Notes under the pieces: generated by a model
Databases searched by the model: none
What the model was told of the DNA's origin: nothing
Seen by the model: only the letters and a program-made list of their open reading frames with translations
NCBI GenBank assembly: GCA_902727925.1
Contig: CACVAW010000010.1
Coordinates: 72,726 to 136,725, forward strand
Reading direction: 5' to 3'
Length of the DNA: 64,000 bases
Source: an uncultured Campylobacterales bacterium
GTDB taxonomy: Bacteria > Campylobacterota > Campylobacteria > Campylobacterales > CACVAW01
Part shown: positions 1-64,000 of the stretch, one piece after another
Numbering within the stretch: the stretch's first letter is position 1
Layout: each line of letters starts with the position of its first letter
Translations under genes and position numbers: made by a program

Positions 1-392
1 GTGGTGGAGCTGCACTTATAAAAGCAGCTTCGAATATATCTCTTGAGCTTGACGGTGATCAATTAATAGGTGCTGATATAGTTAAACGTGCCGTAACTGC
101 ACCTCTAAGACAAATATCACAAAACGCTGGATATGATGATGGCGTAGTTGTGAATAAAGTAAGCGAAAGCAAAGAAGCTAATTATGGATTTAACGCTGCA
201 ACTGGTGAATATGTAGATATGTTTGCAGCTGGTATAATTGATCCATTAAAAGTGGAAAGAATAGCTCTTAAAAATGCTGTAAGTGTATCAAGCTTACTTC
301 TTACAACTGAAGCAGCAGTAAGCGAAATACCAAAAGAAGAAGCTCACGCACCTGCTATGCCAGATATGGGCGGAATGCCAGGCATGATGTAA
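1..392 (+). CDS. groEL: Chaperonin GroEL, C-terminal fragment (5' end lies outside the window)
   Basis: Frame is open from nt 3 to TAA at 390-392. Translation reads ...[30 protein letters not shown]... and ends in the Gly/Met-rich tail [10 protein letters not shown] typical of GroEL. Confidence 0.95.
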
Positions 393-432
393 GAAGCGGA
401 AAAGAGCAAATTTCTTTGCTCTTTTCCGCTTC
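393..432 (+). terminator. Stem-loop directly after the groEL stop (18-bp perfect stem, 4-nt loop)
   Basis: GAAGCGGAAAAGAGCAAA-tttc-TTTGCTCTTTTCCGCTTC read directly. No clean U-tract follows, so terminator function is inferred from position only. Confidence 0.5.
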
Positions 433-444
433 GAACCGAACTAT
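409..444 (+). repeat. Direct repeat copy A (right arm of the groEL hairpin plus TCGAACCGAACTAT)
   Basis: aatttctttgctcttttccgcttcgaaccgaactat aligns with 544-578 at 31 of 36 positions with one indel. Confidence 0.85.
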
Positions 445-543
445 CGATGTATTAGCGTAGCGAATACCGATAGTCGGAACACCATAATGTCGCAAAAACT
501 TGTTTTTGCAATAAAAACACACGAACGGATATCAGAGAACATG

Positions 544-578
544 AATTTCTTCACTCTTTTCCGAGTCGAACCAACTAT
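544..578 (+). repeat. Direct repeat copy B of 409-444
   Basis: aatttcttcactcttttccgagtcgaaccaactat lies ~135 nt downstream of copy A in the same orientation. Confidence 0.85.
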
Positions 579-770
579 GCATAAATTTTCCTTATACATT
601 ATTTTGAACTGTTTCTAAGCTATTTCAATGTAGATTTACAAATCTTGTATGAATATTTTATATCTCTTCTTTTATCCTTCCTTAGTTTCTTTAATTAACT
701 CCACTTTTCTAAATCTATTTATCAAATAAACTAATTAGTCTTATTTCGCTAAAATATCTCATATTAAATA

Positions 771-3707
771 ATGAGGAATAATACTATTAACTTCACACAG
801 TATCACTCAAAATATTATGCTGAAATATTGACACTTCAAAGTAGTGCGAACTCTATTGACAGACTGTCTCAGTCAATCTTTAATGCTCAGATTGACTTGA
901 ACCCTCATCAAGTTGAAGCAGCTCTATTCGCTTTTAAGTCACCTTTGTCGAGTGGTGTTATATTAGCTGATGAAGTTGGACTGGGGAAGACAATAGAAGC
1001 TGGTCTTGTTCTTACTCAGTATTGGAGTGAGAGAAAAAGAAAGATTATTATCATAGCACCATCGAGTCTTAGAAAACAGTGGTCCATGGAGCTTAGAGAG
1101 AAATTCTTTTTAGATAGCTTCATCTTAGATGGTAAAAGCTACAAAGAAGAAATAGTAAAAGGCAATAAAAATCCTTTTGAACAAAAAGATAAGATAGTTA
1201 TCACTTCATACCAATTTGCTTCAAGACATAATGAAGCGATGTTTTTAGCAGATTTTCAACTAAGTGTTATTGATGAAGCTCACAAACTTAGGAACTACCA
1301 CAAAGGCGAAAAAGCAAAAATGTCATTTGCTATTGCCAATGCTTTGAGAGATACAAAAAAAGTATTACTCACAGCTACACCTCTTCAAAACTCTTTACTT
1401 GAAATATTTGGTCTTGTAAGTGTTATAGATGATTTTGTATTTGGAGATAAGAAGTCGTTTCAAAAACAATTCTCTTCAACTGCTTTAACCACAAGCGATA
1501 TGAACGACCTTAAAGATAGACTAAAACCAATAGTAAAAAGAACACTTAGAAAAGATGTCATTGAGTATATCAACTACACTAAGAGAATACCAATAGTAGA
1601 AGAATTTACACCCTCATATGAAGAAGTTGCTCTCTATGACTTAATCTCAGACTTTATACTTAATGAAGATTTATTCTCTATACCTCGTGCGCAAAGAAGT
1701 CTTATCACTTTAGTTGTTAGAAAACTACTTGCTTCATCTACTACTGCCATTATGGGAACACTTTCAACACTTATAAACCGACTTAGAAAAATGGTCGTTG
1801 AAAAGAAAATAACTCAAGAAGACAAGGTGAATGGCGAAGCCAGAGAAGGTAGCCTGGGCTATTTAAACTTTATAATAGATGATGAAGATGAACTGATAGA
1901 AGATTATCTTGAAGAAGAAAATGATACTCAACCTAAAATATCATTTCAAGAAGTTAGACTACTTGAAGAAGATGTTGAAGCTATTGAAAGAGAGATAGAA
2001 GAACTTGAAACATTTATAGAGTTAGCAAAAACCATAGAGATAGACACTAAGGCTAAATCACTTATGAGTGCTTTAACAAAAGGTTTTGAAGCTCAAAATA
2101 CTCTTGGAGTTAAAGACCAAAAAGCAATCATCTTTACGGAGAGCAGAAGAACTCAACAGTTTTTATTTGACTATCTTAGTGCTAATGGATTTTCAGAAAA
2201 GATAGTATTATTCAACGGAACAAATACAGACCCTAAGTCAAAAGAGATTTATAAAGCTTGGTTAGAAAAATATAAAGATAGTGATAGAGCAACTGGTGCC
2301 AAAAGTGCTGATATGAAACAAGCCATAGTAGATTACTTTAGAGAAACAGCTTCTATTATGATAGCGACTGAAGCAGGGAGTGAGGGTATAAACTTACAGT
2401 TTTGTAATATGCTAATAAACTATGACCTACCTTGGAACCCACAACGAATAGAACAAAGAATAGGTAGAGTTCATAGATATGGACAAAAGTTTGATGTAGT
2501 AGTTATCAACTTCTTAAATAAAAAGAATGCCGCAGATAGACGAGTATATGAGTTACTATCAACAAAGTTCAATCTATTTGAGGGTGTATTTGGTGCTTCT
2601 GATGAAGTGCTTGGAAGTATTGAAAGTGGAGTTGATTTTCAAGATAGAATATTAAAAATATATGAAACTTGTAGAGATGATAAAGCCATAGAAGAAGCCT
2701 TTAATATTCTTCAAGATGAGATGAGAGAGCAAATAGAAGAAACAACACTAAAAACAAGACAATCACTCTTAGATAACTTTGATGAAGATGTTCATCTAAG
2801 ATTAAAAGATACAGAGTTAAGAAGCAATGAAACAGTAGATAGATTTTCAACTATTTTCTGGGATATAACAAAAGCAGAACTAAATGATGCAGCTACATTT
2901 TATGATGAAAAACAAGAGTTTGAATATAAAGGTAATCACTACCAACTTATATCAGCTTCTAAAATAAATCCAAATCAAAATGCTCACACTTATAGACTAA
3001 ATAGTTCTCTTGGCGAAGAAGTAATTGATAGAGCAAAACAAAGAGAACTGAGACTTACTAAACTTATCTTTGACCTTACTCATAACAAATACAAAATATC
3101 TGTTCTTGATGACTACAATGGTAAAAGAGGTTTTCTTAGAGCTACTAAAGTATCTATACAGTCTTATGATACTGAAGAGTATGTAATCATTACAGCACTC
3201 ACAAGTGATTACAAACTGCTAAATGAAGAAGTAGCTACAAAGCTATTATCTCTTGAAGCCAAAGAAGATAATGGAAGAAATACAAAAGTTAATATTGACA
3301 CCAATGATACTGAAAAGTTAGAGTATGAATACATCAAACAAAAAGATATAATTCTAATAGAAAATGAAGCTACAAATCAAACTCATTTCATTAGCCAAAG
3401 TACCAAGCTATATAAGTGGGCTGAGGATAAATTAGCAAGTATTGAGAAAGAGCTAAAAGATACTAGGGGTAAAATCAAAGAGCTAAATCGCCAAAGTATA
3501 GTTACTCAAAGTATTACTCAACATTCAGATATACAGCTACAAATAAAAGCTCAAGAGAAGAAAAGAAGAAAAATACAAAGAGAAATTTTTGATATTGAAG
3601 AAGAGATTGAAGAACAAAGAGATGAATTGATAGAAGAACTCAAACTTGCTAAAGAACAAACGATTACAACAAATGAATTATTTACAATAGAGTGGGAGAT
3701 TATATAA
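771..3707 (+). CDS. SNF2/RapA-family helicase-like ATPase (DISARM DrmD-like), 978 aa
   Basis: Motif I ADEVGLGKT (about nt 978-992), motif II DEAH (1272-1283) and motif III LLTATPLQNSL. C-lobe motifs ATEAGSEGINLQ and YDLPWNPQRIEQRIGRVHRYGQ. Coiled-coil E/K-rich C-terminus. The stop TAA abuts the ATG of the next gene. Confidence 0.9.
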   Translation: MRNNTINFTQYHSKYYAEILTLQSSANSIDRLSQSIFNAQIDLNPHQVEAALFAFKSPLSSGVILADEVGLGKTIEAGLVLTQYWSERKRKIIIIAPSSLRKQWSMELREKFFLDSFILDGKSYKEEIVKGNKNPFEQKDKIVITSYQFASRHNEAMFLADFQLSVIDEAHKLRNYHKGEKAKMSFAIANALRDTKKVLLTATPLQNSLLEIFGLVSVIDDFVFGDKKSFQKQFSSTALTTSDMNDLKDRLKPIVKRTLRKDVIEYINYTKRIPIVEEFTPSYEEVALYDLISDFILNEDLFSIPRAQRSLITLVVRKLLASSTTAIMGTLSTLINRLRKMVVEKKITQEDKVNGEAREGSLGYLNFIIDDEDELIEDYLEEENDTQPKISFQEVRLLEEDVEAIEREIEELETFIELAKTIEIDTKAKSLMSALTKGFEAQNTLGVKDQKAIIFTESRRTQQFLFDYLSANGFSEKIVLFNGTNTDPKSKEIYKAWLEKYKDSDRATGAKSADMKQAIVDYFRETASIMIATEAGSEGINLQFCNMLINYDLPWNPQRIEQRIGRVHRYGQKFDVVVINFLNKKNAADRRVYELLSTKFNLFEGVFGASDEVLGSIESGVDFQDRILKIYETCRDDKAIEEAFNILQDEMREQIEETTLKTRQSLLDNFDEDVHLRLKDTELRSNETVDRFSTIFWDITKAELNDAATFYDEKQEFEYKGNHYQLISASKINPNQNAHTYRLNSSLGEEVIDRAKQRELRLTKLIFDLTHNKYKISVLDDYNGKRGFLRATKVSIQSYDTEEYVIITALTSDYKLLNEEVATKLLSLEAKEDNGRNTKVNIDTNDTEKLEYEYIKQKDIILIENEATNQTHFISQSTKLYKWAEDKLASIEKELKDTRGKIKELNRQSIVTQSITQHSDIQLQIKAQEKKRRKIQREIFDIEEEIEEQRDELIEELKLAKEQTITTNELFTIEWEII
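1821..1860 (+). repeat. GC-rich 40-nt in-frame repeat, copy 1 (encodes DKVNGEAREGSLGY)
   Basis: 33 of 40 nt match 4221-4260, including a 23-nt perfect core aaggtgaatggcgaagccagaga (1824-1846). 23 of 40 nt are G/C, set in AT-rich coding sequence. Confidence 0.95.
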
Positions 3708-6686
3708 ATGGCACAAACAGAAAATCAAAAGAAATTATTAAAAATACTAAACGAGATATTCCAACTTGACCAAAGTGATTTAGACTTTGGTATCTACCGT
3801 ATTATGAATACTAAGAGCAAAGAGATAAATGAGTTCTTAGATAAAGACCTTTTATCAAGTGTATCAAAGGCTTTTAGTTCAAACGATAACAGTGCTATTC
3901 AAAAAGAATTAGATGAGCTTATTAAAACTTTAACAAATGCTGGTATGAATGCCGATGACAGTCCTAAAGTTCAAGAGTTAAAAGATAGTTTATCTTCAAG
4001 TTCAACTTCTTCAAATCTTGAAAATGAAGTCTTTTCTCACTTAGCGAACTTCTTTAAGAGATACTATAAAGATGGGGATTTTGTAAGCCTTAGAAGATAC
4101 AAAAAAGATACTTATGCCATACCTTACGAGGGTGAAGAAGTAAAACTCCACTGGGCGAATAGCGACCAATACTATATAAAAAGTGGAGAGTATTTTAGAG
4201 ATTATACTTTTACTGTAAATGATAAGGTGAATGGCGAAGCCAGAGAGAATGCCCTGGGGTGCAAAACCATACACTTGAAACTTAGCGATGCCGAAACAGA
4301 GAGTAATAACAATAAAGCCACAAGTGATAAAGAGAGAAGATTTGTAGTCTTAGAAGATAATCCTTGTGAAGTGATAGATGATGAGTTATACATCAACTTT
4401 GAGTATAAAGCCATAGGTAAAGAGAACCAAGACAAGTTAAATGAAAAAGCTATTGCTAAAGCACTTGAAAGTATTGAAGATTTAGATTTTATCAGTGCTT
4501 TGAATACTTTAGCAGCAACAGAAAAAAATAAGAAACGAACTATTTTTGAAAAGCACTTGAAGAGCTATACAAGTAGAAATAGTTTTGACTACTTTATCCA
4601 TAAAGATTTAGGTGGATTCTTAGGTAGAGAGTTGGACTTCTATATCAAAAATGAAATGTTGTTTTTAGATGATATTATGGATAGTCCTATTAAATATGAT
4701 GAAGTGATGGGTAAGATTAAAATCTTTAAGAATGTTTCTCAAAAAATAATAGCATTTCTTACACAACTTGAAGAGCTACAAAAGAAGTTATGGGAAAAGA
4801 AAAAGTTTATCATAGAAACAAACTACTGTATCACTCTTGATAAAATAGAAGAGAAACATTATAGTCATATATTTGAGAACAAAGAACAGTTAGAAGAGTG
4901 GAAAATACTTTTTGATGTAGATGTTCAAAGTGTTGATGACTTGAAAAAAGAAAAATATTTACTTTTAGATACTAAGTTTTTTGATACAAAATTCAAATAC
5001 AAGCTACTTAGTCAGTTTGATAACCTTGATGAAGATATAGATGGAGTGCTTATCAACAGTGAAAATTTTGGAGCATTAAACTTACTTCAAGATAGATATA
5101 AAGAACAAGTCAAAACTGTATATATTGACCCACCTTACAATACTGGAAGTGATGGCTTTTTATATGCTGATACATATCAACATAGTTCTTGGATGAGTTT
5201 TATGTATGATAGATTGGCTTTGGGTAGAGAGTTAATGAGTGATGATGGGGTTATTTTTAGTAGTATTGATGATAAAGAACAGCATAATTTAAAAGTTATT
5301 AATGACTTGGTTTTTGGTATCAATAATTTTAATACTAATATTGGATGGCAAAAAAGATATACAAGGAGTAATAATACAATAGATTTTACAACCGTATTAG
5401 AATTTATATTAGTTTTTTCTAAAACAGATGATTTTATAGTGAATTTATTACCGAGAACTAAAGAAGCAGATGATAGATATACAAATCCTGATAAGGATAA
5501 AAGAGGTTCATGGAAAGGTGCTTCTTTTTTAAATCCTGCAACACCAAAAGAAAGACCTAATTTATGTTATCCAATTATTAATCCAAATACTAATATTGAA
5601 ACTAATCCAACAACTAATGCATGGAGACGCTCAAAAGAAGAATTTGCAAAATTATTAATAGAGAATAAATTATATTGGGGTATTGATGGAAAACAAGCAA
5701 TACCATCAATAAAAATGTTTTTGTCAGAAGCAAGAGGCTTGACACCAACTAATTTTTGGGAACATGGATATGCAGGAAATACCGATGAAGGAACTTTAGA
5801 TTTATTTAAACTATTTAATAATAAATTGTTTAATAATCCTAAGCCAATAAAACTTATTAAGCGAGTTTTTGAACATGGTTCAAATAAAAGTTCAACAGTC
5901 TTAGACTATTTCGCAGGTTCAGGAACAACAGGGAATGCCGTTATTAACTTAAACCGTGAAGATAATGGAACAAGAAAATATATCTTAGTTGAAATGGGAG
6001 AATATTTTGATAGTGTTACAAAGCCAAGAATACAAAAAGTAATTTACACAGACAGTTGGAAAGATGGCAAACCTCAAACTAAGAATGGTATATCTCAAAT
6101 CTTCAAATACTTCAAACTTGAAAGCTATGAAGACACTCTAAATAACCTTGAATTCAAAAGAACAAAAGAGCAAGAAGAAACGTTAGATATGTATGATAAA
6201 GCTAAAGATGATTATATACTCAACTACTCTTTGCGATTTGAGAGCCAAGCTTCACTGCTAAATATAGATACTTTCAAAACTCCATTTGATTATAAGCTCA
6301 AAATTGCTACTTCAAGTGTTGGCGAAACAAAAGATACTCCTGTTGATTTAGTAGAAACATTTAACTATCTTTTAGGTCTTGTTGTTAAGCGAATAGAACT
6401 ACTCTACCCCAAGGGTACTTCTTCGCAAGCTCAGGGCGAAAGCTACCTTGTAATAGAAGGGCAAAACCTTAAAAAAGAGAAAATCCTTATCATTTGGAGA
6501 GATGGTCAAAGTAGTGAAGAACTAAATGAGTTCTTCAAAAAAATGGATTGGTCTGTAAAGACAAGCGAGTTTGATACTATCTATGTAAATGGCGATAACA
6601 ACTTAGATAATCTTAGAAAAGATGAAGACCACTATAAAGTTAAGTTGATAGAGCAAGAGTTTAAAAAATTGATGTTTGGAGAATAA
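3708..6686 (+). CDS. Site-specific DNA methyltransferase, N6/N4 beta-class (type III Mod-like order) with a ~470-aa N-terminal extension, 992 aa
   Basis: Motif IV VYIDPPYNTG (DPPY at 5127-5138) precedes motif I DYFAGSGTTG (about 5910-5930), which is the beta-class order. The N-terminal ~470 aa have no motif I recognise. Confidence 0.9.
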   Translation: MAQTENQKKLLKILNEIFQLDQSDLDFGIYRIMNTKSKEINEFLDKDLLSSVSKAFSSNDNSAIQKELDELIKTLTNAGMNADDSPKVQELKDSLSSSSTSSNLENEVFSHLANFFKRYYKDGDFVSLRRYKKDTYAIPYEGEEVKLHWANSDQYYIKSGEYFRDYTFTVNDKVNGEARENALGCKTIHLKLSDAETESNNNKATSDKERRFVVLEDNPCEVIDDELYINFEYKAIGKENQDKLNEKAIAKALESIEDLDFISALNTLAATEKNKKRTIFEKHLKSYTSRNSFDYFIHKDLGGFLGRELDFYIKNEMLFLDDIMDSPIKYDEVMGKIKIFKNVSQKIIAFLTQLEELQKKLWEKKKFIIETNYCITLDKIEEKHYSHIFENKEQLEEWKILFDVDVQSVDDLKKEKYLLLDTKFFDTKFKYKLLSQFDNLDEDIDGVLINSENFGALNLLQDRYKEQVKTVYIDPPYNTGSDGFLYADTYQHSSWMSFMYDRLALGRELMSDDGVIFSSIDDKEQHNLKVINDLVFGINNFNTNIGWQKRYTRSNNTIDFTTVLEFILVFSKTDDFIVNLLPRTKEADDRYTNPDKDKRGSWKGASFLNPATPKERPNLCYPIINPNTNIETNPTTNAWRRSKEEFAKLLIENKLYWGIDGKQAIPSIKMFLSEARGLTPTNFWEHGYAGNTDEGTLDLFKLFNNKLFNNPKPIKLIKRVFEHGSNKSSTVLDYFAGSGTTGNAVINLNREDNGTRKYILVEMGEYFDSVTKPRIQKVIYTDSWKDGKPQTKNGISQIFKYFKLESYEDTLNNLEFKRTKEQEETLDMYDKAKDDYILNYSLRFESQASLLNIDTFKTPFDYKLKIATSSVGETKDTPVDLVETFNYLLGLVVKRIELLYPKGTSSQAQGESYLVIEGQNLKKEKILIIWRDGQSSEELNEFFKKMDWSVKTSEFDTIYVNGDNNLDNLRKDEDHYKVKLIEQEFKKLMFGE
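4221..4260 (+). repeat. GC-rich 40-nt in-frame repeat, copy 2 (encodes DKVNGEARENALGC)
   Basis: Same 23-nt perfect core at 4224-4246. It sits exactly 2400 bp downstream of copy 1, in the same codon phase. Confidence 0.95.
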
Positions 6687-6687
6687 A

Positions 6688-9273
6688 ATGAATGATAAAT
6701 TTATAAATGGCTCACAATGGGTCAGGTTTGATTGCCATTTACATACAGATAGTGATAATGAGTTTAAATATAATGAAGATAAAAATTATTATATTAGCTC
6801 TTATGTAAATAAATTAAAAGAAAAAAATATTTCTGTTGGAGTTATAACAAATCATAATAAATTTAATTTAGAAGAATTTAAAGCTATTAAAAAAACTGCA
6901 AACAAAAAAGATATATTTGTTATGCCAGGTGTGGAACTATCAGTAAATGATGGAGCAAATGGGATTCATACTCTTATAGTCTTTGATGAAAAAGAATGGT
7001 TAGAAGATGGCAATAATTATATTCAGCAGTTTATTGATGAATCTTTTGTAACTCAAAATCCAAATAATTATCAAAATGAAAATGGAAGAAGTAATGATAA
7101 TCTAATAACTACAATAAAAAAATTAAATGATTATCATAGAGGCTATTTTATTATATTAGCTCATGTTGAAGATAAAAGTGGATTTTTCAATGCATTAGAA
7201 GGTGGAAGAGTTACGGAATTTGGTAAAAACAAGCTATTTAGAGATAGTGTTATAGGTTTTCAAAAAGTTAGAACACGAGATAATATAATAAAGTGGAATA
7301 AATGGCTAGATAATAATTTACCTGCTTTTGTTGAAGGTTCAGATCCTAAAAAAATAGAAGAGATTGGTAAAGGCAAAAAATCATATATCAAGATTGGCGA
7401 TTATAATTTTGAAGCTGTAAAGTTTGCATTACAAGATAATAAGTATAGAGTAAGTAAAGAAACTCAAAATAGAGAAAACTCATTTATTAAATCTATTGCA
7501 TTTGATGGTGGTAAACTAAATGGACAGATAATAGAACTCTCTTCATCTATGAATAATCTTGTAGGGGTTAGGGGTAGTGGAAAATCATCTATAATTGAAG
7601 CTGTTAGATATGGATTAGATTTACCATTTGGAAGTAATAGTGTAGATATTGATTATAAAAATAATTTAGTAAAAGAACTGCTTGGAAGTGCAGGAAAAAT
7701 ATCTATTAAAGCTATAGATAAGGATGATAGAGAGTATCTTATAGAGCGAGTTTATGGACATAGCTTAGAAATAAAAAAAGATGGCGAACTTAAAAATGTC
7801 GGTATTTTGTCAATTTTAAATAAACCTCTATACTTTGGACAAAAAGATTTATCAAGTTATAAAAGTGGTTTTGAGGGAGACCTAATCAATAAATTGATTG
7901 GAGATAAAACAAAAGATATTCAAGTTAGTATTGATGTTAAAAAGCAAGAAGTGAAGTCATTACTTGAAAATATAAAAAAGTATGATAATTTAGATGATAA
8001 AAAAGAAGAGATAACGAGAAAAATCGCAGAGCTCAACTTGAAAATTGATGAGTTTAAAAAACATAAAATAGAAGAGAAATTACAAAAACAGATAGAGTTT
8101 AATAAAGATAAGACTTCTTTGCAAAGTATTAAAAAAAGGCTAAAAGAGTTTAGAAGTGATGTTGATGAATTTTTGTCACAATATGAAAAAGAGAATTTCT
8201 TTGAAAAAATGAAAAATTATGAGTCAAAAGAAAATCAAGATACATTTGATGAAATTTACAAAATTGTTGATGAGACTGAAAAAAGTTTTATAGATATTAC
8301 AGCTGGACTTCATAAATTAATTAATAGTTTTAAAAATATTAATGGTATTGAAAATGATTTTAATACTAAAGCTAAAGAATTAGAGGTTGAGTTTCTTGAA
8401 ATCCAAAGAGAGATAAGCATTCCTAATTTAAGAGCAGATGACTTTATGACTTATACAAAATCTTTACATACACAAAAGATGATGTTGGCTGAGTTAGAAA
8501 AGTCAGGGGCAATAAAAAAAGATATGAATAGCAAACTTGTAAAGCTATTGTCAGAACTTAATGATTTGTATAGAGAAGAGTTCAAAATTATTGAGGTAGA
8601 AATAAACAAAATCAATAGCACTCAAAAGTTTATAAAATTAAAGTCTGAATTTAAAGGAGACAAATCATCTTTTGAACAGTATTTAAAAAATATTTTTGGT
8701 GGAAGTGGTTTAGGTAAGGCTGATTATGAAAAATTATGTACCTATGTAGATTGTAGTGAAGTTTACAATGATTTTGAAAATATTTCATTTGGTGGTAATA
8801 AATTATTAGTATTTAGAGAAAGATTTATGAATTCACTATCTTCGTTATTAACTTTTAAAGTTCCGAATAAAATTGAAATTTTTTATAATGGAAAAGAGTT
8901 AACTAAACATTCACTTGGTCAAAGGTCATCTGCTTTAATTATATTTATATTAACACAGCAAGATAACGACATAATAGTAATCGACCAACCAGAAGATGAT
9001 TTAGATAATCAAACTATTTACAATGAAGTTATAAAAGAGTTAGTTAAACTAAAAAATAAGACTCAGTTTATATTTGCAACACACAATGCAAACATACCAG
9101 TTTTAGGAGATTGTGAACAGATAGTTGTGTGTGATTATGATGAAAATAAAATCAATACAGAGCTTGGAAGTATAGATAACCACGACATTCAAGAGAAGAT
9201 AATAAATATTATGGAGGGCGGAGAAGAAGCCTTTGATAAAAGAAGGGAGATATATAATTTATGGAAACATTAG
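6688..9273 (+). CDS. PHP-domain phosphoesterase fused to a coiled-coil SMC/Rad50-like ABC ATPase
   Basis: N-terminal PHP-like His/Asp/Glu motifs: CHLHTD (about 6733-6750), ITNHN, PGVELS, GIHTLIVF, LAHVED. Walker A GVRGSGKSS (about 7564-7590), then a ~300-aa K/E-rich coiled-coil-like insert, then SLGQRS, Walker B IVIDQPEDDLD (about 8977-9006) and FATHNANI. I prefer ATG 6688 (GGAG 6 nt upstream, 1 nt after the methylase stop) over the track's TTG 6676. Confidence 0.8.
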   Translation: MNDKFINGSQWVRFDCHLHTDSDNEFKYNEDKNYYISSYVNKLKEKNISVGVITNHNKFNLEEFKAIKKTANKKDIFVMPGVELSVNDGANGIHTLIVFDEKEWLEDGNNYIQQFIDESFVTQNPNNYQNENGRSNDNLITTIKKLNDYHRGYFIILAHVEDKSGFFNALEGGRVTEFGKNKLFRDSVIGFQKVRTRDNIIKWNKWLDNNLPAFVEGSDPKKIEEIGKGKKSYIKIGDYNFEAVKFALQDNKYRVSKETQNRENSFIKSIAFDGGKLNGQIIELSSSMNNLVGVRGSGKSSIIEAVRYGLDLPFGSNSVDIDYKNNLVKELLGSAGKISIKAIDKDDREYLIERVYGHSLEIKKDGELKNVGILSILNKPLYFGQKDLSSYKSGFEGDLINKLIGDKTKDIQVSIDVKKQEVKSLLENIKKYDNLDDKKEEITRKIAELNLKIDEFKKHKIEEKLQKQIEFNKDKTSLQSIKKRLKEFRSDVDEFLSQYEKENFFEKMKNYESKENQDTFDEIYKIVDETEKSFIDITAGLHKLINSFKNINGIENDFNTKAKELEVEFLEIQREISIPNLRADDFMTYTKSLHTQKMMLAELEKSGAIKKDMNSKLVKLLSELNDLYREEFKIIEVEINKINSTQKFIKLKSEFKGDKSSFEQYLKNIFGGSGLGKADYEKLCTYVDCSEVYNDFENISFGGNKLLVFRERFMNSLSSLLTFKVPNKIEIFYNGKELTKHSLGQRSSALIIFILTQQDNDIIVIDQPEDDLDNQTIYNEVIKELVKLKNKTQFIFATHNANIPVLGDCEQIVVCDYDENKINTELGSIDNHDIQEKIINIMEGGEEAFDKRREIYNLWKH

Positions 9274-10418
9274 AATTAATTGAAAGAATTTCAAATGGGG
9301 AAGATAGTTATACTCAGTTTAAAGAAAACATAACTAATAATGATAAATTAGCGGAGGAATTAGTTGCTTTTTCAAATTCAAAGGGTGGTGTATTGATTAT
9401 TGGAGTTACTGATAATAACGATATAGCTGGTCTTAGTGATGATGATATTAGACGATTAAATCAACTGGTAGGAAATGTAATTAATTCTAATATAACACCT
9501 CCTATATATCCTATTACAGAAATCAAAATAATTGAACAAAAAAAATTGTTAATAGTTACTGTAGAAGATGGAAGTAATAAACCATACTCTACTAATAAAG
9601 GTATATATCTAACTAAAGCAGGTAGTGATAAAAGAAAAGTTTCACCAGAAGAATTAAAAAGATTATTTGCAGAGTCAAAAAGATTATATGCTGATGAAGA
9701 AATAGTTGTAGGTAGCGATATTAGTGATTTAAATAGTGAACAATTTTATAATTTTTTAGAAAAAGATGATAGTAAAATTTATGAAGAAGTAAAACAAGAC
9801 ACTCTAAGTCTTTCAAGTGTTTTAGAAAATCGTGAGTTATTAAGAAATGACCAATTAACATTAGCAGGAAATTTAATATTTGGTATGAACCCACAAAAGT
9901 ATAATACTTCATTTTATGTAGATTGTGTATATTTTGATGGAGATGAAATATCAGTAGATAAATTTATCTCTAAAAAGACTCTCAAAGGAAGTTTTGAAAA
10001 ATTATTTAATGATAGTTTAGCTTTTGTTGTTAGTAATTTGACTAAAAAACAAGTTGATGATGAGTTTAATACTAAGGGAGAGCTTGAAGTAGATGAACGA
10101 GTATTAACAGAGTTAATCGTAAATGCTTTAGTTCATAGGGATTACTATATTAACTCTTCTATTAAAATTTTTATGTTTCATAATCGTATAGAAATAGTTA
10201 GTCCAGGGAAGTTAACAAATTCTTTAACGGTTGATAAAATTAAGAGTGGTATATCAATTCATAGAAACCCAATCTTAAACTCAATATGTAAAACGGTGTT
10301 GCCATATAGTGGTTATGGGAGTGGTATTAAACGGGCAATTGGTATAAATCCAAGTATTGAATTTATAAACGATATTGATAAAGAAGAGTTTAAGTGTATT
10401 ATTCCAAGAGAAGTGTAG
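9261..10418 (+). CDS. Schlafen/AlbA_2-type putative DNA-binding protein with a C-terminal HATPase_c_4-like region (often annotated RecG-like regulator)
   Basis: N-terminal GEDSYTQFKE...VAFSNSKGGVLIIGV matches the AlbA_2 pattern (E-x-x-x-[EQ]-F-K ... N-x-x-G-G-x-[IL]-x-[IL]-G-[IV]). C-terminal LIVNALVHRDYYINSSIKIFMFHNRIEIVSPGKL is the typical HRDY...PG block. Its ATG overlaps the upstream gene by 13 nt. Confidence 0.7.
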   Translation: METLELIERISNGEDSYTQFKENITNNDKLAEELVAFSNSKGGVLIIGVTDNNDIAGLSDDDIRRLNQLVGNVINSNITPPIYPITEIKIIEQKKLLIVTVEDGSNKPYSTNKGIYLTKAGSDKRKVSPEELKRLFAESKRLYADEEIVVGSDISDLNSEQFYNFLEKDDSKIYEEVKQDTLSLSSVLENRELLRNDQLTLAGNLIFGMNPQKYNTSFYVDCVYFDGDEISVDKFISKKTLKGSFEKLFNDSLAFVVSNLTKKQVDDEFNTKGELEVDERVLTELIVNALVHRDYYINSSIKIFMFHNRIEIVSPGKLTNSLTVDKIKSGISIHRNPILNSICKTVLPYSGYGSGIKRAIGINPSIEFINDIDKEEFKCIIPREV

Positions 10419-10421
10419 ATA

Positions 10422-13400
10422 ATGAAATTTAATGAAAAATTAGTATTAAATTCATACCTATTATCACTTTTAGGTGTAGAAAATTTTGAAGAGTTAGCTA
10501 AAGACTTAAAAGCTTCACGACTTGAAGAGCTTGATGAAAATGATAACTCACTTTTCTATCACGAGTTAAAAGATAAACTTGTAAGCACTCACAAAATCAT
10601 TAGCGATGATAAGCTTCAAGAGTATGATGAAAATATTGTAAGACACACCAAAACTATGGGTCGTGGTATAAAGTGGAAATATTTTCAATACCTATCACTT
10701 CTGTTTATTGAGATTTATTTAGATAAATATTTTGATGATAAAGAACAACTTCTTGAAGACCTAAATATATATCTAAGAGAGTTTAATACAGACATAGATA
10801 AAAAAGAGAAGCTTACAGAATACAATGAAACAGAGTTAAATAAATTAGCTCTATACAATGCTACTGGGTCTGGTAAAACTTTATTACTTCAAATGAACAT
10901 ATTACAGTTTAATCATTATGCTAAAGGTAAAATCAAAATTAATAAAACAGTTTTGATTACTCCTAATGAGGGATTGTCAAATCAACATTTAGAAGAGTTC
11001 AAAGCTTCAAACATAGAAGCAGAAATATTTGATAAAAACAGACAGAACACACTTGTGAATAGTGCTATTGAAATTATTGAAACAACAAAGCTTGGAGATG
11101 AAACTAAAGATAAAACGATTGCTGTTGATAGTTTTGAAGATAATAATTTAGTTTTTATAGATGAAGGACATAATGGAGTAAAAGGCGAAGTAAGAAAAGA
11201 GAACAGAGATAAGCTAAGTGAAAATGGTTTTGCTTTTGAATACTCAGCAACTTTTGCTCAAGCAATAAATAGTGCTGCTGGAACAAAGAAAAAAGAGCTT
11301 GAAAATGAATATACAAAAGCTATTATATTTGATTATAGCTATAAGTATTTTTATAATGATGGCTATGGTAAAGACTATTCAATACTTAACCTAAGTGAAG
11401 ATAGTGATGACATAAAACAGACTTACTTAACAGCTGCACTTCTTAGCTTTTATCAACAGATGAAAATCTATGAGAGTTCAAAGACAACACTAAAGCCTTA
11501 TCTTATTGAAAAGCCTTTGATGGTATTTGTTGGTTCAAGTGTAAATGCCGTTAGAACAGAGAGCAAAAAGCAAGTGTCTGATGTAGTTGATGTATTGTTA
11601 TTTATAGATGAGTTTATCAAGAGTAAGAGTGAAAGTATTGCTAATATAGATAAAATAATGAGCTTTGATAGTGGTCTTCGTAATTCTAAAGGAGTAGATA
11701 TATTTGAGAACAAGTTTAGTTTTTTAGAAAATACAAAACTAAATGCTGCTCAACTGTTTGATGATATGTTAAATCTTATCTTTAATGCAACAAACGGAAC
11801 TCTTCATATAGAGAACCTAAAAGGTGTCGATGGAGAGATAGCCCTTCGTATTGGAGAGAATGAATACTTTGGTGTTATCAATGTAGGCGATAGTCAAAGC
11901 CTTGTAAAGTTATGTGAAGCAAATGGTATGAGTATAGCAAGTAGAGATTTTTCAAGCTCACTGTTTAAGACTATAAATGATACTACTTCAAATCTAAATA
12001 TACTTGTAGGTTCAAAGAAGTTTAGTGAAGGTTGGAGTTCTTGGAGAGTATCCACTATGGGGCTTATGAATATAGGTAAAAAAGAGGGTTCTCAGATTAT
12101 TCAACTATTTGGTCGTGGTGTTAGATTAAAGGGTTATGACTTTTGCTTGAAAAGAAGTAGAGCTATTAGAGGTAAAGAGCTGATGCGAAAATATCAAGCA
12201 GTTGAAACATTAAATATATTTGGACTAAAAGCTGATTATATGAAAGCTTTTAAGGACTACCTAAAAGATGAGGGTGTTCCTACTGATGAGAGAGTTGAAT
12301 TTGTTTTACCTTTGATTTATGATAAAAGCTACAAAACTAAAAAGTTAAAAGTGTTAGACCTTCAAGTTGGTAAAAATTACAAAAAAGAAGTTAAACTTGA
12401 TTTAGAATATAGTGATATTAGAGGTATTAGTAAGAAAGTAGTTCTTAGCTTGTATAAACAAGTTGATATATTAGAGAGTGAAAGCAGAACTGGAAATAAG
12501 TATGATTTAAACAGCGAGATACTCGATAAAGTTCATCTTAGCTTTATGAGTATTGATAATATATTTTTCGCACTACAACAATTCAAAAATGAAAAAAGTT
12601 GGAGTAATCTGAATATCTCAAAAGATGATGTAAATGATTTAATCAATAGAAATGATTGGTATAAACTATTTATTCCAAGCGATGATATGAAAGTAAGTAG
12701 CTTCAAAAATATTTCTAACTTTGAACAGATAATGATTACACTACTTAAAAAGTATATGAAGTCATTTTATGAGTATAAAAAGAGTGAGTGGGAGAGCCAA
12801 TTTTTAGAATATAGAGAATTGGACGAGACAAAGGATACTTCAAACTTAATAGACAACTATACCATTACAGTAGAAGACAAAGAAATAGAGCTTATAGAGA
12901 GGTTAGAAGCTCTTAGAACTATGCTTGAGAGTGGTGTTATAGATGATGCTGAACTTCACAGACTATCTAAGAAAGATTTTAAGGCTTTTAGATTTGATAA
13001 ACACCTATACAATCCACTTGTATTCAAAGACAGAGGTGAAACAGCTCTACAAATAAAACCAATAGAGCTAAACGATGGCGAAAAAGATTTTGTGGAAGAT
13101 TTAGATAGCTACTTGAAACGAAATGGCTCTACTTATGAAGATACAGAGATATATCTACTAAGAAACCAAAGTAAAACAGGACTTGGATTTTTCACAGAGG
13201 GTAATTTCTACCCCGACTTCATTATGTGGATAAAAAAAGATGAAAAACAATATATTAGTTTTATAGACCCTAAAGGGATAAGAAACTTAAACCCAAGTAA
13301 TGACCCAAAAATTAATTTATCAAAAAAAATCAAAGAGATTGAAAATAATCTTGGAGATACGAATATAATATTAAACTCTTTTATAGTTTCTAATACATCA

Positions 13401-13526
13401 TATAATGATATTTTAGACTTACATAATAATATTTCATTAGAAGAATTAGAAGATAAAAATGTGTTATTCCAGCAAGATGATAAGAATGGTTATATTGGTA
13501 AAATGTTTAGTAAGGTATTGAGTTAA
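10422..13526 (+). CDS. Type III Res-like DExH helicase with a C-terminal PD-(D/E)xK nuclease motif, 1034 aa
   Basis: Walker A NATGSGKT (about 10860-10880), motif II FIDEGH (11160-11171), motif III YSATF, FSEGWS, and motif VI QLFGRGVR. C-terminus reads YPDF...(17 aa)...FIDPKG (13211-13274), a PD...DxK pattern. Starts 3 nt after the upstream stop. Confidence 0.8.
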   Translation: MKFNEKLVLNSYLLSLLGVENFEELAKDLKASRLEELDENDNSLFYHELKDKLVSTHKIISDDKLQEYDENIVRHTKTMGRGIKWKYFQYLSLLFIEIYLDKYFDDKEQLLEDLNIYLREFNTDIDKKEKLTEYNETELNKLALYNATGSGKTLLLQMNILQFNHYAKGKIKINKTVLITPNEGLSNQHLEEFKASNIEAEIFDKNRQNTLVNSAIEIIETTKLGDETKDKTIAVDSFEDNNLVFIDEGHNGVKGEVRKENRDKLSENGFAFEYSATFAQAINSAAGTKKKELENEYTKAIIFDYSYKYFYNDGYGKDYSILNLSEDSDDIKQTYLTAALLSFYQQMKIYESSKTTLKPYLIEKPLMVFVGSSVNAVRTESKKQVSDVVDVLLFIDEFIKSKSESIANIDKIMSFDSGLRNSKGVDIFENKFSFLENTKLNAAQLFDDMLNLIFNATNGTLHIENLKGVDGEIALRIGENEYFGVINVGDSQSLVKLCEANGMSIASRDFSSSLFKTINDTTSNLNILVGSKKFSEGWSSWRVSTMGLMNIGKKEGSQIIQLFGRGVRLKGYDFCLKRSRAIRGKELMRKYQAVETLNIFGLKADYMKAFKDYLKDEGVPTDERVEFVLPLIYDKSYKTKKLKVLDLQVGKNYKKEVKLDLEYSDIRGISKKVVLSLYKQVDILESESRTGNKYDLNSEILDKVHLSFMSIDNIFFALQQFKNEKSWSNLNISKDDVNDLINRNDWYKLFIPSDDMKVSSFKNISNFEQIMITLLKKYMKSFYEYKKSEWESQFLEYRELDETKDTSNLIDNYTITVEDKEIELIERLEALRTMLESGVIDDAELHRLSKKDFKAFRFDKHLYNPLVFKDRGETALQIKPIELNDGEKDFVEDLDSYLKRNGSTYEDTEIYLLRNQSKTGLGFFTEGNFYPDFIMWIKKDEKQYISFIDPKGIRNLNPSNDPKINLSKKIKEIENNLGDTNIILNSFIVSNTSYNDILDLHNNISLEELEDKNVLFQQDDKNGYIGKMFSKVLS

Positions 13527-13578
13527 TACAATTTTTTGGTTTTGTTCTGATTATAACTGTAATATGTTACTTTTTAAT

Positions 13579-13600
13579 GAAGTGTCAATTAATACACTTC
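13579..13600 (+). terminator. Weak stem-loop downstream of the five-gene operon
   Basis: GAAGTGT-caattaat-ACACTTC (7-bp stem) lies 53 nt after the stop, with no strong U-tract. Confidence 0.3.
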
Positions 13601-13730
13601 TTAAACAAAAAATTAACAAATTAGCCGATACAAAGACTTAACACACCTAAACAAGCATAAAAGATATAGATATACAAATATTCATTTTTTTGCTAAAATA
13701 GTAATGTATACTATTTTATAAAGGATTAAA

Positions 13731-14201
13731 ATGAAGAAATTAAACTTTTCGGTACTCTTGGCTGGTGTTGCCTTATTTATGGCTTTTGGGATGACTTCTC
13801 TTAGTGCTTGTGCTACTAAAACAGAAACTAAATGTGGATCTGAGAAAATCACTAAATGTGATTCTGGGAAATGTGGTAAAGCAGAGAGAAAAACTAAAAA
13901 ATGTGACAAGTCTAAAAAATGTGATTACAAAAAGAAATGTGATAAGTCTAAAAAGTGTGACTACAAAAAGAAATGTGACAAGTCTAAAAAGTGTGACTAC
14001 AAAAAGAAATGTGATAAGTCTAAAAAGTGTGACTACAAAAAGAAATGTGACAAATCTAAAAAGTGTGACTACAAAAAGAAGTGTGACAAGTCTAAAAAAT
14101 GTGACTACAAAAAGAAATGTGACAAATCTAAAAAGTGTGACTACAAAAAGAAATGTGACAAATCTAAAAAAAGCGATAAATCTAGATTAAATATGTTTTA
14201 A
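13731..14201 (+). CDS. Cys/Lys-rich repeat lipoprotein (KCDKSKKCDYKK x7), HvfA-like low-complexity precursor-type protein
   Basis: Signal peptide MKKLNFSVLLAGVALFMAFGMTSLSAC carries the lipobox L-S-A-C. It is followed by KCGSEKITKCDSGKCG, seven exact 12-aa repeats, and the tail SRLNMF. RBS-like aaagga lies upstream. Confidence 0.75.
   Translation: MKKLNFSVLLAGVALFMAFGMTSLSACATKTETKCGSEKITKCDSGKCGKAERKTKKCDKSKKCDYKKKCDKSKKCDYKKKCDKSKKCDYKKKCDKSKKCDYKKKCDKSKKCDYKKKCDKSKKCDYKKKCDKSKKCDYKKKCDKSKKSDKSRLNMF
13899..14150 (+). repeat. 36-bp in-frame tandem repeat, 7 full copies (a partial 8th extends to ~14171)
   Basis: Copies start at 13899, 13935, 13971, 14007, 14043, 14079 and 14115. They differ only at gac/gat and aaa/aag wobble positions. 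Confidence 0.95.
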
Positions 14202-14388
14202 TCTTAGTAGAGGTGGGTTCTATACTCATCTCTATACCAATATATTCTATATACTCCTTTCTTAAACACAATATTAACAAAACTTCAGAATAAACATTTA
14301 ACCATCCTAATAATACAAGGTCTAGGTATGTATACTTAATTACTATTTTTTAGATAGAATATTGATGTATAAAATTAAAAGGACAGAA

Positions 14389-14748
14389 ATGAAAAAATTA
14401 AATTTTTCGTTATTATTCGTTGGAGTTGCTTTATTTATAGGTCTTGGTATAACCACTCTTAGTGCTTGTGGCAGTAAAAGTGGTGATGCTAAATGTGGTT
14501 CTGATAAAGTAACTAAATGTGATAGTGGAAAATGTGGAGCTTCTAAAAAAGCTACAAAATGTGGAAGTAAATGTGGTGATGCAAAATGTGCTTCAGACAA
14601 ATCTTCAAAATGTGGTGATGCTAAATGTGGCGCTAAAAAAGCTACTAAGTGTGGAACTGCTAAATGTGGTACAGAAAGCAAAGCAGCTACAAAATGTGGT
14701 GCTGGTAAATGTGGAAGTGACAAAGAATCTAAATTAGATATGTTTTAA
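14389..14748 (+). CDS. Cys-rich KCG-repeat lipoprotein, paralogue of 13731-14201 (HvfA-like)
   Basis: MKKLNFSLLFVGVALFIGLGITTLSAC (lipobox) is followed by 12 K-C-[GDA] motifs and the tail SKLDMF. I prefer ATG 14389 (aaaagga upstream) over the track start 14362, because it aligns with the paralogue's N-terminus. Confidence 0.75.
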   Translation: MKKLNFSLLFVGVALFIGLGITTLSACGSKSGDAKCGSDKVTKCDSGKCGASKKATKCGSKCGDAKCASDKSSKCGDAKCGAKKATKCGTAKCGTESKAATKCGAGKCGSDKESKLDMF

Positions 14749-14754
14749 TTTTTT

Positions 14755-14780
14755 TAAGGAGTGACATTGTTCACTCCTTA
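14755..14780. terminator. Stem-loop shared by convergent genes (10-bp stem)
   Basis: TAAGGAGTGA-cattgt-TCACTCCTTA is preceded by a T-run on the + strand. It sits 7 nt after the KCG gene stop and overlaps the end of the extended minus-strand frame. Confidence 0.5.
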
Positions 14781-15110
14781 GTCTAGTTTATTAAGAGCTT
14801 TTAAAGTTTCTACCTTCACATTATCAATATCTTTTATAATTAAGTTTACACTCGTTTGATTGATCTCAATATTTTCCCAATTATCTTCCTACGTATTTAG
14901 TAGTTTGTTTGTGATTGACGGAATTGGCTGGGCTAGTACTTTTGACAAATCTGAAATTGTAAGCATATAGCTCCATCCGACAATAGCGTTTCCTTTGTTA
15001 TCATATCTTTTTAGAAATACAAGTTGTTGAAGTTTATTGAGCTTTGAGATAATCTCAAACGAAGCATTTCTTTGATTTCTGTTATGTTCTGTTATGTTCT
15101 GTTTTTTCAT
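14778..15110 (-). pseudogene. Small orphan ORF interrupted by an in-frame TAG (73 codons + TAG + 36 codons)
   Basis: The track ORF 14889-15110 ends at TAG (14889-14891). The same frame stays open for 36 more codons (EDNWENIEINQTSVNLIIKDIDNVKVETLKALNKLD) up to TAA at 14778-14780 in the terminator hairpin. A 10-bp tandem duplication cagaacataa x2 lies near the 5' end. Confidence 0.3.
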
Positions 15111-15549
15111 TACGCCAAGTATTATAACTAAGGCTTGATACTGCTACAATAAGACTGATTATAGCTACAAGGTTTCTTCATATTTGGCTAAGTATAGTTC
15201 TTTTCATTAATTACTTCTTTTGTTCATTATTATGTATAAATTTTATTTCAACTGTTGTTGTATAATAGATACTTTGAGTATCTGAGAGAATACCATTTAC
15301 TTTTATTTGCTCTATTATTTTATCAGGAAAAACTTTTTGAAGGATTTTTGTTAGTTTACTTATAAATAAACCTTTGTTTAATATTACTGTAATAATACTT
15401 TTGAGCTTTTTAAAGCACTTATTTTGTCGATTAACTCTTTTCCTTTAAAAAAGAAAGAAATTCATTATTTTTTAGGTGTAAAAAGGGAAGGAAAAACCTC
15501 TAATATAAAATTCATCTTTTATTTTAGCGTTTATAGAGTGGACAAAAAG

Positions 15550-15655
15550 ATTATTACTCCACTATTAAAATATAGAAAATAATTTTTTCTATGATACCCT
15601 AAAAATAGTACTCTTATGCCATTTAAATTGCTATATTTAATTGGTGCGGTAATAA
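15550..15655. repeat. 106-bp perfect inverted repeat, left copy
   Basis: Exact reverse complement of 32014-32119, checked base by base. It contains the short ORF ATG 15617 MPFKLLYLIGAVII-stop. Confidence 0.95.
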
Positions 15656-15824
15656 TTTAATTCGTGAAACCTTTTTCTACATTTAGGTACAAGATTTTTA
15701 CTCTTTTTTCAAAATTAACTAAGAACAGATAGATACCTAATAAAATTCTATACAAAAAACATCTTCTTAATTAGATATAATAAACCAATTATTAAAACTG
15801 ATATAAAATCAAATAAGGACTCTA

Positions 15825-16994
15825 ATGCTTTCAAAATTTTCTTTTGGTACATACAGAACCACAAATAAAGACACTTCACACAAAGAAGCTCTAAAACACG
15901 CTATTGATGTAGGTATAAGAGACATCGATACATCATCAAACTATATGTTCGGAGACGCAGAACTCTTGATAGCAGATGTACTAAAAGAAACTAATAAAAA
16001 AGTCAAAGTAGTTTCAAAAGGTGGATATATACAAGGACCAACTCTTGAGCGTGTAAAAAATGGCTACAAAGTGGAAGACCTAGTAGAGTACGACCCAAAT
16101 TGCTTTCACTCTATATCTCCTGATTTTTTAGATGACCAAATAGAAAAATCTTTACAAAGACTTGGAACTGAATGCATAGATACCTACCTACTACATAATC
16201 CAGAATATTATTTAATGGCTGAGTTGAAAAAATCTGAAGATATAAAACATCATCAAAACATCATGCAAGAGCGTATCAAAAAAGCGTTTGGTACACTCGA
16301 ACAAAAAGTTAAAGAGGGCAAAATAAAAAACTATGGTATCAGTTCAAACTCGTTTGCCAAAAAAAGTGATGATAAGTACTTTTTAGAGTACAAAAACTTG
16401 ATAAAACACGCAAAAAATATAGCGGGAGAAGGTCACCATCTAAAAGTACTACAACTTCCTATGAACTTACTTGAAACTCATGGAGAGGCCTGTGCAAAGT
16501 GGGGATATGAAAACAACCTTGAAATCCATATAAACAGACCACTAAACGCTTTTCATCCTAAACTAGGAATGGTAAGACTAGCTAATTATTCAAGATGTAG
16601 CGAATATTTAGAACTACTACAAAAGTCCAAAGACCTATCACCAGAGCTTACTCCAATCATAACTCAACTTGAATCAATACTCACAGACTTTAGATGGGCA
16701 GGAGATATTGATGATACATTGACATACAAAGTCATCCCTCATATCAACAAAAATGTCACTTTAAATACAAATGAAGAGATAGATATATTAAGTGATTTTT
16801 TAGATTGTTATAAGGCTGAAGCAAAACATTTATTATCAGTAAAAACAAAATATGAACTTAAAAAAAGAGATATAAACGTACAAGAATCCATAGATAAAAC
16901 TGCTATAAAATACCTCAAAGATAACCCACACATAACAAAAATATTAATAGGTATGAGAAGCAAAGAATATGTAGACAGAGTCTTACAATACTAG
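15825..16994 (+). CDS. Aldo/keto reductase family oxidoreductase
   Basis: N-terminal FGTYRT...ALKHAIDVGIRDIDTSSNYMFGDAE and later IDTYLLHNPE follow the AKR pattern. Confidence 0.75.
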   Translation: MLSKFSFGTYRTTNKDTSHKEALKHAIDVGIRDIDTSSNYMFGDAELLIADVLKETNKKVKVVSKGGYIQGPTLERVKNGYKVEDLVEYDPNCFHSISPDFLDDQIEKSLQRLGTECIDTYLLHNPEYYLMAELKKSEDIKHHQNIMQERIKKAFGTLEQKVKEGKIKNYGISSNSFAKKSDDKYFLEYKNLIKHAKNIAGEGHHLKVLQLPMNLLETHGEACAKWGYENNLEIHINRPLNAFHPKLGMVRLANYSRCSEYLELLQKSKDLSPELTPIITQLESILTDFRWAGDIDDTLTYKVIPHINKNVTLNTNEEIDILSDFLDCYKAEAKHLLSVKTKYELKKRDINVQESIDKTAIKYLKDNPHITKILIGMRSKEYVDRVLQY

Positions 16995-17047
16995 CTTAAA
17001 ATCCACTATTTAACATATTTTGCTAAAATCCCAAAACTATTATAATA

Positions 17048-17314
17048 GAGACCTCTGAACAATTATAGTGATTCATAGCATTAAATACTTTTTAGTATAG
17101 TTCTTTTGCAGATTGAAGTACTAGCCATAGTTAATACGAAAGCTGCAAAGGGATTATACTGAGAAGTATTTATTGCCCAAAGGGAAGGATTGTTTTGGCG
17201 ATTTTTAGAAAAATAAAATCTTGCATTAGCTATGGCTAGTGCTTCTATTTTCTTTTTCTAAAACTCATCCAAAACCTATCCTTCTATGGACCACTATAAT
17301 TGTTCAGAGGTCTC
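17048..17314. repeat. 267-bp element bounded by 23-bp perfect terminal inverted repeats (MITE-like, or a long structured RNA)
   Basis: GAGACCTCTGAACAATTATAGTG (17048-17070) pairs with CACTATAATTGTTCAGAGGTCTC (17292-17314). A nested inner inverted repeat is gtactagccatagttaat / attagctatggctagtgc. AATA flanks both ends. No ORF lies inside. Confidence 0.5.
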
Positions 17315-17332
17315 AATACCAAGGAATAAATA

Positions 17333-18247
17333 ATGATGTATACAGTCGGACATAAAATACCTGATTCAGATTCAACTTGTAGTGCACTCTCACTTGCCTA
17401 TCTTATGAATAAGCTAGGACGCGAAGCAACTCCTGCTGTTCAAGGTAAACTCAACCCTGAAACAAAATTCATACTTAAAACTTTTGGCTTTGAGGCTCCT
17501 CAGCTGAAACAAAATTTTGATGGAGACAATGTGTTTATCACTGATCACTCAGACCGTGCTCAAAGTCATGATTTAACAAAGGCTACAATTGTAGGTATCG
17601 TAGATCATCATAAGCTAGGAGACATGACAAGTAAAGCTCCACTTGAATGCTGGATAAGACCTGTGGGATGTACAAATACTATAGTAAAAGAGATGTATGA
17701 CTTTCATAAAGTTGCCATTCCAAAGGGTATTGCAGGACTAATGATGAGCGCAATTCTTAGTGATACTGTGATATTTAAGTCTCCTACTTGTACACCTGTT
17801 GATATTGCGGCTGTTGAAGAACTAGCCCTCATAGCAGAAGTTGACGACTACAGAGCATTTGCACTTGAGATGTTCAAAGTAAAATCAAAAATCGAAGGAA
17901 CTCCAACTAAAGACCTTGTACTAAGAGATTTTAAAGATTTTGAGATGAATGGTAAAAAAATAGGTGTTGGACAACTTGAGGTTGTAGATATATCACTTTT
18001 TGACGATATAAAAGATGACTTAATGAATGACTTAAAAACATTCAAAAACGATGGACGAAACAGTATGTTACTACTTCTTACAGATATTATAAAAGAGGGA
18101 AGTGAACTTCTTGTTGTTAGTGATGATGAAGCAAAAATAGAAGATGCCTTTGATGTAAAACTTACAAATAATAAAGCTTGGCTAGAGGGTGTACTAAGCC
18201 GTAAAAAGCAAGTGATTCCAAATCTTGAAACCGCATTTGCAAACTAA
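17333..18247 (+). CDS. ppaC: Manganese-dependent inorganic pyrophosphatase (family II, DHH)
   Basis: GHKIPDSDSTCSA, ITDHSD, VDHHKLGD and SAILSDTVIFKSPT are DHH/DHHA2 family II PPase motifs. Confidence 0.9.
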   Translation: MMYTVGHKIPDSDSTCSALSLAYLMNKLGREATPAVQGKLNPETKFILKTFGFEAPQLKQNFDGDNVFITDHSDRAQSHDLTKATIVGIVDHHKLGDMTSKAPLECWIRPVGCTNTIVKEMYDFHKVAIPKGIAGLMMSAILSDTVIFKSPTCTPVDIAAVEELALIAEVDDYRAFALEMFKVKSKIEGTPTKDLVLRDFKDFEMNGKKIGVGQLEVVDISLFDDIKDDLMNDLKTFKNDGRNSMLLLLTDIIKEGSELLVVSDDEAKIEDAFDVKLTNNKAWLEGVLSRKKQVIPNLETAFAN

Positions 18248-18256
18248 AGGTACTTA

Positions 18257-19846
18257 ATGCTCAATATAAAAAACTTAACTAAACAGTATGGAAAAAGAAA
18301 ACTATTTGATAATATCAATCAAAGCCTTGATGTTGGTAAAAGATATGGTCTAATAGGAGCAAACGGAGCAGGTAAGTCAACTCTTGTAAAAATAATGGGA
18401 GGTGAGGAAGATAGTACCTCTGGAGAGATACAACTACAAAATGGTCTTAAAATGGGAGTTCTTGGTCAAAACCAATATGCCTATGAAGAGTTCACATTAA
18501 AAGACGCAGTTCTAAAAGGGAACCAAAGACTTTTTGACGCGATTAAAGAGAAAGAGGCACTATACGAAGCTGGAGATTTTAGCGACAAGGTTAATGATAG
18601 ACTAGGTATACTTGAGATGGTATGTGTTGAAGAAGATCCAATGTATGAAGCAGAAGTAAGAATAGAAAAACTTCTTGAAAACCTAGGTTTTGAAGCATCT
18701 ATGCAAAACGATAAAATGAGTTCAATCTCAAATGCAAATAAATTCAAAATCTTACTTGCACAAGTACTATTCCCAAAACCTGATGTACTACTACTTGATG
18801 AGCCTACAAACAACCTTGATATCGAAACCATCTCATGGCTAGAAAATGAGCTTAAAAACCATGAGGGAACAATGCTCATAATCTCACATGATAGACATTT
18901 TTTAAACTCAGTAGTTACACATATATTAGATCTTGACTTTGGAACACTTAGAGAGTTCAAAGGCACTTATGACGACTGGTATATAGCAGCAAATGTAATT
19001 CAAAAACAAAATGAACTTGACCGCGGCAAAAAATTAAAAGAGAAAAAAGAACTTGAGAGCTTCGTAGCAAGATTTAGCGCAAACGCCTCAAAAGCAAAAC
19101 AAGCAACAAGTAGACAAAAACAACTTGACAAACTAGACATCGGAGCAATCCAAGTGTCAACTAGAAGAAACCCAAATATAGTGTTTAACAAATCAAGAGA
19201 TGTAGGTAAAGTAATCCTAGAAATAGAAAATCTATCAAAATCTTATGATGATGTAAAAGTGTATGATAATTACGATTTCAAAGTAGAAAAAGATGACAAA
19301 ATAGCCATCATAGGCTCAAATGGTGTAGGTAAAACTACATTCTTAGAATTAATAACAAAGAATATATCCGCTGATAGTGGAACTATAAAATGGGGTGAGA
19401 CAATATCACACTCATACTTCCCACAAAATACAACAGAAATGATAACAGGCGAAGACAAACTATACGACTGGGTACAAGGCTTTAATCCCAAATGGCATAT
19501 AGATGATATAAGAAAAGCCCTAGGACGTATGCTATTCTCAGGTGAAGATCAAGACAAAAAAGTCTCAGCACTAAGTGGTGGAGAAAAACACCGTATGATG
19601 ATATCAAAAATGATGATGGAAAGCTCAAACTTCATAATATTTGATGAACCAGACAATCACTTAGACCTTGAAGCTATAATCGCACTTGGAGAGAGCTTAT
19701 ACAACTATGAAGCAAATGTAATATGCGTAACTCACGATAGAGAACTAATAGATGCTTTTGCAAATAGAATAATAGAAATCAAAAATGACGGAACAATAAC
19801 TGACTTCAAAGGGAGTTATGAAGAGTATAAAGAAGTGAATGAATAA
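18257..19846 (+). CDS. ABC-F family ATPase (two ABC domains, no TM domain)
   Basis: Two Walker A sites (GANGAGKST, GSNGVGKTT), two signature/Walker B sets (LLLDEPTNNLD, LSGGEKHR...IFDEPDNHLD) and a charged linker. Confidence 0.9.
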   Translation: MLNIKNLTKQYGKRKLFDNINQSLDVGKRYGLIGANGAGKSTLVKIMGGEEDSTSGEIQLQNGLKMGVLGQNQYAYEEFTLKDAVLKGNQRLFDAIKEKEALYEAGDFSDKVNDRLGILEMVCVEEDPMYEAEVRIEKLLENLGFEASMQNDKMSSISNANKFKILLAQVLFPKPDVLLLDEPTNNLDIETISWLENELKNHEGTMLIISHDRHFLNSVVTHILDLDFGTLREFKGTYDDWYIAANVIQKQNELDRGKKLKEKKELESFVARFSANASKAKQATSRQKQLDKLDIGAIQVSTRRNPNIVFNKSRDVGKVILEIENLSKSYDDVKVYDNYDFKVEKDDKIAIIGSNGVGKTTFLELITKNISADSGTIKWGETISHSYFPQNTTEMITGEDKLYDWVQGFNPKWHIDDIRKALGRMLFSGEDQDKKVSALSGGEKHRMMISKMMMESSNFIIFDEPDNHLDLEAIIALGESLYNYEANVICVTHDRELIDAFANRIIEIKNDGTITDFKGSYEEYKEVNE

Positions 19847-20302
19847 ATCTCTTATATCTTTGTAACAAAACTAGCAATTGAGGACGGAGTAAATATAATT
19901 ATGTTTACTCTGTAAACTCTTATCATAAGCTGGGCGATATTTCTTATAATCGTAATCAAAAACAATTTAAAAGAGTTCAAAAAAATATCTTTGAAGCTGA
20001 CTTAATTAAAAAAACCTATGAATGTTTACCTTGATTTTATACAAAAACCGGCATAATTCATAAAGATAAAAGGTGGAAATAAATCTTCACTAAATCCTGT
20101 TTAGATAAATCAGGGCATTATCCACTATCTATGTATTAATATTTAACAATGATTTTTATAGGTTTGATCACACGTATGGTTATGGGTATTTTATGGATTA
20201 TAGGTATGTTAAGTATATCATTCAAACTACTATAGAAGAGGATTTTTCTGCAACTATGAATCAATTTATTGAAAAATATATGTATTAAAAGTATAACAGT
20301 TT

Positions 20303-21412
20303 ATGTTTTTTAAAACCTCTGCTTTTTATTTCTTTTACTTTTCTTCTGTTGGGATACAAGTAATATTTCTTGCTGATATTCTTAAGAATATCGGTTATAG
20401 CCCTTATCTCGTAGGTATTGTATTTGCAATGCCTGGTATTATGAAGTTTGTTTTGCCTTTTTTGTTTATACGAATGAGGATAACTAAGTTCCAGCTGTAC
20501 TTTTATCAAGTACTTTTTATTCTTGCGAGTACAAGTTTGTATTTTACAATTGAGAATTTTTATTTACTTCTTATTAGTATATCCGTAATTGCATTTTGTA
20601 GTGGAGTATTGCTTCCGTTAGTTGATAGTATATCTATGCAAGTGTTTGGAAGTGGAAGATATGGGAAAACTAGACTTTGGGGTTCTATTGGATTTATTCT
20701 TATAGGACTTTTTTTAGGTGAAGTTCTTAGTGGATATTTTTTGGCACTTCATTGTTATTTGCTTTGTACAATTATGATAGTGTTGTTTTCTTATCTTTGT
20801 ATTGATGATGAACATTTGGTATTACCAAAATATGATTTTAATAGTAAAATAACTTCAAGAATTAATCAAAATAATTTTTGGATATCTATATTTTTATTGC
20901 AAGTAAGTTTTGGTGCGATGTATGGATTTTTTACTATATATGAGAGGTCTTTTGGTGTATCTCTTAGTACTATTAGTTATTTTTGGACAGTAGCTGTTGT
21001 GTGTGAGATAGTTATGCTTAATTATCAATCTTCAGTACTTAAGAGATTTGATCTTCTTAGTCTTATTAAGTTTTGTATAGGCGTGACTGTTATTCGGTGG
21101 TTTATACTTTACTTATATCCAGCGAGCGAGATCCTTGTGTATCTATCACAAGGATTACATGCTTTTAGTTTTGCTCTATTTTTAAGTGCAAGTTTGGCAT
21201 ATTTACACAAATATTATCATAATAAGAATTTGGTTCAAATGTTTTTTCAAGGTATAGTTTTCGGGCTTGGAAGTTTTGTAGGCTTTTATCTTTTTGGACT
21301 TTTATATGGACGAGAACTGTTTTTATATGCTGCTATTATAGCTTTTGTTTCGTTTGTAGTCTTAGCTTACCAGAAGAAAGAAACACATTTAAAAAAGGAT
21401 ATTGATGTTTGA
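20303..21412 (+). CDS. MFS-type transporter (12-TM-like hydrophobic profile)
   Basis: Hydrophobic throughout, with a GxLxDRxGxxR-like loop (GSGRYGKTRLWGS). Family assignment is tentative. Confidence 0.65.
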   Translation: MFFKTSAFYFFYFSSVGIQVIFLADILKNIGYSPYLVGIVFAMPGIMKFVLPFLFIRMRITKFQLYFYQVLFILASTSLYFTIENFYLLLISISVIAFCSGVLLPLVDSISMQVFGSGRYGKTRLWGSIGFILIGLFLGEVLSGYFLALHCYLLCTIMIVLFSYLCIDDEHLVLPKYDFNSKITSRINQNNFWISIFLLQVSFGAMYGFFTIYERSFGVSLSTISYFWTVAVVCEIVMLNYQSSVLKRFDLLSLIKFCIGVTVIRWFILYLYPASEILVYLSQGLHAFSFALFLSASLAYLHKYYHNKNLVQMFFQGIVFGLGSFVGFYLFGLLYGRELFLYAAIIAFVSFVVLAYQKKETHLKKDIDV

Positions 21413-21857
21413 TATGATTTTGAATTCTAGAGCTGATTGGGTTGTTAACTTTGTAATCTTTTGCTCTTTTATTTTGCCATTTGCTTTAGTGTTTTCTTTC
21501 AAGTTAGCACGTAAGAAGAAGTATTTATTACACAAGTATACTCAAATAGGGCTTTTTGTAGTGGCTACGCTAGCAGTTATTTTACTTGAAGTTGATATTA
21601 GGTTTTTTCATCTCAATGACGCAATTGAGGTTAGTAAGTATTATGGGACTACTTATTTATTAGTACTGTTTGTGATACATCTTGTATTTGCATTTTCTTC
21701 GTATATTTTATGGATATATATGCTTATAAAGTCTTCAAAACAATACCCAAAGAAATTCAATTTTAATCATAAATTATATGGAATGATTTTGTTTTTTGAT
21801 TTACTTATGACTTCGGTTACGGGTATTTGGTTATATGTATTGTTGTTTATCTATTAA
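21402..21857 (+). CDS. Small integral membrane protein, function unknown
   Basis: About four predicted TM segments. Overlaps the upstream gene by 11 nt, suggesting co-transcription. Confidence 0.5.
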   Translation: MMFDMILNSRADWVVNFVIFCSFILPFALVFSFKLARKKKYLLHKYTQIGLFVVATLAVILLEVDIRFFHLNDAIEVSKYYGTTYLLVLFVIHLVFAFSSYILWIYMLIKSSKQYPKKFNFNHKLYGMILFFDLLMTSVTGIWLYVLLFIY

Positions 21858-21964
21858 TATTTTATATATAAACTATATAAGATAGTTATGGAGTTATTAT
21901 GGAGTTACTTATTTTTAAGTATTAAGTGTTAAACTTTTACTAATAATTAAATAGGAGTTGCTAA

Positions 21965-22705
21965 ATGGCATATAAACTAGATGAAGATTTAGAGTTTTTA
22001 CAATATTGTAGTAATGATGAATTAGATGTATTGGTAGAAACATTAACTAAAGATAAAAATGGAAAAAAAAGAGTAACTGAAAATCTTACTAAGAAAAATG
22101 GATATATACAACATAACCCAAATCATTTAATGTATTTAAATGAAATTTGTGAAGAAGTGCAAAGGTTTGGAGGAAATTCGTTCACTAATATTTTTTGGAG
22201 AAGAGGAAGTGGAGTTCAGTATAGAGAAGTTCTACTTGATGTTTGTAACAAGATGAAAGTAAATTACAATAAAAAATCAGAAACCAAAAATATTGAACAA
22301 AATTTATTAATGAAACTTTTAGAAGATGCCATGAAAAATATGTCAGAAAAAGAATTAAAAGAAATATCACAAGAGTTAAATCTGAAAACTACAAATTTCA
22401 CTTCTAATGGAGTTACTATTGCTTTACAAATAGCTATTAAACAAAGTGGCTTTCTTGCATATAAAGTTGCATTAATAGTTGCTAATTCAATTGCAAGAGC
22501 ATTATTAGGACATGGTCTAAAGTTTGGTACAAACATATTTATAACACGATCCATATCTATTTTTGCTGGGCCAATTGGCTGGGTTATAACTGGTTTATGG
22601 ACGGCTTTAGATATAGCTGGACCAGCATATCGAGTTACTATTCCAGTTACAATACAAATTGCATATTTAAGACAAAAATATATAAACAAAGAATTTTTGG
22701 AGTAA
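21965..22705 (+). CDS. YaaW-like (UPF0174/DUF3944-type) protein
   Basis: N-terminal DEDLEFLQYCSNDELDVLVETLTKDKNGKKR and later FGGNSFTNIFWRRGSGVQYREVLLDVCNKMKV resemble the E. coli YaaW sequence as I recall it. Confidence 0.6.
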   Translation: MAYKLDEDLEFLQYCSNDELDVLVETLTKDKNGKKRVTENLTKKNGYIQHNPNHLMYLNEICEEVQRFGGNSFTNIFWRRGSGVQYREVLLDVCNKMKVNYNKKSETKNIEQNLLMKLLEDAMKNMSEKELKEISQELNLKTTNFTSNGVTIALQIAIKQSGFLAYKVALIVANSIARALLGHGLKFGTNIFITRSISIFAGPIGWVITGLWTALDIAGPAYRVTIPVTIQIAYLRQKYINKEFLE

Positions 22706-22711
22706 TAAATT

Positions 22712-22870
22712 ATGGATAATGTATCAACAAAAAAAACTGACACAGTAAAACTGAGTTGCTATATTGATAAACTGTCTTATGCTAAATTTAAAAATAAATC
22801 GTTAAATAAAGGGCTGTCAATATCTGCATATTTAAGGTTTTTAATTAAAAAAGATTTAAAAGAGGGATGA
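22712..22870 (+). CDS. 52-aa ribbon-helix-helix (CopG-like) small protein; below the ORF-track cutoff
   Basis: My own translation is MDNVSTKKTDTVKLSCYIDKLSYAKFKNKSLNKGLSISAYLRFLIKKDLKEG. The beta-strand (VKLSCYID) plus two helices fits the RHH pattern. Confidence 0.4.
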   Translation: MDNVSTKKTDTVKLSCYIDKLSYAKFKNKSLNKGLSISAYLRFLIKKDLKEG

Positions 22871-22896
22871 TTTTTTAATTAAATTTTGCTTAGACA

Positions 22897-22930
22897 ATAG
22901 TCTTCTAAATAAATTTATTTAGAAGACTAT
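22897..22930. terminator. 34-nt perfect palindrome between convergent genes (bidirectional terminator candidate)
   Basis: atagtcttctaaataaa/tttatttagaagactat lies between the RHH ORF (+) and the dodecin gene (-). Confidence 0.6.
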
Positions 22931-22939
22931 ATAAGTTTT

Positions 22940-23146
22940 TTACTTATCTAACACAAAAGATATTTTTGCATTAATTCTATAGTTTACTATTTTGTCGCCA
23001 TCAACTTCTGCACTCATGTTATTTACATTAATAGACTTGATATTTTTGATAGTTTTTCCTGCCATTTTAACAGCGTCTTGTGCTGCATCTTCCCAACCTT
23101 TTTTTGATTGAGCTAGAATTTCTACTACTTTTACTACTTGTGACAT
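22940..23146 (-). CDS. Dodecin family flavin-binding protein
   Basis: The 68-aa sequence VVKVVEILAQSKKGWEDAAQDAV...INAKISFVLDK matches the dodecin length and pattern. Confidence 0.75.
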   Translation of the reverse strand: MSQVVKVVEILAQSKKGWEDAAQDAVKMAGKTIKNIKSINVNNMSAEVDGDKIVNYRINAKISFVLDK

Positions 23147-23325
23147 ATTGTTTCCTTAATTATAAATTTGAGTATATTATAGTAGAGTAAACCTAAAAAT
23201 ATCTATTTGTAATTGTAAATCTTTAAATAAACATATTTTAATCAGGCATAAAATAAATGAAGTTATAATTCGAACATTAAATTCTCAATTACGAGAGTTA
23301 TATTTTTAACTTAGGAGTTAATTAA

Positions 23326-24144
23326 GTGAAAAAAGAAATGATTACCATGGCTATAGTTGCAACACTTTTTAGTGCTTGTGCTAGTACAAATACTGTAGTA
23401 AAAAGTAGTGTATCTGAACAAAAAACAAATCTTACATTAAGTACGGCAGGTAAAGGATTTGGTCCTCAATCTCCTCGTGATATTGATGTTGTTTCAGGAA
23501 GTAATACAATAAAATTTAGTACTGCACCTAAATATCAAGAGATGAATCTTTGTAATATTCATTTCCATAAAAATGCAGAACATAAAGGTGGAGAGTTTAC
23601 TACTAGTACAAAAAGTGGATATAAGTATTCTGGAAGTCTAAATACCAAAGAACTTACACAACTACCAAATGATGTTTGTTCAGGTAAATATGGTGGGTTA
23701 AATGCAGGTGATACTATCGAGTTACATTATGTACATTCAACTGCCAAAGTTAATCCAGGTCCTACTCTTGGAGCGTGTTTAAGTGATGCTATAAAAAACC
23801 CTCAGCTTCGTGTAGAAGCTCAAGTATATGTTCTTGTAAACGATAAGAATGCTCTTGATTTTACTGAACTTACAAAAAATGAAAAGATTAATGGCTTTAA
23901 TCAAGCAGTTAATATTCCAAATACCACTGGTACACCGGTTGAGTATGCAGGTTCAACAACAGGTCCTAGCTATAATGAACAAGGCTCACCATTTCAAGTT
24001 ACTTGGAACGTAAGACCAAAAATCGCTAAAGTGAATATTAAAAGTGTTGGTAAGTGGTGTGAAGCAAATATATATAATGAAGATCATGCTCATGGTGTAA
24101 GAAACCTTGTGACAAACCCAGATCTTATTTCAGAGATTAAGTAA
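23326..24144 (+). CDS. Lipoprotein with a carbonic-anhydrase-like zinc-site motif pattern (alpha/delta-type)
   Basis: Lipobox LFSAC. NIHFHKNAEHKGGEF ... GDTIELHYVHST parallels the alpha-CA pattern HFHWG...EH...ELHLVH. Confidence 0.5.
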   Translation: MKKEMITMAIVATLFSACASTNTVVKSSVSEQKTNLTLSTAGKGFGPQSPRDIDVVSGSNTIKFSTAPKYQEMNLCNIHFHKNAEHKGGEFTTSTKSGYKYSGSLNTKELTQLPNDVCSGKYGGLNAGDTIELHYVHSTAKVNPGPTLGACLSDAIKNPQLRVEAQVYVLVNDKNALDFTELTKNEKINGFNQAVNIPNTTGTPVEYAGSTTGPSYNEQGSPFQVTWNVRPKIAKVNIKSVGKWCEANIYNEDHAHGVRNLVTNPDLISEIK

Positions 24145-24213
24145 CTAAAGTCAAATATACCTCGTAGTTAAATTACTATGGAGGTATATTTATTAATATT
24201 ATTTCCATAAGAG

Positions 24214-25035
24214 GTGTTTTTAATGAATTTTTATGATAGATTAGATACTGCTTGGAAGTTCAACAATTCGGTTCTTTGTATAGGTCTTGACGCTGATATT
24301 GAGATTATCAAAGATTATGAAAAGTCCATTTTTGAGTTCAACAAAAATATTATCGATGCTACGCACGACCTTGTATGTGCATATAAACCTCAGATATCCT
24401 ATTATAATGCTTATGGTCTTGAGCGTGAACTTGAAATGACTATAGAATATATCAAGACAAAATATCCAGATATTTTAGTGATATTAGACTCAAAAAGAGG
24501 GGATATTGGTAAGACTAGTGAGCTTTATGCTATTGAAGCATATGATAGGTACAAAGCTGATTGCGTTACAGTGAATCCATATATGGGAAGTGATAGTGTT
24601 GAGCCATTTACAAGATATAAAGACAAAGGTGTAATAGTACTTTGTAAAACATCAAATCCAAGTTCAAGTGAAATTCAAAGTCTTAGAATAAAAAATGAAA
24701 CAGAAGAGAAAAAAGTATATGAAGAAATACTTGATCTATGTATAAACAAATGGAATTCAAATAAAAATATAGCTGTCGTTATGGGTGCTACTCAAGTAGA
24801 AGAGTTGGCTCACATAAGAAGTCTAAGTGATGAAGTACCTTTTTTAATTCCAGGAGTTGGAGCGCAGGGTGGAGATATCGAAGATGTCGTAAATAACGCA
24901 AAAACTTCTAAGAATAAAGGTATGATAATAAATTCAAGTAGAGCTATAATATATGCTTCAAAAGATGTAGATTACGCAAAAAATGCACGAATAATTGCCA
25001 AACAAACAAGAGATGAAATAAACCAATATATATGA
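24214..25035 (+). CDS. pyrF: Orotidine 5'-phosphate decarboxylase, type 2
   Basis: LCIGLDAD, ILDSKRGDIGKT and IPGVGAQGG motifs. The start may be ATG 24223. Confidence 0.9.
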   Translation: MFLMNFYDRLDTAWKFNNSVLCIGLDADIEIIKDYEKSIFEFNKNIIDATHDLVCAYKPQISYYNAYGLERELEMTIEYIKTKYPDILVILDSKRGDIGKTSELYAIEAYDRYKADCVTVNPYMGSDSVEPFTRYKDKGVIVLCKTSNPSSSEIQSLRIKNETEEKKVYEEILDLCINKWNSNKNIAVVMGATQVEELAHIRSLSDEVPFLIPGVGAQGGDIEDVVNNAKTSKNKGMIINSSRAIIYASKDVDYAKNARIIAKQTRDEINQYI

Positions 25036-25571
25036 AACTTTGCGGTATAGATGAAGCTGGAAGAGGTCCACTTGCTGGGCCACTTGTTTTTGCCGGAGTA
25101 GTCCTAAGCAAACCTATTGATGGTTTGGCTGATTCTAAAAAACTTAGTCAGAAAAAACGAGAGTTTTTTTATGAAGAGATTATTCAAAATAGTATTTATA
25201 AAATAATATTCACTAATTCAGCTAAGATAGATAAAGATGGTCTTTCATCTTGTATATCAAACTCTTTAGAAGAGTTAAAAGAGTTCTTTTTAGACTATGA
25301 TATACTTTTTGATGGTAATAGTAATTATAAAGTTGAAGGTATAAGAACACTTATAAAAGCAGATACACTAATAGCTGAAGTAAGTGCTGCAAGTATTTTG
25401 GCAAAAGTATCAAGAGATAGGTATATGACTAAAGTTGATGATTCATATCCAGAATATGGTTTTGCTAAACATAAGGGGTATGGAACAAAAATGCATAGAG
25501 ATGCAATTTTAAAATATGGTGTTTGTCCTCTTCATAGAATGAGTTTCTTAAAAAATATTTTAGTTCTTTAA
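25032..25571 (+). CDS. rnhB: Ribonuclease HII
   Basis: CGIDEAGRGPLAGPLVFAGV and ADSKKLS motifs. ATGA overlap with the pyrF stop. Confidence 0.9.
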   Translation: MKLCGIDEAGRGPLAGPLVFAGVVLSKPIDGLADSKKLSQKKREFFYEEIIQNSIYKIIFTNSAKIDKDGLSSCISNSLEELKEFFLDYDILFDGNSNYKVEGIRTLIKADTLIAEVSAASILAKVSRDRYMTKVDDSYPEYGFAKHKGYGTKMHRDAILKYGVCPLHRMSFLKNILVL

Positions 25572-26507
25572 AAAGTCATAAGGTGCACTTTCACCAAGTA
25601 GTGCTTTAATTCTATTTTTTACATTAGGATGAGTTGAAAATATACTATCACCTTTGACAAAGATATAAGCTGCTTTTCTTGCTTTATTATTATCATTTGG
25701 ATAATCATTTTTTTCATAATCACCTGAGATTTTTCTTAGTGCACTTGCCATTGCGTCAGGGTTTCTTATAAGTTCAACTGCTCCACTGTCAGCCATATAT
25801 TCACGGCTACGCGAAAGGTACATTTGAAGCATTATAGTTATAATAGGTAAGATGAATTGCAAAAGTAATAGAATCATTTTTGCATTTTGTGCACCTTTGC
25901 TTCTACTCCCTCGCATAAAGAAATAAACAATATTGTTAACCACAAAAAGCATTATATTTGTAAGTACACCTACAACTAAAGTAAGCTTTATATCCTCATT
26001 TCTAACATGTGTTATCTCATGTGCCATTACGGCTTGAATTTCTTCTCTGTTGAGTTTGTTTATCAGACCTGTAGTGATTGCTACAAGAGAGTTGTCTCCC
26101 CAACCACTTGCAAAGGCATTCATATAATCAGCATTGACAATATATACTTTTGGTATTTTTTGTATGCCTCCTGCTACGCAAAGCTCTTCTACTATATTAT
26201 AAATCTGTTTTGCTGTGTAGTCAGTTGATTTGGCATTTACCTCTATATATTCATCGCCTTTTAGTAGTACCTTGTGAAAGAATTTGGTGGATATATAGAT
26301 ACTTATAATTGCGACACCAAGCATTATAAGTGTAGCTATAGGAGTAACTTCAAAGTTAATAAGCATCTTTAAAGACTCGCTAAGTGTTCCTTGATTAAGT
26401 ATAATAACATCAAGTAAAAGACCTATACAGCAGTATATAAAGATATATATAGCTAAAACTATTTTTGTTTTTTTACGGTTTTTTCTAATTATATCTTTAT
26501 ATGACAT
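25560..26507 (-). CDS. htpX: M48-family zinc metalloprotease HtpX
   Basis: HEITHV zinc motif with flanking TM segments and a downstream REYMADSGA block. Confidence 0.85.
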   Translation of the reverse strand: MSYKDIIRKNRKKTKIVLAIYIFIYCCIGLLLDVIILNQGTLSESLKMLINFEVTPIATLIMLGVAIISIYISTKFFHKVLLKGDEYIEVNAKSTDYTAKQIYNIVEELCVAGGIQKIPKVYIVNADYMNAFASGWGDNSLVAITTGLINKLNREEIQAVMAHEITHVRNEDIKLTLVVGVLTNIMLFVVNNIVYFFMRGSRSKGAQNAKMILLLLQFILPIITIMLQMYLSRSREYMADSGAVELIRNPDAMASALRKISGDYEKNDYPNDNNKARKAAYIFVKGDSIFSTHPNVKNRIKALLGESAPYDFLKN

Positions 26508-26520
26508 TTGTTATATACCT

Positions 26521-27870
26521 TTATCCTATTTTTGACTTTTTCATTATATCAGAAATCAAAAATGCAAGTTCTAATGCTTGTGAAGCATTCAGCCTTGGAT
26601 CACAAGTTGTTGTATATTTTTCGCCTAATTTTTCTTCTGTGATATCTTGAAAACCTCCAACACATTCAGTTACATTTTTACCAGTCATTTCAAGATGTAT
26701 TCCTCCGGGAATTGTACCTTCAGCTTTATGTATCTCGAAGAATTTCTTTACTTCAAAAAGTACTTTATCGAACATTCTTGTTTTATAGTTTGTTGAAGAG
26801 TTAAAAGTATTTCCGTGCATTGGATCACTGCTCCATATTACATTTCTTCCCTCTTTTTTGATAGCTCTTATTAGTGATGGTAAATTTTCTTCTATTTTAT
26901 CCGCACCCATTCTTACAATCAGAGTAAGTCTTCCTTCTTCATTTGTTGGGTTTAATACTTGCGTTAATTTTATCAGTTCATCTGGACTTATCTTATCACT
27001 GATTTTTACGCCTATTGGGTTTTGTATACCTCTAAAGAATTCTATATGAGCACCATCAAGGTCTCTTGTACGTTCACCTATCCATACAAAATGCGCAGAA
27101 CAGTCATACCATCCACCTTTTGTACTATCTTCTCTTGTTAGCGCTGTTTCATAAGGCATAAGAAGAGCTTCATGTGAAGTATATAGTGTAGTTTCAGCGA
27201 TTTGTGGAGATGAAGATGGGTTTATTCCACACGATTCCATAAATTTTAGAGTTTGTTCTATTTGTTTTGCCATTTCTTGATATTTTAAGCCTAGTGTTGA
27301 GTTTTTTACGAAATCTAGATTCCACTTGGTTACTTCGTGTAAGTCAGCAAGACCACCTCTAGCAAAACCTTTTAGTAAGTTTTGAGTAACGGCTGCTTGA
27401 TTATATGCTTTTATCATACGGCTTGGATCAGGTATTCTTGCATTTTGGTTAAATTCAGACGAATTTATGATATCACCTCTAAAGCTAGGAAGTTCTAGTC
27501 CATCTTTTGATTCGATATCGCTACTTCTTGGTTTTGCAAATTGTCCAGCTACACGTCCAATTTTTACAACTGGTTTTTCTCCAGCGTAAGTTAGGACTAC
27601 AGCCATTTGAAGTAGTATTTTGAATAAGTCTTTTATGTTGTTTGCACTAAACTGATCAAAGCTTTCAGCACAATCACCACCTTGAAGTAGATATGCTTCA
27701 CCTCTACAAACTTTTGCTAGTTCTTTTTTTAAGTTTCTTGTTTCACCTGCAAATACTAGTGGAGGTAAATTTGAGAGTTCTTTTTCTATAATTGAGAGTT
27801 CTTTTATATCCTGATAAGTTGGTTGTTGCTTAATAGGTTTTTTCTTCCAACTTTCCTTTGACCAATTCAT
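26521..27870 (-). CDS. 3-deoxy-7-phosphoheptulonate (DAHP) synthase, class II
   Basis: 449 aa. WSKESWKKKPIKQQPTY..., LLQGGDCAESF and KPRSS motifs are characteristic of class II DAHP synthase. Confidence 0.9.
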   Translation of the reverse strand: MNWSKESWKKKPIKQQPTYQDIKELSIIEKELSNLPPLVFAGETRNLKKELAKVCRGEAYLLQGGDCAESFDQFSANNIKDLFKILLQMAVVLTYAGEKPVVKIGRVAGQFAKPRSSDIESKDGLELPSFRGDIINSSEFNQNARIPDPSRMIKAYNQAAVTQNLLKGFARGGLADLHEVTKWNLDFVKNSTLGLKYQEMAKQIEQTLKFMESCGINPSSSPQIAETTLYTSHEALLMPYETALTREDSTKGGWYDCSAHFVWIGERTRDLDGAHIEFFRGIQNPIGVKISDKISPDELIKLTQVLNPTNEEGRLTLIVRMGADKIEENLPSLIRAIKKEGRNVIWSSDPMHGNTFNSSTNYKTRMFDKVLFEVKKFFEIHKAEGTIPGGIHLEMTGKNVTECVGGFQDITEEKLGEKYTTTCDPRLNASQALELAFLISDIMKKSKIG

Positions 27871-27956
27871 ATTGTTCCTTATTTAATGTTTAATGTTTTA
27901 ATTATACTTAATTGCTTTTAGCTTTTGTGAAGTTTACGTAAAATAGATTATTTAGA

Positions 27957-28700
27957 TCAGTGTTCATTTATATTTTTGTGAATCTCTTCAAGTGTTTTTA
28001 AAAAATCTTCTCTTACATCATAAGCAAAAGGGTTTTCATTTTGGATAGTATAAAAAAGCTCATCAGAGTCGTTTTTGACTATATTCTTTGCACTTTGTAA
28101 GTATTCATAAGTTTTTGTTTGTTGATCTTCATACACAGGTAAATCAAACTTAACTAAAGCTTTTGATACAAAGTGGCTTAGGGCTTGGATGTATGCCATT
28201 TGCTTGTCGTGTTCCTTCGCTGTTGTTTTAATTATTTTTAGATGTAATTTTTGGGTTAAGAAGTTTGTTATCTCTTTTTCTTGTGTTGTTCTTATTGGGA
28301 ATATTGCTATTTTTTTGTCTTTAAGACCGTCTTTTGTGCTTTCAGGTCCAAAAAGAGGGTGCGTAGCAAAGATTTCTACATCTTTGTGCAAATGTTTTTC
28401 TAGTAAATCAATTGCTTTTACTTTGATTGAAAGCACATCTATGACAAGCGTATTAGGTGCTATTAAGTGTGCGTTTTGTTCTATGAAATTTTTAAATCCA
28501 GTATATGGAATAGCTAAGATTATAATATCTTGTTTGAGTGCATTTTCCAGAGTTGAGGATTCTATATCATTTGGTACTAAGCTATGAGTATCATAAACAT
28601 ATATGTCGAAAAATTCTTTTAAGTGTGAAGCTATTAGTTTACCAAAGTTCCCATAGCCTATTAAGCCTATGGTTTTTGTACAGTTTTTTTTATCAATCAT
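27957..28700 (-). CDS. tyrA: Prephenate/arogenate dehydrogenase
   Basis: Rossmann motif IGLIGYGNFGK and FATHPLFGP. Adjacent to the DAHP synthase gene. Confidence 0.75.
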   Translation of the reverse strand: MIDKKNCTKTIGLIGYGNFGKLIASHLKEFFDIYVYDTHSLVPNDIESSTLENALKQDIIILAIPYTGFKNFIEQNAHLIAPNTLVIDVLSIKVKAIDLLEKHLHKDVEIFATHPLFGPESTKDGLKDKKIAIFPIRTTQEKEITNFLTQKLHLKIIKTTAKEHDKQMAYIQALSHFVSKALVKFDLPVYEDQQTKTYEYLQSAKNIVKNDSDELFYTIQNENPFAYDVREDFLKTLEEIHKNINEH

Positions 28701-28789
28701 AATTGTGTAATAACCTATAAAATAAGAGATAGTAGAAGTTTAGCATAAGTAAGTTTCAATATAATTAACGCCTATAAATATAGATGTAA

Positions 28790-29224
28790 GTGAATAGGAC
28801 TTTTATAATGATTTTTGATAAATTAGATAAATATAGTGATTTGGGACTTTTGATACTTAGAGTAGGTATAGGAATAATGTTTATATGTCATGGATACCCT
28901 AAAATTTTGGATGGAGTTGATGAGTGGACAAGACTTGGTAGTAATCTTAGTCATCTTGGAATTAATTTTGCTCCTACTTTTATGGGTCTTAGTGCTGCTT
29001 TAGCAGAATTTGTTGGTGGGGTACTTCTAGTTTTAGGGTTACTAACTAGGCCTGCGTGTATATTTTTATGTATCACTATGACGGTAGCTACTGTTATGCA
29101 TATTAGTGAAGAACATGATTTCAAGAAATATTCTCACGCACTTGAAGCTGCGATATTGTTTTTCAGTCTTGTTTTTATTGGGCCTGGTAAATATTCGTTT
29201 GATAGAAAATTTTCTATGCACTAA
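28790..29224 (+). CDS. DoxX family membrane protein
   Basis: LLILRVGIGIMFICHGYPK... with four TM segments, typical of DoxX. The start may be the internal ATG 28808. Confidence 0.7.
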   Translation: MNRTFIMIFDKLDKYSDLGLLILRVGIGIMFICHGYPKILDGVDEWTRLGSNLSHLGINFAPTFMGLSAALAEFVGGVLLVLGLLTRPACIFLCITMTVATVMHISEEHDFKKYSHALEAAILFFSLVFIGPGKYSFDRKFSMH

Positions 29225-29235
29225 AGATTAGATTA

Positions 29236-30240
29236 ATGCAAGTAACAACAAAGAAAAAATGTGTAGCTCTTTTTAGTGGTGGACTTGATAGTATGATATC
29301 TATGAAGCTTATGAGTGATCAAGGTATTGATGTAACTGCTCTTCATATAGATATGGGCTTTGGTGCAAAAAAGTCAAAAAAAGATTTATTAGAAAAACGA
29401 GCTACTAGTGTAGGTGCGAAACTTAGAATCGCAGATATCACAGAACAATATATAAAAGATATACTCTTTACTCCAAAATATGGTTATGGAAAGAATTTGA
29501 ACCCTTGTGTTGATTGTCATGGGAATATGCTTGCAGTTGCAAAAAAAGTTATGGTTGAAATTGGAGCTGACTTTATTGTTACCGGTGAAGTAATAGGGCA
29601 AAGACCAAAAAGTCAAAAAAAAGATGCTATGAAAATAGTTACTGAAATTGGTGTAGGTATTGATGATGTTGATTTGGTACTTCGTCCAATGAGTGCAAAA
29701 CTACTTGAACCTACAAAAGCTGAAATAAAAGGTTGGGTAGATAGAGAGAAACTTCTAGGACTTAGCGGAAGAAATAGAGAAGTTCAACTAAATTTTGCAA
29801 AAGAGTATGGTTTTGAAGACTATGAAACTCCAGGAGGAGGGTGTCTTCTTACTGATATTGGGTTTACTAAGAAGATTAAAGAATCAGTGAAATTTTCAAA
29901 GTTTGATGTAGAAGAGCTTTCAGTTCTTAAAGTTGGGCGTCACTTAAGACTTCCTGATGGAGCAAAGCTTGTTCTTGGCAAGGATCAAAAAGATAATGAA
30001 ACTATGAGAACTTTAGAACTTACTAAATATAACGTTATGGATGTTGTAGATGTTCCTAGTCCTCTTGCTTTACTTTCTTCTAATATTAGTGATCAAGATA
30101 GAAATCTTGCTATTAAAATTATTCTTACGCATACAAAAGCGCTTGCTAGTAATAAGTATGATGTAAATATTGCAGGTACAATATACTCAGATAGTCCGTT
30201 TGAAGCAAAAGAGGCAACAAGAGAGTATTTTGTAAATTAA
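29236..30240 (+). CDS. PP-loop ATP pyrophosphatase family protein (tRNA thiolation-type, ThiI/MnmA-like)
   Basis: SGGxDS PP-loop (ALFSGGLDSM) and NPCVDCH cysteine motif. Confidence 0.6.
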   Translation: MQVTTKKKCVALFSGGLDSMISMKLMSDQGIDVTALHIDMGFGAKKSKKDLLEKRATSVGAKLRIADITEQYIKDILFTPKYGYGKNLNPCVDCHGNMLAVAKKVMVEIGADFIVTGEVIGQRPKSQKKDAMKIVTEIGVGIDDVDLVLRPMSAKLLEPTKAEIKGWVDREKLLGLSGRNREVQLNFAKEYGFEDYETPGGGCLLTDIGFTKKIKESVKFSKFDVEELSVLKVGRHLRLPDGAKLVLGKDQKDNETMRTLELTKYNVMDVVDVPSPLALLSSNISDQDRNLAIKIILTHTKALASNKYDVNIAGTIYSDSPFEAKEATREYFVN

Positions 30241-30247
30241 GTAAATT

Positions 30248-31975
30248 TTATTTTACTTGTGTTCTATATATTAGAGTAAAACAAGGTATTGGTCCAGTAG
30301 TAGTTCTTGCATTCATAATTCCAGAAAATTGTATTTCAAAAGATTTTACATCATCATCAAAGTCTGGTGATGGGGATATTGTTATATTTGAGTCATTTTT
30401 AAATGTGACATCAGATGGATAATCTAGGCTTAGTCCACTATTCATAGTACTTGTCTCTGGAGAACAATTATTGTCACTGAAGATAAATGGTGTTCCAGTA
30501 GAATTTAGATTTCCAACAAAAAGACTTAAATTTTCGGGTAGGGTATCTCTTATAGTTACTGTGCCTGTATCTGGAGATTTGTCTCCTAAATTTTTTATTA
30601 TGAGAGTATAATCAATATATGCTCCTGGAATTGCCTTAGCATTATCTTCATTGTTTACATTGTCCCAAATAGTTTGATTTGTTTTGCTTAGTGTTAGAAT
30701 CACTTCTCTTTTTTTACCCACTGTATAAACTCCATCACTAGGTAAGTAAGAAAAGTTTATTTTCCCATCACTCATTACAGCTGTACTAACTTCACTAAAG
30801 TTTCCTGTTGTTCCTGATCTATAAAGAAGTCCATAAGTTTCACCGTTTTCTATATCTAATCCTATTGTAGAAGCATTAAACTCTAGGTTAACAAGTCCAT
30901 CTGTACCTGTAGTATCTATGTACCATGTTCTACTGGCTCTATCTGTGTAATTGCTACTAATTGCTAAATCAGATGACGTAACAGAAGTTGGAGGAGTAGT
31001 TGTAAGATAGTTTACTCCTACAGTCATATATTTACCATTGGAAAGAAAAGTATTGTTAGTAATAGTTATTCCTTGCGAAGTTGCTACGCTCTGAATACCA
31101 TCACTTTCTTCTCCAATACCAGCAACAAAAAAATCATATTTTCCATTAGCGCTTGTATCACCATTATATATGTCTATATAAGTAGAAATATTTTGAAAAG
31201 ATTTATCCCATTTTGATGATAGGTAGTTGTTTAAAATATTTTTTTGAGCGGAGTTTAGAGTAGCTTGATAAAAAATGGCTTCAAATATACGTCCGTTAAA
31301 AGCTAAGTTTGTTGAAGTCGCAAAATTACCAAGAGCAAAACTAGAATTTATGTTTACATATGGTCCAGCTCCTCCGTCAGATAGTTGAATTCTTCCATCT
31401 CTAAGTACTTGTTGAGAGGTAGTGTTAGCAATAAAATTCCAAATATATTGTTGAGCTATTGTAATAGAAAATACACCTGAAAGTCTAGCTGGATTACCAC
31501 AACATGTGCCATGGTCAAAATAAGTTCTATTATTCCCCCAAGGTGTATGGGCACTTATCCTACTGTTTGTTTGAAGTGCTGAGTTTGATGAGAATAAAAA
31601 ATGATTTTCTATTCTATCCGTAGCTGCTACAATATATATTTCTGCTATTCGTATAGGTGTACCTGTATAAATATCGGTAGCTCTTCTAAGAGAATCATTA
31701 GCCCCATCATAGTCAACTCCATGTCTTTCTGCTGAAATAGAATTTTGTCTATATCTTGGTCTTGATACATTAGCAGGAGCTGATAAATCATTGTTATTGA
31801 CTGATTTATCAGACCAGTCTTGAATAAAGGAATTATTATTTGGATTGTTTGTATAGTTATTATCTGCATCAAGATCAACTGCGTCATACCATGCCCGTTG
31901 GCTAGTACTAATATCATCAGGAGCTGCTGAGTTAAGAAGCGTAATTAATGTGAATACGGCGAGTAGTACTTTCAC
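30248..31975 (-). CDS. Secreted LamG-like (concanavalin-type jelly-roll) domain protein with beta-rich C-terminal domains
   Basis: I prefer GTG 31975, preceded by AAAGGGA, which gives the signal peptide VKVLLAVFTLITLLNSAAP. The track's ATG 32053 has no SD and lies inside the 106-bp repeat. LamG-like block ...FNGRIFEAIFYQATLNSAQKNILNNYLSSKW. Confidence 0.7.
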   Translation of the reverse strand: MKVLLAVFTLITLLNSAAPDDISTSQRAWYDAVDLDADNNYTNNPNNNSFIQDWSDKSVNNNDLSAPANVSRPRYRQNSISAERHGVDYDGANDSLRRATDIYTGTPIRIAEIYIVAATDRIENHFLFSSNSALQTNSRISAHTPWGNNRTYFDHGTCCGNPARLSGVFSITIAQQYIWNFIANTTSQQVLRDGRIQLSDGGAGPYVNINSSFALGNFATSTNLAFNGRIFEAIFYQATLNSAQKNILNNYLSSKWDKSFQNISTYIDIYNGDTSANGKYDFFVAGIGEESDGIQSVATSQGITITNNTFLSNGKYMTVGVNYLTTTPPTSVTSSDLAISSNYTDRASRTWYIDTTGTDGLVNLEFNASTIGLDIENGETYGLLYRSGTTGNFSEVSTAVMSDGKINFSYLPSDGVYTVGKKREVILTLSKTNQTIWDNVNNEDNAKAIPGAYIDYTLIIKNLGDKSPDTGTVTIRDTLPENLSLFVGNLNSTGTPFIFSDNNCSPETSTMNSGLSLDYPSDVTFKNDSNITISPSPDFDDDVKSFEIQFSGIMNARTTTGPIPCFTLIYRTQVK

Positions 31976-32013
31976 TAAATTCCCTTTTTGTTCTATATGT
32001 TGTATATTATAAT

Positions 32014-32119
32014 TTATTACCGCACCAATTAAATATAGCAATTTAAATGGCATAAGAGTACTATTTTTAGGGTATCATAGAAAAAATTATTTTCTATATT
32101 TTAATAGTGGAGTAATAAT
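32014..32119. repeat. 106-bp perfect inverted repeat, right copy
   Basis: Exact reverse complement of 15550-15655. It lies 39 nt upstream of the preferred GTG start of the LamG-like gene. Confidence 0.95.
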
Positions 32120-32158
32120 AAACTTTATTATTAATATTTTTGATATAATCTATGTATT

Positions 32159-32695
32159 ATGAAGAGTTATTTTATTACAGATTTATTAGTACCTAATGTC
32201 AGTAAATATCTAAAAGAAGTATACAAAAAGTATAGCCCTGATTTTGTATGCTACCGAGATAAGTCGGGGAATAGTGACTTTATGAAAAAAGCAGAAATCT
32301 TTCTTCAAACTTCTAAAGAATATGGAATTAAAAATATATATTTAAATAGTAATTTTAAATTAGCATCTAGTTTAGGTTATGATGGTGTGCATCTTACTTC
32401 ATTTCAAATTGACTTGATAGATAAAGTTAAAAAGATAAAGTTAAAAGTAATTGTTAGTACTCATAATGAAAATGAGATTAAGAGATCTAAAGAAGCTGAC
32501 TTCATAACATATAGCCCGGTATTTAAGACTCCTAATAAGGGGGTTTCAAAGGGAATTATAGATTTAAAAGAGATAGTTTTAAAATATAAAGATGTCAAAA
32601 TATTTGCTCTTGGTGGTATAATATCACCTATACATATTGAACAAATTAAGAGTACAAATGCTTATGGGTTTGCTTCAATAAGATATTTTCAATAG
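32159..32695 (+). CDS. thiE: Thiamine-phosphate synthase
   Basis: GYDGVHLTS, VSTHN, ADFITYSPVFKTPNK and ALGGI motifs. Confidence 0.75.
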   Translation: MKSYFITDLLVPNVSKYLKEVYKKYSPDFVCYRDKSGNSDFMKKAEIFLQTSKEYGIKNIYLNSNFKLASSLGYDGVHLTSFQIDLIDKVKKIKLKVIVSTHNENEIKRSKEADFITYSPVFKTPNKGVSKGIIDLKEIVLKYKDVKIFALGGIISPIHIEQIKSTNAYGFASIRYFQ

Positions 32696-32738
32696 AATTA
32701 TATATTTAAATAAAATATAAAAATTAAAAGGGTTTAAA

Positions 32739-33185
32739 ATGGATTTTTTAGTAGATTATTATTTGGAGCTTAAAGTATTACATATATTATCATTTGTATC
32801 ATGGTTTGCAGCACTTTTTTACCTGCCTAGACTTTTTGTTTATCATAGTGCAAATTTACAAACAAAAGCGTATACAGACATTGTAGAAGTTCAAGAAGCA
32901 AAGCTTTATAAATATATAGCGATGCCAGCGATGATAGGTACAATTTTAAGTGGATTTTTACTTCTTATGGGGAATTTATCAATTATGAGTGGTGCTGGAT
33001 TTATGCATGCGAAATTAATGTTAGTTCTTTTATTGATTGGTTTTCACTTTAGTTTGGGGTATTATAAAAATGCACTTACAAATAAGACTTGTAAAAGAAG
33101 TGGAAAGTTTTTTAGATTTTATAATGAAATTCCAACATTATTACTAGTAGGAATTGTTGTTTTAGTAGTTCTTCGACCATTTTAA
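32739..33185 (+). CDS. hemJ: Protoporphyrinogen IX oxidase HemJ (UPF0093 family)
   Basis: LKVLHILSFVSWFAALFYLPRLFVYH and HAKLMLVLLLIGFH are typical HemJ motifs. Confidence 0.8.
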   Translation: MDFLVDYYLELKVLHILSFVSWFAALFYLPRLFVYHSANLQTKAYTDIVEVQEAKLYKYIAMPAMIGTILSGFLLLMGNLSIMSGAGFMHAKLMLVLLLIGFHFSLGYYKNALTNKTCKRSGKFFRFYNEIPTLLLVGIVVLVVLRPF

Positions 33186-33195
33186 TAGCTACGCT

Positions 33196-34056
33196 TTGAT
33201 TGATTCTAAGGTAGAGGAAGTATCATTCAAGGGTAAGCAAATATTCATCAAAAGAGATGATTTACTTCATTCCTCTTTTGATGGAAACAAAGCAAGAAAA
33301 CTTCATTATTTATTTTCTAAAGATTTATCTTCATATCAAGCGATAGTATCTTTTGGCTCAAATCAATCAAATTCAATGTATTCATTATCCTCTCTTTGTA
33401 AACTCAAAAATATTAGATTTATTTATATCACTCACAAGCTATCATCTTATTTAGAAAATAATATTCAGGGTAACTTGAAATACGCGCTTGATAATGGGAT
33501 GGAATTAATTCAGAGTAATGACAAAGAAGAAATAACCAAATATAAAAATAATGTAAAATATTTAGTTATAGATGAAGGAATAGCTACAAAAGAAGCTAGC
33601 CAAGGATTAAAAATACTTGCAAATGAGATTGAAGAATTTAGTATCAGCAGTAAGCTCTCAAATTTGAATATATTTTCTCCCTCAGGAACAGGAACTACAT
33701 CTTTATATTTGCAAAAATATTCAAAGTTCAATGTGTTTACAACGCCTTGCGTAGGGAATAAAGAGTATCTATTTAAACAGATGCAACTTTTAGAGGAAGA
33801 TAGTTCTATTTATCCTACTATTTTGACACTAGAAAAGAAATATCATTTTGGAAAACTATATAAAGAGTTTTATGCGCTTTGGTTGGAATTAAAGAATGAT
33901 ACTAAAATAAAATTTGATTTATTATATGATCCATTAGGTTGGATGGTAGTATTAAAACATCTTTATTCTGATGAAAAAAATTTGTTATATATTCACTCTG
34001 GAGGGATAAGAGGAAATATTAGTATGATAAAAAGGTATGAGAATTTTTTGAAATAG
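33196..34056 (+). CDS. PLP-dependent ACC deaminase / D-cysteine desulfhydrase family protein
   Basis: IFIKRDDLLHSSFDGNKARKL contains the family's Lys motif. TTG start. Confidence 0.7.
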   Translation: MIDSKVEEVSFKGKQIFIKRDDLLHSSFDGNKARKLHYLFSKDLSSYQAIVSFGSNQSNSMYSLSSLCKLKNIRFIYITHKLSSYLENNIQGNLKYALDNGMELIQSNDKEEITKYKNNVKYLVIDEGIATKEASQGLKILANEIEEFSISSKLSNLNIFSPSGTGTTSLYLQKYSKFNVFTTPCVGNKEYLFKQMQLLEEDSSIYPTILTLEKKYHFGKLYKEFYALWLELKNDTKIKFDLLYDPLGWMVVLKHLYSDEKNLLYIHSGGIRGNISMIKRYENFLK

Positions 34057-34083
34057 TTGTCCATATCTATTTGATATGGACAA
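34057..34083. terminator. Bidirectional stem-loop between convergent genes (11-bp stem)
   Basis: TTGTCCATATC-tattt-GATATGGACAA lies between 33196-34056 (+) and rpsO (-). Confidence 0.7.
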
Positions 34084-34092
34084 TTAGAAGAT

Positions 34093-34365
34093 TTATTTGT
34101 CTCTTATTTTTAAGATAGCAATAACTTCTTGATATTTAGTGTAGTTAGTCTTTTTTAGGTATCTTAGTAGTCTTTTTCTTTGACCTACTAATTTTAAAAG
34201 TCCTAGCCTTGAAGAGTGATCTTTTTTGAACTCTTTTAAGTGTTCAGTTAGACCCCATATTCTCTCACTTAATAGTGCGATTTGTACTTCTGGAGAACCT
34301 GTATCTTTCTCATCTCTTGCGAATTTGTTAATGATTTCTAGCTTTTTAGCCGAATCTAAAGCCAT
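34093..34365 (-). CDS. rpsO: 30S ribosomal protein S15
   Basis: [36 protein letters not shown]...[30 protein letters not shown] take the start at the MALDS methionine, not the track's upstream ATG. Confidence 0.95.
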
Positions 34366-34421
34366 ATTGACCTCCTGATTGGTATTTGTGAATGTGTATT
34401 CTAGCATATATTAATAAAAAT

Positions 34422-34790
34422 TTATTTAATACTACTACTTAATATAGCTCCATCGATTGGATACAAGGTATTTATCTCTTTAATATGAGAAATCTTGAGA
34501 AGTATTCGTGAGTCAAAAAGATATTCATTTGCAATTGTTTGAATTTCTTTAGCTAGAGGTAAAATATTTATTATGATGAACTTTGCACCTGCGAGGTTTG
34601 ATAGAATAGCTTCTTGTTTGTTTGTAGCAGATATCGCAAAGTTGATATTATTTTGTTGTAAGTACTCAATCATATTTTCATCATATTTGAGATGAACGAT
34701 ACTATTATTAGGTGTATTTTTAACATCAGATATACTATCAATTGTATATATGTTTTTAATTTCTGAGAATTTATGACCTATTATTATCAT
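34422..34790 (-). CDS. Hypothetical protein (122 aa)
   Basis: ORF within a co-directional gene string. No motif recognised. Confidence 0.45.
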   Translation of the reverse strand: MIIIGHKFSEIKNIYTIDSISDVKNTPNNSIVHLKYDENMIEYLQQNNINFAISATNKQEAILSNLAGAKFIIINILPLAKEIQTIANEYLFDSRILLKISHIKEINTLYPIDGAILSSSIK

Positions 34791-34950
34791 TTCTACACTC
34801 TTTACATTTTTGGTTTATAGTTTCTTCTGAATAGACGCCACAAGTTTTACATTTTATTAATGTATTGGGACTTTCATCAAAAGATTTTGGTTTAAAAAAA
34901 ATCTTATAGATAAAAACTAGTATTATTATAAGAACTACTATTTTTAACAT
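34771..34950 (-). CDS. 59-aa TM-helix plus CxxC...CxxC zinc-ribbon small protein; below the ORF-track cutoff
   Basis: My own translation is MLKIVVLIIILVFIYKIFFKPKSFDESPNTLIKCKTCGVYSEETINQKCKECRNDNNRS. Its ATG overlaps the rsmG stop (aaATGTTAA) and its 3' end overlaps the next gene by 20 nt. Confidence 0.45.
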   Translation of the reverse strand: MLKIVVLIIILVFIYKIFFKPKSFDESPNTLIKCKTCGVYSEETINQKCKECRNDNNRS

Positions 34951-35474
34951 TTAAGATTCTTTATTAGTACATAGTTTCTATTTTTGTTATTATGTATAGT
35001 ATGCTTTATATTACTTAGCTCTTCTTTTGCATTAGAGCCTTTATATAGCAATATCGATGTATTCTTAGCAGTTACATTTGATGTGATTTTTAAGAATTTA
35101 TCTGCATTACATACGGCTCGTGAGGTAATTAAGTCAAAAGTACTGTTTAACTCTTCAACTCTTTTAGTCTCAATTGTAATGTTTTTGATATCAAGCTCAA
35201 CTTTACAAAGTCTTAAAAAAGCTGATTTTTTGTGCATAGGTTCACAAAGAGTGTACTCAATATTTGGGTTTTGTATAGCTATAAGAAGACCTGGAAACCC
35301 AGCTCCCGTACCAACATCCAGAGCTGTTTTGATATCTTTTAGTTTAAGATATTTTAGAGGGTATAAGCTATCAGTTATATTTGATTTGATGTCAGATGCA
35401 CTTTTTAGCCCGGTTATATTGTGAACTTGGTTATATTCCATAAGTAGTTCTATAAATTGTTTAAATTGATTCAA
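34944..35474 (-). CDS. rsmG: 16S rRNA (guanine527-N7)-methyltransferase
   Basis: HNITGLKS..., DVGTGAGFPGLLIAI and ITSRAV motifs. Confidence 0.85.
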   Translation of the reverse strand: MNQFKQFIELLMEYNQVHNITGLKSASDIKSNITDSLYPLKYLKLKDIKTALDVGTGAGFPGLLIAIQNPNIEYTLCEPMHKKSAFLRLCKVELDIKNITIETKRVEELNSTFDLITSRAVCNADKFLKITSNVTAKNTSILLYKGSNAKEELSNIKHTIHNNKNRNYVLIKNLKC

Positions 35475-35782
35475 ATTGCCTCATTACTTAAGATATGAAA
35501 ATGTAAGTGCATCACTTCTTGACCTGCTTTTTCACCATTATTTATCTGTATTTTATAGTTATTTTCTATATTCTTCTCTTTTGCCAATGCTTGTATAAAA
35601 CTACTTACTTTTGCTATTGTCTCAGGTTCTGTCATCTGGAAGTTTTCGCTATGAACTTTTGGGATTACTAATAGATGAGTTTTTGCTTTTGGGTTTATAT
35701 CTTTAAAAGCTATAAACTCTTCATCTTCTTTTACAATATTAGCTGGAATTTTTTTGTTCACTATACTACAAAATATACACAT
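35471..35782 (-). CDS. HIT (histidine triad) family protein
   Basis: CIFC...AFKDINPKAKTHLLVIPK and the histidine triad HLHFHIL. Confidence 0.85.
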   Translation of the reverse strand: MCIFCSIVNKKIPANIVKEDEEFIAFKDINPKAKTHLLVIPKVHSENFQMTEPETIAKVSSFIQALAKEKNIENNYKIQINNGEKAGQEVMHLHFHILSNEAI

Positions 35783-35794
35783 ATAAAACCTTTA

Positions 35795-36412
35795 TTATTC
35801 TAAAATTTCTATATATCCAGTCTCTTTTTTGATAGATATTGTAAAATTATTATCTTTACTATCATAAAAAGTGATGTTACAATCATCAGTTATTAGGTTG
35901 CTATATAGTTCCTTGTTACCACCATGAAGTCTTCCAAGTTTATCAAAGGTAAGTGTTGCACCTAATCCACAAGTATTTGTAAAGGTGTCTTGAATATCAA
36001 ACTTTTCAGTGAGTAGTACATTTGGAGAGTTTTTTTCTTGTATGGTTCTACAATTTCCATTATTATATAGAGATCTTCCATTAAGTGGATCGGTTGCAGG
36101 TTCATCATCCTGATCTATATTAAATCCCTTATCTAAGTTACTAAAGATAATATAAAAAAAATCATCTGAGTCTCTGCACTTTTTGAATTGTATACTCCAT
36201 CTTTTTTTGTACCAGTCAGGTTCATTAGGATTATAGAGTTCATCTTGGAGGGCTAGTTGTTGAGTATGTTTCATATGAAGAAGTACTTGCTTTGATGCTT
36301 CTTTTATATTGTTTTTACTAAGTAATTTAGGAGTTGCTATATAGCCTATAATACCCATTATCACAACTATGAAAACAATTTCTATTACTGTAAAGGCTTT
36401 TTTAGGCATCAA
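35795..36412 (-). CDS. Prepilin-type N-terminal cleavage/methylation domain protein (pseudopilin-like)
   Basis: The N-terminus KKAFTVIEIVFIVVIMGIIG matches the type IV pilin-like leader/hydrophobic helix. Confidence 0.7.
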   Translation of the reverse strand: MMPKKAFTVIEIVFIVVIMGIIGYIATPKLLSKNNIKEASKQVLLHMKHTQQLALQDELYNPNEPDWYKKRWSIQFKKCRDSDDFFYIIFSNLDKGFNIDQDDEPATDPLNGRSLYNNGNCRTIQEKNSPNVLLTEKFDIQDTFTNTCGLGATLTFDKLGRLHGGNKELYSNLITDDCNITFYDSKDNNFTISIKKETGYIEILE

Positions 36413-36428
36413 ATTTCCTTATTTATAT

Positions 36429-38408
36429 TTAAAATATCATATCATCATCAAGCAAAATTTTCTCTTCATTAGAATACTTTATTTGTGATTTGTTGGTGAA
36501 GTATACTTTTTTACCATCAATATATGTCTCTTTTACTTCATTTGGGATTCTAAACTCTCTATTATCTTGAGGCTTATAGGTGATATATTGTTCAAAAAAG
36601 TGTTTAAATACAGGAGCTGCTACTTTCCCTCCAGATTCATTATGTCCTATTGGTTTATTGGTATCTCTTCCATACCAGACTACAGCTTGAATATTAGGCG
36701 AAAATCCACAAAAAAGGGCATCTACATAGTTATTACTTGTTCCTGTTTTCCCTGCAATTTCTATTCCTCTTACTCTTGCTTTTTTACCAGTTCCTTTGTC
36801 TACTACTTTTTTCATTATATCTATCATTAAGAATGCTTGAGCTTCATCATTTATAGGTATTTGTTTATTTGTAAATGTTTGTACATTACCTTTTTTGTCT
36901 ACGATTTTTTTGATTAGGATTGGTTCAAGCATAGTTCCATAGTTTGAAAAGGCTGTATATACGCCTGAGAGTTCAAGTAAAGATATTCCAAAGCTTCCAA
37001 GTGTGATGGACAGATCCATTGGAACTCCAGTAAACCCGATTTCTTGCATATTGTTATATAAGTTTTGAAGACCGATTTCAGATACAAGATTTATTGTTGC
37101 CAAGTTTCTTGAGTGTACTAGGGCATACTCTAAAGAGATTAGCCCTTTATTAGTTTTTCCATAGTTTTGAGGTTTCCATAGTTTTCTTTTTCCATTAATT
37201 TTTGCTTCAAAAGTTCTTGAGATATCTGGGATCTTTGATACTGATGAGTATCCTGAATTAATAGCATATTGATATATGAATGGTTTAAATGCACTTCCTG
37301 GTTGTCTTTTACTTTGCGTAGCTCTATTAAAGGCACTTTTTTTATAGTCAACCCCACCTACAAGGGCAAGTACTTCTCCTGTGTTATTCTCTAAAACGAC
37401 CATAGCCCCGTTAAGGTCAGTTACATTATTGTCATATTTGTCGCCATCTTTTAGCTTAGTTAGGTTCTGTTCTTGTATTCTTTTTATTGTCTCGTCGTAA
37501 CCTTGTTTAATAGATTTTTGAGCCATATCTTGGATTGTGATATCGACGGTTGTATATATTTGATAGCCACCAGTTTTAAGGTCTTTTATGTGACTGAGGT
37601 TTCTTAGTACTTCATCAGAGATAAAAGGAGCTTTTCTATTAGATAAAGTATTATTGTAGACTTTTGGTTTTAGTTTTGTAGCTCTTTGGTATTCGTTTCT
37701 CGTTATCCAGCCTAGAGTTTGCATTCTATTTACTACTCTATTTGCACGTGAGAGTGAAAGTTCGTAGTTTTTAATTGGGCTATATGTACTTGGAGCTTTA
37801 GGTAATCCCATCAGCATTGCAATCTCTTTTAGGTTAAGCTCGTCAAGATTTTTATTGAAGTACCCTAAAGCTGCTGTTTTTACTCCATAAAATCCATTTC
37901 CAAAATAGATTTCATTAAGGTATCTTTCAAGAATCTGTTCTTTTGTTAATTTTCTTTCTATATTAATTGCTAAAAGAACTTCTTTTATTTTTCTCATTAT
38001 TTTTTTATCTCTTGTTAAAAGTGTATTTTTAACAAGTTGTTGGGTTATTGTACTCGCACCTTCAGCAAATTTCCGTGCTTTTATATCTTTAAGGATTGCT
38101 CTTAAAATTGCTTCAAAGTTAATACCAATATGCTCAAAAAACACTGTATCTTCGATAGCAACAAGTGCTTCTATAACTCTAGGAGGAATATCATCATAAG
38201 GTACATATAGTCTATAGTGATCTTGAAAAATATTTGCAATGAGTTTTTCATTTCTATCATATATTTGGGTAGCAATTTTAGGCTTATAGTCAACTAGGTT
38301 TTGGGTTTTGTGTTGTATTTTTTCATAGATATTCCAGACAAATAGTCCTATAATAATTGCTGAAAAAAATAGCAAATAAAAAACTGCTTTTGCAATTATC
38401 TTTAACAT
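36429..38408 (-). CDS. Bifunctional penicillin-binding protein 1A (glycosyltransferase + transpeptidase)
   Basis: GT51 motifs EDTVFFEHIGI and GASTITQQLVKN. Transpeptidase motifs SAFKPF and KTGTSN. Confidence 0.9.
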   Translation of the reverse strand: MLKIIAKAVFYLLFFSAIIIGLFVWNIYEKIQHKTQNLVDYKPKIATQIYDRNEKLIANIFQDHYRLYVPYDDIPPRVIEALVAIEDTVFFEHIGINFEAILRAILKDIKARKFAEGASTITQQLVKNTLLTRDKKIMRKIKEVLLAINIERKLTKEQILERYLNEIYFGNGFYGVKTAALGYFNKNLDELNLKEIAMLMGLPKAPSTYSPIKNYELSLSRANRVVNRMQTLGWITRNEYQRATKLKPKVYNNTLSNRKAPFISDEVLRNLSHIKDLKTGGYQIYTTVDITIQDMAQKSIKQGYDETIKRIQEQNLTKLKDGDKYDNNVTDLNGAMVVLENNTGEVLALVGGVDYKKSAFNRATQSKRQPGSAFKPFIYQYAINSGYSSVSKIPDISRTFEAKINGKRKLWKPQNYGKTNKGLISLEYALVHSRNLATINLVSEIGLQNLYNNMQEIGFTGVPMDLSITLGSFGISLLELSGVYTAFSNYGTMLEPILIKKIVDKKGNVQTFTNKQIPINDEAQAFLMIDIMKKVVDKGTGKKARVRGIEIAGKTGTSNNYVDALFCGFSPNIQAVVWYGRDTNKPIGHNESGGKVAAPVFKHFFEQYITYKPQDNREFRIPNEVKETYIDGKKVYFTNKSQIKYSNEEKILLDDDMIF

Positions 38409-39304
38409 AAGGTGTCTCCTAAGTTTAATCTCTTGCCTCTTATATAGCTTAGACTATCAACTTCTTTTTTTGATGGAGCAGCTACAGATTGTATCTCTAT
38501 AGAGCCAGTTTGACAGCCTACAAGAATAGAAGATTTGTTAATTCCTAATATCTCACCTTGCTTATTTATAGATGTGTTTTCTTTTAGTGTGAGTTTTTTT
38601 AATTTGAGTCCATTTTCTAGGTTTATTCCAGGCCATGGATAAAAAGCTCTATATTTTAAGCTTAGAGTTAATGCATCACTAAAATCAACCAAAGCGTCTT
38701 TCTTTGATATCTTTTTGCAATGGTTTGATTTAAAATCAAATTGTGATAATGGTTTTATTTGGTAAAAATTTTTTAGAGTTTTGATTGTTAGATTCGATGC
38801 CACACTCCCAAGTTCATCAAATAATTCATTACTTTTTTTATTTTTGGAATCTATAAATGAGAATGCTAATATATCTCCCGTATCAAGTCCTTCATTCATA
38901 AGCATAGATGTCACACCTGTGAATGTTTCATTATTTAGTATACTTGATTGGATAGGAGATGCTCCTCTATGAGTGGGTAGTATTGAAGCATGTAAGTTAA
39001 TACAAGGAGCAATATTTAAAATATGAAGAGGCAGTATATTTCCATAAGCAGCAACAACTATAAAGTCTACTTTTATGTTGTTAAGTTCCTTATATTCTTT
39101 TAGACTTTTGGGTTGATATAAAGGAATATCTATATCATTATCAATCAAGTATTGCTTTGTGTTTGGTGGAGTAAGTATTTGTTTACGCCCAACAGGACGG
39201 TCAGGCATACATACAAGACCTACTACCGAAATAGCAGAATCTTGTAAAAGAGATTTTAGTATTTGTGTAGCATATTCAGGTGTACCAAAAAAGAGTACTT
39301 TCAT
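38402..39304 (-). CDS. fmt: Methionyl-tRNA formyltransferase
   Basis: MKVLFFGTPEYA..., NLHASILPTHRGASPIQ. I take the start at the MKVLFFG methionine. Confidence 0.9.
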   Translation of the reverse strand: MKVLFFGTPEYATQILKSLLQDSAISVVGLVCMPDRPVGRKQILTPPNTKQYLIDNDIDIPLYQPKSLKEYKELNNIKVDFIVVAAYGNILPLHILNIAPCINLHASILPTHRGASPIQSSILNNETFTGVTSMLMNEGLDTGDILAFSFIDSKNKKSNELFDELGSVASNLTIKTLKNFYQIKPLSQFDFKSNHCKKISKKDALVDFSDALTLSLKYRAFYPWPGINLENGLKLKKLTLKENTSINKQGEILGINKSSILVGCQTGSIEIQSVAAPSKKEVDSLSYIRGKRLNLGDTLC

Positions 39305-39329
39305 GAAACTGCTACTTTTGTCATTTGTA

Positions 39330-40598
39330 TTATTTACCAATGTAGAGTTGTCTAGGTCTTGTGATTTTTGTTTTTGGATCTCTTTTTTGTTCCATCCACT
39401 GTGTTATCCAACCTACTGTTCTGCCTATCACAAAGATAGGAGTAAACATAGTACTTGGGATATCAAGAGCTGTAAGAATAGTCCCTGAATAAAAGTCTAT
39501 ATTTGGATATAAGTTTCTACTAACAAAATATTCATCATTTAGTGCAATTTCTTCTACCTTGTCAGCTATTTGCATGATATTTGTATCAAGGTCTAGTTCA
39601 GTTTTTAATTGATCTCTTAGTTTTTTGAGTTCAGTTGCTCTTGGATCAAAGCTTTTGTATACTCTATGTCCAAATCCCATTAGTCTTACACTGTCATTAG
39701 GGTCTTTTACTTTTTTGATAAATTCATCTACTTTGTCAACACTTCCGATTGATGAGAGTTGAGCTATAACAGATTCGTTTGCTCCTCCATGTGCTCTTCC
39801 CCAAAGAGCTGATATCCCAGCTGAGATTGATACATATGGGTGTGCTCCAGTTGAACCTACAGTTTTTACTGTAGTTGTAGATGCATTTTGTTCGTGATCT
39901 GCGTGAAGAGAGAATATTGTATCAAGTGCACGTACTTCTATATCTTTTATAGGGGCTCTTAGCTTTCCATTAGGATAAGCTCTAAGCATATATAAGAAGT
40001 TCTCAGTGAAGTATCTACCAATATCAGGATGTACATAAGGAATACCTACTGAGTGCCGATGTGCAAATGCAGCGATTGTAGGGATTTTAGAAACTATTCT
40101 TCTTGCCATTTCTTGAAACTCATCTTCTGTTTCAACGTTAAGATGTTTGTAATAAAAAGAAGCAAGAGCAGCAACAGCTGAAGACAAGGTAGACATAGGG
40201 TGTGCCCCTGCAGGAAAAGCTTGGAAAAGGTATCTTAGCCCTTCAGGCAAATATGATCTATATCTTATTTCTGTATCAAATGATTTTGACTCATTTGCTG
40301 TTGGTAGTTTTGAATTAAGTAATAAGTATACAACATCTAAATAACTATGATTTTGTACAAGGTCAGAGATATGATAACCTCTATGTATTAGCTCACCTTT
40401 CTTACCGTCAATAAAGGTAATATCAGATTTACAATTGGCAGTAGAAGTAAATCCTGGATCATATAAAAACATATTTGTTTTACTATAAAAAGATGAAGAA
40501 TCTATTACAGAAGGACCTCTTGTCCCATTTATAATATCAAAATCGTAACTTTTGCCATCTCTATTATCTGTAAAGGTAAATGTGTTTTTCTTATCCAT
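39330..40598 (-). CDS. gltA: Citrate synthase
   Basis: LHADHEQNASTTTV, GFGHRVYK and the overall length match type II citrate synthase. Confidence 0.95.
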   Translation of the reverse strand: MDKKNTFTFTDNRDGKSYDFDIINGTRGPSVIDSSSFYSKTNMFLYDPGFTSTANCKSDITFIDGKKGELIHRGYHISDLVQNHSYLDVVYLLLNSKLPTANESKSFDTEIRYRSYLPEGLRYLFQAFPAGAHPMSTLSSAVAALASFYYKHLNVETEDEFQEMARRIVSKIPTIAAFAHRHSVGIPYVHPDIGRYFTENFLYMLRAYPNGKLRAPIKDIEVRALDTIFSLHADHEQNASTTTVKTVGSTGAHPYVSISAGISALWGRAHGGANESVIAQLSSIGSVDKVDEFIKKVKDPNDSVRLMGFGHRVYKSFDPRATELKKLRDQLKTELDLDTNIMQIADKVEEIALNDEYFVSRNLYPNIDFYSGTILTALDIPSTMFTPIFVIGRTVGWITQWMEQKRDPKTKITRPRQLYIGK

Positions 40599-40624
40599 CG
40601 ATATTTTCCTTGTTAAAGTTTTGC

Positions 40625-41944
40625 TTAATTATCTCTTATTAATTCTTTTTCAATTAAGTCGCAATCTAGTTCTATTCCTAGACGGTCAGTCACTAGTTTT
40701 GCATCTTTATAGGCATTACCAAGACAGCTTGTTGCTCCAGGGCTAGGAGTCATATTAAATATAATATTATCTCCATCATCAATTCTTGCTTCACCTAAAA
40801 GTAACTGTCTATTTTTCTTATCAATCACTTGTGGTCTTAGACCTCCAACTTTTTCAGCGAACTCTAAGTCTTTAGATTCTATTGAAGGAAGTATTTTTTG
40901 AACTTCTTTGGTGAAAAGTTTTCTTCCAAAATAAGGTATTTCAAAAAGTAAGTTTTTGATTAAATAGTTTCTTATATCTTTTTCTTTTAATAATCCAAAT
41001 CCAACGCTCACAACACTTGCATCAAATTTCATAGTTGTGAGAAATTCTCTTATTTTAGCAGGCTTGTAACGCTCAAGCTTTGGTATAATAGGTGCTGTTG
41101 GTCCAAATCTTACTCTACCGTTTGTGATGTCAGGATCACCATGAATTGCGGCGAATGGGAGTTTTGGATTTTGTACTGTATATATTTTTGAATCTATTAT
41201 ATTCTTTTTGGAGTAGTAAAAGCTTCCTCCAACAGGAAGACATGAAAGCTCCATTCCTCTACCCATCTTATGTGCAAAGTACAGTGAATGAGCACCTGCA
41301 TCAACAACTACAAAGTCAGCTGTATATTCTTCATCTTTTGTTTTAAGTCTAAATTTTTCATTTTCTTTTGTGATATCAATTATTTGAGTATTAAGGAATA
41401 CATCAGCGTCTTCTTTGATATCTTTTGCATTTTTAACAAATGTTTTTGAAATCTCACCCCAATCTACTATTGGATAGTGTTCATGTGAACCCATAGCCAT
41501 TACATTTTCTTTTCTGCCGTCTAGTACTGCTGGTTCTATTTCTTTTATTTGGTCAGCATTCCAGAGTTCCATATATGGGAAAAGTTCTTTAAAGTCTTCA
41601 TGTCTTTTTTTGATATAGGCTACCTCTTCGTCACCCACACCTAAAGCCATTTTGGTACATTTCAAATGATATTTATCTTTATATCCATACATATCAGTAT
41701 AGTGATCAGTCATAAAAGCTGTTTTTTTAACTTTTCTTGCTTTTTCTAGAGTATAGTTTGTCTCAATATCACCACAGTGCATTGTTTGAGAATTACCTTT
41801 TGCATTTGAGTTAAGTGTAGCGAAATCATCATATTTTTCAAAAAGAGCAATACTACCAACTTTTGAGTATTTTGATAACATAAAAAGTAAAGCAGTACCA
41901 GTGATACCACCACCTACAATAGCTACATTGTAATGATTAGACAT
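40625..41944 (-). CDS. mqo: Malate:quinone oxidoreductase (FAD-dependent)
   Basis: YNVAIVGGGITGTAL dinucleotide fold, ~440 aa. I prefer ATG 41944, with GGAG 9 nt upstream. Confidence 0.75.
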   Translation of the reverse strand: MSNHYNVAIVGGGITGTALLFMLSKYSKVGSIALFEKYDDFATLNSNAKGNSQTMHCGDIETNYTLEKARKVKKTAFMTDHYTDMYGYKDKYHLKCTKMALGVGDEEVAYIKKRHEDFKELFPYMELWNADQIKEIEPAVLDGRKENVMAMGSHEHYPIVDWGEISKTFVKNAKDIKEDADVFLNTQIIDITKENEKFRLKTKDEEYTADFVVVDAGAHSLYFAHKMGRGMELSCLPVGGSFYYSKKNIIDSKIYTVQNPKLPFAAIHGDPDITNGRVRFGPTAPIIPKLERYKPAKIREFLTTMKFDASVVSVGFGLLKEKDIRNYLIKNLLFEIPYFGRKLFTKEVQKILPSIESKDLEFAEKVGGLRPQVIDKKNRQLLLGEARIDDGDNIIFNMTPSPGATSCLGNAYKDAKLVTDRLGIELDCDLIEKELIRDN

Positions 41945-42123
41945 ATTTATTTTCTCCATTGGATTTTGTACAATAAGAATTAGCATTCTAGCAAAGATAT
42001 TGTAAGTTTTTAATGAAACTTTTTACTCAAACTATTCAAAATGAAATTATTAATGATTTTGGAGGTGGATTTAAGTAAAATTATCCTACATTTACGCTTC
42101 AATTACAATCAAAAGGAAACTTA

Positions 42124-42711
42124 ATGACACACAAATTACCAGAACTTAAATATGCAAAAGACGCATTAGCACCTCACATAAGTGCTGAAACACTAGACTA
42201 TCATCACGGAAAGCATCATAATGCTTATGTTACAAATTTAAATAATTTAATAGTTGGAACAGAATATGAAGATAAATCTTTAGAAGAAATTATAAAGTCA
42301 GCTCCAGCAGGTGGAATATTTAATAACGCTGCTCAGGTTTGGAATCATACATTTTACTTTAATGGTATATCTCCAAATGGTGGAGGAAAACCAACAGGTG
42401 AATTAGCTAAAGCTATAGACAAAGCTTTTGGTTCATTTGAAGATTTTAAATCAAAATTCAGTACTTCTGCAGCTACAAACTTTGGTTCAGGATGGACATG
42501 GTTAGTAAAAGATAGTGATGGTTCAGTATCTATTCACAACACATCAAATGCAGATACAACTATCACATGTGACAAATCAATTCCTGTTTTAACAATAGAT
42601 GTTTGGGAACATGCATACTATGTAGACAAAAGAAATGCAAGACCTTCATATATTGAGTCTTGGTGGAATCTAGTAGACTGGGAAGAAGCTAATAAAAACT
42701 TTATAGCGTAA
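42124..42711 (+). CDS. sodB: Fe/Mn superoxide dismutase
   Basis: LPELKYAKDALAPHISAETLDYHHGKHH, FNNAAQVWNHTFY and DVWEHAYY motifs. Confidence 0.95.
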   Translation: MTHKLPELKYAKDALAPHISAETLDYHHGKHHNAYVTNLNNLIVGTEYEDKSLEEIIKSAPAGGIFNNAAQVWNHTFYFNGISPNGGGKPTGELAKAIDKAFGSFEDFKSKFSTSAATNFGSGWTWLVKDSDGSVSIHNTSNADTTITCDKSIPVLTIDVWEHAYYVDKRNARPSYIESWWNLVDWEEANKNFIA

Positions 42712-42717
42712 TTACAT

Positions 42718-42750
42718 AGGTACTCTTTTTTAGAGTACCTTCTCTTATTT
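42718..42750 (+). terminator. Rho-independent terminator after sodB
   Basis: AGGTACTC-tttttta-GAGTACCT followed by the T-rich tract tctcttatttt. Confidence 0.7.
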
Positions 42751-43130
42751 TGATAACAAAACCCAACTTTAATTTTTCTTTTAATCCTAACAAATGTGAT
42801 GAGTGTGGCGGTAAATGCTGTATTGGTAGCTCTGGATATGTTTGGGTAAATAGTGAAGAGATCCTTAATATTTCAAATACACTAGACATAACAGTTAATA
42901 AACTCAAAATTGATTATCTCAAAAAATATGGCTCAAAATATTCAATCAAAGAAGTAAAGACGAAAAACAATTATGAATGTATATTTTTTGATAGTGGAAG
43001 ATGTAATATCTACGAATCACGCCCAGTACAATGTAAAAGCTTTCCCTTTTGGAATGATTTTAAAGACAAAGATGAAGATGAACTTGATTATTTAAAAGAT
43101 GAATGTATTGGAGTTGATTTTAAAAGTTAA
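42750..43130 (+). CDS. YkgJ-family cysteine-cluster protein (UPF0153)
   Basis: CDECGGKCCIG ... CIFFDSGRCNIYESRPVQCKSFPFW. TTG start. Confidence 0.7.
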   Translation: MITKPNFNFSFNPNKCDECGGKCCIGSSGYVWVNSEEILNISNTLDITVNKLKIDYLKKYGSKYSIKEVKTKNNYECIFFDSGRCNIYESRPVQCKSFPFWNDFKDKDEDELDYLKDECIGVDFKS

Positions 43131-43131
43131 T

Positions 43132-44073
43132 TTAAAAAAAGTTAATAATTGTTTGTTCCATTTCATTTGCTGATATAATAGTATTTACTTTATCCCTAAA
43201 TTCAGACGAATCAGTTTGTCCTTTTGAGTATGTATGTAAATGCTTTCTAAATGTTCTTATCCCTGTGTCTTCTCCATAAAATTCTATAATACTATGAAAA
43301 TGTTCTAGTACTATCTCTTTTATTTTGTCTTTAGGTGTTACTCCAAGCGAATTTTTAATTTGATAAAATATCCATGGATTACCAATAGCACCACGACCTA
43401 TCATTATACCGTCAGCCTTAGTATGCTCTTTGACGTGTTTTGCTGTATCGTAGTCTGTTATGTCACCATTTGCAAATAGAGGTATACTTATAGCCGCTTT
43501 AGCTTCTTTGATAGCGTCCCAGTCAGCATTACCCTTGTACATTTGTGCAGCGGTTCTTCCGTGAATTGCCATAAAATCTGCACCTGCAGATTCAACTGCT
43601 TTAGCAATATTTACATGGTTTTTTTCTTTGAATCCAAGTCTTACTTTTACGCTTGTGTACTCTTTATTTGAATACTCTTTGATAGTTTCTATTACTCTTT
43701 TAAATTGATCAAGGTCATCAAGAAGAGCTGACCCTGATCCTGTTTTAATTATCTTTTTTACTGGACATCCACAGTTTAAGTCAATTCCATCAATTCCGTC
43801 AATTTCATTTAGTATTAATACAGCTTTTTTTACGATCTCAGGTTCATTACCTGCAATTTGTACAATATAAGGAGTCTCATTTGGTGCTTTTTCAATCATA
43901 TGAAAAGTTTTTTTTGAGTGATGGACTAGTGCATTTGAGTTTATCATTTCACTATATGTCAAATCTACACCAAATTTTTTGGCTACACTTCTAAAAGGCA
44001 AGTCAGTAAATCCTGCTAATGGAGCAAGAACTACTAGGTTGTCAAAGCTTTTTATTGTTCCCATATTAGACAA
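43132..44073 (-). CDS. tRNA-dihydrouridine synthase
   Basis: LAPLAGFTDLPFR, DLNCGCP and HGRT motifs. Confidence 0.9.
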   Translation of the reverse strand: MSNMGTIKSFDNLVVLAPLAGFTDLPFRSVAKKFGVDLTYSEMINSNALVHHSKKTFHMIEKAPNETPYIVQIAGNEPEIVKKAVLILNEIDGIDGIDLNCGCPVKKIIKTGSGSALLDDLDQFKRVIETIKEYSNKEYTSVKVRLGFKEKNHVNIAKAVESAGADFMAIHGRTAAQMYKGNADWDAIKEAKAAISIPLFANGDITDYDTAKHVKEHTKADGIMIGRGAIGNPWIFYQIKNSLGVTPKDKIKEIVLEHFHSIIEFYGEDTGIRTFRKHLHTYSKGQTDSSEFRDKVNTIISANEMEQTIINFF

Positions 44074-45094
44074 ACAGGTTTATATCAAAGTGTTCGCCAG
44101 CTCTTTTGAGCTTTAGAAGTAAAGTATATTTGATATATTCATATCTATTTTGAATTAGTGTTTCTACGGTATCAAGTTTTTCGTATTCGAAGTTAATATA
44201 TATAAGAGCTTCATAAGCTTTTTCATTAACAATTGAAAGTTCGGTGAATATATCTATCATTCTTGATGGAACAAATTTTGCTTTAAATGTTTTAGCAATA
44301 TCAATAAAATCTTCTTTTGTGAAATCTTCTTGATTAGCAAAATATATGAAGTCTAAATCTGTATCTACTCTTTTGAGTATTTTTAATATATTTTTTTTAT
44401 TTAAATTTGGATTTATTTTTTTTATTGTTTTAATATCTTTTTGTGAGACTATTATATTTGTAATATATTCTTTTAATTCAACATCTTTTATTTTATCGTA
44501 GTTTTTTATATACTTATCAGCATAGATGGGGTCAATATCTAGTTTATTTAATTCATTTTTTATATATAGTTCATCTTTACTACTGAGTTTTGCTGTTTTG
44601 AAAAACTTTTCTTCTACTACTTCGTGATTTTGAATTTTATTTATATTTACTAGGAGATCAGACATAGTTTTGTCGTTTATTTCTAGTTTGTCTACAGAAG
44701 AGTTATGAAGTTTTAGTTTTTCAATTGATCTGATAAAATCTACAAAAAAACCAAAATGATTAGTTCTAAAGTTACTTTTTTGAACTATTTCTTTTCCAAG
44801 AGTCTTTTGAACTAATATATTAGCTAACATTTTTTTATCATGTGCTAATTTATTTTCATTTCTTTTTTTTATGTTGAGATTAAAAAGTAGGTGTAATATG
44901 GTTAATATATATATTAATACTGCAGGAAGTAACACCCAAAGAGCATTCAATATATTAAATTTATTATTGATATTAATATACTCTAATCCAAATAAAGAAA
45001 TTTCGCTAGTTGAACTATCTACAAAGTAATACACATAAGCAAAAATGGCAACTAATAGTAGTCCACCGTAAATAATAAATCGTTTTATTCCCAT
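44066..45094 (-). CDS. Hypothetical membrane-anchored protein (342 aa)
   Basis: Two N-terminal TM segments, then a K/E/N-rich helical region. No motif recognised. Confidence 0.45.
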   Translation of the reverse strand: MGIKRFIIYGGLLLVAIFAYVYYFVDSSTSEISLFGLEYININNKFNILNALWVLLPAVLIYILTILHLLFNLNIKKRNENKLAHDKKMLANILVQKTLGKEIVQKSNFRTNHFGFFVDFIRSIEKLKLHNSSVDKLEINDKTMSDLLVNINKIQNHEVVEEKFFKTAKLSSKDELYIKNELNKLDIDPIYADKYIKNYDKIKDVELKEYITNIIVSQKDIKTIKKINPNLNKKNILKILKRVDTDLDFIYFANQEDFTKEDFIDIAKTFKAKFVPSRMIDIFTELSIVNEKAYEALIYINFEYEKLDTVETLIQNRYEYIKYTLLLKLKRAGEHFDINLFV

Positions 45095-45152
45095 TTTAGC
45101 TTCCTTGCATATTAAATTTTGTAAATATTATATTCTAATATAATTTAGTTTA

Positions 45153-45515
45153 TTATAAGTTTTGTTCAATTGCATTTTTACAGTCAATACAATATTTTGC
45201 GTAAGGTTTAGCTAATAGTCTTTCAAACCTAATGCTTTCACTACACATTTCACAAACACCAAAATTCTTTTTATTTATTTTTAAAAGAGCATATTCTACT
45301 TTTTTTAGTTCTTGTGATTGTTTATCTAGAATTACAGAATTTCTAAATCTTGTATTCATATGATTCGCTTCATCTCCCTCATCAAGTACATTTCTATTTG
45401 CACTTATTCCTTTTACTTCTTTTAGTATTTGTTCCATATCTGATACCAGTTGCTCTTTTGTATCTAGTAGTTTTTCATTTATTTGTTTTATTTCAGCTTT
45501 TTTTAGTTTTGACAT
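45153..45515 (-). CDS. DksA/TraR-family C4 zinc-finger protein
   Basis: Coiled-coil N-terminus and CEMCSESI...YCIDC four-Cys finger. Confidence 0.8.
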   Translation of the reverse strand: MSKLKKAEIKQINEKLLDTKEQLVSDMEQILKEVKGISANRNVLDEGDEANHMNTRFRNSVILDKQSQELKKVEYALLKINKKNFGVCEMCSESIRFERLLAKPYAKYCIDCKNAIEQNL

Positions 45516-45524
45516 TTTATATCC

Positions 45525-47261
45525 TTATATAATTTTTGTATGGAGCTTTTCTTCAAAGTACTCGTCTACTTCAAAGTATATTTTATTGTTTTTCATATAT
45601 GTCAAGTTACTTTTATTAGCTTGTTTAACATTATTAAGACCCATTATAGCAAGTAATGAAGTTACACCTTTTATTAGGTTATTATGATAGTTTGCAACAC
45701 TATGACTTTTTTGTCTTGTTAGAAAAGAAGCTCTTTTTTTCTTGTTTTGAGTGGCTAGTCCTACTGGACAATCTCTTCCATTCGCACCCGAACACTCACG
45801 TGCACGGATACATCCTGCACTTATCATAAAGCCTCTTGCTATTGATATGAAGTCAGCACCTAGGCACTTAAGTAGTAATACATCATCTGGTGTAAGAACC
45901 TTTTCACTAGCGATGATTTTAACTTTGTCTCTAATTCCAAGTGTTTCTAGTTTTTTTTGTACTATATAAAGAGCTGATTGAATAGGAATTCCTACTTTTG
46001 TCATCATCTCAAGTGGTGCTGTAGCACTCCCACCATCTCCACCATCAATTGTTATAAAGTCAGGATAAGGTTTTCCTTCATCAATTCGTTTTTTAAGCTC
46101 ATCAGCTATCGGAACGAAGTTTTCTTTACCTGAAATTACTATTTTAATTCCGACAGGTTTTTCTGAAGCTTCTTGTAAAGTTCCTACATAGTCAAAAAGA
46201 TCAGATGTTGAAGTAGCATAAGGAAATCTATTTGGACTTATCACATCTTTATATGGTTCTATTCCTCTATAGTATGCAACTGCTGGAGTTACTTTACTTG
46301 CTAGAAGTTTACCTCCAGTTTGTTTTGCACCTTGAGCTAATTTGATCTCTGTCATTTTAGAAAATCTCATTATCTTTTTGTATTTTTCATAGTTGAAGTT
46401 ACCTTCAGCATCTCTAACTCCATAAAGACCACTTCCCATTTGAAAAATAATATCAGGTAAATCGTGTGGTACATCTTCAGGAAAATACTCTAATGGTTGA
46501 TCCCAGTCAATTCTAAAAAATTGAAGTTTTTTATTATCAAAACTATAAGTCTCAACTTCATCTATATTATCTATAATTAGTCTTCTATATGTCTTTTTTG
46601 CTAGTTCTGCATTAAAGAAAAACTTTACTACATAATATACAGCTTTTGAGAGCTTAGTTCCTTTTTTTATATCCATATATCTATTTTTGGTTTCATCATC
46701 AGTACAGTTTTGTGATCTTAAAAAGTTACTTGTAAGTCCACCTTCTCCTGTATTTATAGGGAATTTTGCCATATAGGCACCCATAGCAAAAGCTTGTGTT
46801 CCCTCAGGAGAGATTGACCCATCACTCATAGCACTTCTTCCGATTATGGATTTTGTTTTAAAGGGATATTTTTTGTCGTCTCCAAATACTACAGAAAAGT
46901 CGGGGCTCACTTCATCATTATTATAAGCAGTATTAGCATGCTTAAACAAAAACTTTCCACGACTATCATACTTTGATGGTGAAAACGCGCTAAAAAGAGT
47001 TTTATTCTCTGATGCCTTTTCTACCCATGCTATTTGGTCATGACTTTTATAGAATTTTTCATCTCCAAAGTATTGGCGCATAGGATCACGTAAAAGATAA
47101 AAAAAGTGTCTCATATGACCTATTATTGGAAAATTGATTAAAATTTGATTTTTTCTTTGTACATATCTGTCATAAACAAATAGAGCAAAGAAAGCAAGTA
47201 GTATCAGTAAAAAAAGAAGTAACTTATAATGCTCAGCAATAAAGTTTAATATATATTCCAC
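45525..47261 (-). CDS. FMN-binding glutamate-synthase-family protein (GltB central-domain-like) with an N-terminal TM anchor
   Basis: LAQGAKQTGGKL and IDGGDGGSATAP motifs resemble the GltS FMN domain. Confidence 0.75.
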   Translation of the reverse strand: MEYILNFIAEHYKLLLFLLILLAFFALFVYDRYVQRKNQILINFPIIGHMRHFFYLLRDPMRQYFGDEKFYKSHDQIAWVEKASENKTLFSAFSPSKYDSRGKFLFKHANTAYNNDEVSPDFSVVFGDDKKYPFKTKSIIGRSAMSDGSISPEGTQAFAMGAYMAKFPINTGEGGLTSNFLRSQNCTDDETKNRYMDIKKGTKLSKAVYYVVKFFFNAELAKKTYRRLIIDNIDEVETYSFDNKKLQFFRIDWDQPLEYFPEDVPHDLPDIIFQMGSGLYGVRDAEGNFNYEKYKKIMRFSKMTEIKLAQGAKQTGGKLLASKVTPAVAYYRGIEPYKDVISPNRFPYATSTSDLFDYVGTLQEASEKPVGIKIVISGKENFVPIADELKKRIDEGKPYPDFITIDGGDGGSATAPLEMMTKVGIPIQSALYIVQKKLETLGIRDKVKIIASEKVLTPDDVLLLKCLGADFISIARGFMISAGCIRARECSGANGRDCPVGLATQNKKKRASFLTRQKSHSVANYHNNLIKGVTSLLAIMGLNNVKQANKSNLTYMKNNKIYFEVDEYFEEKLHTKII

Positions 47262-47277
47262 AAAAATCTCCTAGGAT

Positions 47278-48300
47278 TTATAATTTGTCTTGAACTAGTT
47301 TTACAAAATATTTTGCATTTTCTACTGGTACATCAGGAAGTATTCCGTGACCAAGGTTAAAAATATGCCTTTTGTTTTGCATTACTTTTTTAATCTTTTC
47401 TACGCCTTCTTTTATGGCGTCTTTACTATATAGTCTTGTAGGCTCAAGATTACCTTGAAGGACATACTTACTTCCAAGTTTTTTATGAGCCAAATCAATT
47501 GGAGTTGACCAATCAACTCCAAAAACATCAAAATCTCCATCAATTTCTTCTAAATAACCACTTACTCCTTTTGGAAAAGCGATTATTGGGATATGAGGAT
47601 ATTTGGATTTTATGTAAGTTGAAATTTCTTGAATATATTTCCACCCAAATTCTAGATAAGTGTCTTTTTCCAAAGCACTTGCCCATGAATCAAATATCAT
47701 AACAGCGTCTGCACCTGAAAGTATCTGTTTTTCAAGGTATAGTTTAAGAGATTCGGTTAGTACTTTGAGTAGGCTATGAATGAATTCAGGGTTTGTATAA
47801 ATAAGTTTTTTTACATTTGCATAGGTTTTAGATCCAGTGCCTTCAATCATGTAGGTCACAAGTGTCCAAGGAGCTCCACAAAAACCTATCAAGGCTTTTG
47901 AATCATCTAGCCTATCTCTTGTGATTTTGAGCATATCATATACATAAGAAAGATTGTTTGCACATTTGACAGGATCAAAGTCTTGTATATCTTTAATACT
48001 TTTAATAGGATCTGAAAATACAGGTCCGACATTTGGTATGAAGTCTAGTTTCATACCAAGTTCAAGTGGTACAACTAAAATATCAGAAAACATTATAGCT
48101 GCGTCCACATCAAGTATATCTATGGGTTGAAGTGTTACATCAGATGCAAGTTTAGGGTTTTTGCAAAGTGACAAAAAATCACCAGCATCTTTTCTTACTG
48201 CTCTATATTCTGGCAAATACCTACCAGCTTGTCTCATCATCCATACAGGTGAGTATGGAACATCTTTACCTTGACAAGCATCTATGAAAATTTTGTTCAA
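47278..48300 (-). CDS. hemE: Uroporphyrinogen decarboxylase
   Basis: [16 protein letters not shown] signature and length. Confidence 0.95.
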
Positions 48301-48321
48301 TATAATTCCTAATCTATAGAG

Positions 48322-49356
48322 TTAAGCATTTTGCTGTTCTATCCATTTAAGAGCGATTCTTACAGAATTTGTAGCAGCTCCCACTCTTACTTGATCAGCA
48401 ACATTGAAAAAATGAATAACATTAGGAGAATATATATCACGTCTTATTCTTCCTACATATGTCATATCAGTATCTGTTGCGATAGTTGGCATTGGGTATT
48501 CGTTTGCTTCAAGATCATCTATTACTACTAGATTTTCAAAGTTTTCAAACGCATTTCTTACGGCGTCAATATCTGCTTCAACACCATCTTCAAATGTCAC
48601 AGTGATACTTTCACTATGACTTCTTAAGATTGGCACTCTTACACAAGTTGCAGCAACTGCTATATCTTTATGTAATATCTTTTGAGTCTCTTGCACCATT
48701 TTCATCTCTTCTTTTGTGAAGCCATTATCTTGAGCTACATCAATTTGAGGAATAAGGTTTAGAGCTATTTGATGAGCAAAAGTTTCTATTTTACTTGAGT
48801 CAAGTTTGAATTCAAAAAAATCTTTCATTTGAGTCACAAGTTCTTCCATACCAGCTTTACCTGCGCCACTTACTGCTTGATATGTACTAACATCAACTCT
48901 TTTGATACCATATAAATCATCAAGTGGTTTAAGTGCTTGAACCATTTGTATAGTTGAACAGTTTGGATTTGCGATGATTCCACTATCTTCATATCCTGCG
49001 ATATCTTCTGGGTTTACTTCAGGCACAACAAGAGGAACATTCTCATCCATTCTAAAGTGACTTGTATTATCTACTACAACAGCACCAGCACTAACTGCAC
49101 TTTTAGCAAACTTTGCACTGATATCACCACCAGCAGAGAAAAATGCGATTTCAACATTTTCTTCCATGAAAACATCATGAGTTAATTCTTTTACTTGTAT
49201 TTCTTGATTAGCAAATTCGATATATTTTCCAGCACTTCTAGTACTTGCTAGTGGAACTAACTTATTTATAGGGAAGTTTAATATTTCTAATACTTTGAAT
49301 AATTCTTCACCTACAGCGCCAGTAGCACCTACAACAGCTACATTATATTTTTTCAT
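48322..49356 (-). CDS. asd: Aspartate-semialdehyde dehydrogenase
   Basis: VAVVGATGAVG, IANPNCSTI (active-site Cys) and VRVPILRSHS motifs. Confidence 0.95.
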   Translation of the reverse strand: MKKYNVAVVGATGAVGEELFKVLEILNFPINKLVPLASTRSAGKYIEFANQEIQVKELTHDVFMEENVEIAFFSAGGDISAKFAKSAVSAGAVVVDNTSHFRMDENVPLVVPEVNPEDIAGYEDSGIIANPNCSTIQMVQALKPLDDLYGIKRVDVSTYQAVSGAGKAGMEELVTQMKDFFEFKLDSSKIETFAHQIALNLIPQIDVAQDNGFTKEEMKMVQETQKILHKDIAVAATCVRVPILRSHSESITVTFEDGVEADIDAVRNAFENFENLVVIDDLEANEYPMPTIATDTDMTYVGRIRRDIYSPNVIHFFNVADQVRVGAATNSVRIALKWIEQQNA

Positions 49357-49413
49357 TATTATAACCTCGTCTTGTAATTATTTTGATGAAATTATATCAA
49401 AGTATGTTAAAGA

Positions 49414-50880
49414 CTATTTTCTAAGGAAGTATATGAACGCAACTGGAACAAAAAATCCTATTGAGATTACAATACTCATAAGTATTCCAAGATTAGAATA
49501 GTCAGCAGTTGATATTGTAACTCCATCAGATATTACTTCTCTACTTATTACAAATATTTTATTTAAGTATTTAGTCAAAAGTCCACTTGCCATAAGAGCT
49601 AAATTCATTAAGCTTGTCATCAAAGCAAACCAAGTACCTTTTCTTCCCTCAGGTGCATTAACGGCGACCAAGGTAAGCAGTACAACCATAGAAAGATAAT
49701 CAAAAGGACTATCAAGTGCTACATCAATAAGAGCTATATCTCTTGCACTTATTCCAAAAGCAGCTGTATATTCATGTAAGCCATAATACATTCCTAAAAT
49801 AGGAAGAGAAAGTACCGTGGAAATTAAAACTAAGATGATTAAGACTTTTGAAATAGAGAGCTTAACAATGAGGTCACTCATAAACCAAAGTCCAAAAAGA
49901 GCAAGTACTGCTCCAATTTGTTTTAGCACTCCAAAGAATTGTTCATCAAATCCTAAAACATCTATCTCCCACCATAAAAGTCCAGGTCCAACTGATGGAA
50001 CTGCTCGGTAGATAAATATAATCACAATGGCACTTACCATGAATTTGATTTGTTTATTGCTTAAGTCCTTAATTAGTTCATAGATCATAAAGAGTATTAC
50101 AAAGAGAGACACAAAAAATATTATTTCTTGAGAGTAGGCAAAATTGTTATACCCCATAAATATTACAAAAAATGCAAAGGTTATACCACCAAAGAATATT
50201 TTATTGTTTAGGGGAGACTTTAATGGAGTATCAAGCTTGACTAGCATTGCACCAGCTATTGATATGAATGGTATGATAAGAGCAATTATGAACACTAGTT
50301 CATATGAATGTTTTGCTACTATGCCACCTAGACCAACTACAAGTATTCCAGCAAGTCCAAGAGCTAGACGTCCAAGAACTTGAATGATAGCTAGTTCTCT
50401 TTTTTGTTCTTCTTTTGAAGCAGATTTGTCAATGACCTCTGTACTCATAGTATCGGCCACAACATCTTGAAGGACAAATCCAATCACAGCTATGACAGAT
50501 GATAATATGAATGTAAACTCTTTAGAAAATGGTAGTATTTGATGTTCTCCTACCATATCTATCATCATTAGTGTACTAACTAATATAAGAGTAGCTCCAA
50601 GATAGATAAAGCCTTTTCTTCTTGAACCTATAAGAGAAAATGAATCAACAATTTGACCAAAAACCATTTTAATAGACCAAGGAATCATTAGCCAGACACC
50701 AAGAGTTATGAGTTCTGATGAATCAAGGTCTAAGTGACTTTTAATCCAAAAACTCTCAGCTATACTAGTAAAAGCACTTGCTCCATAAGCAAAATATATA
50801 CAAAGAAGAGGTAAGTATCTAGCCCGAATAGATTTTATAGGAAGTAAGAATTTAAGAAGTAAGCTATTCAAAGAGTCCAT
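49414..50880 (-). CDS. Multi-pass membrane transporter (MFS-like; possibly the folate/biopterin transporter family)
   Basis: About 12 hydrophobic segments. Family guess is tentative. Confidence 0.5.
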
Positions 50881-51874
50881 CCTCTAACAGGTCGCTTAGT
50901 CCCATCTCTTGATAAGTTTTTCTTGTAGCAATTCTTCCACGAGAAGTTTTTTCGATATATCCATTAGCTATTAAAAATGGCTCTAATACATCTTCAATAG
51001 TTGCTTCATCTTCACTTAGACTTGCAGCTATTGTACTTAGTCCTAGAGGTCTGTTCTTGGATTCAATTAAAAGATTCAAAAACTTTATATCAAGTTCATC
51101 AAATCCTTTATTATTTATACCCAGCTCATCAAGACCGTATTTTGCTCGTTCTAGGCTTATTGTCTCTTCATCTTCAACTTCTGCGAAGTCTCTTACACGT
51201 TTGAGTAGTCTTAGTGCTATTCTTGGAGTTCCTCTTGATCTTTTTGCTATTTCTTTGCTTGAGTGAGTATCTGTTAGTTTGTTTAGTTTTACACTTGCAT
51301 TATTTATTATCTTTGCAAGTTCGTCTTCATTATAAAACTGCAAGCGAAAGTGCATACCAAATCTATCTCTTAAAGGAGAACTTATCATTCCAGCACGTGT
51401 CGTTGCTCCTATAAGTGTGAATTTTGGAAGGTCAACTTGAAGAGTTTGTGCAGCTGGTCCACTTCCTACTATGATGTCAAGCTTGAAGTCTTCCATCGCA
51501 GGATAGAGTATCTCTTCAATAGCAGGACTAAGACGGTGTATCTCATCAATAAAAAGTATATCACCATCTGTAAGGTTTGTAAGAATTGCAGCTAAGTCTC
51601 CGCTTTTTTCTATCATGGGAGCTGCTGTTGTTTTGATATTGGCACTCATTTGGTTGGCTATGATATGAGCTATGGTGGTTTTCCCCAGACCTGGAGGTCC
51701 AAAGAAGAGTATATGATCTATGCATTCGCTTCTTTTAAGGGCTGCTTTTATGAAAATATTTAGGTTTTTCTTGATTTTTTCTTGACCTATATATTCATCC
51801 CAAGCAGAGGGTCTAAGAGTAATTTCATCAGAGTCTTCAAAATATTGTTTTTCTACTTCTACTATTCGTTCCAT
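50864..51874 (-). CDS. ruvB: Holliday junction branch migration helicase RuvB
   Basis: [34 protein letters not shown] and GTPRIA motifs. Confidence 0.95.
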
Positions 51875-51973
51875 GAGTATATAACCTAATGAGTTTTTGA
51901 GATTATATATAAACAGACATAAAATTACTACGAAAGTTTTTTTGATAATGATATAATTACGTATTTAGGAAAG

Positions 51974-52930
51974 GTGAGACAAGTGAAATCAAAAAAAGCA
52001 ATTTTATTATTAAATATGGGTGGACCAAATAATATAGATGAAGTAAAAGTATTTCTAAACAATATGTTTAATGATAAAGCCATCATAGGTGCACCAAAAC
52101 CCATAAGAAAAATGATAGCTTTTTTGATAACTACTCTAAGACTTAAAGAAGCTAAGTCAAACTATAAAAAACTAGGTGGAAAATCACCAATAGTCGCGTA
52201 TACTAAAAACTTGGTAAAAAAACTTGCAGGTGAGTTAGACGAAGATGTATATTATGTGATGAGGTATACTCCACCATTTGCTGATGATGTGTTAAAAGAT
52301 ATTAAAGACTATGATAAATTTTATCTTATACCTATGTACCCACACTACTCATCAACTACTACAGCATCTTCACTAGATCATATATATAAAAGTGCAAAAA
52401 AATTTGGGATAGATAGAAGTAAATTTGTCTCACTTGATAAGTACTATAATAACAAGGTCTATAATAATAGTATAATCAGTAGAATAAAAGAGTCTTTAGC
52501 AGACAAAAATGCAAATGATTATGAATTAATATTCTCAGCTCATGGGTTACCTAAAAGTATCATTGATAAAGGTGATGTATATCAAAACCATATCAAGCAA
52601 AATGTATTAACTCTTAGAAAGATGTTATTAGCAAATAGTATTAACTTCAATAACACACATATCGCATATCAATCAAGACTTGGTCCCGTTGAATGGATAA
52701 AACCATATTTAGACGATAAACTAAAAGAGATATCAAAAAACACAAAGTCTAAGAAAAAAGTACTTATATATCCTATAGCTTTTACTATCGATAATTCTGA
52801 GACTGAATTTGAACTAGATGTCGAGTATAAAGAGATAGCAGATGAGCTAAAACTAGAAGACTATCAAGTAATAAAAGCTCCAAATGAGATGATGAGTGAT
52901 AGTATTAAAGATTTGTATCAGAAGATGTAA
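51974..52930 (+). CDS. hemH: Ferrochelatase
   Basis: AILLLNMGGPN, LIPMYPHYSSTT and FSAHGLP motifs. GTG start; the exact start is uncertain. Confidence 0.85.
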   Translation: MRQVKSKKAILLLNMGGPNNIDEVKVFLNNMFNDKAIIGAPKPIRKMIAFLITTLRLKEAKSNYKKLGGKSPIVAYTKNLVKKLAGELDEDVYYVMRYTPPFADDVLKDIKDYDKFYLIPMYPHYSSTTTASSLDHIYKSAKKFGIDRSKFVSLDKYYNNKVYNNSIISRIKESLADKNANDYELIFSAHGLPKSIIDKGDVYQNHIKQNVLTLRKMLLANSINFNNTHIAYQSRLGPVEWIKPYLDDKLKEISKNTKSKKKVLIYPIAFTIDNSETEFELDVEYKEIADELKLEDYQVIKAPNEMMSDSIKDLYQKM

Positions 52931-52967
52931 AATAGCTTTTACTTTAAATATTTAATGCTAAAGTTTC

Positions 52968-52996
52968 ATTTGTTGACTGACGGTCGGTCAACAAAT
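52968..52996. promoter_or_regulatory. 29-bp near-perfect palindrome upstream of the TetR gene (operator candidate overlapping a TTGACT...TTTAAT promoter-like pair)
   Basis: ATTTGTTGACTGAC-g-GTCGGTCAACAAAT has one mismatch between its arms and ends 17 nt before ATG 53014. Confidence 0.5.
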
Positions 52997-53013
52997 TTAA
53001 TCAAAGATATTTA

Positions 53014-53631
53014 ATGGCACCAAAAGTTATAGACAAAGCTAAAAAAAGAAAAGATATGGCACTTGCATGTAGTAATCTAATTCATGATGTAGGTATAAAA
53101 AACTTAACTATACAAAAAGTAGCGGATAGTGCTGGTATAGGTAAAGGTACTGTTTACGAGTATTTTGAAAATAAAGAAGATATTATTTTTGAGATTATTA
53201 ATATTCATATTGAAAACTATCAAAATCAATTTTTAAAAGATATCACAACTTTTAGTTCTATAAAAGAGAAGATTTTTTATTTTTTTAATTTTGTTTTAAA
53301 TGATGATGAAGAAACATCAAAACACTTTAACGGATACCGAGAATATTTATCTATCATTTTTACTGATGGCAATGAAGGTATGTGGGACTTTAATGAAGAG
53401 TGTAATATTTTTATTGAAGAGCAGTTAAATCAGATAATTCAAGAGGGAATCGATAAAAACGAGTTAAATCCTATTTCTAAAAAATTCATCAAACCTATTA
53501 TGATTTTTGAAAAAGGACTTGTCCTTGTCAAAATGACTCAAAAAAATCAAAATGTAAAAAAAGAGTGTGAGAATTTCATAAATGAACTTTTTGCTCTAAT
53601 ATCTACAAAAGAAGGAATTAAAAATGTTTAA
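53014..53631 (+). CDS. TetR/AcrR family transcriptional regulator
   Basis: N-terminal HTH LTIQKVADSAGIGKGTVYEYFENKEDI. Confidence 0.85.
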   Translation: MAPKVIDKAKKRKDMALACSNLIHDVGIKNLTIQKVADSAGIGKGTVYEYFENKEDIIFEIINIHIENYQNQFLKDITTFSSIKEKIFYFFNFVLNDDEETSKHFNGYREYLSIIFTDGNEGMWDFNEECNIFIEEQLNQIIQEGIDKNELNPISKKFIKPIMIFEKGLVLVKMTQKNQNVKKECENFINELFALISTKEGIKNV

Positions 53632-54667
53632 AAAATTGTTTATTATTATGTTACCTGGATTTATACTCTGTGCAGCTCCAGCTTCACTTGTAGAACTTAC
53701 ATCTTTAAAAAAAGGTCAAATTAATCCTTTAGTTAGATTTGTAGGTAGTGTTATGTACTCACAAAAATCAGAGATTGCGTCACAAAGTTCAGGAATAATA
53801 ACAAAAGTGAATTTTGAAATAGGTGATGAGGTCAAAAAAGGTCAAGTTTTAGCTCATATTGATAGTGAACTCTTAGATGCAAAAATGCAGTCACTAAAAG
53901 CAAATTTAGCAACAATGAAAGATGAAGAAAGAAGTTCATATAAAGATATAAGTAGATACAAAAAGCTTTTTGCTTCAGGTTCAGTCACGCAAAAAGAGTA
54001 TGAGAATATGGAGCTAAAATATAGTTCAGCAAAAAATATGTCTATAGTCTCAAATGCAAACCTAAAAGAGCTTCAAATACAAAAGAATCAAAAAATCATC
54101 AAAGCTCCATATAGTGGGGTAATAGTCTCAAAAGATATAAACTTAGCAGAATGGGTAAAAGATGGTTCAAAAATAGCAACTATAGTTGACACTAATAATC
54201 TTGAAATAGTAGTTAATGTACCAATTGATTTTGTAAATGAACTTGATAAAAGTAAAGAGTATGATATAGAAATAGGAAGTAAAATATATAAAGCTTCTTT
54301 AAAAGGTGCAATCCCTAGTGGAGACAAGCTAACAAGAACCTTACCAGTGATATTCAAAGTAACTCTTAAAGATGTATTTACTTATGAGGGACAAGAAGCT
54401 TCTATAGAACTAGCTAAAAATATACAAAAAGAAGTAATACTTGTAAAAAGAGACGCTGTTATCAAGAAGTTTGGTCAAGATGTAGTATTTGTAGTAGATG
54501 ACAATCTTATAGCTATAATGACACCTGTGAAAATTCTTGGATATGATGGAGCTTATATAGGTATATCAGCTCCAAATCTAAGCGAAAAAACAAAAGTGAT
54601 ATTAAAAGGAAATGAACGAGTGTTTCCAAACTCACCAGTTAAAGTAATAAATGAGGCTTCAAAATGA
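53624..54667 (+). CDS. RND efflux periplasmic adaptor (membrane fusion protein)
   Basis: Signal/anchor followed by lipoyl-like GDEVKKGQVLAHID, a coiled-coil hairpin and IKAPYSGVI. Confidence 0.85.
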   Translation: MFKKLFIIMLPGFILCAAPASLVELTSLKKGQINPLVRFVGSVMYSQKSEIASQSSGIITKVNFEIGDEVKKGQVLAHIDSELLDAKMQSLKANLATMKDEERSSYKDISRYKKLFASGSVTQKEYENMELKYSSAKNMSIVSNANLKELQIQKNQKIIKAPYSGVIVSKDINLAEWVKDGSKIATIVDTNNLEIVVNVPIDFVNELDKSKEYDIEIGSKIYKASLKGAIPSGDKLTRTLPVIFKVTLKDVFTYEGQEASIELAKNIQKEVILVKRDAVIKKFGQDVVFVVDDNLIAIMTPVKILGYDGAYIGISAPNLSEKTKVILKGNERVFPNSPVKVINEASK

Positions 54668-55230
54668 AAAATATATTAATAATTACAGCACACCCAAGTT
54701 CAAGAAACTTAACAAAAGAGATAGCTTCTATTTATAAAAAAGAAAAAGAAAAACAAAACAAAAAAGTAGAACTTATAGATTTATATAGTGCTAAACAACT
54801 TGAGTTTTTAAATTTTGAAGATTCTAATAATATTGAGATAAATGATACTCAAAAATATTATCAAGAAAAAATCAAAAATGCTAGTGAAATTGTCTTTGTG
54901 TATCCATTTTGGTGGGGTAGTATGCCAGCAATATTGAAAAATTGGATAGATAGTGTATTAACTATAAATTTTGCTGCAAAATATAATGGAAAAGGACTGC
55001 CTGTAGGACTACTTAAAGGAAGAAGTGTAAAAATAATAGTAACTTCTGGTGCACCAACTTTTTTCTATATACTAAATGGTATAAAAAGAGCAAATAAAAA
55101 AATATGGAAACAGACTATAGTAGAATTTTGTGGAATGAAGTTTGATGGGTATTATCTTTTTGGGGGTATGGATACAAAAGGTAAAAATGTACCCAAAATG
55201 TTTAAAGTAATAAAAACTATAGCAAATTAA
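54664..55230 (+). CDS. Flavodoxin-like-fold NAD(P)H-dependent oxidoreductase (quinone reductase / azoreductase-type)
   Basis: KNILIITAHPSS... and FVYPFWWGSMPAILKNWID are typical of the Flavodoxin_2 family. ATGA overlap with the adaptor gene stop. Confidence 0.75.
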   Translation: MKNILIITAHPSSRNLTKEIASIYKKEKEKQNKKVELIDLYSAKQLEFLNFEDSNNIEINDTQKYYQEKIKNASEIVFVYPFWWGSMPAILKNWIDSVLTINFAAKYNGKGLPVGLLKGRSVKIIVTSGAPTFFYILNGIKRANKKIWKQTIVEFCGMKFDGYYLFGGMDTKGKNVPKMFKVIKTIAN

Positions 55231-55242
55231 TAAGGTATTTTT

Positions 55243-58200
55243 ATGATAAAGTTTTCTATAAAAAATCCAGTTACTATTATTGTATCTGTTCTTTTGGTCG
55301 TTTTGTTTGGGTTTATATCTCTTAATAAGCTTCCATATCAATTAACACCATCAGTGACAAAACCACAAATAAAAGTTACTACTATATGGCCAGGTGCTAC
55401 TCCTTATGAAGTAGAGCGAGAGATTATAGAAGAGCAAGAAAGTGCGTTAAAAGATTTGAACAATCTTTTGAAGTATGAATCATCTAGCAAAGATAATATG
55501 GGGGATATAACTTTAACTTTTTCTTTAGGAACAGACTTAAGAGCAGCTCTTCAAGATGTTTCAAACAAGCTAAATGAAGTTAGTTCATACCCTACAGATG
55601 TGTTAAAGCCATCAATCGCAAGTGCAACTGCAAGTCCTGTGATATGGATGATGCTTCAAACAACAGATGAAAACCCAAAACATATAGATGAGTATAAAAC
55701 ATTTTTTGACGATGAAATAATCCCAATAATCAAAAGAGTAGACGGCGTTAGTGGTACTATGGGTGGAGGTGGACGAAAACAACAGATGCAAATCATCTTT
55801 GATAATGAAAAACTTGCATCATATAACCTCACAATCCCAGCTATCATCCAAATCCTTCAAAGTGAAAATATAAATGTCTCAGCAGGTGTATTAAACGTAG
55901 CAAGAAAAGCATATAGAATAAGAACGGTAAATAAGTTCTCCTCCCAAAAAGATATAGAAGATGTAATACTCATATCAAATAGAGAACAAAGAGTAAGAAT
56001 AAGTGATATAGCAAATGTCACTATGGGCTACGAAGATGCAAGTAGTGTTGCTATGTTCTTAGGAAAAGATGGAATATTCTTAGGTGTTCAGCCTAGCTCA
56101 TCAGCAAACCTAGTAACACTTACTAATGAAGTTGAAGTGCAAGTAAACAAACTAAATAACGGTATTTTAAAAGAAAAAGAATTAAAACTAAAATGGATTT
56201 ATGATCAAAGACCTTATATAGTAGGAGCAGTTGACCTTGTAAAACAAAACATAATGATAGGAGCAATTCTAGCGATATTAATGCTTTTATTGTTTTTAAG
56301 AAGTTTTACTCCGACAGCTGTTGTATCTATGGCAATACCTATATCAATAATAGGTACATTTATAATACTTGATCTTATGAATAGAAGTCTTAATACTATA
56401 TCTTTAGCAGGTATATCCTTTGCTGTGGGGATGCTTGTAGATAGTGCTATTGTGGTGCTTGAAAATATTGATAGACTACGAAAAAAGGGTCTTAGTATAG
56501 CTCAGGCTTCTTATGAGGGTGCAAAAGAAGTATATGGTGCACTTATAGCTAGTTCACTTACAACTATAGCTGTTTTTTTACCTATTATATTTCTTGAAGA
56601 TGAAGCTGGTCAGCTTTTTAAAGATATTGCAATTGCAGTTACATCTGCTGTCGTGTTCTCTTTGTTTGTTTCTATTACTGTTATTCCTATGCTTTGGAAG
56701 AGTTTATCAAGTGTTTTAGCTAGTAAAGAAGTAAAAAGTTCAAAACTAGTGAACTTTGGTAATAAAATAGTTGATTTTATAATGAGTATAGTTGAAATAT
56801 CTTTAAAAAACTTATATACAAAACTAATCACTATATTTTCATTAGCTATTTTTTCTTGTTTGAGTATCTATTTGCTTTTTCCAAAGCTAGAATATCTTCC
56901 TCAAGGTAATAAGAACTTAATCTTTAATATCCTAATAACTCCTCCAGGACTCTCGTATAATGAAAGATATGACATGGGTACACACCTAATGGATAGTATC
57001 AAACCTCATATAAATAAAGATGTTGGAGATATTCCAGGACTTAATAGAGCGTTTTTTGTATCTTATGGGGACTTTAATATATTTGGTGGGACATCTATGT
57101 ATGAAGATAGAGCCAAAGAGCTTATTCCGATGTTTAGACCTATTGTGAACTCCTTGCCTGCTGTGTTTGGTATATCTATTCAGTCAGGAGTATTTGAAAG
57201 TGGAATAGGAGAGGGTAATACTGTAAATATAGATATAAGTGGAGAAAAAATAGAAGATTTAGCAAATACTGGGGGGATGCTATTTGGTGCTACTATGGGA
57301 GCAATCAAAGGTGCACAAGTAAGGCCAGTACCTTCAATAGAACTTCTTTATCCAGAAGTAAGGATATCTCCTAACGCAGACGCGCTAAAAGCTCTTAATA
57401 TGAGTACATATCAGTTTGCAACTTCTATTGATACTCTCATGAATGGCAAAAAGATAGGTGACTATGAACAAGAGGGTAAGAAAAAAATTGATCTTATATT
57501 AAAAGCCTCAACTACAAATATACAAACACCACAAGACCTAATGCAAGCTCAGCTTAGAACTCCTGCTTCAGGACTACTTCCTATATCATCTCTAGCAAGT
57601 TTTGAAAATACCACAGGGATATCAGAAATCAGACACTTAAACGGTAAAAGAACAATAACTCTTCAAGTAACTCCACCTGATGGCACAACAATAGATGAAA
57701 GTATAAAAATAGTAACAGGTATGATAGGTGGAATGAAATCAGAAATTAGTGATGACGTTGATATAGGGATATCTGGAACAGCAGATAAACTTTCTCAGAC
57801 TATTGGTATGCTTAGTATGAATTTTATTTTGGCACTTTTTATTACATATCTTCTTATGTCAGCACTTTTTGGTAATTTCTTGTATCCATTAGTGATAATG
57901 TTTACTGTACCACTTGCAACGGCTGGTGGGTTTATAGGACTTGCTTTGACTAATAAGTTTCTTAGTCCTCAACCTCTTGATATACTTACTATGCTTGGGT
58001 TTATTATATTAGTTGGTATTGTTGTCAATAATGCTATTTTGATAGTACATCAGAGTTTAAACTATATCAAGAATGAAGCGATGGATTATAAAGAAGCTGT
58101 ACTATTATCTACAAGAACAAGAATTAGACCTATATATATGAGTTCTCTTACTTCTATATTTGGGATGCTTCCGCTTGTACTTTTACCTGGACCTGGTAGT

Positions 58201-58335
58201 GAATTTTATAGAGGGTTAGGTTCTGTTATTACTGGGGGACTTGCTTTTTCTACCGTGTTTACTATCTTTGTCACTCCTGCACTTCTTATGTTTTTTATTA
58301 AGATGGAGAAGAAAAATTTAGGAGAAGAGAAATGA
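55243..58335 (+). CDS. RND efflux permease (AcrB/HAE1-like)
   Basis: 1030 aa with a 12-TM plus two large periplasmic loop layout. N-terminus resembles FSIKNPVT. VVLENI and VNNAILIV blocks. Confidence 0.95.
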   Translation: MIKFSIKNPVTIIVSVLLVVLFGFISLNKLPYQLTPSVTKPQIKVTTIWPGATPYEVEREIIEEQESALKDLNNLLKYESSSKDNMGDITLTFSLGTDLRAALQDVSNKLNEVSSYPTDVLKPSIASATASPVIWMMLQTTDENPKHIDEYKTFFDDEIIPIIKRVDGVSGTMGGGGRKQQMQIIFDNEKLASYNLTIPAIIQILQSENINVSAGVLNVARKAYRIRTVNKFSSQKDIEDVILISNREQRVRISDIANVTMGYEDASSVAMFLGKDGIFLGVQPSSSANLVTLTNEVEVQVNKLNNGILKEKELKLKWIYDQRPYIVGAVDLVKQNIMIGAILAILMLLLFLRSFTPTAVVSMAIPISIIGTFIILDLMNRSLNTISLAGISFAVGMLVDSAIVVLENIDRLRKKGLSIAQASYEGAKEVYGALIASSLTTIAVFLPIIFLEDEAGQLFKDIAIAVTSAVVFSLFVSITVIPMLWKSLSSVLASKEVKSSKLVNFGNKIVDFIMSIVEISLKNLYTKLITIFSLAIFSCLSIYLLFPKLEYLPQGNKNLIFNILITPPGLSYNERYDMGTHLMDSIKPHINKDVGDIPGLNRAFFVSYGDFNIFGGTSMYEDRAKELIPMFRPIVNSLPAVFGISIQSGVFESGIGEGNTVNIDISGEKIEDLANTGGMLFGATMGAIKGAQVRPVPSIELLYPEVRISPNADALKALNMSTYQFATSIDTLMNGKKIGDYEQEGKKKIDLILKASTTNIQTPQDLMQAQLRTPASGLLPISSLASFENTTGISEIRHLNGKRTITLQVTPPDGTTIDESIKIVTGMIGGMKSEISDDVDIGISGTADKLSQTIGMLSMNFILALFITYLLMSALFGNFLYPLVIMFTVPLATAGGFIGLALTNKFLSPQPLDILTMLGFIILVGIVVNNAILIVHQSLNYIKNEAMDYKEAVLLSTRTRIRPIYMSSLTSIFGMLPLVLLPGPGSEFYRGLGSVITGGLAFSTVFTIFVTPALLMFFIKMEKKNLGEEK

Positions 58336-59561
58336 GAAATATAATTATATTTTTATTATTGCTTGTTAATTTAAAGGCACTAACTTTAGATGATGCTATA
58401 AAAAAAGCTCTAAAAAATAACACTCAAATAAAAAGTCAAGGATACTTAAGCCAGATTGCTAAAGAGAATATAAATATATCCAAATCTTCGTTTAAGCCAT
58501 CATTAGATGTGGCATATTCAAAAGAACAAAGAAAAGAAAACTTAGGATTCGGGAAAAAAGAATCAAGTTCAAGTGCATCTATTACATATAATGTATTTAA
58601 TGGATTTAAAGACTTTTATAGTCTTAAAAGTACAAAAAACTTAGCCTATAATGAAGAGTTGAATCTAAAACTAAAAAAGCTTGATATTGTTTATAATACA
58701 AAAGTTGCTTTTATAAATTATCTGAAAAACAAAAAAAACATAGCTACAGTAACAAATGCTTATGAACTCTTTGAGAAACAATATCAAGACGCTAAAAATA
58801 AATTTGATGAGGGGTTACTTGCAAAAAATGATTTACTTCAAATAAATGTTCGTAAACTTGAAGCCAAACAAAACTTAGCACTAAGTAAGTCAAATGCAAA
58901 AATAGCTAAATACAAATTAAAAAATATACTAGGAAGCTCTTTTGATATAAATGAAGAGCTTGAAGATGTAGCAAGAAATGAACTATTGAATGAATACAAT
59001 GTCTCAAAATTAGGTGAAAAACTTGAGATACAAGTATTAGAAACTTTGAAAAATTCTATCTTAAATCAAAAAAAATCAAATAGAGGGGATAACTATCCTA
59101 CTATAGATATAGGGGCAAATTATATAAAGTACCATGAGCGTACAACTTCTTTTAGTGCGGATCTTCAAGATGAACAAGCATCACTCTTTTTGAATATCAA
59201 GTGGAACTTATATGGTGGAAATAAACAATCATATCAAGATGTAAAGCTTAGTAAACAGATATTACAAATAAATGAAGATTTAACTCAGTTAAAACTTGAT
59301 ACTGATATGATGTATCAAGAAGCGGTTGATAGACTAAGGGTAGCAGAACTAAACTACCAAACAGCTCTTATATCTTTAGACCAAGCAGAAGAAAATTACT
59401 CATTAGTTAATTCAAGATTAAAAGAGGGTTTACTCCGCCAGAGCGATCAGATAGATGCGAACTATCTACTATCTGAGGCAAAACAAAATGTAGATAATGC
59501 GTATTATGATATCTTTCTAGCTGACGCTCTTTTGCAAAGATTGTTTGAGAGGTCTTATTAA
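58332..59561 (+). CDS. TolC-family outer membrane efflux protein
   Basis: Signal peptide, LTLDDAIKKALKNN opening, and duplicated coiled-coil/beta repeat organisation. ATGA overlap with the RND gene. Confidence 0.85.
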   Translation: MRNIIIFLLLLVNLKALTLDDAIKKALKNNTQIKSQGYLSQIAKENINISKSSFKPSLDVAYSKEQRKENLGFGKKESSSSASITYNVFNGFKDFYSLKSTKNLAYNEELNLKLKKLDIVYNTKVAFINYLKNKKNIATVTNAYELFEKQYQDAKNKFDEGLLAKNDLLQINVRKLEAKQNLALSKSNAKIAKYKLKNILGSSFDINEELEDVARNELLNEYNVSKLGEKLEIQVLETLKNSILNQKKSNRGDNYPTIDIGANYIKYHERTTSFSADLQDEQASLFLNIKWNLYGGNKQSYQDVKLSKQILQINEDLTQLKLDTDMMYQEAVDRLRVAELNYQTALISLDQAEENYSLVNSRLKEGLLRQSDQIDANYLLSEAKQNVDNAYYDIFLADALLQRLFERSY

Positions 59562-59752
59562 AAGCTTGTGATATATATTTATACTTTATAAGTTTTGAAC
59601 TTTGACTAAATAAATCCCTTTTAGACCCGATACTATAAGACTTAATTTAACTTTTCAGCAACGCAAAACCTTACTTTAACTCATTATTCTTGATATGAAA
59701 TAATTTGTTGCTTTAAACTCGCTAATTCTTTCTTGCTCCCAGTAAAAGAGAA

Positions 59753-60301
59753 TTAGCTCTTCCACTTGATAGAACATCCCATAGATGGTATTTGATTGTC
59801 TACTTCAGTATCATTAATATTAAGCATAGCATTTAGTAGTTCAGGAATCCTTTCCCTTGGTTCATGAGTACTTATATCTAGATTATCTAATCTTCCACGA
59901 TATCCCAATTTTAGCTCTCTATCAAAACCAAAAAAATCAGGTGTACAAACTGCATTATATTTTTTTGCAATTTCTTGAGTATCATCAATTAAATAAGGAA
60001 ATGAAAAGCCATTTTTTAGAGTAAACTCTTTCATCTTCTCTGGAGAATCTTCTGGATACTCTTCACAGTTATTTGACATAATTGCTACCACTCCAAAACC
60101 ATTTTTTTGAAGTACTTTTACATCATCTACAAACCTATCAACTATCGCTTTTACGTAAGGGCAATGATTACAAATAAAAGCGACAAGAGTCCCATTCTTA
60201 CCTCTGATATCATCTAAAGTATAAACCTTACCACTAAAATCTTTCAATTCAAACTTAGGAGCATCAAAATCAAAATCACAAATAGGTGTTTCTAAAAGCA
60301 T
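59753..60301 (-). CDS. Thioredoxin-fold (AhpC/TSA-like redoxin) family protein
   Basis: VAFICNHCPYV motif in a ~180-aa thioredoxin-like protein. Confidence 0.7.
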   Translation of the reverse strand: MLLETPICDFDFDAPKFELKDFSGKVYTLDDIRGKNGTLVAFICNHCPYVKAIVDRFVDDVKVLQKNGFGVVAIMSNNCEEYPEDSPEKMKEFTLKNGFSFPYLIDDTQEIAKKYNAVCTPDFFGFDRELKLGYRGRLDNLDISTHEPRERIPELLNAMLNINDTEVDNQIPSMGCSIKWKS

Positions 60302-60376
60302 ATTTTTTCCTTTGTATTTAGTATAAACATAACTTTAACATTTTTAATTAAACAAACTTAAGCTAAAATCTATGCT

Positions 60377-62242
60377 ATGAACAAAGAAATGCAAACCTCA
60401 CAGTGGGAACACTATTTTAATTCACTAAAAACAATACTAAAAAACAAGCCTAATATCGACATAGACCTAATACAAAAAGCTTTTTATTTTGCTGGAGATG
60501 CTCATAGCTCACAGTATAGACGTAGTGGTGAGCCATATATCATGCATCCTACAGCAGTTGCAAAAATTGTAGCTGAGCAGGGTCTTGGGATTGAGAGTAT
60601 CATAGCAGCACTTCTTCACGATACTGTAGAAGATACAAAAGTTACGCTTCAAGATATCGTAGACACTTTTGGTGAAGATGTTGGTTTTTTAGTAGATAGT
60701 TTGAGTCATTTTGATAATACACTTAACAAAACTGACAAAAGAGATGTACAAACTCTACGAAAAATACTCTTTTCTATGAGCAAAGATTTTCGTACTGTAT
60801 ATATCAAGATTGCAGACCGATTACACAATATGTCTACACTAAAACACATGCCCCCTGAAAAACAGATTCAAAAAGCTACCGAAACACAAGAGATATATAT
60901 AGGGCTAGCCAAAAATCTCAATCTATGGGAATGGAAAACAGACTTAGAAAATTATTGCTTAAAATATCTAGACCCTAAGAAATATAAAAACTATAATACA
61001 AAAATAAAAATAGCAAATAAAAAAGACGAAAAAATAAATGATATAGTAAAAATATTACAAGATACATTAAACTCAGATTACATACTATCTGTAATACCTC
61101 ATAAATACTCAGTTAAAGAAGTAGCCCAAAAATTTCCAAGAGAAAATAGCTTCATAGATATAAACAATACATACTTTATAGAAGTAGTAAGCAAAGAAGA
61201 CAAAGCATACCACAACCTAAGAACCTTACATCAAAAGTTCAAGTCTTTTGATACCAGATTCAAAGACTATATCTCAAAACCAAAAGAAAATGGCTACAAC
61301 GCCCTACATACAACTATATTTAGTACCTTTGGTCTCATAGATATCAAAATCAAGAACGAAGATAGCTTCGCAAACTCTCAAAAACACAATCAAGAGCAAT
61401 GGGTCGAGAAAATTCTTATAAGAGAAAAAAACCTCAAAGATGATGATACCTTTCATAACTCTGTGGTAAACGAAGTATTAAGTAAATCAATCAAAGTATA
61501 TTCCTCATTTGGTGAAGAAATACGCATACCTAAAAACTCAACTACATTAGATTTTTTGTTGCTTTTATATGGCAAAAAAGGTTTATTAGTAAATGACTTA
61601 TATATAGAAGATACAACTGTAGGATTAGATTTTGTTTTATCACACAAAGATATTATAGAAGTTAATTTTTTAAGTGAGAAAAGAGCCATTAGACTAGAGT
61701 GGTTTGAGATGTTAACTTCATACGAAGCAAAACAAGTACTAATAGATGAACTAGGAGGAGAACAAAACTTTGACAGTCTTTTTAAAGGATATGAAGAGTT
61801 TAAGCCTTGGATGAAAATATTTCAAATATCAAACCTAGAATATATTTATATCAATTTTGAAAAACACTTACCAAAAAACAAGTATACAACTTTTGAAGAT
61901 GTGCTAATAGCCTTAGGTAAAAATCTGATCACAATAAAAGAAGTTTTATTACTGATTATTCCATTAAACATATTTAGGAAAACACCAAGAAGTGAAGTAT
62001 TTAAATTCGCATTATTAATAAATAATACTCCTAGTCCAAAAATAAGTGTTTTGTTTAAAATACTTGAATGCAATCTCAAAGAATATCTACCAATATATAT
62101 TCAAGATGACTACTATATAGCGATATATGAAGATTCTCTAAAAGTCAAATACTATTTTAAGAATCTTGAAAATCTAATTAGTTCTATAGAAGCGATAAAA
62201 ACAGATATATCACAGGACTTACAAATAAGATATATATTATAA
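60377..62242 (+). CDS. spoT: RelA/SpoT homologue: intact HD hydrolase domain, divergent synthetase motifs, TGS-like region
   Basis: HD domain motifs GEPYIMHPTAVA, HDTVEDT and ADRLHNM. Synthetase-region block RFKDYISKPKENGYNALHTTIF. TGS-like IKVYSSFGEEIRIPKNSTTLDF. Confidence 0.75.
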   Translation: MNKEMQTSQWEHYFNSLKTILKNKPNIDIDLIQKAFYFAGDAHSSQYRRSGEPYIMHPTAVAKIVAEQGLGIESIIAALLHDTVEDTKVTLQDIVDTFGEDVGFLVDSLSHFDNTLNKTDKRDVQTLRKILFSMSKDFRTVYIKIADRLHNMSTLKHMPPEKQIQKATETQEIYIGLAKNLNLWEWKTDLENYCLKYLDPKKYKNYNTKIKIANKKDEKINDIVKILQDTLNSDYILSVIPHKYSVKEVAQKFPRENSFIDINNTYFIEVVSKEDKAYHNLRTLHQKFKSFDTRFKDYISKPKENGYNALHTTIFSTFGLIDIKIKNEDSFANSQKHNQEQWVEKILIREKNLKDDDTFHNSVVNEVLSKSIKVYSSFGEEIRIPKNSTTLDFLLLLYGKKGLLVNDLYIEDTTVGLDFVLSHKDIIEVNFLSEKRAIRLEWFEMLTSYEAKQVLIDELGGEQNFDSLFKGYEEFKPWMKIFQISNLEYIYINFEKHLPKNKYTTFEDVLIALGKNLITIKEVLLLIIPLNIFRKTPRSEVFKFALLINNTPSPKISVLFKILECNLKEYLPIYIQDDYYIAIYEDSLKVKYYFKNLENLISSIEAIKTDISQDLQIRYIL

Positions 62243-62253
62243 AGGTAAATTAA

Positions 62254-63216
62254 ATGTCTATTTCATACAACCATTATATTACAAGCGAAGACCTAGATAC
62301 AGGGTATCTTGATTGTCTACAATCAAGAATAATCAAACCTCAATATAGATTCACAGGAAAAGCTCAAGCTCAATCTTGGGTTGATATATGGGATGATGCA
62401 AATAGCCCTTATTTTAATAACCTGTATACCTTTATAAACCAAATCAAGGAAGATATAACAAAGCATATAAAAACAGATGTAAACTTCATTGCTCTAGGTG
62501 GGTCAAATGGAGTTAAAAATAAACCTATACTGGAAGAATTACTCAAAAAAAGAAAAACTACTTTTTCAATTATTGCATCCTCTAAAGATCTAATGAATCA
62601 TTCATTAGAAAAAATATCAGATATAAACATTCCAAAAGAAGTATTTATATCACACTTCAAATCAAAAAACTTAAAACTACTAAGTAGACAAATAAAAGAA
62701 AATCATCATGATACTAATTTTTTTGTAATGCTTAGTAATACTTTTGGCTTACACCCCCAAGAGACTATAAGTAAATCACTTAGAGATGCTATGAATAAAA
62801 ATGACTATCTACTAATAGAAGCTCATATTGCACCTGATAAAATAGACCCCAACTATATAGAAGCTATGCTAAACAACTATAAAAACTCATCTTTTAAAAA
62901 ACATGTATTATTATCTTTGTCACAAATAAATATCACTGAAGATGATGGATTTTTGGAATTAGAATATAGTAATGATAAGTTTTTTACAGATCTAAGTGTA
63001 GTAAGCTACTACTTTAGGTTCAAAAAATCAAAAGTAGTAAAATACCTAAACGAAGAGATATACTTCGCCAAAAATGAAAGAATTCTTCTCTTTTCATCAA
63101 ACAAATACAAAGTAAAGGTACTAAGAAGAATACTAAATGATCATGGCTTTGATATAAAAGAAGAGTTCATCAACCATGAATTAGGCTGTGCTGAAATATT
63201 ATGCCAACTAGCTTAA
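62254..63216 (+). CDS. Hypothetical protein, possibly an EgtD-like (Methyltransf_33-type) SAM-dependent methyltransferase
   Basis: Weak resemblance only: FIALGGSNGVKNKPILEELL and FFVMLSNTFG versus the ELGSG...K and GSTIGN blocks of EgtD-like enzymes. Confidence 0.35.
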   Translation: MSISYNHYITSEDLDTGYLDCLQSRIIKPQYRFTGKAQAQSWVDIWDDANSPYFNNLYTFINQIKEDITKHIKTDVNFIALGGSNGVKNKPILEELLKKRKTTFSIIASSKDLMNHSLEKISDINIPKEVFISHFKSKNLKLLSRQIKENHHDTNFFVMLSNTFGLHPQETISKSLRDAMNKNDYLLIEAHIAPDKIDPNYIEAMLNNYKNSSFKKHVLLSLSQINITEDDGFLELEYSNDKFFTDLSVVSYYFRFKKSKVVKYLNEEIYFAKNERILLFSSNKYKVKVLRRILNDHGFDIKEEFINHELGCAEILCQLA

Positions 63217-63939
63217 ATCTATGAAGTGCTCTAACCCATAATAAAGCTTGTCTCTATTCATAACCTCTTGGCATGACAAAAATATACCTTTAGTAAAGCA
63301 CTCTTGATTTATAGCAGTTGATTTTATCTGTAGCGTCTCTCCAGGCTCACCAAAAAGTATCTCTTGATTGGCTAGTACTCCAGGCATTCTTATAGAGTGT
63401 ATAGGTATATTTTGGTACTCTCCTCCAAGAACATTAGGTATAGACTCTTCACCTCTTTGTCTTGAGTTCACATTACTTTTTGCTGTCATTTCGGCTAGTT
63501 TTCTTACTGTTGATGATGGAGCTTCTAGCTTCTTATCATGGTAATACTCTATAATCTCTGCATTTTTTAAATATTTTGAAGCTTTTTGTGCGAATATCAT
63601 CATCAAAACAGCAGTAACTGAAAAACTTGGTACAACTATACCTCCAAGCTTTTTTGCTTCACATATCTTTTTAAATTCATTAATCTGATCAAGAGTCAAT
63701 CCACTTGTACCAATTACAGGTCTAACACCTGCGTCAATAATAGTCTTTGTATTTTCATAAACTGATGAAGACCAAGTCAGATCTAAAACTACATCAGGTT
63801 TTGTTAATTTTATTTGTTCAGATAAGTTATCTTCAATATCATCTAATCCGACAATTTTAAACTTAGGATTATTTGAAATTATTTTTTGGCTAAAAGTACC
63901 CATCTTGCCTTTTGCACCATTAATCAATATCTTTATCAA
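63208..63939 (-). CDS. dapB: 4-hydroxy-tetrahydrodipicolinate reductase
   Basis: KILINGAKGKMG dinucleotide motif, VIGTSGL and EYYHDKKLEAPSST (the E-x-H-H/K-x-K-x-D-APSGTA-like block). Confidence 0.85.
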   Translation of the reverse strand: MIKILINGAKGKMGTFSQKIISNNPKFKIVGLDDIEDNLSEQIKLTKPDVVLDLTWSSSVYENTKTIIDAGVRPVIGTSGLTLDQINEFKKICEAKKLGGIVVPSFSVTAVLMMIFAQKASKYLKNAEIIEYYHDKKLEAPSSTVRKLAEMTAKSNVNSRQRGEESIPNVLGGEYQNIPIHSIRMPGVLANQEILFGEPGETLQIKSTAINQECFTKGIFLSCQEVMNRDKLYYGLEHFIDLS

Positions 63940-64000
63940 TTATAATCCCTTGTATTTCATATAATAAAATTGTAACATTTAAAAGATTTAAGTTAAAGCC

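Follow-up and report, generated by a model that had tools for sequence, protein, structure and literature searches.

A probable restriction-modification-type SNF2-Mod-Res operon with the TrlF-TrlG pair between Mod and Res in an uncultured Campylobacterales bacterium

Operon organization and the SNF2, Mod and Res proteins

The window, i.e., the whole stretch of 64,000 nucleotides from an uncultured Campylobacterales bacterium that was analysed, contains five ORFs on the same (+) strand at positions 771-13526. The region in front of them and the five genes are as follows:

393-770, no strand: AT-rich intergenic region between the groEL 3' end and the SNF2 gene
771-3707, + strand: SNF2-family ATPase (978 aa), triad gene 1
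3708-6686, + strand: type III Mod-like beta-class N6-adenine DNA methyltransferase (992 aa), triad gene 2
6688-9273, + strand: TrlF, PHP plus SMC/Rad50-like ABC ATPase (861 aa), cargo gene 1 in the slot between Mod and Res
9261-10418, + strand: TrlG, AlbA_2 plus GHKL-like (HATPase_c_4) (385 aa), cargo gene 2 in the same slot
10422-13526, + strand: Res-like SF2 helicase with C-terminal PD-(D/E)xK nuclease (1034 aa), triad gene 3

The junctions are as tight as the initial annotation described: the TAA of the SNF2 gene abuts the ATG of the Mod gene (3707/3708), Mod and trlF are separated by 1 nt (6686/6688), trlF and trlG overlap by 13 nt (9261-9273) and a 3-nt spacer lies between trlG and the Res gene (10418/10422). 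The ORF listing offered an alternative TTG start at 6676 for TrlF; ATG 6688 was used, because homologues begin at its product (MNDKF...) and a GGAG is found 8 nt upstream. Internal terminators had not been seen before, and the terminator-like hairpins found within the operon are weak and show no excess, with 4 found and 4.5 expected in shuffled sequence; the first strong terminator-like hairpin lies 3' of the operon at 14754-14781. The flanks are housekeeping genes, including the 3' end of groEL, whose ORF (150-392) encodes the Cpn60 C-terminus. The region 393-770 contains no ORF of 60 aa or more and no HTH controller gene, and the promoter scan of this region gave a signal not above the shuffle expectation; the operon promoter presumably lies there. 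Aliarcobacter cryaerophilus (CP134854) has these five genes in identical order, with 50-68% amino-acid identity, so this arrangement did not arise by chance. The five genes are real and co-transcribed.

All the motifs first quoted for the five proteins are present, and the domain calls agree with them. The SNF2 protein carries GLGKT70, DEAH168 and QRIGRVHRYGQ562 and matches SNF2-rel_dom (1.2e-35) and Helicase_C (9e-18) of Pfam. Its best matches are DrmD models (PADLOC DrmD PDLC02619, 3.9e-205), it scores 687 bits against NCBIfam DISARM_DrmD_b, whose equivalog cutoff is 950, and its nearest solved structure is RapA. No annotated domain was found in the C-terminal ~280 aa. By eye, the last ~100 aa appear rich in Glu and Lys.

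In Mod, DPPY474 is ahead of FAGSG735, which is the order of the beta permutation, and residues 468-767 match N6_N4_Mtase (PF01555, 8e-37). By sequence, Mod is a genuine homologue of type III Mods, matching PADLOC MTase_III PDLC03646 (2.5e-225), the type III Mod 6k0w (2.6e-45) and EcoP15I Mod 4zcf_A (3.3e-33) of the PDB, and a classical type III Mod with 32% identity (E=2e-51). The N-terminal extension (~430 aa) and the C-terminal region (~220 aa) are both unannotated, and no Pfam domain was found in either of them.

The motifs of Res are GSGKT149, DEGH247, SAT275, QLFGRGVR561 and PD931...DPK949; 16 homologues show no variation in the helicase motifs or in PD931...D949-x-K951. Res matches PADLOC REase_III PDLC03654 (3.8e-203), one of the REBASE-derived Type III models of PADLOC that match Mod and Res at about e-200, and matches Pfam ResIII weakly (2.5e-7); PDB sequences gave no match, profile search included, and the similarity to classical Res proteins with RE_endonuc is at the motif level only. 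Its AF2 model, which is overall too poor for a fold search, has a confident C-terminal segment in which the order of strands and helices is compatible with a PD-(D/E)xK core. The family comprises 857 clusters at E<=1e-30 in a 50%-identity library. Judged from these comparisons, Res is highly divergent from EcoP15I-type Res, and because no detectable sequence relationship beyond motifs links the two, a type III mechanism is proposed here by analogy. The initial proposal of a system that works by methylation, has a type III-like Mod/Res core and includes an SNF2 protein and a second ATPase/nuclease module in addition is in line with the domain calls of Pfam, PADLOC and NCBIfam.

The TrlF-TrlG pair

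The PHP-SMC ATPase and the AlbA_2 protein had been regarded as parts of a five-gene system. As identified from their sequences, genes 3 and 4 encode TrlF and TrlG, an already described and separately mobile pair. The temperature restriction locus (TRL) trlR-trlF-trlG was reported in Photorhabdus laumondii, where the operon prevents growth at 36 C, an effect that is lifted by point, stop or IS mutations in trlG (Hapeshi et al., 2020; PMC7554251). TrlF of the window scores 524 bits against NCBIfam TrlF_fam_ATP (NF045780), above the equivalog cutoff of 350 and aligned end to end, while its Pfam matches (PHP, AAA_23 and SMC_N) are all weak and the profile search of the PDB returned SMC/Rad50 heads. 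It comprises an N-terminal PHP phosphoesterase and an SMC/Rad50-like ABC ATPase into which a long helical segment is inserted, with HLH17, GVRGSGKS293 and IIVIDQPE762 as motifs, and its putative PHP metal ligands, Walker A/B, LGQR signature and H-loop are invariant down to 43% identity. An N-terminal PHP domain followed by an SMC-like ATPase is reminiscent of Ppl, a single-gene PHP and ATPase anti-phage protein, and Ppl models match TrlF weakly but significantly (PADLOC, 3e-37; NCBIfam, 9e-46). Ppl, however, acts alone, whereas TrlF is nearly always paired with TrlG, and with 156 bits against a cutoff of 1000 for NCBIfam Ppl_antiphage, TrlF was rejected as Ppl and is a distant relative only.

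TrlG contains SLFN_AlbA_2 (residues 14-127, 5.6e-24), HRDY292 and HATPase_c_4 (299-360, 2.5e-12), the same architecture and positions as in Photorhabdus TrlG (AlbA_2 at ~14-128 and HATPase_c_4 at ~298-365; PMC7554251), and shares 43.8% identity, across 99% of its length, with TrlG of Y. ruckeri pYR3, which is named among the syntenic TRL loci (PMC7554251). Foldseek with the AF2 model (pLDDT 82) found 3lmm (2e-17), the SLFN14 N-domain (1.7e-4) and histidine-kinase/PDK ATP-binding domains; neither the Pfam domains nor this search revealed a recognisable HTH. The locus thus resembles TRL in a gene 3 that passes the TrlF equivalog and a gene 4 of TrlG architecture that shortly overlaps trlF, but differs from it in that trlR is absent, as Mod is directly 5' of trlF with no small ORF between, and in the location of the pair between mod and res. 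The trlG-dependent growth restriction at elevated temperature is on record for Photorhabdus only.

Among TrlF-anchored metagenomic loci, TrlG is directly 3' of TrlF in 74 of the 77 evaluable cases, and the nearest ORF 5' of the pair is on the same strand in 59/65, so TrlFG is usually co-oriented behind a neighbour gene. The pair is located between the Mod and Res of a classical, unrelated type III family (L105, L108, L122 and L133), within the type I operon hsdR-trlF-trlG-hsdS-AAA-hsdM on pNDM-KN, beside PglZ/DUF1156 genes and within BREX-like operons, and it is away from the window's Mod/Res family in 78 of 80 TrlF-anchored loci. A lone TrlFG pair (L002) is 72-78% identical to that of the window and is closer to it than an embedded pair (L001) is. 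A four-gene Mod-TrlF-TrlG-Res form is found in L003. TrlG-like proteins without TrlF occupy the Mod-to-Res slot in L004, L009 and L011, and TrlF occurs without TrlG in L031 and on Listeria plasmids; the pair is therefore not absolutely obligate.

Distribution of the SNF2-Mod-Res triad and its cargo slots

A Res profile served to fetch 80 loci, each representing a species, for a survey of the triad; tblastn confirmed at least 518 relatives in the candidate stretches that were scanned. Mod is 5' of Res in all 62 loci with room for Mod, and SNF2 is 5' of Mod in 50 of the 57 evaluable loci, across phyla, with a gap of 120 nt or less in 38/53. The triad proteins are each about 43-48% identical to those of the window, with order and strand kept, and are found in Planctomycetota, Chloroflexota, Bacillota, Acidobacteriota, Verrucomicrobiota, Bacteroidota and one MAG labelled archaeal. 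No conserved fourth gene is present up- or downstream in the 80 loci, and a bare triad, as HTH-SNF2-MTase-helicase, is found on the E. coli IncF plasmid pEC316_2. Identities to the window's proteins covary across loci (r=0.95 for all triads, only 0.32 among distant ones), which together with the SNF2-Mod linkage goes far beyond defence-island co-location. SNF2 is missing in 7/57 loci, including the close relatives L003 and L004, and is therefore not strictly required.

The gap between Mod and Res is 120 nt or less in 41/76 loci and more than 400 nt in 33/76. Inserts at this junction include Fic, AAA_21+DUF4276 (5 loci), TrlG-like proteins, TrlF, RhuM, GmrSD, AIPR, OLD-like proteins, Abi_C, bAvd and an IS element. 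A second slot, between SNF2 and Mod, is filled in 13 of 53 loci (PIN, Mrr_cat, GmrSD, AIPR, OLD-like and Fic), and Fic inserts number 8 loci when both slots are pooled; some slot occupants carry wHTH domains (L046). The Mod-to-Res junction is a variable cargo slot. Of the 76 Res-anchored loci whose Mod-to-Res gap could be evaluated, not one holds TrlF and TrlG as a pair; unrelated cargo is found there instead.

The initial annotation had proposed a single five-gene system and had made this depend on the five genes travelling together. Their common order recurs in A. cryaerophilus, but the two sub-units, SNF2-Mod-Res and TrlF-TrlG, travel separately; the five-gene unit therefore fails, while each sub-unit does hold together. 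On the evidence of sequence and gene order, the units of function are probably a conserved SNF2-Mod-Res triad and a TrlF-TrlG pair rather than one new five-part machine.

Relation to known systems and proposed function

Type III R-M systems hemimethylate asymmetric sites and require two unmodified sites for ATP-dependent cleavage. Like those of the EcoP15I type, the locus encodes a homologous beta-class m6A methyltransferase 5' of Res in one operon, and a Res-like protein in which a predicted N-terminal SF2 ATPase is joined to a predicted C-terminal PD-(D/E)xK nuclease. Unlike in those systems, which consist of mod and res only, SNF2 is a third gene in 50/57 loci, the window's Mod is ~350 aa longer with its unannotated terminal regions, its Res has no detectable similarity to EcoP15I-type Res beyond motifs and cargo is accommodated at the Mod-to-Res junction. 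An ordinary two-gene type III system, with SNF2, TrlF and TrlG as unlinked defence-island passengers, would agree with the homology of Mod, the Type III model matches of Mod and Res and the seven loci without SNF2, but is very unlikely indeed in view of the close SNF2-Mod linkage across phyla and the covarying identities. DISARM is built on the core triplet DrmA (helicase), DrmB (DUF1998) and DrmC (PLD), to which class 1 adds the SNF2 protein DrmD and the methylase DrmMI (pfam13659) (bioRxiv 10.1101/2021.12.28.474362), and ARMADA consists of the SNF2 protein ArmA, the PglX-like methylase ArmB, ArmC, a YprA-family helicase with DUF1998 and a C-terminal Vsr nuclease, and in some cases ArmD; Walker A/B mutants of ArmA abolish defence (bioRxiv 10.1101/2025.09.15.676423). 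Both share with the window the succession of SNF2 ATPase, adenine methylase and large helicase(-nuclease) effector, and the window's SNF2 is nearest to DrmD_b/BrxH models, so that a divergent class 1 DISARM or ARMADA with a Res-like protein in place of DrmABC or ArmC has to be considered. We regard it as very improbable: no YprA/DrmA helicase, DUF1998, PLD or Vsr nuclease is found in the operon or its housekeeping flanks, the effector is a ResIII-type helicase with PD-(D/E)xK, the methylase is Mod-type (PF01555) and neither pfam13659 nor PglX-like, SNF2 is under the DrmD_b cutoff, and no fourth or fifth gene is conserved in the 80 loci. Class 1 DISARM was rejected, as initially stated, because DrmA, DrmB and DrmC domains are absent from the five proteins and flanking ORFs, and also by its methylase, with no DrmMI model among the best 25 of 35 PADLOC matches; ARMADA was rejected by the Res with PD...DxK and the type III-like Mod. 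No named system matching the triad was found, and none covering all five genes was returned by the Pfam, PADLOC and NCBIfam models, as first suspected.

One integrated defence machine in which SNF2, Mod, TrlF, TrlG and Res assemble or share one pathway and are all needed is unlikely. The four abutting or overlapping junctions are consistent with translational coupling, the order is identical in A. cryaerophilus and partly so in L003, and TrlFG holds the same Mod-to-Res position in an unrelated type III family; yet the pair is missing from the 76 evaluable Res-anchored loci, about half of which have Mod abutting Res and the rest unrelated cargo, the window's Mod/Res family is absent from nearly all TrlF loci, and the lone pair of L002 is more similar to the window's than the embedded pair of L001. 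It is hardly probable at all that TrlF-TrlG serves its host R-M as a controller or addiction device, in a regulatory or maintenance role, rather than being an effector. Annotations of AlbA_2/HATPase_c_4 proteins as HTH transcriptional regulators are widespread, wHTH domains occur in some slot occupants and the pair is embedded in many R-M types, but TrlG of the window lacks a recognisable HTH, the PHP catalytic set is conserved in TrlF, an ATPase of 861 aa, the pair can stand apart from any R-M (L002 and Photorhabdus) and the Photorhabdus growth arrest requires TrlG (PMC7554251).

The observed gene content, coupling, motif conservation, modularity and distribution make it probable that the locus consists of two nested units, an SNF2-Mod-Res R-M-type system and TrlF-TrlG in its Mod-to-Res slot. 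As for the biochemical activities that we infer for these two units, Mod would be a beta-class m6A methyltransferase that marks host DNA at recognition sites, and Res, presumably in complex with Mod, would cleave unmarked incoming DNA by its SF2 ATPase and PD-(D/E)xK nuclease. SNF2 may be a near-constant accessory dsDNA translocase working with Mod/Res, by analogy with the SNF2 and methylase pairs DrmD/DrmMI and ArmA/ArmB, whose effector helicase-nuclease differs. TrlF-TrlG is most likely a self-contained second-line module that would degrade nucleic acid or arrest growth, in which TrlF would combine a PHP metal-dependent phosphoesterase with a Rad50/SMC-like ABC ATPase, and TrlG a Schlafen-type nucleic-acid-binding/nuclease domain with GHKL-like ATP-binding. 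PrrC/RloC-type effectors are embedded in type I hsd operons, and PrrC, within the EcoprrI type I locus, is silenced by the R-M complex and released by an anti-restriction factor. TrlFG may be comparable as a separately evolving effector co-transcribed between modification and restriction genes, in a slot that holds other abortive-infection-type genes in related loci, although the protein families differ and silencing and release are shown for PrrC only. Co-expressed with the R-M genes, TrlFG would possibly be restrained by R-M as PrrC is in EcoprrI. The five-gene form is kept at 50-68% identity in two Campylobacterota lineages, which leaves room for TrlFG and the triad to be functionally integrated to some degree. 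Most likely, the locus would function in type III-like R-M, with SNF2 as an accessory translocase and a toxic or nuclease module embedded as a second line.

Operon layout and predicted proteins

The initial annotation read positions 771-13526 of the window as a single five-gene operon, and every junction on which it relied is present: genes 1 and 2 abut (TAA|ATG), genes 2 and 3 are 1 nt apart, genes 3 and 4 overlap by 13 nt and genes 4 and 5 are 3 nt apart. The window belongs to an uncultured Campylobacterales MAG, as shown by three database proteins (P0001, P0121 and P0241) with 100% identity to it. The ORF calls are as follows.

771-3707, + strand: SNF2 ATPase (gene 1)
3708-6686, + strand: Mod (gene 2)
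6688-9273, + strand: TrlF (gene 3)
9261-10418, + strand: TrlG (gene 4)
10422-13526, + strand: Res (gene 5)

GGAG/AGGGAG-like purine-rich stretches are found a few nt 5' of genes 3 and 4. The claimed absence of an internal terminator also holds, as hairpin-plus-T sites within the operon are weak and not enriched over shuffles (4 vs. 4.5), and the first strong terminator-like hairpin (14754-14781) lies past the operon, 3' of two small ORFs. These paralogous ORFs (13731-14201 and 14362-14748, both + strand) directly follow the operon and each open with a signal peptide of lipoprotein type (...LSAC), after which come tandem repeats rich in Cys and Lys; the repeat of the former is KKCDKSKKCDYK (~8 copies) and those of the latter are KCG-rich. 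Neither has a Pfam match. The operon is flanked by housekeeping genes, with the 3' end of groEL upstream (150-392) and, beyond the two small repeat ORFs, genes for an aldo-keto reductase, a DHH phosphoesterase and an ABC-F protein downstream. A search for a tRNA or integrase at an island border found zero tRNA genes in the window and housekeeping genes on the flanks. The G+C content is 26-31% within the operon, compared with 34% in the first and ninth 2-kb windows, and ~28% in the 2 kb immediately 3' of the operon.

All motifs quoted earlier for the five proteins were recovered at sensible positions. The SNF2 protein matches DrmD models best (PADLOC, 3.9e-205; NCBIfam DrmD_b, 687 bits, which is under the NCBI cutoff of 950), and its nearest solved structure is RapA. 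Gene 2 encodes a type III Mod homologue (EcoP15I Mod, 3.3e-33; PADLOC MTase_III, 2.5e-225) in which ~430 N-terminal and ~220 C-terminal residues have no recognisable domain. Res combines SF2 helicase motifs with PD931...D949xK951 in its C-terminal part and matches PADLOC REase_III (3.8e-203), has no relative in the PDB detectable by sequence or profile search, and has only motifs in common with classical Res. Its AF2 model, built from a 16-sequence alignment, has a pLDDT of 49.7 and is confident only at residues ~900-1034. Permissive Pfam scans gave no credible match in the unannotated parts, whether at either end of Mod, at the C-terminus of SNF2, at the N-terminus or in the last ~460 residues of Res, or in the TrlG linker. 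Mod and Res are evidently already catalogued by REBASE and PADLOC as putative type III proteins.

Gene 3 passes the NCBI TrlF equivalog model (524 bits vs. cutoff 350) and is related only distantly to the anti-phage protein Ppl (156 vs. cutoff 1000). The positions that fit PHP metal ligands, Walker A/B motifs, a signature motif and an H-loop do not vary down to 43% identity; sequence and profile searches of the PDB with TrlF gave SMC-head matches at most. Gene 4 shares its architecture with TrlG (AlbA_2, 14-127; HATPase_c_4, 299-360), is 43.8% identical over its full length to TrlG of Yersinia ruckeri pYR3, and yields an AF2 model (pLDDT 82) that matches 3lmm, the N-domain of human SLFN14 and GHKL ATP-binding domains. 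Genes 3 and 4 belong to the family of trlR-trlF-trlG, the temperature restriction locus (TRL) named in Photorhabdus laumondii (Hapeshi et al., 2020; PMC7554251), from which the window pair differs in having no trlR. The TRL operon stops growth of P. laumondii at 36 C, and this block is relieved by deletion of the operon or by substitutions, stops or IS insertions in trlG (PMC7554251). Our literature search found no paper on TRL later than that of Hapeshi et al. (2020).

The SNF2-Mod-Res triad and its cargo slots

A profile of Res homologues, run on a species-representative genome set, yielded at least 518 confirmed relatives in the candidate stretches that were scanned, and the loci of the best 80 of these were scored for synteny by tblastn with the five window proteins. 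Mod was found upstream of Res in all 62 loci with room for it, and SNF2 upstream of Mod in 50 of 57 (88%). The members of this triad are on the same strand, show a median identity of ~45% to those of the window and come from many phyla. No conserved fourth gene was found 5' of SNF2 or 3' of Res in the 80 loci, where housekeeping genes mixed with defence genes of various kinds lie 3' of Res. The bare triad is carried, behind a small HTH gene, on the conjugative IncF plasmid pEC316_2 and also occurs in 2 of 5,426 complete E. coli genomes; a search for the pEC316_2 HTH controller 5' of SNF2 in 48 triad loci and the window gave no match. The Res family comprises 857 clusters at E<=1e-30 in a 50%-identity library.

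The spacing within the triad varied. Of 76 Res-anchored loci, 41 have a Mod|Res gap of <=120 nt and 33 one of >400 nt, and the SNF2|Mod gap exceeds 400 nt in 13 of 53. The genes inserted in these two slots are diverse and defence-like, including Fic_N+Fic (eight loci, both slots counted), an AAA_21/AAA_15 ATPase with DUF4276 (five loci), RhuM, bAvd/23S-IVP, PIN, GmrSD_N, AIPR, OLD-like, Abi_C and Mrr_cat proteins and one IS element. TrlG-like slot genes are found in four loci (L004, L009, L011 and L046) and TrlG fragments in a fifth (L007), while a Planctomycetaceae locus (L031) has TrlF without TrlG in its Mod|Res slot. Three of these loci, from Sulfurimonas, Sulfurovum and Campylobacterota MAGs (L004, L009 and L011), are close relatives of the window operon, and their Mod|Res slot holds a TrlG-like gene at 60-65% identity and no TrlF. 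With TrlG-like genes alone in these three and TrlF alone in L031, the pair can be split in this slot. In the Arcobacteraceae MAG locus L007, the slot (5720-10011) contains a Fic gene, an IS with a DDE transposase and two TrlG fragments, which looks like a TrlG gene broken by IS insertion beside a second cargo gene.

Whether the five genes travel as one unit, as had been proposed, is answered only in part. The same five genes occur in identical order in Aliarcobacter cryaerophilus CP134854 (50-68% identity), but the TrlF-TrlG pair (TrlFG) is absent from the Mod|Res gap in all 76 Res-anchored loci. The observation of five adjoining genes stands, and their interpretation as a five-gene system stands in part, the locus being rather a three-gene core with a two-gene passenger. 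In A. cryaerophilus, genes for DUF932, Sipho_Gp157, Rad52/Rad22, DUF2958 and YagK/YfjJ_C proteins lie 5' of the operon (556-4185 of the fetched locus), suggesting that this copy is on an integrated mobile element; the window operon, unlike this copy, directly follows groEL, without integrase or tRNA.

Distribution of the TrlF-TrlG pair

A JGI contig has Mod-TrlF-TrlG-Res with SNF2 missing, and an ENA contig has TrlF-TrlG without the triad, amid toxin-antitoxin and other defence genes. The lone TrlF and TrlG of the latter (72% and 78% identity) are nearer to those of the window than is the embedded A. cryaerophilus pair. A TrlF profile search of metagenome contigs gave at least 369 relatives, and TrlG is directly 3' of TrlF in 74 of 77 judgeable loci. 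Among these TrlF-anchored loci, the Mod/Res family of the window was found only in L121 and L103. The former (JGI Ga0208375_1000088, 7-11740) is a distant version of the operon at 35-42% identity with the order SNF2-Mod-Res-TrlF-TrlG, in which the pair follows Res and is not in the Mod|Res slot.

The nearest ORF 5' of TrlF is co-oriented in 59 of 65 loci, often <100 nt away. Many of the 49 same-strand upstream neighbours scanned for domains are R-M or BREX parts: N6_N4_Mtase (9/49), N6_Mtase/MmeI/Eco57I (5/49), ResIII (6/49), SNF2 (4/49) and HsdR (2/49). On the downstream side, classical Res with RE_endonuc (4-5/28), DUF1156 (3/28), PglZ (2/28) and HsdS (1/28) are among the neighbours. In four loci (L105, L108, L122 and L133), TrlFG is flanked by the Mod and Res of a classical type III system, the Res side being unrelated to that of the window. 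This distribution argues that TrlFG is a separately mobile module, repeatedly nested in methylation-based defence operons and also found alone.

The Klebsiella pneumoniae IncC plasmid pNDM-KN (NC_019153.1, 2411-13181) carries a type I operon with the order hsdR-trlF-trlG-hsdS-AAA ATPase-hsdM, in which successive genes overlap by 4-19 nt; a single hsd operon of a clinical NDM plasmid therefore harbours two nested accessory modules. Other plasmids of Klebsiella, E. coli and the Pseudomonas syringae group also carry TrlFG. Listeria plasmids, such as pLM6179 of L. monocytogenes (NZ_HG813250.1, 6998-9586), have a gene of the TrlF family (43% identity) but no TrlG. A recombinase gene comes next, and ~2 kb downstream of the TrlF-family gene is clpL, a heat-resistance gene and a curious neighbour given that TRL is named after temperature restriction.

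Probable composite nature of the locus

The pairing of SNF2 with Mod resembles the SNF2 and methylase pairs DrmD/DrmMI of class 1 DISARM and ArmA/ArmB of ARMADA. Membership in these systems, and likewise in Hma, MADS or Ppl, is rejected on the grounds of absent components or of scores under cutoff. For DISARM, as the initial annotation had argued, DrmA/B/C are absent from the locus; moreover, the methylase is of another family and the SNF2 is under cutoff. For ARMADA, there is neither a YprA/DUF1998 helicase nor a PglX-like methylase. A plain two-gene type III system is rejected since 88% of loci have a linked SNF2. A full-text search, limited by coverage and terms, found no paper that names or tests SNF2-Mod-Res; the relevant papers that it returned were those on Photorhabdus TRL and on DISARM/ARMADA, none of which describes this triad.

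The best-supported explanation is a nested composite, with a type III-like triad outside and a TrlFG module in its cargo slot. The outer unit would be an R-M triad in which SNF2 is a near-constant accessory: based on Mod homology and Res architecture, Mod would mark self DNA, and Res together with Mod would cut unmarked DNA. By analogy with DrmD/DrmMI and ArmA/ArmB, SNF2 may act as in those pairs; ArmA ATPase mutants lose ARMADA defence (bioRxiv 10.1101/2025.09.15.676423). The inner unit would be a second-line TrlFG module seated in the Mod|Res slot. Conservation of its PHP and ABC ATPase sites, the resemblance of the TrlG fold to Schlafen, the growth arrest in Photorhabdus and the nature of the other genes that occupy the slot suggest a toxic or nuclease effector. 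PrrC is gated by the R-M complex within EcoprrI, and we speculate that TrlFG might be gated in a similar manner.

A broader proposal, which we put forward tentatively and consider rather unlikely as a whole, is that SNF2-Mod-Res is a distinct, unnamed, phylum-spanning and plasmid-borne defence family. SNF2 would be a translocase working together with a type III-like methylase and a helicase-nuclease of high divergence, linking classical type III R-M to the SNF2+methylase pairs of DISARM/ARMADA, and the Mod|Res junction would be a slot dedicated to the docking of second-line effectors that can replace one another (TrlFG, Fic, OLD-like, GmrSD, AIPR and AAA_21+DUF4276), with the state of the R-M complex licensing their activity.

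The conserved triad and its cargo slots are the part most worth pursuing, and the well-defined mod-res slot is a practical hunting ground for new defence genes. TrlFG, which clinical Klebsiella, E. coli and Pseudomonas plasmids commonly carry and whose phenotype so far is temperature restriction only, seems to gain a plausible job as an R-M-embedded second-line module, and its link to R-M operons offers a testable function for a poorly understood plasmid-borne pair. If the triad is a functional unit, the SNF2+methylase pairing of DISARM/ARMADA also serves a type III-like restriction enzyme, which would point to a general role in methylation-based immunity for SNF2 translocases.

Follow-up and report, generated by a model that had tools for sequence, protein, structure and literature searches.

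The occurrence of nearly the same GC-rich segment in two adjacent genes whose proteins are otherwise unrelated raises the question of where it came from: common ancestry, a device particular to the locus, or an insertion of something found more widely. The genes, encoding a SNF2-family helicase and a DNA methyltransferase, lie in one operon of the window, by which we mean the whole stretch of 64,000 nucleotides that was analyzed. The initial annotation had described a 40-nt in-frame repeat with a perfect 23-nt core, and the pair was confirmed as such: the 40-mers at 1821-1860 (gacaaggtgaatggcgaagccagagaaggtagcctgggct) and 4221-4260 (gataaggtgaatggcgaagccagagagaatgccctggggt) agree at 33 of 40 positions, with the exact 23-mer AAGGTGAATGGCGAAGCCAGAGA at 1824-1846 and 4224-4246. 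The relevant features are as follows.

771-3707, + strand: host gene 1, SNF2-family helicase (DrmD-like), 978 aa (PF00176, PF00271)
1823-1861, + strand: element copy 1, 39 nt, C AAGGTGAAT GGCGAAGCC AGAGAAGG TAGCCTGGGCTA
1832-1842, + strand: hairpin P1 of copy 1, TGGC GAA GCCA, pairs 9:19, 10:18, 11:17 and 12:16
1849-1861, + strand: G1849 (partner of C1823), then hairpin P2 of copy 1, TAGC CTGG GCTA
3207-3215, + strand: site B in SNF2, unoccupied in the window, gat tac aaa, Y814|K815
3708-6686, + strand: host gene 2, type III Mod-like N6/N4 DNA methyltransferase, 992 aa (PF01555)
4223-4261, + strand: element copy 2, 39 nt, T AAGGTGAAT GGCGAAGCC AGAGAGAA TGCCCTGGGGTG
6676-13526, + strand: other operon genes, namely PHP + ATPase (Ppl-like), Schlafen/AlbA_2 and a type III Res-like helicase-nuclease

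Two copies of a GC-rich unit in one operon

Copy 1 encodes SNF2 residues 352-364 (KVNGEAREGSLGY) and copy 2 methylase residues 173-185 (KVNGEARENALGC). With up to three mismatches allowed, the 64-kb window holds no match to the repeat beyond these two, and 0 of 100 dinucleotide-preserving shuffles contained any match. A covariance-model scan of the window, run with filters off, returned the same two copies only (70.0 bits for copy 1 and 63.8 bits for copy 2, the next-best score being 7 bits), with none in the operon genes at 6676-13526. Their GC-rich nature was also upheld, with 56% G+C per 39-nt unit against 31% in the window. Both copies are also present in the operon as assembled independently in two Logan assemblies (L129, 0 mismatches over 13.4 kb; L130, 1 mismatch over 10.4 kb), which rules out an assembly artefact.

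Some properties first ascribed to the repeat need revision. The repeat itself stands, but not its length of 40 nt or its limits: covariation between base -1, the base just 5' of AAGG, and base 26 sets the boundaries at 1823-1861 and 4223-4261, giving a unit of 39 nt. The two copies do lie in a common codon phase, but this is no independent evidence, since both genes share one frame (3708-771 = 2937 = 3 x 979). The distance of exactly 2400 bp had been thought meaningful; its only property is that it is a multiple of 3, and it is a coincidence.

The operon resembles a defense locus. Its SNF2 helicase matches PADLOC DrmD (PDLC02619, E = 3.9e-205) and its methyltransferase PADLOC MTase_III (PDLC03646, E = 2.5e-225), while the remaining genes are Ppl-like, Schlafen/AlbA_2 and type III Res. 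It contains a type III restriction-modification pair, Mod (PF01555, PDLC03646) and Res (PF04851, PDLC03654). DISARM was considered and rejected as the host operon, the DrmD-like SNF2 being the sole match, with no DrmA, DrmB (DUF1998) or DrmC. A site for a protein or small RNA regulator dedicated to this operon, one of the earlier proposals, would account for two copies in one operon and none elsewhere in 64 kb. However, most orthologous operons lack one or both copies, and in unrelated phyla the element also occurs in intergenic DNA and in DnaE, GyrA, HtpG and tRNA synthetases, making a dedicated site very improbable.

Filled and empty insertion sites

Alignment of orthologues, as had been proposed, was applied to both 14-aa segments, and each proved to be a 13-codon insertion that is mostly missing in close relatives. 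Copy 1 sits in SNF2 after gaa ga^ (site A), where it is translated (D)KVNGEAREGSLG(Y), and is a clean 39-nt (13-codon) insertion relative to most of 120 SNF2 homologues. Copy 2 sits in the methylase after aat ga^ (site M), with the translation (D)KVNGEARENALG(C); of the 120 best methylase homologues, none but the query and the 100%-identical P0121 has the insertion. The empty site A reads caa gaa gat tta in L128, and the empty site M reads aat gat aaa in L128 and aat gac aaa in L001. Site B is filled in the relatives L001-L004, as a second SNF2 copy, and reads gat tac [AAG..GGC TAC] aaa in L004 and gat gac [AAG..GGC TAT] aaa in L001. One operon family shows all three insertion sites; at each of them the filled version is exactly 39 nt longer than the empty one, and apart from an ambiguity of 1-3 nt no bases are duplicated. 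Site A is filled in four separate SNF2 lineages, each of which has a sister where it is empty. The peptide is clearly not one kept in distant orthologues, nor is the sequence confined to this locus, and the original argument that ancestry of the host domains does not explain the match is borne out by both segments being insertions.

The sites themselves would be tolerant ones: a disordered acidic linker of SNF2 and a variable turn of the methylase. The linker is predicted from an AF2 model, because its residues 350-394 are coil with pLDDT <50, and site M falls in a loop that is indel-prone across the aligned methyltransferase homologues.

On balance, we favor the view that the two window copies are independent insertions of a widespread, very small, non-autonomous element family that is defined by its structure. 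This agrees with the first of the earlier options, a small GC-rich element inserting in frame in the manner of Rickettsia palindromic elements, given that both segments are insertions and that the family occupies many unrelated sites in many phyla. The likeness of the two unrelated proteins would therefore reflect a common parasite, and not ancestry, regulation or a designed switch.

Two explanations confined to this locus have to be weighed against such insertions. The first is local copying, by gene conversion or template switching, of a native segment from one gene to the other, as copies 2.4 kb apart with 23 identical nucleotides might suggest. Neither segment is native, however, both being insertions relative to homologues, and the seven differences between the copies include compensated P2 pairs (AG/CT vs GC/G.T) and the pair -1:26 (C:G in copy 1, T:A in copy 2, where 27:38 is T.G). 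Because these differences are compensated, copies 1 and 2 belong to different sub-lineages of a family extending far beyond this locus, and local copying is scarcely credible. The second is a recombination switch, in which RecA- or slippage-mediated deletion of 2400 bp would fuse SNF2 residues 1-350 to the methylase as an ON/OFF or remodelling device. An exact 23-nt direct repeat in the same frame would indeed give an in-frame fusion product, but what the copies share over those 23 nt is just the consensus of the family, with nothing specific to the system. Moreover, copy M is found in this genome only, its relatives having copies at other sites, and the two independent assemblies are intact. 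A length of 23 nt is also near the lower limit for homologous recombination. The predicted fusion junction, CAAGAAGAC-core-GAGAATGCCCTGGGGTGC, gave 0 matches in the metagenome collection, a weak negative. We give the switch hardly any credence.

Fold, family and proposed movement of the element

The unit has the layout N(-1)-AAGGTGAA-[hairpin P1, variable stem, GNA-type loop]-GAGAnn-N26-[hairpin P2: T n n C CTGG G n n A], with two short hairpins. Paired cells make up 99.0% in the copies and 78.8% in shuffles, and the covariation score of 0.530 (0.146 in shuffles) was reached by 0 of 500 shuffles, slid controls giving at most 0.066. Over 116 copies, the P1 pairs 10:18 and 11:17 vary as UA52/GC48/CG9/AU4 and GC83/CG17/AU6, respectively, and the pair -1:26 as CG71/GC19/UA15/UG2. 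The last of these has an MI of 0.95 (CG84/GC25/TA15) and was replicated in an independent metagenome set, where 115 of 120 were paired. The P2 pairs 27:38, 28:37, 29:36 and 30:35 are 99% paired, and three of them covary. G.T wobbles occur often and A.C pairs hardly at all, which means that it is one particular strand that folds. P1 loops are GNA or ANA triloops, or GNNA closed by C-G, which are the types of the d(GCGNAGC)/d(GCGNNAGC) DNA mini-hairpin rule (PMC13037366). When either strand of the two window copies was folded as RNA by minimum free energy, the result was no better than for shuffles (z -0.66 to +0.45); the hairpin structure is visible from covariation alone, and thermodynamics is uninformative on these copies.

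The family itself is widespread. A degenerate pattern search located the element in at least 119 genome stretches, most with unique flanks, from CPR/Patescibacteria, Campylobacterota, Zetaproteobacteria, Gammaproteobacteria and other phyla, and a looser pattern in at least 120 metagenome stretches, human gut among them, with varying P1 length. These patterns partly fixed the core motif, and the apparent invariance of the core is partly a matter of ascertainment. Units are 39 nt in the window and 42-54 nt elsewhere, with 73% of lengths divisible by 3. Long ORFs contain about half of the copies, and the host proteins are ordinary long proteins, including the housekeeping proteins named above. 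One to about six copies were seen per MAG, with a stem subtype in common within a single MAG. Carriers in culture include Zhongshania marina DSW25-10, whose L018 has at least 5 copies in 8 kb, Sulfurimonas sp. CS5 and S. indica NW8N. Tandem and nested arrays occur, including a nested self-insertion after AGA^ in L219, and some copies lie in the loops of GC-rich palindromes. Matches that seemed to be 'left-end only' were rejected as such, being variants with a C27-G38 pair, and versions with split ends or cargo were looked for and not found. In the protein-database census of the peptide, single 13-aa matches fall below significance, so only multi-copy proteins were returned. An IMG/VR search gave only 2 matches, and BLAST searches of annotated phages and plasmids and of every complete E. 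coli genome found no copy, only two chance 23-nt matches in Brucella. In L053 and L077, arrays begin at the 3' end of a tRNA; these aside, there is no general link to tRNAs. One clear case of a split DDE transposase, by a 40-nt copy, was seen in L211, and a test of whether copies of non-3n length break real ORFs was too noisy in GC-rich contigs.

Insertion takes place after an A, mostly as GA^N; in the window the interrupted codon is Asp (GA^Y) at both sites. An A occupies position -2 in 75-93% of copies and a G position -3 in 44-77% (the metagenome set has G or C there), and the element has neither terminal inverted repeats nor target-site duplication. Movement as single-stranded DNA is probable. 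Once that strand is folded, base -1 pairs with N26 and would stack on the 27:38 pair, placing the first and last nucleotides of the element next to each other on one helix, with the flanking DNA exiting at the same point. It is plausible that a trans-acting structure-specific enzyme, HUH-type or similar, cuts and rejoins this strand through an intermediate with A38 joined to N(-1), as a circle or tandem junction, and that precise loss or re-insertion accounts for the patchy distribution. Having 13 codons and no stop in its main frame, the unit would be tolerated in surface loops of long proteins, where it would be translated as a hydrophilic Gly-rich loop. Among 95 neighboring ORFs (Pfam), there is no recurrent transposase, reverse transcriptase or HUH gene, a crude regex over ~1.7 Mb of loci found no HUH/Y (IS200/RAYT-like) ORFs near copies, and no circle, excision product or empty allele within the same population was seen.

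The same structural data bear on a different explanation, in which the element is a functional RNA first (a ribozyme, a protein- or ribosome-binding module, or an mRNA-stability or pausing element), which would work within the sense transcript and owe its spread to reverse transcription or its retention to a use for the host. Copies in ORFs are 64 sense to 5 antisense, and those downstream of co-oriented genes 37 to 20; the bias in ORFs exceeds replication-strand bias alone, and an RNA-level role fits it equally well. The purine-rich joints (AGGUGAA and GAGA) are conserved between variable helices, as is typical of functional RNAs, and the anti-Shine-Dalgarno tail is complementary to AGGUGA. 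The differences between copies at orthologous sites are fully compensated pairs, which suggests selection on structure in place, unlike a dead selfish insertion, and arrays include 5'-truncated b-only units. Against this, ORF copies are confined to stop-free frames (F0 54, F2 10) and mostly have 3n lengths, indicating that they are read through and not removed, and the loops obey the DNA mini-hairpin rule, those of GNNA type not being GNRA. Furthermore, intergenic copies have both orientations, inverted pairs included, and there is no reverse transcriptase nearby. Rfam 15 covariance models gave no match over the element in the window (E <= 10) or in seven multi-copy loci (E <= 1), and a by-eye, purely inferential comparison of the core with hammerhead, hairpin-ribozyme, k-turn, loop-E and T-loop consensus fitted none. 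A primarily RNA function is thus possible, and we regard it as unlikely.

It is rather doubtful that the element is a (near) self-sufficient nucleic acid, its purine-rich internal loop doing or directing its own cutting and joining at A|N via a 39-nt circle, as single-stranded DNA or RNA, or that the fold is kept by selection for host transcripts. Such a self-acting or host-serving element would explain why the core is nearly invariant across phyla, why no enzyme is linked to it and why changes at orthologous sites are compensated.

Significance and comparison with known systems

If independent insertion is the correct reading, many bacterial phyla, including those of the human gut, have in common an unnoticed class of ~40-nt mobile DNA that resides largely within protein-coding genes, adding 13-residue loops to essential proteins and providing a new source of indel and linker variation for protein evolution. 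As an insertion unit it is small and defined by its structure, one covarying base pair sufficing to bring its ends together, and identifying its mover could reveal a new strand-transfer activity. The element is also an annotation trap, creating a spurious likeness between unrelated proteins such as SNF2 and the methylase here, and for their operon a programmed switch need not be invoked. A literature search on the core DNA/RNA sequence and on the peptide returned nothing relevant, and the 39-nt two-hairpin family appears not to have been described previously.

Among known systems, a MITE was rejected, as the element has no terminal inverted repeats or target-site duplication; separately, one subfamily was seen lying within a 190-bp MITE that does have terminal inverted repeats. 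IS200/IS605 'peel-and-paste' elements and REP/REPIN with RAYT/TnpA-REP (PMC10055086, PMC8266576, PMC3116915, PMC3733652) share several traits with the element, namely strand-specific hairpins, no terminal inverted repeats or target duplication (the PATE-like trait), a short flanking motif and the possibility of seamless loss. However, the target is just 1-2 nt (GA^), with no conserved tetra- or pentanucleotide, and the two hairpins, which covary with G.T but not A.C pairs, are unlike each other, P2 ending on the last base. In the neighboring ORFs and loci searched as above, no Y1 transposase (TnpA) was seen. In GC-rich genomes, copies occur in REP-like palindromes and inverted doublets, as for REP/REPIN. 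Membership of REP/REPIN was nevertheless rejected: the 39-nt class has no GTAG/CGTC tag, its 5' flank consensus being gaaGA|C, with GTAG upstream only in one GC-rich subfamily (L144, L168, L209, L213), and instead of being extragenic and high-copy, about half of the copies are intragenic at the low numbers per MAG given above.

The DNA mini-hairpins d(GCGNAGC)/d(GCGNNAGC) (PMC13037366) recur in P1, most often as ..GC GAA GC.., GC GCA GC or C GNNA G, but they are a structural motif and not mobile; here the motif is a single module within a conserved unit that is larger. PARCELs (PMC2996958) are likewise repeat coding sequences with dyad symmetry, patchy over distant microbes and probably spread horizontally. 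They are, however, 75-nt units in tandem tracts of surface proteins, defined at the protein level, and have neither the two-hairpin core nor the single-copy insertions in housekeeping genes that characterize the element.

There are also organellar parallels. Yeast mitochondrial GC42 (PMC4478555), Allomyces double-hairpin elements, sponge RHEs (PMC2800124) and byps are ~40-nt GC-rich hairpins in AT-rich genomes, as here. They occur in coding and intergenic DNA, and their units merge, shuffle and exchange by recombination, through a mechanism that may be DNA- or RNA-mediated. All of them are organellar and have no sequence relationship to the element, and GC42 has a putative AG target-site duplication where the element shows none. 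The 'byp' elements of Lang et al. (2014) are reportedly skipped by the ribosome, whereas copies of the element are stop-free and appear to be translated.

Rickettsia palindromic elements (RPEs) are about 100-150 bp, form a single long palindrome and are known only from Rickettsia. They were reportedly presented as 'selfish DNA in protein-coding genes' by Ogata et al. in 2000, a work cited in PMC10969869. Both RPEs and the element are short, non-autonomous, structured and translated, and the element has the RPE trait of in-frame insertion into unrelated ORFs. It differs from RPEs as described above in its 39-54 nt, its two small hairpins with conserved joints and its presence in many phyla.

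The repeat pair and its host operon

The initial annotation had described a pair of in-frame 40-mers; both were confirmed, with 33/40 identity and an exact 23-mer. No further copy lies in the 64-kb window at up to 3 mismatches, and shuffled sequence gave no match to the repeat. Each marks a 39-nt unit that folds as two hairpins, with a G+C content of 56% against about 31% for the window, in the first two genes of an operon:

771-3707, + strand: SNF2/DrmD-like helicase, first gene
3708-6686, + strand: type III Mod-like methylase, second gene
same operon, + strand: PHP-ATPase (Ppl-like) protein, Schlafen/AlbA_2 protein and type III Res-like enzyme

The nearest proteins in the database belong to uncultured Campylobacterota and to Sulfurimonas, and the operon with both copies was recovered in two independent assemblies. 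The repeats have a common phase because the two genes share one frame; beyond this, their spacing of 2400 is a coincidence.

Judged from homologue comparison, the SNF2 and methylase segments are insertions. The SNF2 segment KVNGEAREGSLGY corresponds to a clean 13-residue gap in most of 120 aligned homologues, being present in a subset only, and is missing from the closest one (P0003, 90% identical). Among 120 methylase homologues, the segment KVNGEARENALGC is confined to the query and an identical database entry. At the DNA level, related loci have a second copy elsewhere in SNF2, at site B; this site is unoccupied in the window (3207-3215). The empty sequences are gaa gat tta at site A (the filled SNF2 site), gat taY aaa at B and aat gaY aaa at M (the methylase site), and filled sites exceed empty ones by exactly 39 nt with no duplication. 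On the SNF2 tree, site A is occupied in four separate lineages, each beside an empty sister. An AlphaFold model of SNF2 (mean pLDDT 62.8) shows site A within a 45-residue coil whose pLDDT is under 50, and a turn at site B. In the methylase family, site M coincides with a loop prone to indels.

The earlier suggestion of a small GC-rich element inserting in frame was right in principle. Neither a shared regulator site nor a deletion switch fusing the two genes is supported: the common 23-mer is the family consensus, the copies belong to different sub-lineages, and a search of the metagenome collection for the predicted SNF2-methylase junction did not find it.

Elsewhere in the window, an inverted repeat at 393-432 (GAAGCGGAAAAGAGCAAA / TTTGCTCTTTTCCGCTTC), perfect over 18 bp and with a 4-nt loop, follows directly on an ORF (150-392) and precedes the operon; it is probably a terminator. 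Adjacent ORFs with signal-peptide-like starts (13731-14201 and 14378-14753) are composed of 18-nt and 39-nt tandem repeats encoding Cys/Lys-rich units (KKCDKSKKCDYK..., KCGxxKCG...), with 12 registered copies at 13860-14206. In relatives the SNF2-Mod-Res backbone is constant and passenger genes vary: locus L001 encodes a PemK toxin between SNF2 and Mod (12865-13275), whereas in L005 that place is taken by DUF3800, and a Fic/HTH protein replaces the PHP-ATPase and Schlafen genes (3082-3894, 6999-7994).

Distribution, hosts and arrangements

A pattern built to match all seven variants found at least 119 stretches in a species-representative genome collection. The matches listed include CPR lineages (Saccharibacteria, Paceibacteria, Gracilibacteria, Peribacteria and others), Campylobacterota, Zetaproteobacteria, several gammaproteobacterial orders, Methylotenera, and single MAGs of Lentisphaeraceae, Caldisericales and Woesearchaeota. 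A looser pattern with hairpin P1 left free found at least 120 stretches in metagenomes, including human-gut and 55-60% G+C contigs, with unit lengths of 39, 42, 43, 45, 48 and 54 nt among the matches listed. Two matches were found in viral contigs, and none in annotated phages, plasmids or E. coli.

Flanks are unique for most copies and stem subtypes are common to the copies of one MAG; the element has multiplied inside genomes, and its occupancy is patchy. The host genes encode ordinary long proteins (DnaE, GyrA, HSP90, AlaRS, four class-I synthetases, HypD/HypF, iPGM, Mur ligases and others). Some proteins have several copies in their tails. Ribosomal proteins L3 and S16, an rSAM-associated transferase and a FliP-family protein (P0245, P0247, P0241, P0248) each contain several element-encoded KVNxExRExxLG units, at the C-terminal tail in L3 and S16, as three tandem copies in the transferase and at the N-terminus in the FliP-family protein.

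Unusual arrangements include arrays of 39-nt units in tandem, iterated modules of 9 and 30 nt, nested self-insertions and a small ORF built from element copies. This ORF lies in a Saccharibacteria MAG (L060, ~370-555), has a start codon of its own and a terminator, and is almost wholly tandem copies (MKEVNTKGREAGLGHCKAREDALGYKVNAGGREGTLGYKVNAEGREGALGY...), its first unit reading AAGGAGGTGAAT, a perfect Shine-Dalgarno sequence. Arrays of full and partial copies start exactly at the 3' ends of tRNA-Thr and tRNA-Leu genes in two Patescibacteria MAGs (L053 2443-2572, L077 4497-4640). One subfamily is carried inside a ~190-bp MITE with terminal inverted repeats (GGAACCTCTGATCAATTC.../...GAATTAATCAGAGGCTCC), the 39-mer nested centrally, on at least five contigs of a Chromatiales MAG (L065 at 7330-7528, L072, L097, L110, L124); others lie in loops of GC-rich palindromes. 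At L144 (4543-5045) an inverted pair 420 bp apart, each copy preceded by GTAGGG(G/C)GCGA, surrounds a perfect DnaA box (TTATCCACA) and its inverted partner. At L211 (~1400-1439) a 40-nt (non-3n) copy splits a DDE (rve-like) transposase ORF between ...ELWQA and DTMYGP..., and its removal restores the frame.

Fold, target and mode of insertion

In a set of 116 distinct copies, pairing in the two hairpins reaches 99.0%, compared with 78.8% in column shuffles; 173 cells carry changes on both sides where 41 are expected, and the covariation score is 0.530 against 0.146 (0/500 shuffles). Slid controls scored at most 0.066, and the search pattern either had N at the covarying positions or did not reach them. 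Mutual information showed that the base directly 5' of AAGG (position -1) covaries with position 26 (CG84, GC25, TA15, TG2; exceptions 9/135), a pairing replicated in 115/120 of the metagenome set. The unit therefore runs from -1 to 38 (1823-1861 and 4223-4261 in the window). With -1:26 stacked on 27:38, the two terminal nucleotides of the element lie next to each other on one helix, and since G.T pairs are common and A.C pairs almost missing, it is one specific strand that folds to juxtapose the ends.

The insertions are precise 39-nt events at several sites, with a minimal A^ target and neither inverted repeats nor target duplication. At position -2, 75-93% of copies have A, and at -3, 44-77% have G (in the metagenome set, G or C); beyond -3, outside ORFs, composition is at background level. 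Within ORFs the element splits GA^N codons. Among copies in long ORFs, frame F0 outnumbers F2 by 54:10 and the TGA-containing frame is nearly missing. Unit lengths are divisible by three in 73%. The elements very probably form a mobile insertion-element family.

Whether the element acts at the RNA level was weighed against a DNA route. An RNA role is favoured by the extreme sense bias in long ORFs (64 sense, 5 antisense), by the SD-like AGGUGA, and by compensated differences between identical-site copies in SNF2, HtpG and DnaE. Between copies at the same codon in DnaE of two CPR classes (L008 / L078) and in HtpG of several Campylobacterota (L014 / L042 / L083), three or four base pairs are changed, all with full compensation, which may reflect either an ancient insertion kept under selection at its site or insertion more than once. 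Counting for DNA are insertions into hairpin loops, intergenic copies in both orientations, and the P1 loops, which fit the d(GCGNAGC)/d(GCGNNAGC) mini-hairpin rule and not RNA tetraloop rules. In the set collected with P1 left free, its stem is paired throughout over 4-7 bp or more, with GAA, GCA, AAA, GTA, ATA or GNNA loops closed by C-G. We tentatively propose a single-stranded DNA route, in which the folded strand would be handled by a structure-specific enzyme acting in trans, possibly through a circle or tandem junction.

Relation to known elements

Rfam held no matching family, a survey of 95 flanking ORFs found no recurrent neighbour gene, a regular-expression search for IS200/RAYT-like ORFs near the element found none, and a separated-end version was looked for and not found. 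Literature searches with the element sequence and peptide strings, of incomplete coverage such that an earlier description is possible, returned nothing relevant. In behaviour the element resembles RPEs and the mitochondrial GC clusters or double-hairpin elements, and its strand-specific, duplication-free insertion recalls IS200/IS605 and REP/RAYT. It lacks testable defining features of these families and is therefore classed outside every named family, though it is of a known general kind.

What the first reader, a model, noticed from the sequence alone, without database searches (positions are those of the whole stretch)
6688..9273. Single polypeptide fusing a PHP phosphoesterase to a Rad50/SMC-like coiled-coil ABC ATPase
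Seen: the N-terminal ~230 aa carry PHP-style metal-ligand motifs (CHLHTD, NHN, GVELS, GIHT, LAHVED). Then come Walker A GSGKSS, a ~300-aa K/E-rich heptad-like insert, an SLGQRS signature-like element, Walker B VIDQPEDDLD and a THN H-loop. Established: Mre11-Rad50 and SbcCD pair a phosphoesterase nuclease with a coiled-coil ABC ATPase as two subunits, and PHP domains act as metal-dependent phosphoesterases or exonucleases in DNA polymerases X and III. Inference: this may be a one-chain analogue of an SbcCD-like DNA-end or structure sensor-nuclease that uses PHP in place of the calcineurin-like fold, recruited as an effector or sensor in the operon.
Basis: partly seen in the sequence, partly recalled or inferred. 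Interest (0 to 1): 0.65.

Follow-up and report, generated by a model that had tools for sequence, protein, structure and literature searches.

The report
TrlF nuclease-ATPase nested in restriction operon
The gene encodes a real one-chain fusion of a PHP metal-dependent nuclease domain to an SMC/Rad50-like ATPase. It belongs to an already catalogued family (TrlF, a relative of the anti-phage protein Ppl) that travels with a Schlafen-like partner gene and here sits inside a restriction-modification operon.

Summary

Structure prediction (pLDDT 77.9) plus Foldseek confirm both halves:
- an N-terminal PHP fold (RNase AM, PolC and Pol III alpha PHP domains);
- an SMC/Rad50/MukB/JetC/RecF-type ABC head split by a ~250-aa antiparallel coiled coil.

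The fusion is not new. The protein scores 523.8 bits (cutoff 350) on NCBIfam NF045780, 'TrlF family AAA-like ATPase'. It is a distant relative of Ppl, which a 2026 review describes as an NTP-inhibited 3'-5' ssDNA exonuclease that senses 3'-OH ends. The exact sequence is already in NCBI.

1. TrlF is paired with the next gene, TrlG (AlbA_2/Schlafen + HATPase_c_4), in 73 of 84 loci, and the two co-evolve (r = 0.91).
2. This two-gene cassette is mobile and recurrently sits inside type I, type III, MmeI and SNF2-Mod-Res restriction operons (at least 30 of 84 loci).
3. Gln replaces the catalytic Glu after Walker B in 81 of 82 family representatives. This points to an NTP sensor rather than a motor.

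Verdict: a new member of a known kind, of modest interest.

The parts
6688..9273 (+). trlF: 861-aa TrlF-family PHP nuclease / SMC-like ABC ATPase fusion (the finding)
   Evidence: NCBIfam NF045780 at 523.8 bits against a cutoff of 350, matched over the full length. 100% identical to an NCBI record. The family has 485 representatives of 50%-identity clusters at E <= 1e-30.
6688..7473 (+). PHP phosphoesterase domain (aa 1-262). Ligand motifs are D15/H17/H19, D23, H56, E83, H94, H159 and E216/D219. K221 replaces the canonical last His.
   Evidence: Foldseek matches to RNase AM PHP 7ug9 (TMt 0.62, E 1.9e-4), 3o0f (E 5.8e-5), PolC 3f2c and Pol III alpha, all at probability 1.00. Pfam PHP is sub-threshold in 20 of 43 members. 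Motifs align in register with E. coli RNase AM. pLDDT is 83-96 over residues 10-160.
7474..7869 (+). ABC head, N-terminal lobe (aa 263-394): Walker A GVRGSGKSS (293-301) and Q-loop Q385
   Evidence: A profile of 43 homologues matches the Smc head 5h68 at E 2.4e-5, and Smc3 and Rad50 heads at the Walker A region. Pfam SMC_N hits 42 of 43 members.
7870..8622 (+). Antiparallel coiled-coil arm (aa 395-645). The apex is near 500-517, with no Cys, no zinc hook and no hinge domain.
   Evidence: The AF2 model has helices 395-430, 435-457, 462-500, 517-575 and 583-645. K+E is 29% with no Cys. Foldseek aligns head plus coiled coil to MukB 7nyw (7.3e-9), JetC 9qxu and Smc 5xei.
8623..9270 (+). ABC head, C-terminal lobe (aa 646-861): signature S742-L-G-Q-R, Walker B I765-D766 followed by Q767 (not Glu), D-loop DDLD, H-loop H799, and the conserved C-terminal MEGGxxAF helix
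   Evidence: The second stretch of the Smc and Smc3 head alignments covers 737-821. DQPE occurs in 81 of 82 full-length family representatives and DEPE in none. This segment has low pLDDT, 39-67.
9261..10418 (+). trlG: 385-aa partner with AlbA_2/Schlafen domain (14-127) plus HATPase_c_4 (299-360). It overlaps the end of trlF by 13 nt.
   Evidence: Pfam hits at 5.6e-24 and 2.5e-12. The architecture matches Photorhabdus TrlG. A TrlG homologue is directly downstream in 73 of 84 loci. It co-evolves with TrlF (r = 0.91, Mantel 0 of 999).
771..3707 (+). SNF2-family helicase (DrmD-like), first gene of the host restriction operon
   Evidence: Pfam SNF2-rel_dom 1.2e-35 plus Helicase_C. NCBIfam DrmD_b 686.7 bits is below the 950 cutoff.
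3708..6686 (+). Type III-like N6/N4 DNA methyltransferase (Mod). It ends 1 nt before trlF.
   Evidence: Pfam N6_N4_Mtase 8.1e-37. PADLOC MTase_III 748.7 bits.
10422..13526 (+). Type III-like Res helicase-nuclease. It starts 3 nt after trlG.
   Evidence: Pfam ResIII. PADLOC REase_III 675.3 bits. In E. coli/Klebsiella and Priestia plasmids, homologues directly abut the Mod gene with no trlFG between them.

Best explanation
The ORF encodes a TrlF-family protein: a PHP metal-dependent phosphodiesterase fused to an SMC/Rad50-like ABC head whose two lobes are separated by a ~250-aa antiparallel coiled coil.

**Proposed mechanism (by homology with Ppl).** TrlF most likely works as a nucleotide-gated, DNA-end-sensing exonuclease. 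The heads bind NTP and, because Gln replaces the catalytic Glu, hold it rather than burn it. This keeps the PHP nuclease off. When a phage depletes the NTP pool and free DNA 3' ends appear, the nuclease is released.

**The unit.** TrlF works as a unit with the translationally coupled downstream protein TrlG (Schlafen/AlbA_2 + HATPase_c_4). TrlG is probably a growth-arresting effector or nucleic-acid-binding adaptor. The trlFG pair is a self-contained mobile defence cassette. Here it is nested between the mod and res genes of an SNF2-Mod-Res type III-like restriction system and is co-transcribed with it.

**Shown:** family membership, both folds, motif conservation, the TrlG linkage and the nesting.

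**Inferred:** nuclease activity, NTP gating, the role of TrlG and the anti-phage function.
For: **Family and relatives**
- NCBIfam TrlF equivalog 523.8 bits against a cutoff of 350, full length.
- Ppl models hit at 9.3e-46 (NCBIfam) and 3e-37 (PADLOC).
- BLASTP against E. coli Ppl WP_015059139 gives 24% identity over PHP plus Walker A (E 2e-18) and 34% over the signature-to-C-terminus region (E 1e-16).

**Folds**
- Foldseek finds SMC-type heads with coiled coils (MukB 7.3e-9, JetC, Smc, Rad50, RecF, RecN) and PHP domains (3o0f, 7ug9, PolC, Pol III alpha).
- A profile search of PDB sequences aligns both head lobes to Smc and Smc3.
- PHP ligands and ABC motifs are invariant.
- DQPE occurs in 81 of 82 representatives. 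Q767 aligns with the Gln of the Smc/Smc3 crystal constructs; those are E-to-Q mutants by my recollection.

**Ppl biology**
- Ppl is described as an NTP-inhibited 3'-5' ssDNA exonuclease that needs 3'-OH ends (PMC12904381). The primary citation is Xu et al., Mol Cell 2026.

**TrlG linkage**
- TrlG is adjacent in 73 of 84 loci, and the two proteins co-evolve.
- In Photorhabdus, trlG mutations relieve a growth arrest (PMC7554251).

**Cassette autonomy and nesting**
- The closest relative (72% identity) stands alone in a defence island. The same five-gene layout occurs in Aliarcobacter.
- The SNF2-Mod-Res core exists without trlFG.
- Restriction neighbours of several types surround the cassette elsewhere.
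Against: - No experiment exists on any TrlF protein. All biochemical inference is borrowed from Ppl, which is only about 24-34% identical and scores far below the Ppl cutoff (156 against 1000).
- The last canonical PHP ligand, the His of the DxH motif, is an invariant Lys (K221) in TrlF. The metal site may therefore differ from that of Ppl.
- In Photorhabdus, none of 29 temperature-tolerant mutants hit the large trlF gene. This argues that TrlF is not the toxic effector, at least for that phenotype.
- The C-terminal head lobe is modelled with low confidence (pLDDT 39-67).
- I could not read the primary Ppl paper.
Confidence: 0.6

Rival explanations
1. **Sensor-effector split.** TrlF is mainly the sensor and switch: SMC-like heads and coiled coil detect DNA ends or structures, or NTP level. 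The Schlafen-like TrlG is the toxic effector, for example an RNase/tRNase or a DNA-binding growth inhibitor. The PHP domain would then play a regulatory or processing role rather than destroy phage DNA.
For: - All temperature-tolerant Photorhabdus mutants mapped to trlG and none to the larger trlF. Wild-type trlG in trans restored the growth arrest (PMC7554251).
- TrlF and TrlG are tightly coupled and co-evolve.
- The natural Gln at the catalytic-Glu position fits a sensor.
- From general knowledge, eukaryotic Schlafens include tRNA nucleases.
Against: - The PHP ligands are invariant across the family, which implies selection for catalysis.
- About 10 of 84 loci have TrlF without TrlG, including L070 inside the same SNF2-Mod-Res frame. 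Ppl also works alone.
- Catalytic residues of TrlG were not assessed here.
Confidence: 0.25
2. **Restriction-coupled module.** trlFG is functionally tied to the restriction enzyme it sits in. Either it acts as a guardian that fires when the R-M enzyme is inhibited by a phage, as PrrC is silenced by EcoprrI. Or it acts as a follow-up exonuclease that loads on the DNA ends made by restriction cleavage.
For: - At least 30 of 84 loci (24 of 69 with 4 kb or more of flank) have R-M genes within 6 kb. These are nearly all on the same strand and often have overlapping stop and start codons: hsdR-trlF, trlG-hsdS, mod-trlF, trlG-res.
- The five-gene layout recurs in Campylobacterota, and without TrlG in Planctomycetota; a Leptotrichiaceae contig (L001) shows TrlF-TrlG-Res but is cut upstream.
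- There is precedent for R-M-embedded ABC-ATPase nucleases: PrrC and RloC (PMC2610378; PMC12707154).
- Ppl needs 3'-OH ends made by another nuclease.
Against: - Most loci are not next to R-M genes, and the closest relative is stand-alone.
- Near-identical TrlFs (95-96%) sit in different R-M types or in none. No specific protein-protein partnership with one R-M family is therefore likely.
- No background rate of R-M proximity for defence genes was computed.
Confidence: 0.25
3. **Housekeeping DNA-repair enzyme.** The protein is a one-chain SbcCD/Mre11-Rad50 analogue that processes hairpins or double-strand breaks for the cell. This is the core of the first reader's analogy.
For: - Architectural analogy: a nuclease plus a coiled-coil ABC ATPase.
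- Foldseek hits to Rad50, RecN and RecF.
Against: - Distribution is patchy and mobile: conjugative plasmids, defence islands and phage-like records.
- Linkage is to R-M, toxin-antitoxin and Mrr genes, not to repair genes.
- There is no zinc hook.
- Gln replaces the catalytic Glu.
- The nearest characterised relative is an anti-phage protein.
Confidence: 0.05

Closest known systems
TrlF of the Photorhabdus laumondii temperature-restricting locus (trlR-trlF-trlG); NCBIfam NF045780
   Same: The window protein scores above the curated equivalog cutoff over its full length. It has the same PHP + AAA-like ATPase architecture. It is followed by the same partner, TrlG (AlbA_2 at 14-127 and HATPase_c_4 at 299-360, against 14-128 and 298-365 in Photorhabdus).
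   Different: There is no small TrlR regulator upstream. The pair is instead driven from inside an SNF2-Mod-Res operon. The host phylum is Campylobacterota, not Gammaproteobacteria. The only phenotype known for the family (growth arrest above 34 °C) maps to trlG, not trlF.
Ppl (single-gene anti-phage system; Gao et al. 2020; Xu et al., Mol Cell 2026)
   Same: Same order of domains: PHP, then Walker A lobe, helical insert, signature / DQPEDDLD / H-loop lobe, and the C-terminal MEGGxxAF helix. The similarity is significant at both ends. Both carry the same natural Gln after Walker B.
   Different: Identity is only 24-34%, and the Ppl model scores 156 bits against a cutoff of 1000. Ppl acts alone, whereas TrlF is paired with TrlG. 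The last PHP motif is DxH in Ppl (GSDAH) but D-P-K in TrlF.
RloC / PrrC anticodon nucleases
   Same: All combine an ABC-type ATPase with a nuclease domain. RloC also has a Rad50-like coiled-coil insert. PrrC is embedded in a restriction operon (a type Ic hsd locus) and senses nucleotides as well as the state of the R-M enzyme.
   Different: The nuclease in RloC and PrrC is a C-terminal HEPN-type tRNase, not an N-terminal PHP domain. RloC has a zinc hook and TrlF has none. No sequence homology beyond the ABC core was detected.
SbcCD / Mre11-Rad50
   Same: Both pair a metal-dependent phosphoesterase with a coiled-coil ABC ATPase. The head fold matches Rad50 structures.
   Different: SbcCD and Mre11-Rad50 are two-subunit complexes with a calcineurin-like nuclease, a CxxC zinc hook, much longer coiled coils and a catalytic Glu. 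TrlF is one chain with a PHP nuclease, no hook, about 120-residue arms and Gln at the catalytic position.
SMC-like defence complexes (Wadjet JetC, Lamassu LmuB)
   Same: They share the defence context and an ATPase that controls a nuclease.
   Different: In those systems the nuclease is a separate subunit (JetD, LmuA) of another fold, and kleisin-like or other partners are required.

Membership tests
TrlF family AAA-like ATPase (NCBIfam NF045780) | Whole-protein score above the curated equivalog cutoff, matched end to end | tested here: met
   523.8 bits against a cutoff of 350. Protein residues 7-857 match model positions 1-944 of 944.
TrlF family AAA-like ATPase (NCBIfam NF045780) | Operon partner TrlG (AlbA_2 + HATPase_c_4) immediately downstream, as in the founding Photorhabdus locus | tested here: met
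   ORF 9261-10418 overlaps the end of trlF by 13 nt. The Pfam domains sit at the same positions as in Photorhabdus TrlG. The partner is present in 73 of 84 loci.
TrlF family AAA-like ATPase (NCBIfam NF045780) | Small TrlR regulator gene in the same operon as trlF/trlG (Photorhabdus layout; the paper is inconsistent on gene order) | tested here: not met
   The 992-aa methyltransferase ends 1 nt before trlF. This is a feature of the founding locus, not of the protein family.
Ppl anti-phage protein (NCBIfam NF042955 / PADLOC PDLC02208) | Score above the curated cutoff | tested here: not met
   156.2 bits against a cutoff of 1000. PADLOC Ppl scores 126 bits, mainly at the C-terminus. Identity to E. 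coli Ppl is 24-34%.
Ppl anti-phage protein (NCBIfam NF042955 / PADLOC PDLC02208) | NTP-inhibited 3'-5' ssDNA exonuclease activity triggered by 3'-OH ends | not testable with these tools
   Known only from the literature on E. coli Ppl. It needs biochemistry on TrlF.
PHP domain (Pfam PF02811) | Pfam gathering score | tested here: not met
   20.5 bits against 26.4. The hit is sub-threshold in 20 of 43 homologues, with a best E-value of 1.4e-4.
PHP domain (Pfam PF02811) | PHP fold in three dimensions (a distorted (beta/alpha)7 barrel, from general knowledge; fold class not checked directly) | tested here: met
   Foldseek probability 1.00 to RNase AM PHP 7ug9 (TMt 0.62), 3o0f, 3e0f, PolC 3f2b/3f2c and Pol III alpha 4iqj/2hpi/5fkw. 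The model pLDDT is 83-96 in this region.
PHP domain (Pfam PF02811) | Nine metal ligands (HxH, H/D, H, E, H, H, DxH) | tested here: inconclusive
   H17, H19, D23, H56, E83, H94, H159 and D219 are conserved. The final His of DxH is an invariant Lys, K221. Metal content is unknown.
SMC/Rad50-type ABC ATPase | Walker A, Q-loop, signature, Walker B, D-loop and H-loop split between two lobes by an antiparallel coiled coil | tested here: met
   The motifs lie at 293-301, Q385, 742-746, 762-766, 770-773 and H799. Both lobes align to Smc and Smc3 heads. Head plus coiled coil matches MukB, JetC, Smc and Rad50.
SMC/Rad50-type ABC ATPase | Catalytic Glu immediately after the Walker B Asp | tested here: not met
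   The sequence is D766-Q767-P-E. DQPE occurs in 81 of 82 full-length representatives and DEPE in none. Q767 aligns with the Gln in the Smc/Smc3 crystal constructs, which I recall to be E-to-Q mutants.
SMC/Rad50-type ABC ATPase | Hinge domain (SMC) or CxxC zinc hook (Rad50/SbcC) at the coiled-coil apex | tested here: not met
   There is no Cys between residues 17 and 683. The apex at 500-517 is a short loop in the model.
SbcCD / Mre11-Rad50 | Calcineurin-like (Mre11/SbcD) phosphoesterase as the nuclease | tested here: not met
   No metallophosphatase hit appears in Pfam or NCBIfam. The nuclease domain is PHP.
DISARM (considered for the surrounding operon) | DrmD above cutoff, together with DrmA, DrmB and DrmC | tested here: not met
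   DrmD_b scores 686.7 bits against a cutoff of 950. The other genes hit PADLOC type III MTase and REase models, not DrmA, DrmB or DrmC.
PrrC/RloC-type restriction-linked nuclease | Gene embedded in a restriction-modification operon | tested here: met
   In the window the order is mod, trlF, trlG, res, with gaps of 1 nt, -13 nt and 3 nt. Comparable embedding occurs in type I, type III and MmeI loci.
PrrC/RloC-type restriction-linked nuclease | HEPN-type anticodon-nuclease domain and silencing by the R-M enzyme | not tested
   No PrrC, RloC or HEPN family appeared in the Pfam, NCBIfam or PADLOC scans. Silencing needs experiments.

The most novel reading that the evidence does not exclude
trlFG may be a dedicated 'restriction-linked' cassette whose activity is wired to the R-M enzyme it is embedded in. 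One version is a guardian that unleashes the PHP nuclease and/or the Schlafen-like TrlG when a phage inhibits restriction, like PrrC. The other is a second-stage exonuclease that loads on the 3'-OH ends produced by restriction cleavage. The naturally hydrolysis-impaired (Gln) SMC-like head would act as the NTP and DNA-end sensor. Either version would define a widespread class of R-M accessory systems across many phyla, and would give a first function to the TrlF-TrlG pair.
Probability: 0.25. Interest if true: 0.6.

Novelty: new member of a known kind. Interest (0 to 1): 0.3.

Why it matters
The fusion itself adds nothing new. It is a catalogued family, and a relative (Ppl) already has a published mechanism.

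The value lies in the context. TrlF nearly always comes with the Schlafen-like TrlG as a co-evolving pair. That pair repeatedly nests, translationally coupled, inside restriction operons of several types. The family's SMC-like head carries a natural Gln at the catalytic-Glu position.

No paper in the searched library assigns a defence function to TrlFG. The only study treats it as a temperature-restriction locus. These observations therefore give a concrete, testable hypothesis for a very common uncharacterised gene pair, which had over 4,000 detectable homologues in the protein search. They also offer a possible explanation of the Photorhabdus phenotype as autoimmunity of a defence system.

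Tried and rejected
- **PDB sequence search** with the single protein gave only marginal Rad50 Walker A hits (E about 0.06) and no Ppl or TrlF structure. The 43-sequence profile was needed.
- **First AlphaFold model**, from 15 close homologues, was poor (pLDDT 63.5). I re-ran it with 135 sequences after a profile-based homologue search.
- **hhalign** of the family profile against E. coli RNase AM as a single sequence was weak (E 0.048, probability 1%). It is useful only for showing that the motifs align in register.
- **The primary Ppl paper** (Mol Cell 2026) is not in the library. Ppl biochemistry is therefore cited second-hand from a review and a reference list.
- **Literature searches** for 'TrlF' mostly returned the spectroscopy acronym TRLFS.
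- **The promoter and terminator scan** found no more sites than shuffled controls, so it says nothing about transcription units.
- **Integration signatures.** No tRNA gene or flanking direct repeats mark an integration site for the island.
- **DISARM** was considered for the operon and rejected. DrmD is sub-threshold and DrmA, DrmB and DrmC are absent.
- **One-off insertion.** I considered whether trlFG was inserted once into this operon. I rejected this as the whole story, because the same layout recurs in distant phyla and other R-M types host the cassette.


Full report
**1.

The ORF at 6688-9273 (+) encodes 861 residues. The ATG at 6688 has a GGAG 5 nt upstream and lies 1 nt after the stop of the preceding gene. 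The same 861-aa sequence is already in NCBI as 'PHP N-terminal domain protein [uncultured Campylobacterales bacterium]' (P0001).

The residues that matter are invariant in alignments of 43 homologues at 41-88% identity and of 135 homologues. The region 395-645 is 29% Lys+Glu, has one Pro and no Cys, and is predicted as long paired helices.

**2. Both domain calls are right**

Sequence profiles alone are weak for PHP. Pfam PHP scores 20.5 bits against a cutoff of 26.4, and it hits 20 of 43 homologues at sub-threshold level. They are stronger for the ATPase: SMC_N hits 42 of 43 members. A family profile matches Smc and Smc3 heads with both the Walker A lobe and the signature/Walker B lobe aligned (5h68, E 2.4e-5).

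A first AlphaFold model from 15 close homologues was poor (pLDDT 63.5). I used a profile search to collect 120 more distant homologues. The second model reached pLDDT 77.9 and pTM 0.59, with 83-96 over the PHP core but only 39-67 for the C-terminal head lobe.

Foldseek against the PDB then gave 59 matches at E <= 1e-3, of two kinds:
- SMC-type heads with coiled coils: MukB 7nyw 7.3e-9, JetC 9qxu 3.3e-8, Smc 5xei 5.5e-8, YydD, Rad50, RecF, RecN, cohesin and condensin.
- PHP domains: 3o0f 5.8e-5, PolC 3f2c 8.7e-5, RNase AM 7ug9 (TMt 0.62), Pol III alpha.

The motifs DxHxHT, T(D/N)H(D/N), PGVE(I/L)S and (E/G)IH align in register with E. coli RNase AM.

**3. The fusion is a known family**

NCBIfam NF045780, 'TrlF family AAA-like ATPase', matches end to end at 523.8 bits against a cutoff of 350. 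Weaker hits go to the sister Spaf_1101 family and to the anti-phage protein Ppl (9.3e-46; PADLOC Ppl 3e-37).

The family is large. It has 6,789 representatives of 50%-identity clusters at E <= 1e-3 and 485 at E <= 1e-30. It has full-length members at 40-69% identity in many phyla and 1,149 plasmid records with a match, annotated as TrlF or ppl.

Against E. coli Ppl (WP_015059139) the window protein is 24% identical over PHP plus Walker A (E 2e-18) and 34% over the signature-to-C-terminus region (E 1e-16).

A 2026 review describes E. coli Ppl as a single-gene 3'-5' ssDNA exonuclease. It is inhibited by NTPs bound to both its PHP and NTPase domains, and it is activated by NTP depletion plus 3'-OH ends made by phage homing endonucleases (PMC12904381). 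The primary reference is Xu et al., Mol Cell 2026;86:180, which I could not read.

The name TrlF comes from the Photorhabdus 'temperature restricting locus' trlR-trlF-trlG (PMC7554251).

**4.

*(a) The partner gene.* The next ORF (9261-10418) overlaps trlF by 13 nt. It has AlbA_2/Schlafen (14-127) and HATPase_c_4 (299-360) domains, at the same positions as in Photorhabdus TrlG.

Across 84 loci, a TrlG homologue lies directly downstream in 73, usually overlapping by 4-28 nt. These loci are 80 species genomes, the window and three others. Pairwise identities of TrlF and TrlG are strongly correlated (r = 0.91; Mantel 0 of 999 permutations). The two genes are therefore inherited as one unit.

*(b) A mobile cassette nested in restriction operons.* In the window the gene order is as follows.

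| Gene | Coordinates | Junction to next gene |
|---|---|---|
| SNF2 helicase | 771-3707 | 0 nt |
| Type III-like Mod | 3708-6686 | 1 nt gap |
| trlF | 6688-9273 | 13 nt overlap |
| trlG | 9261-10418 | 3 nt gap |
| Type III-like Res | 10422-13526 | (last gene) |

These assignments rest. The evidence on mobility and nesting is:
- The same five genes occur in Aliarcobacter cryaerophilus.
- The closest relative (72% identity) is a stand-alone trlFG pair in a defence island.
- The SNF2-Mod-Res core exists without trlFG on E. coli/Klebsiella IncF and Priestia plasmids, with Mod abutting Res.
- GC content of trlFG is slightly lower than that of the flanking genes, 0.26-0.27 against 0.30-0.33.

Classifying neighbours by Pfam gave these results:

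| Position | Neighbours classified | Pfam families found |
|---|---|---|
| Tightly linked, upstream | 36 | 9 N6_N4 methylases, 5 ResIII/HsdR, 2 HsdS, 1 Eco57I |
| Tightly linked, downstream | 23 | 10 ResIII, 3 HsdS, 1 MmeI, 1 PglZ |

Overall, at least 30 of 84 loci have R-M genes within 6 kb (24 of 69 with 4 kb or more of flank). These span type I, type III, MmeI, SNF2-Mod-Res and a DUF6079-containing type. Near-identical TrlFs (95-96%) sit in different R-M types or in none, so the cassette moves between contexts.

*(c) The ATPase is unusual.* The Walker B Asp is followed by Gln, not Glu (D766-Q767-P-E). DQPE is present in 81 of 82 full-length family representatives and DEPE in none. Ppl has the same feature. 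Q767 aligns with the Gln of the Smc/Smc3 crystal constructs; by my recollection these are E-to-Q mutants.

From established knowledge of ABC ATPases, an E-to-Q change permits nucleotide-dependent head engagement but blocks hydrolysis. I infer that TrlF and Ppl heads act as nucleotide sensors. There is no zinc hook or hinge.

*(d) The PHP site is a variant.* Eight canonical ligand positions are conserved. The His of the terminal DxH motif is an invariant Lys in TrlF (GSD-P-K221), against GSD-A-H in Ppl.

**5. Most likely mechanism (confidence about 0.6)**

TrlF is most likely a Ppl-like, nucleotide-gated, DNA-end-sensing PHP exonuclease that acts together with TrlG. The pair forms an autonomous defence cassette that is co-transcribed here with a type III-like restriction system.

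- **Shown:** family, folds, conserved catalytic-type residues, partner linkage and nesting.
- **Inferred:** enzymatic activity, NTP gating, defence function and the role of TrlG.

The main caveat comes from Photorhabdus. All growth-arrest suppressors hit trlG and none hit the larger trlF. This favours a model in which TrlG is the effector and TrlF the sensor (rival 1).

The recurrent operonic embedding also allows a functional coupling to restriction (rival 2, and the novel case). Two versions are possible. One is PrrC-like guarding (PMC2610378; PMC12707154). The other is use of restriction-generated 3'-OH ends.

A housekeeping SbcCD-like repair role is unlikely, given the mobile, defence-island distribution.

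**6. Verdict**

The protein is a new member of a known kind (the TrlF family, Ppl-related). Interest is modest. It rests on the uncharacterised TrlF-TrlG partnership and its habit of living inside restriction operons, not on the fusion itself.

Noticed in passing
window 13731-14201 (+) and 14362-14748 (+): Two tandem small genes encode a signal peptide followed by Cys/Lys-rich repeats. The first has an 18-nt tandem DNA repeat at 13860-14206 encoding KKCDKS/KKCDYK about seven times. The second has KCG repeats and matches the NCBIfam HvfA-family RiPP metallophore domain NF050137 (36.4 bits, cutoff 19.5). They may be metal-binding peptide precursors.
   Followed up: partly
window 150-432: The 3' end of groEL (Cpn60 C-terminus, 150-392) is followed at once by a perfect 18-nt inverted repeat (393-410 / 415-432), a likely terminator. 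The restriction/trlFG island begins about 340 nt later. No tRNA gene, integrase or flanking direct repeats were found.
   Followed up: partly
window 771-6686 and 10422-13526; L086, L087, L085: The three-gene SNF2 helicase, large N6/N4 methyltransferase and Res-like helicase system is itself a conserved unit on E. coli/Klebsiella IncF and Priestia plasmids. The SNF2 gene scores as DrmD-like but below cutoff. In Hymenobacter pHsw1 a different insert (a 1,210-aa AAA ATPase plus a hypothetical gene) sits between SNF2 and Mod. The frame therefore seems to accept guest genes at more than one junction.
   Followed up: partly
L070 (Novipirellula sp. SH528, NZ_CP197418.1), locus coordinates 5211-15787: This locus has the same SNF2-Mod-TrlF-Res frame but no TrlG. 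Several Alphaproteobacteria (L052, L068, L075, L076, L079) also have TrlF without TrlG. This suggests a Ppl-like single-gene lineage within the family.
   Followed up: no
OR846775.1 and OR848124.1 (Listeria phage LM 4-11-1 and LM 4-14-1 records, hits H16 and H17): Full-length TrlF homologues (43% identity) lie on two unannotated records of about 20 kb deposited as Listeria phages. The cassette may therefore also ride on phage-like or satellite elements.
   Followed up: no
window 9211-9270 (TrlF aa 842-861): A C-terminal motif, MEGGxEAFxxRxxxYxxW, is invariant across TrlF and also present in Ppl (MEGGEKAFRSRYE). It lies beyond the H-loop, has no assigned function and is modelled at low confidence.
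   Followed up: no
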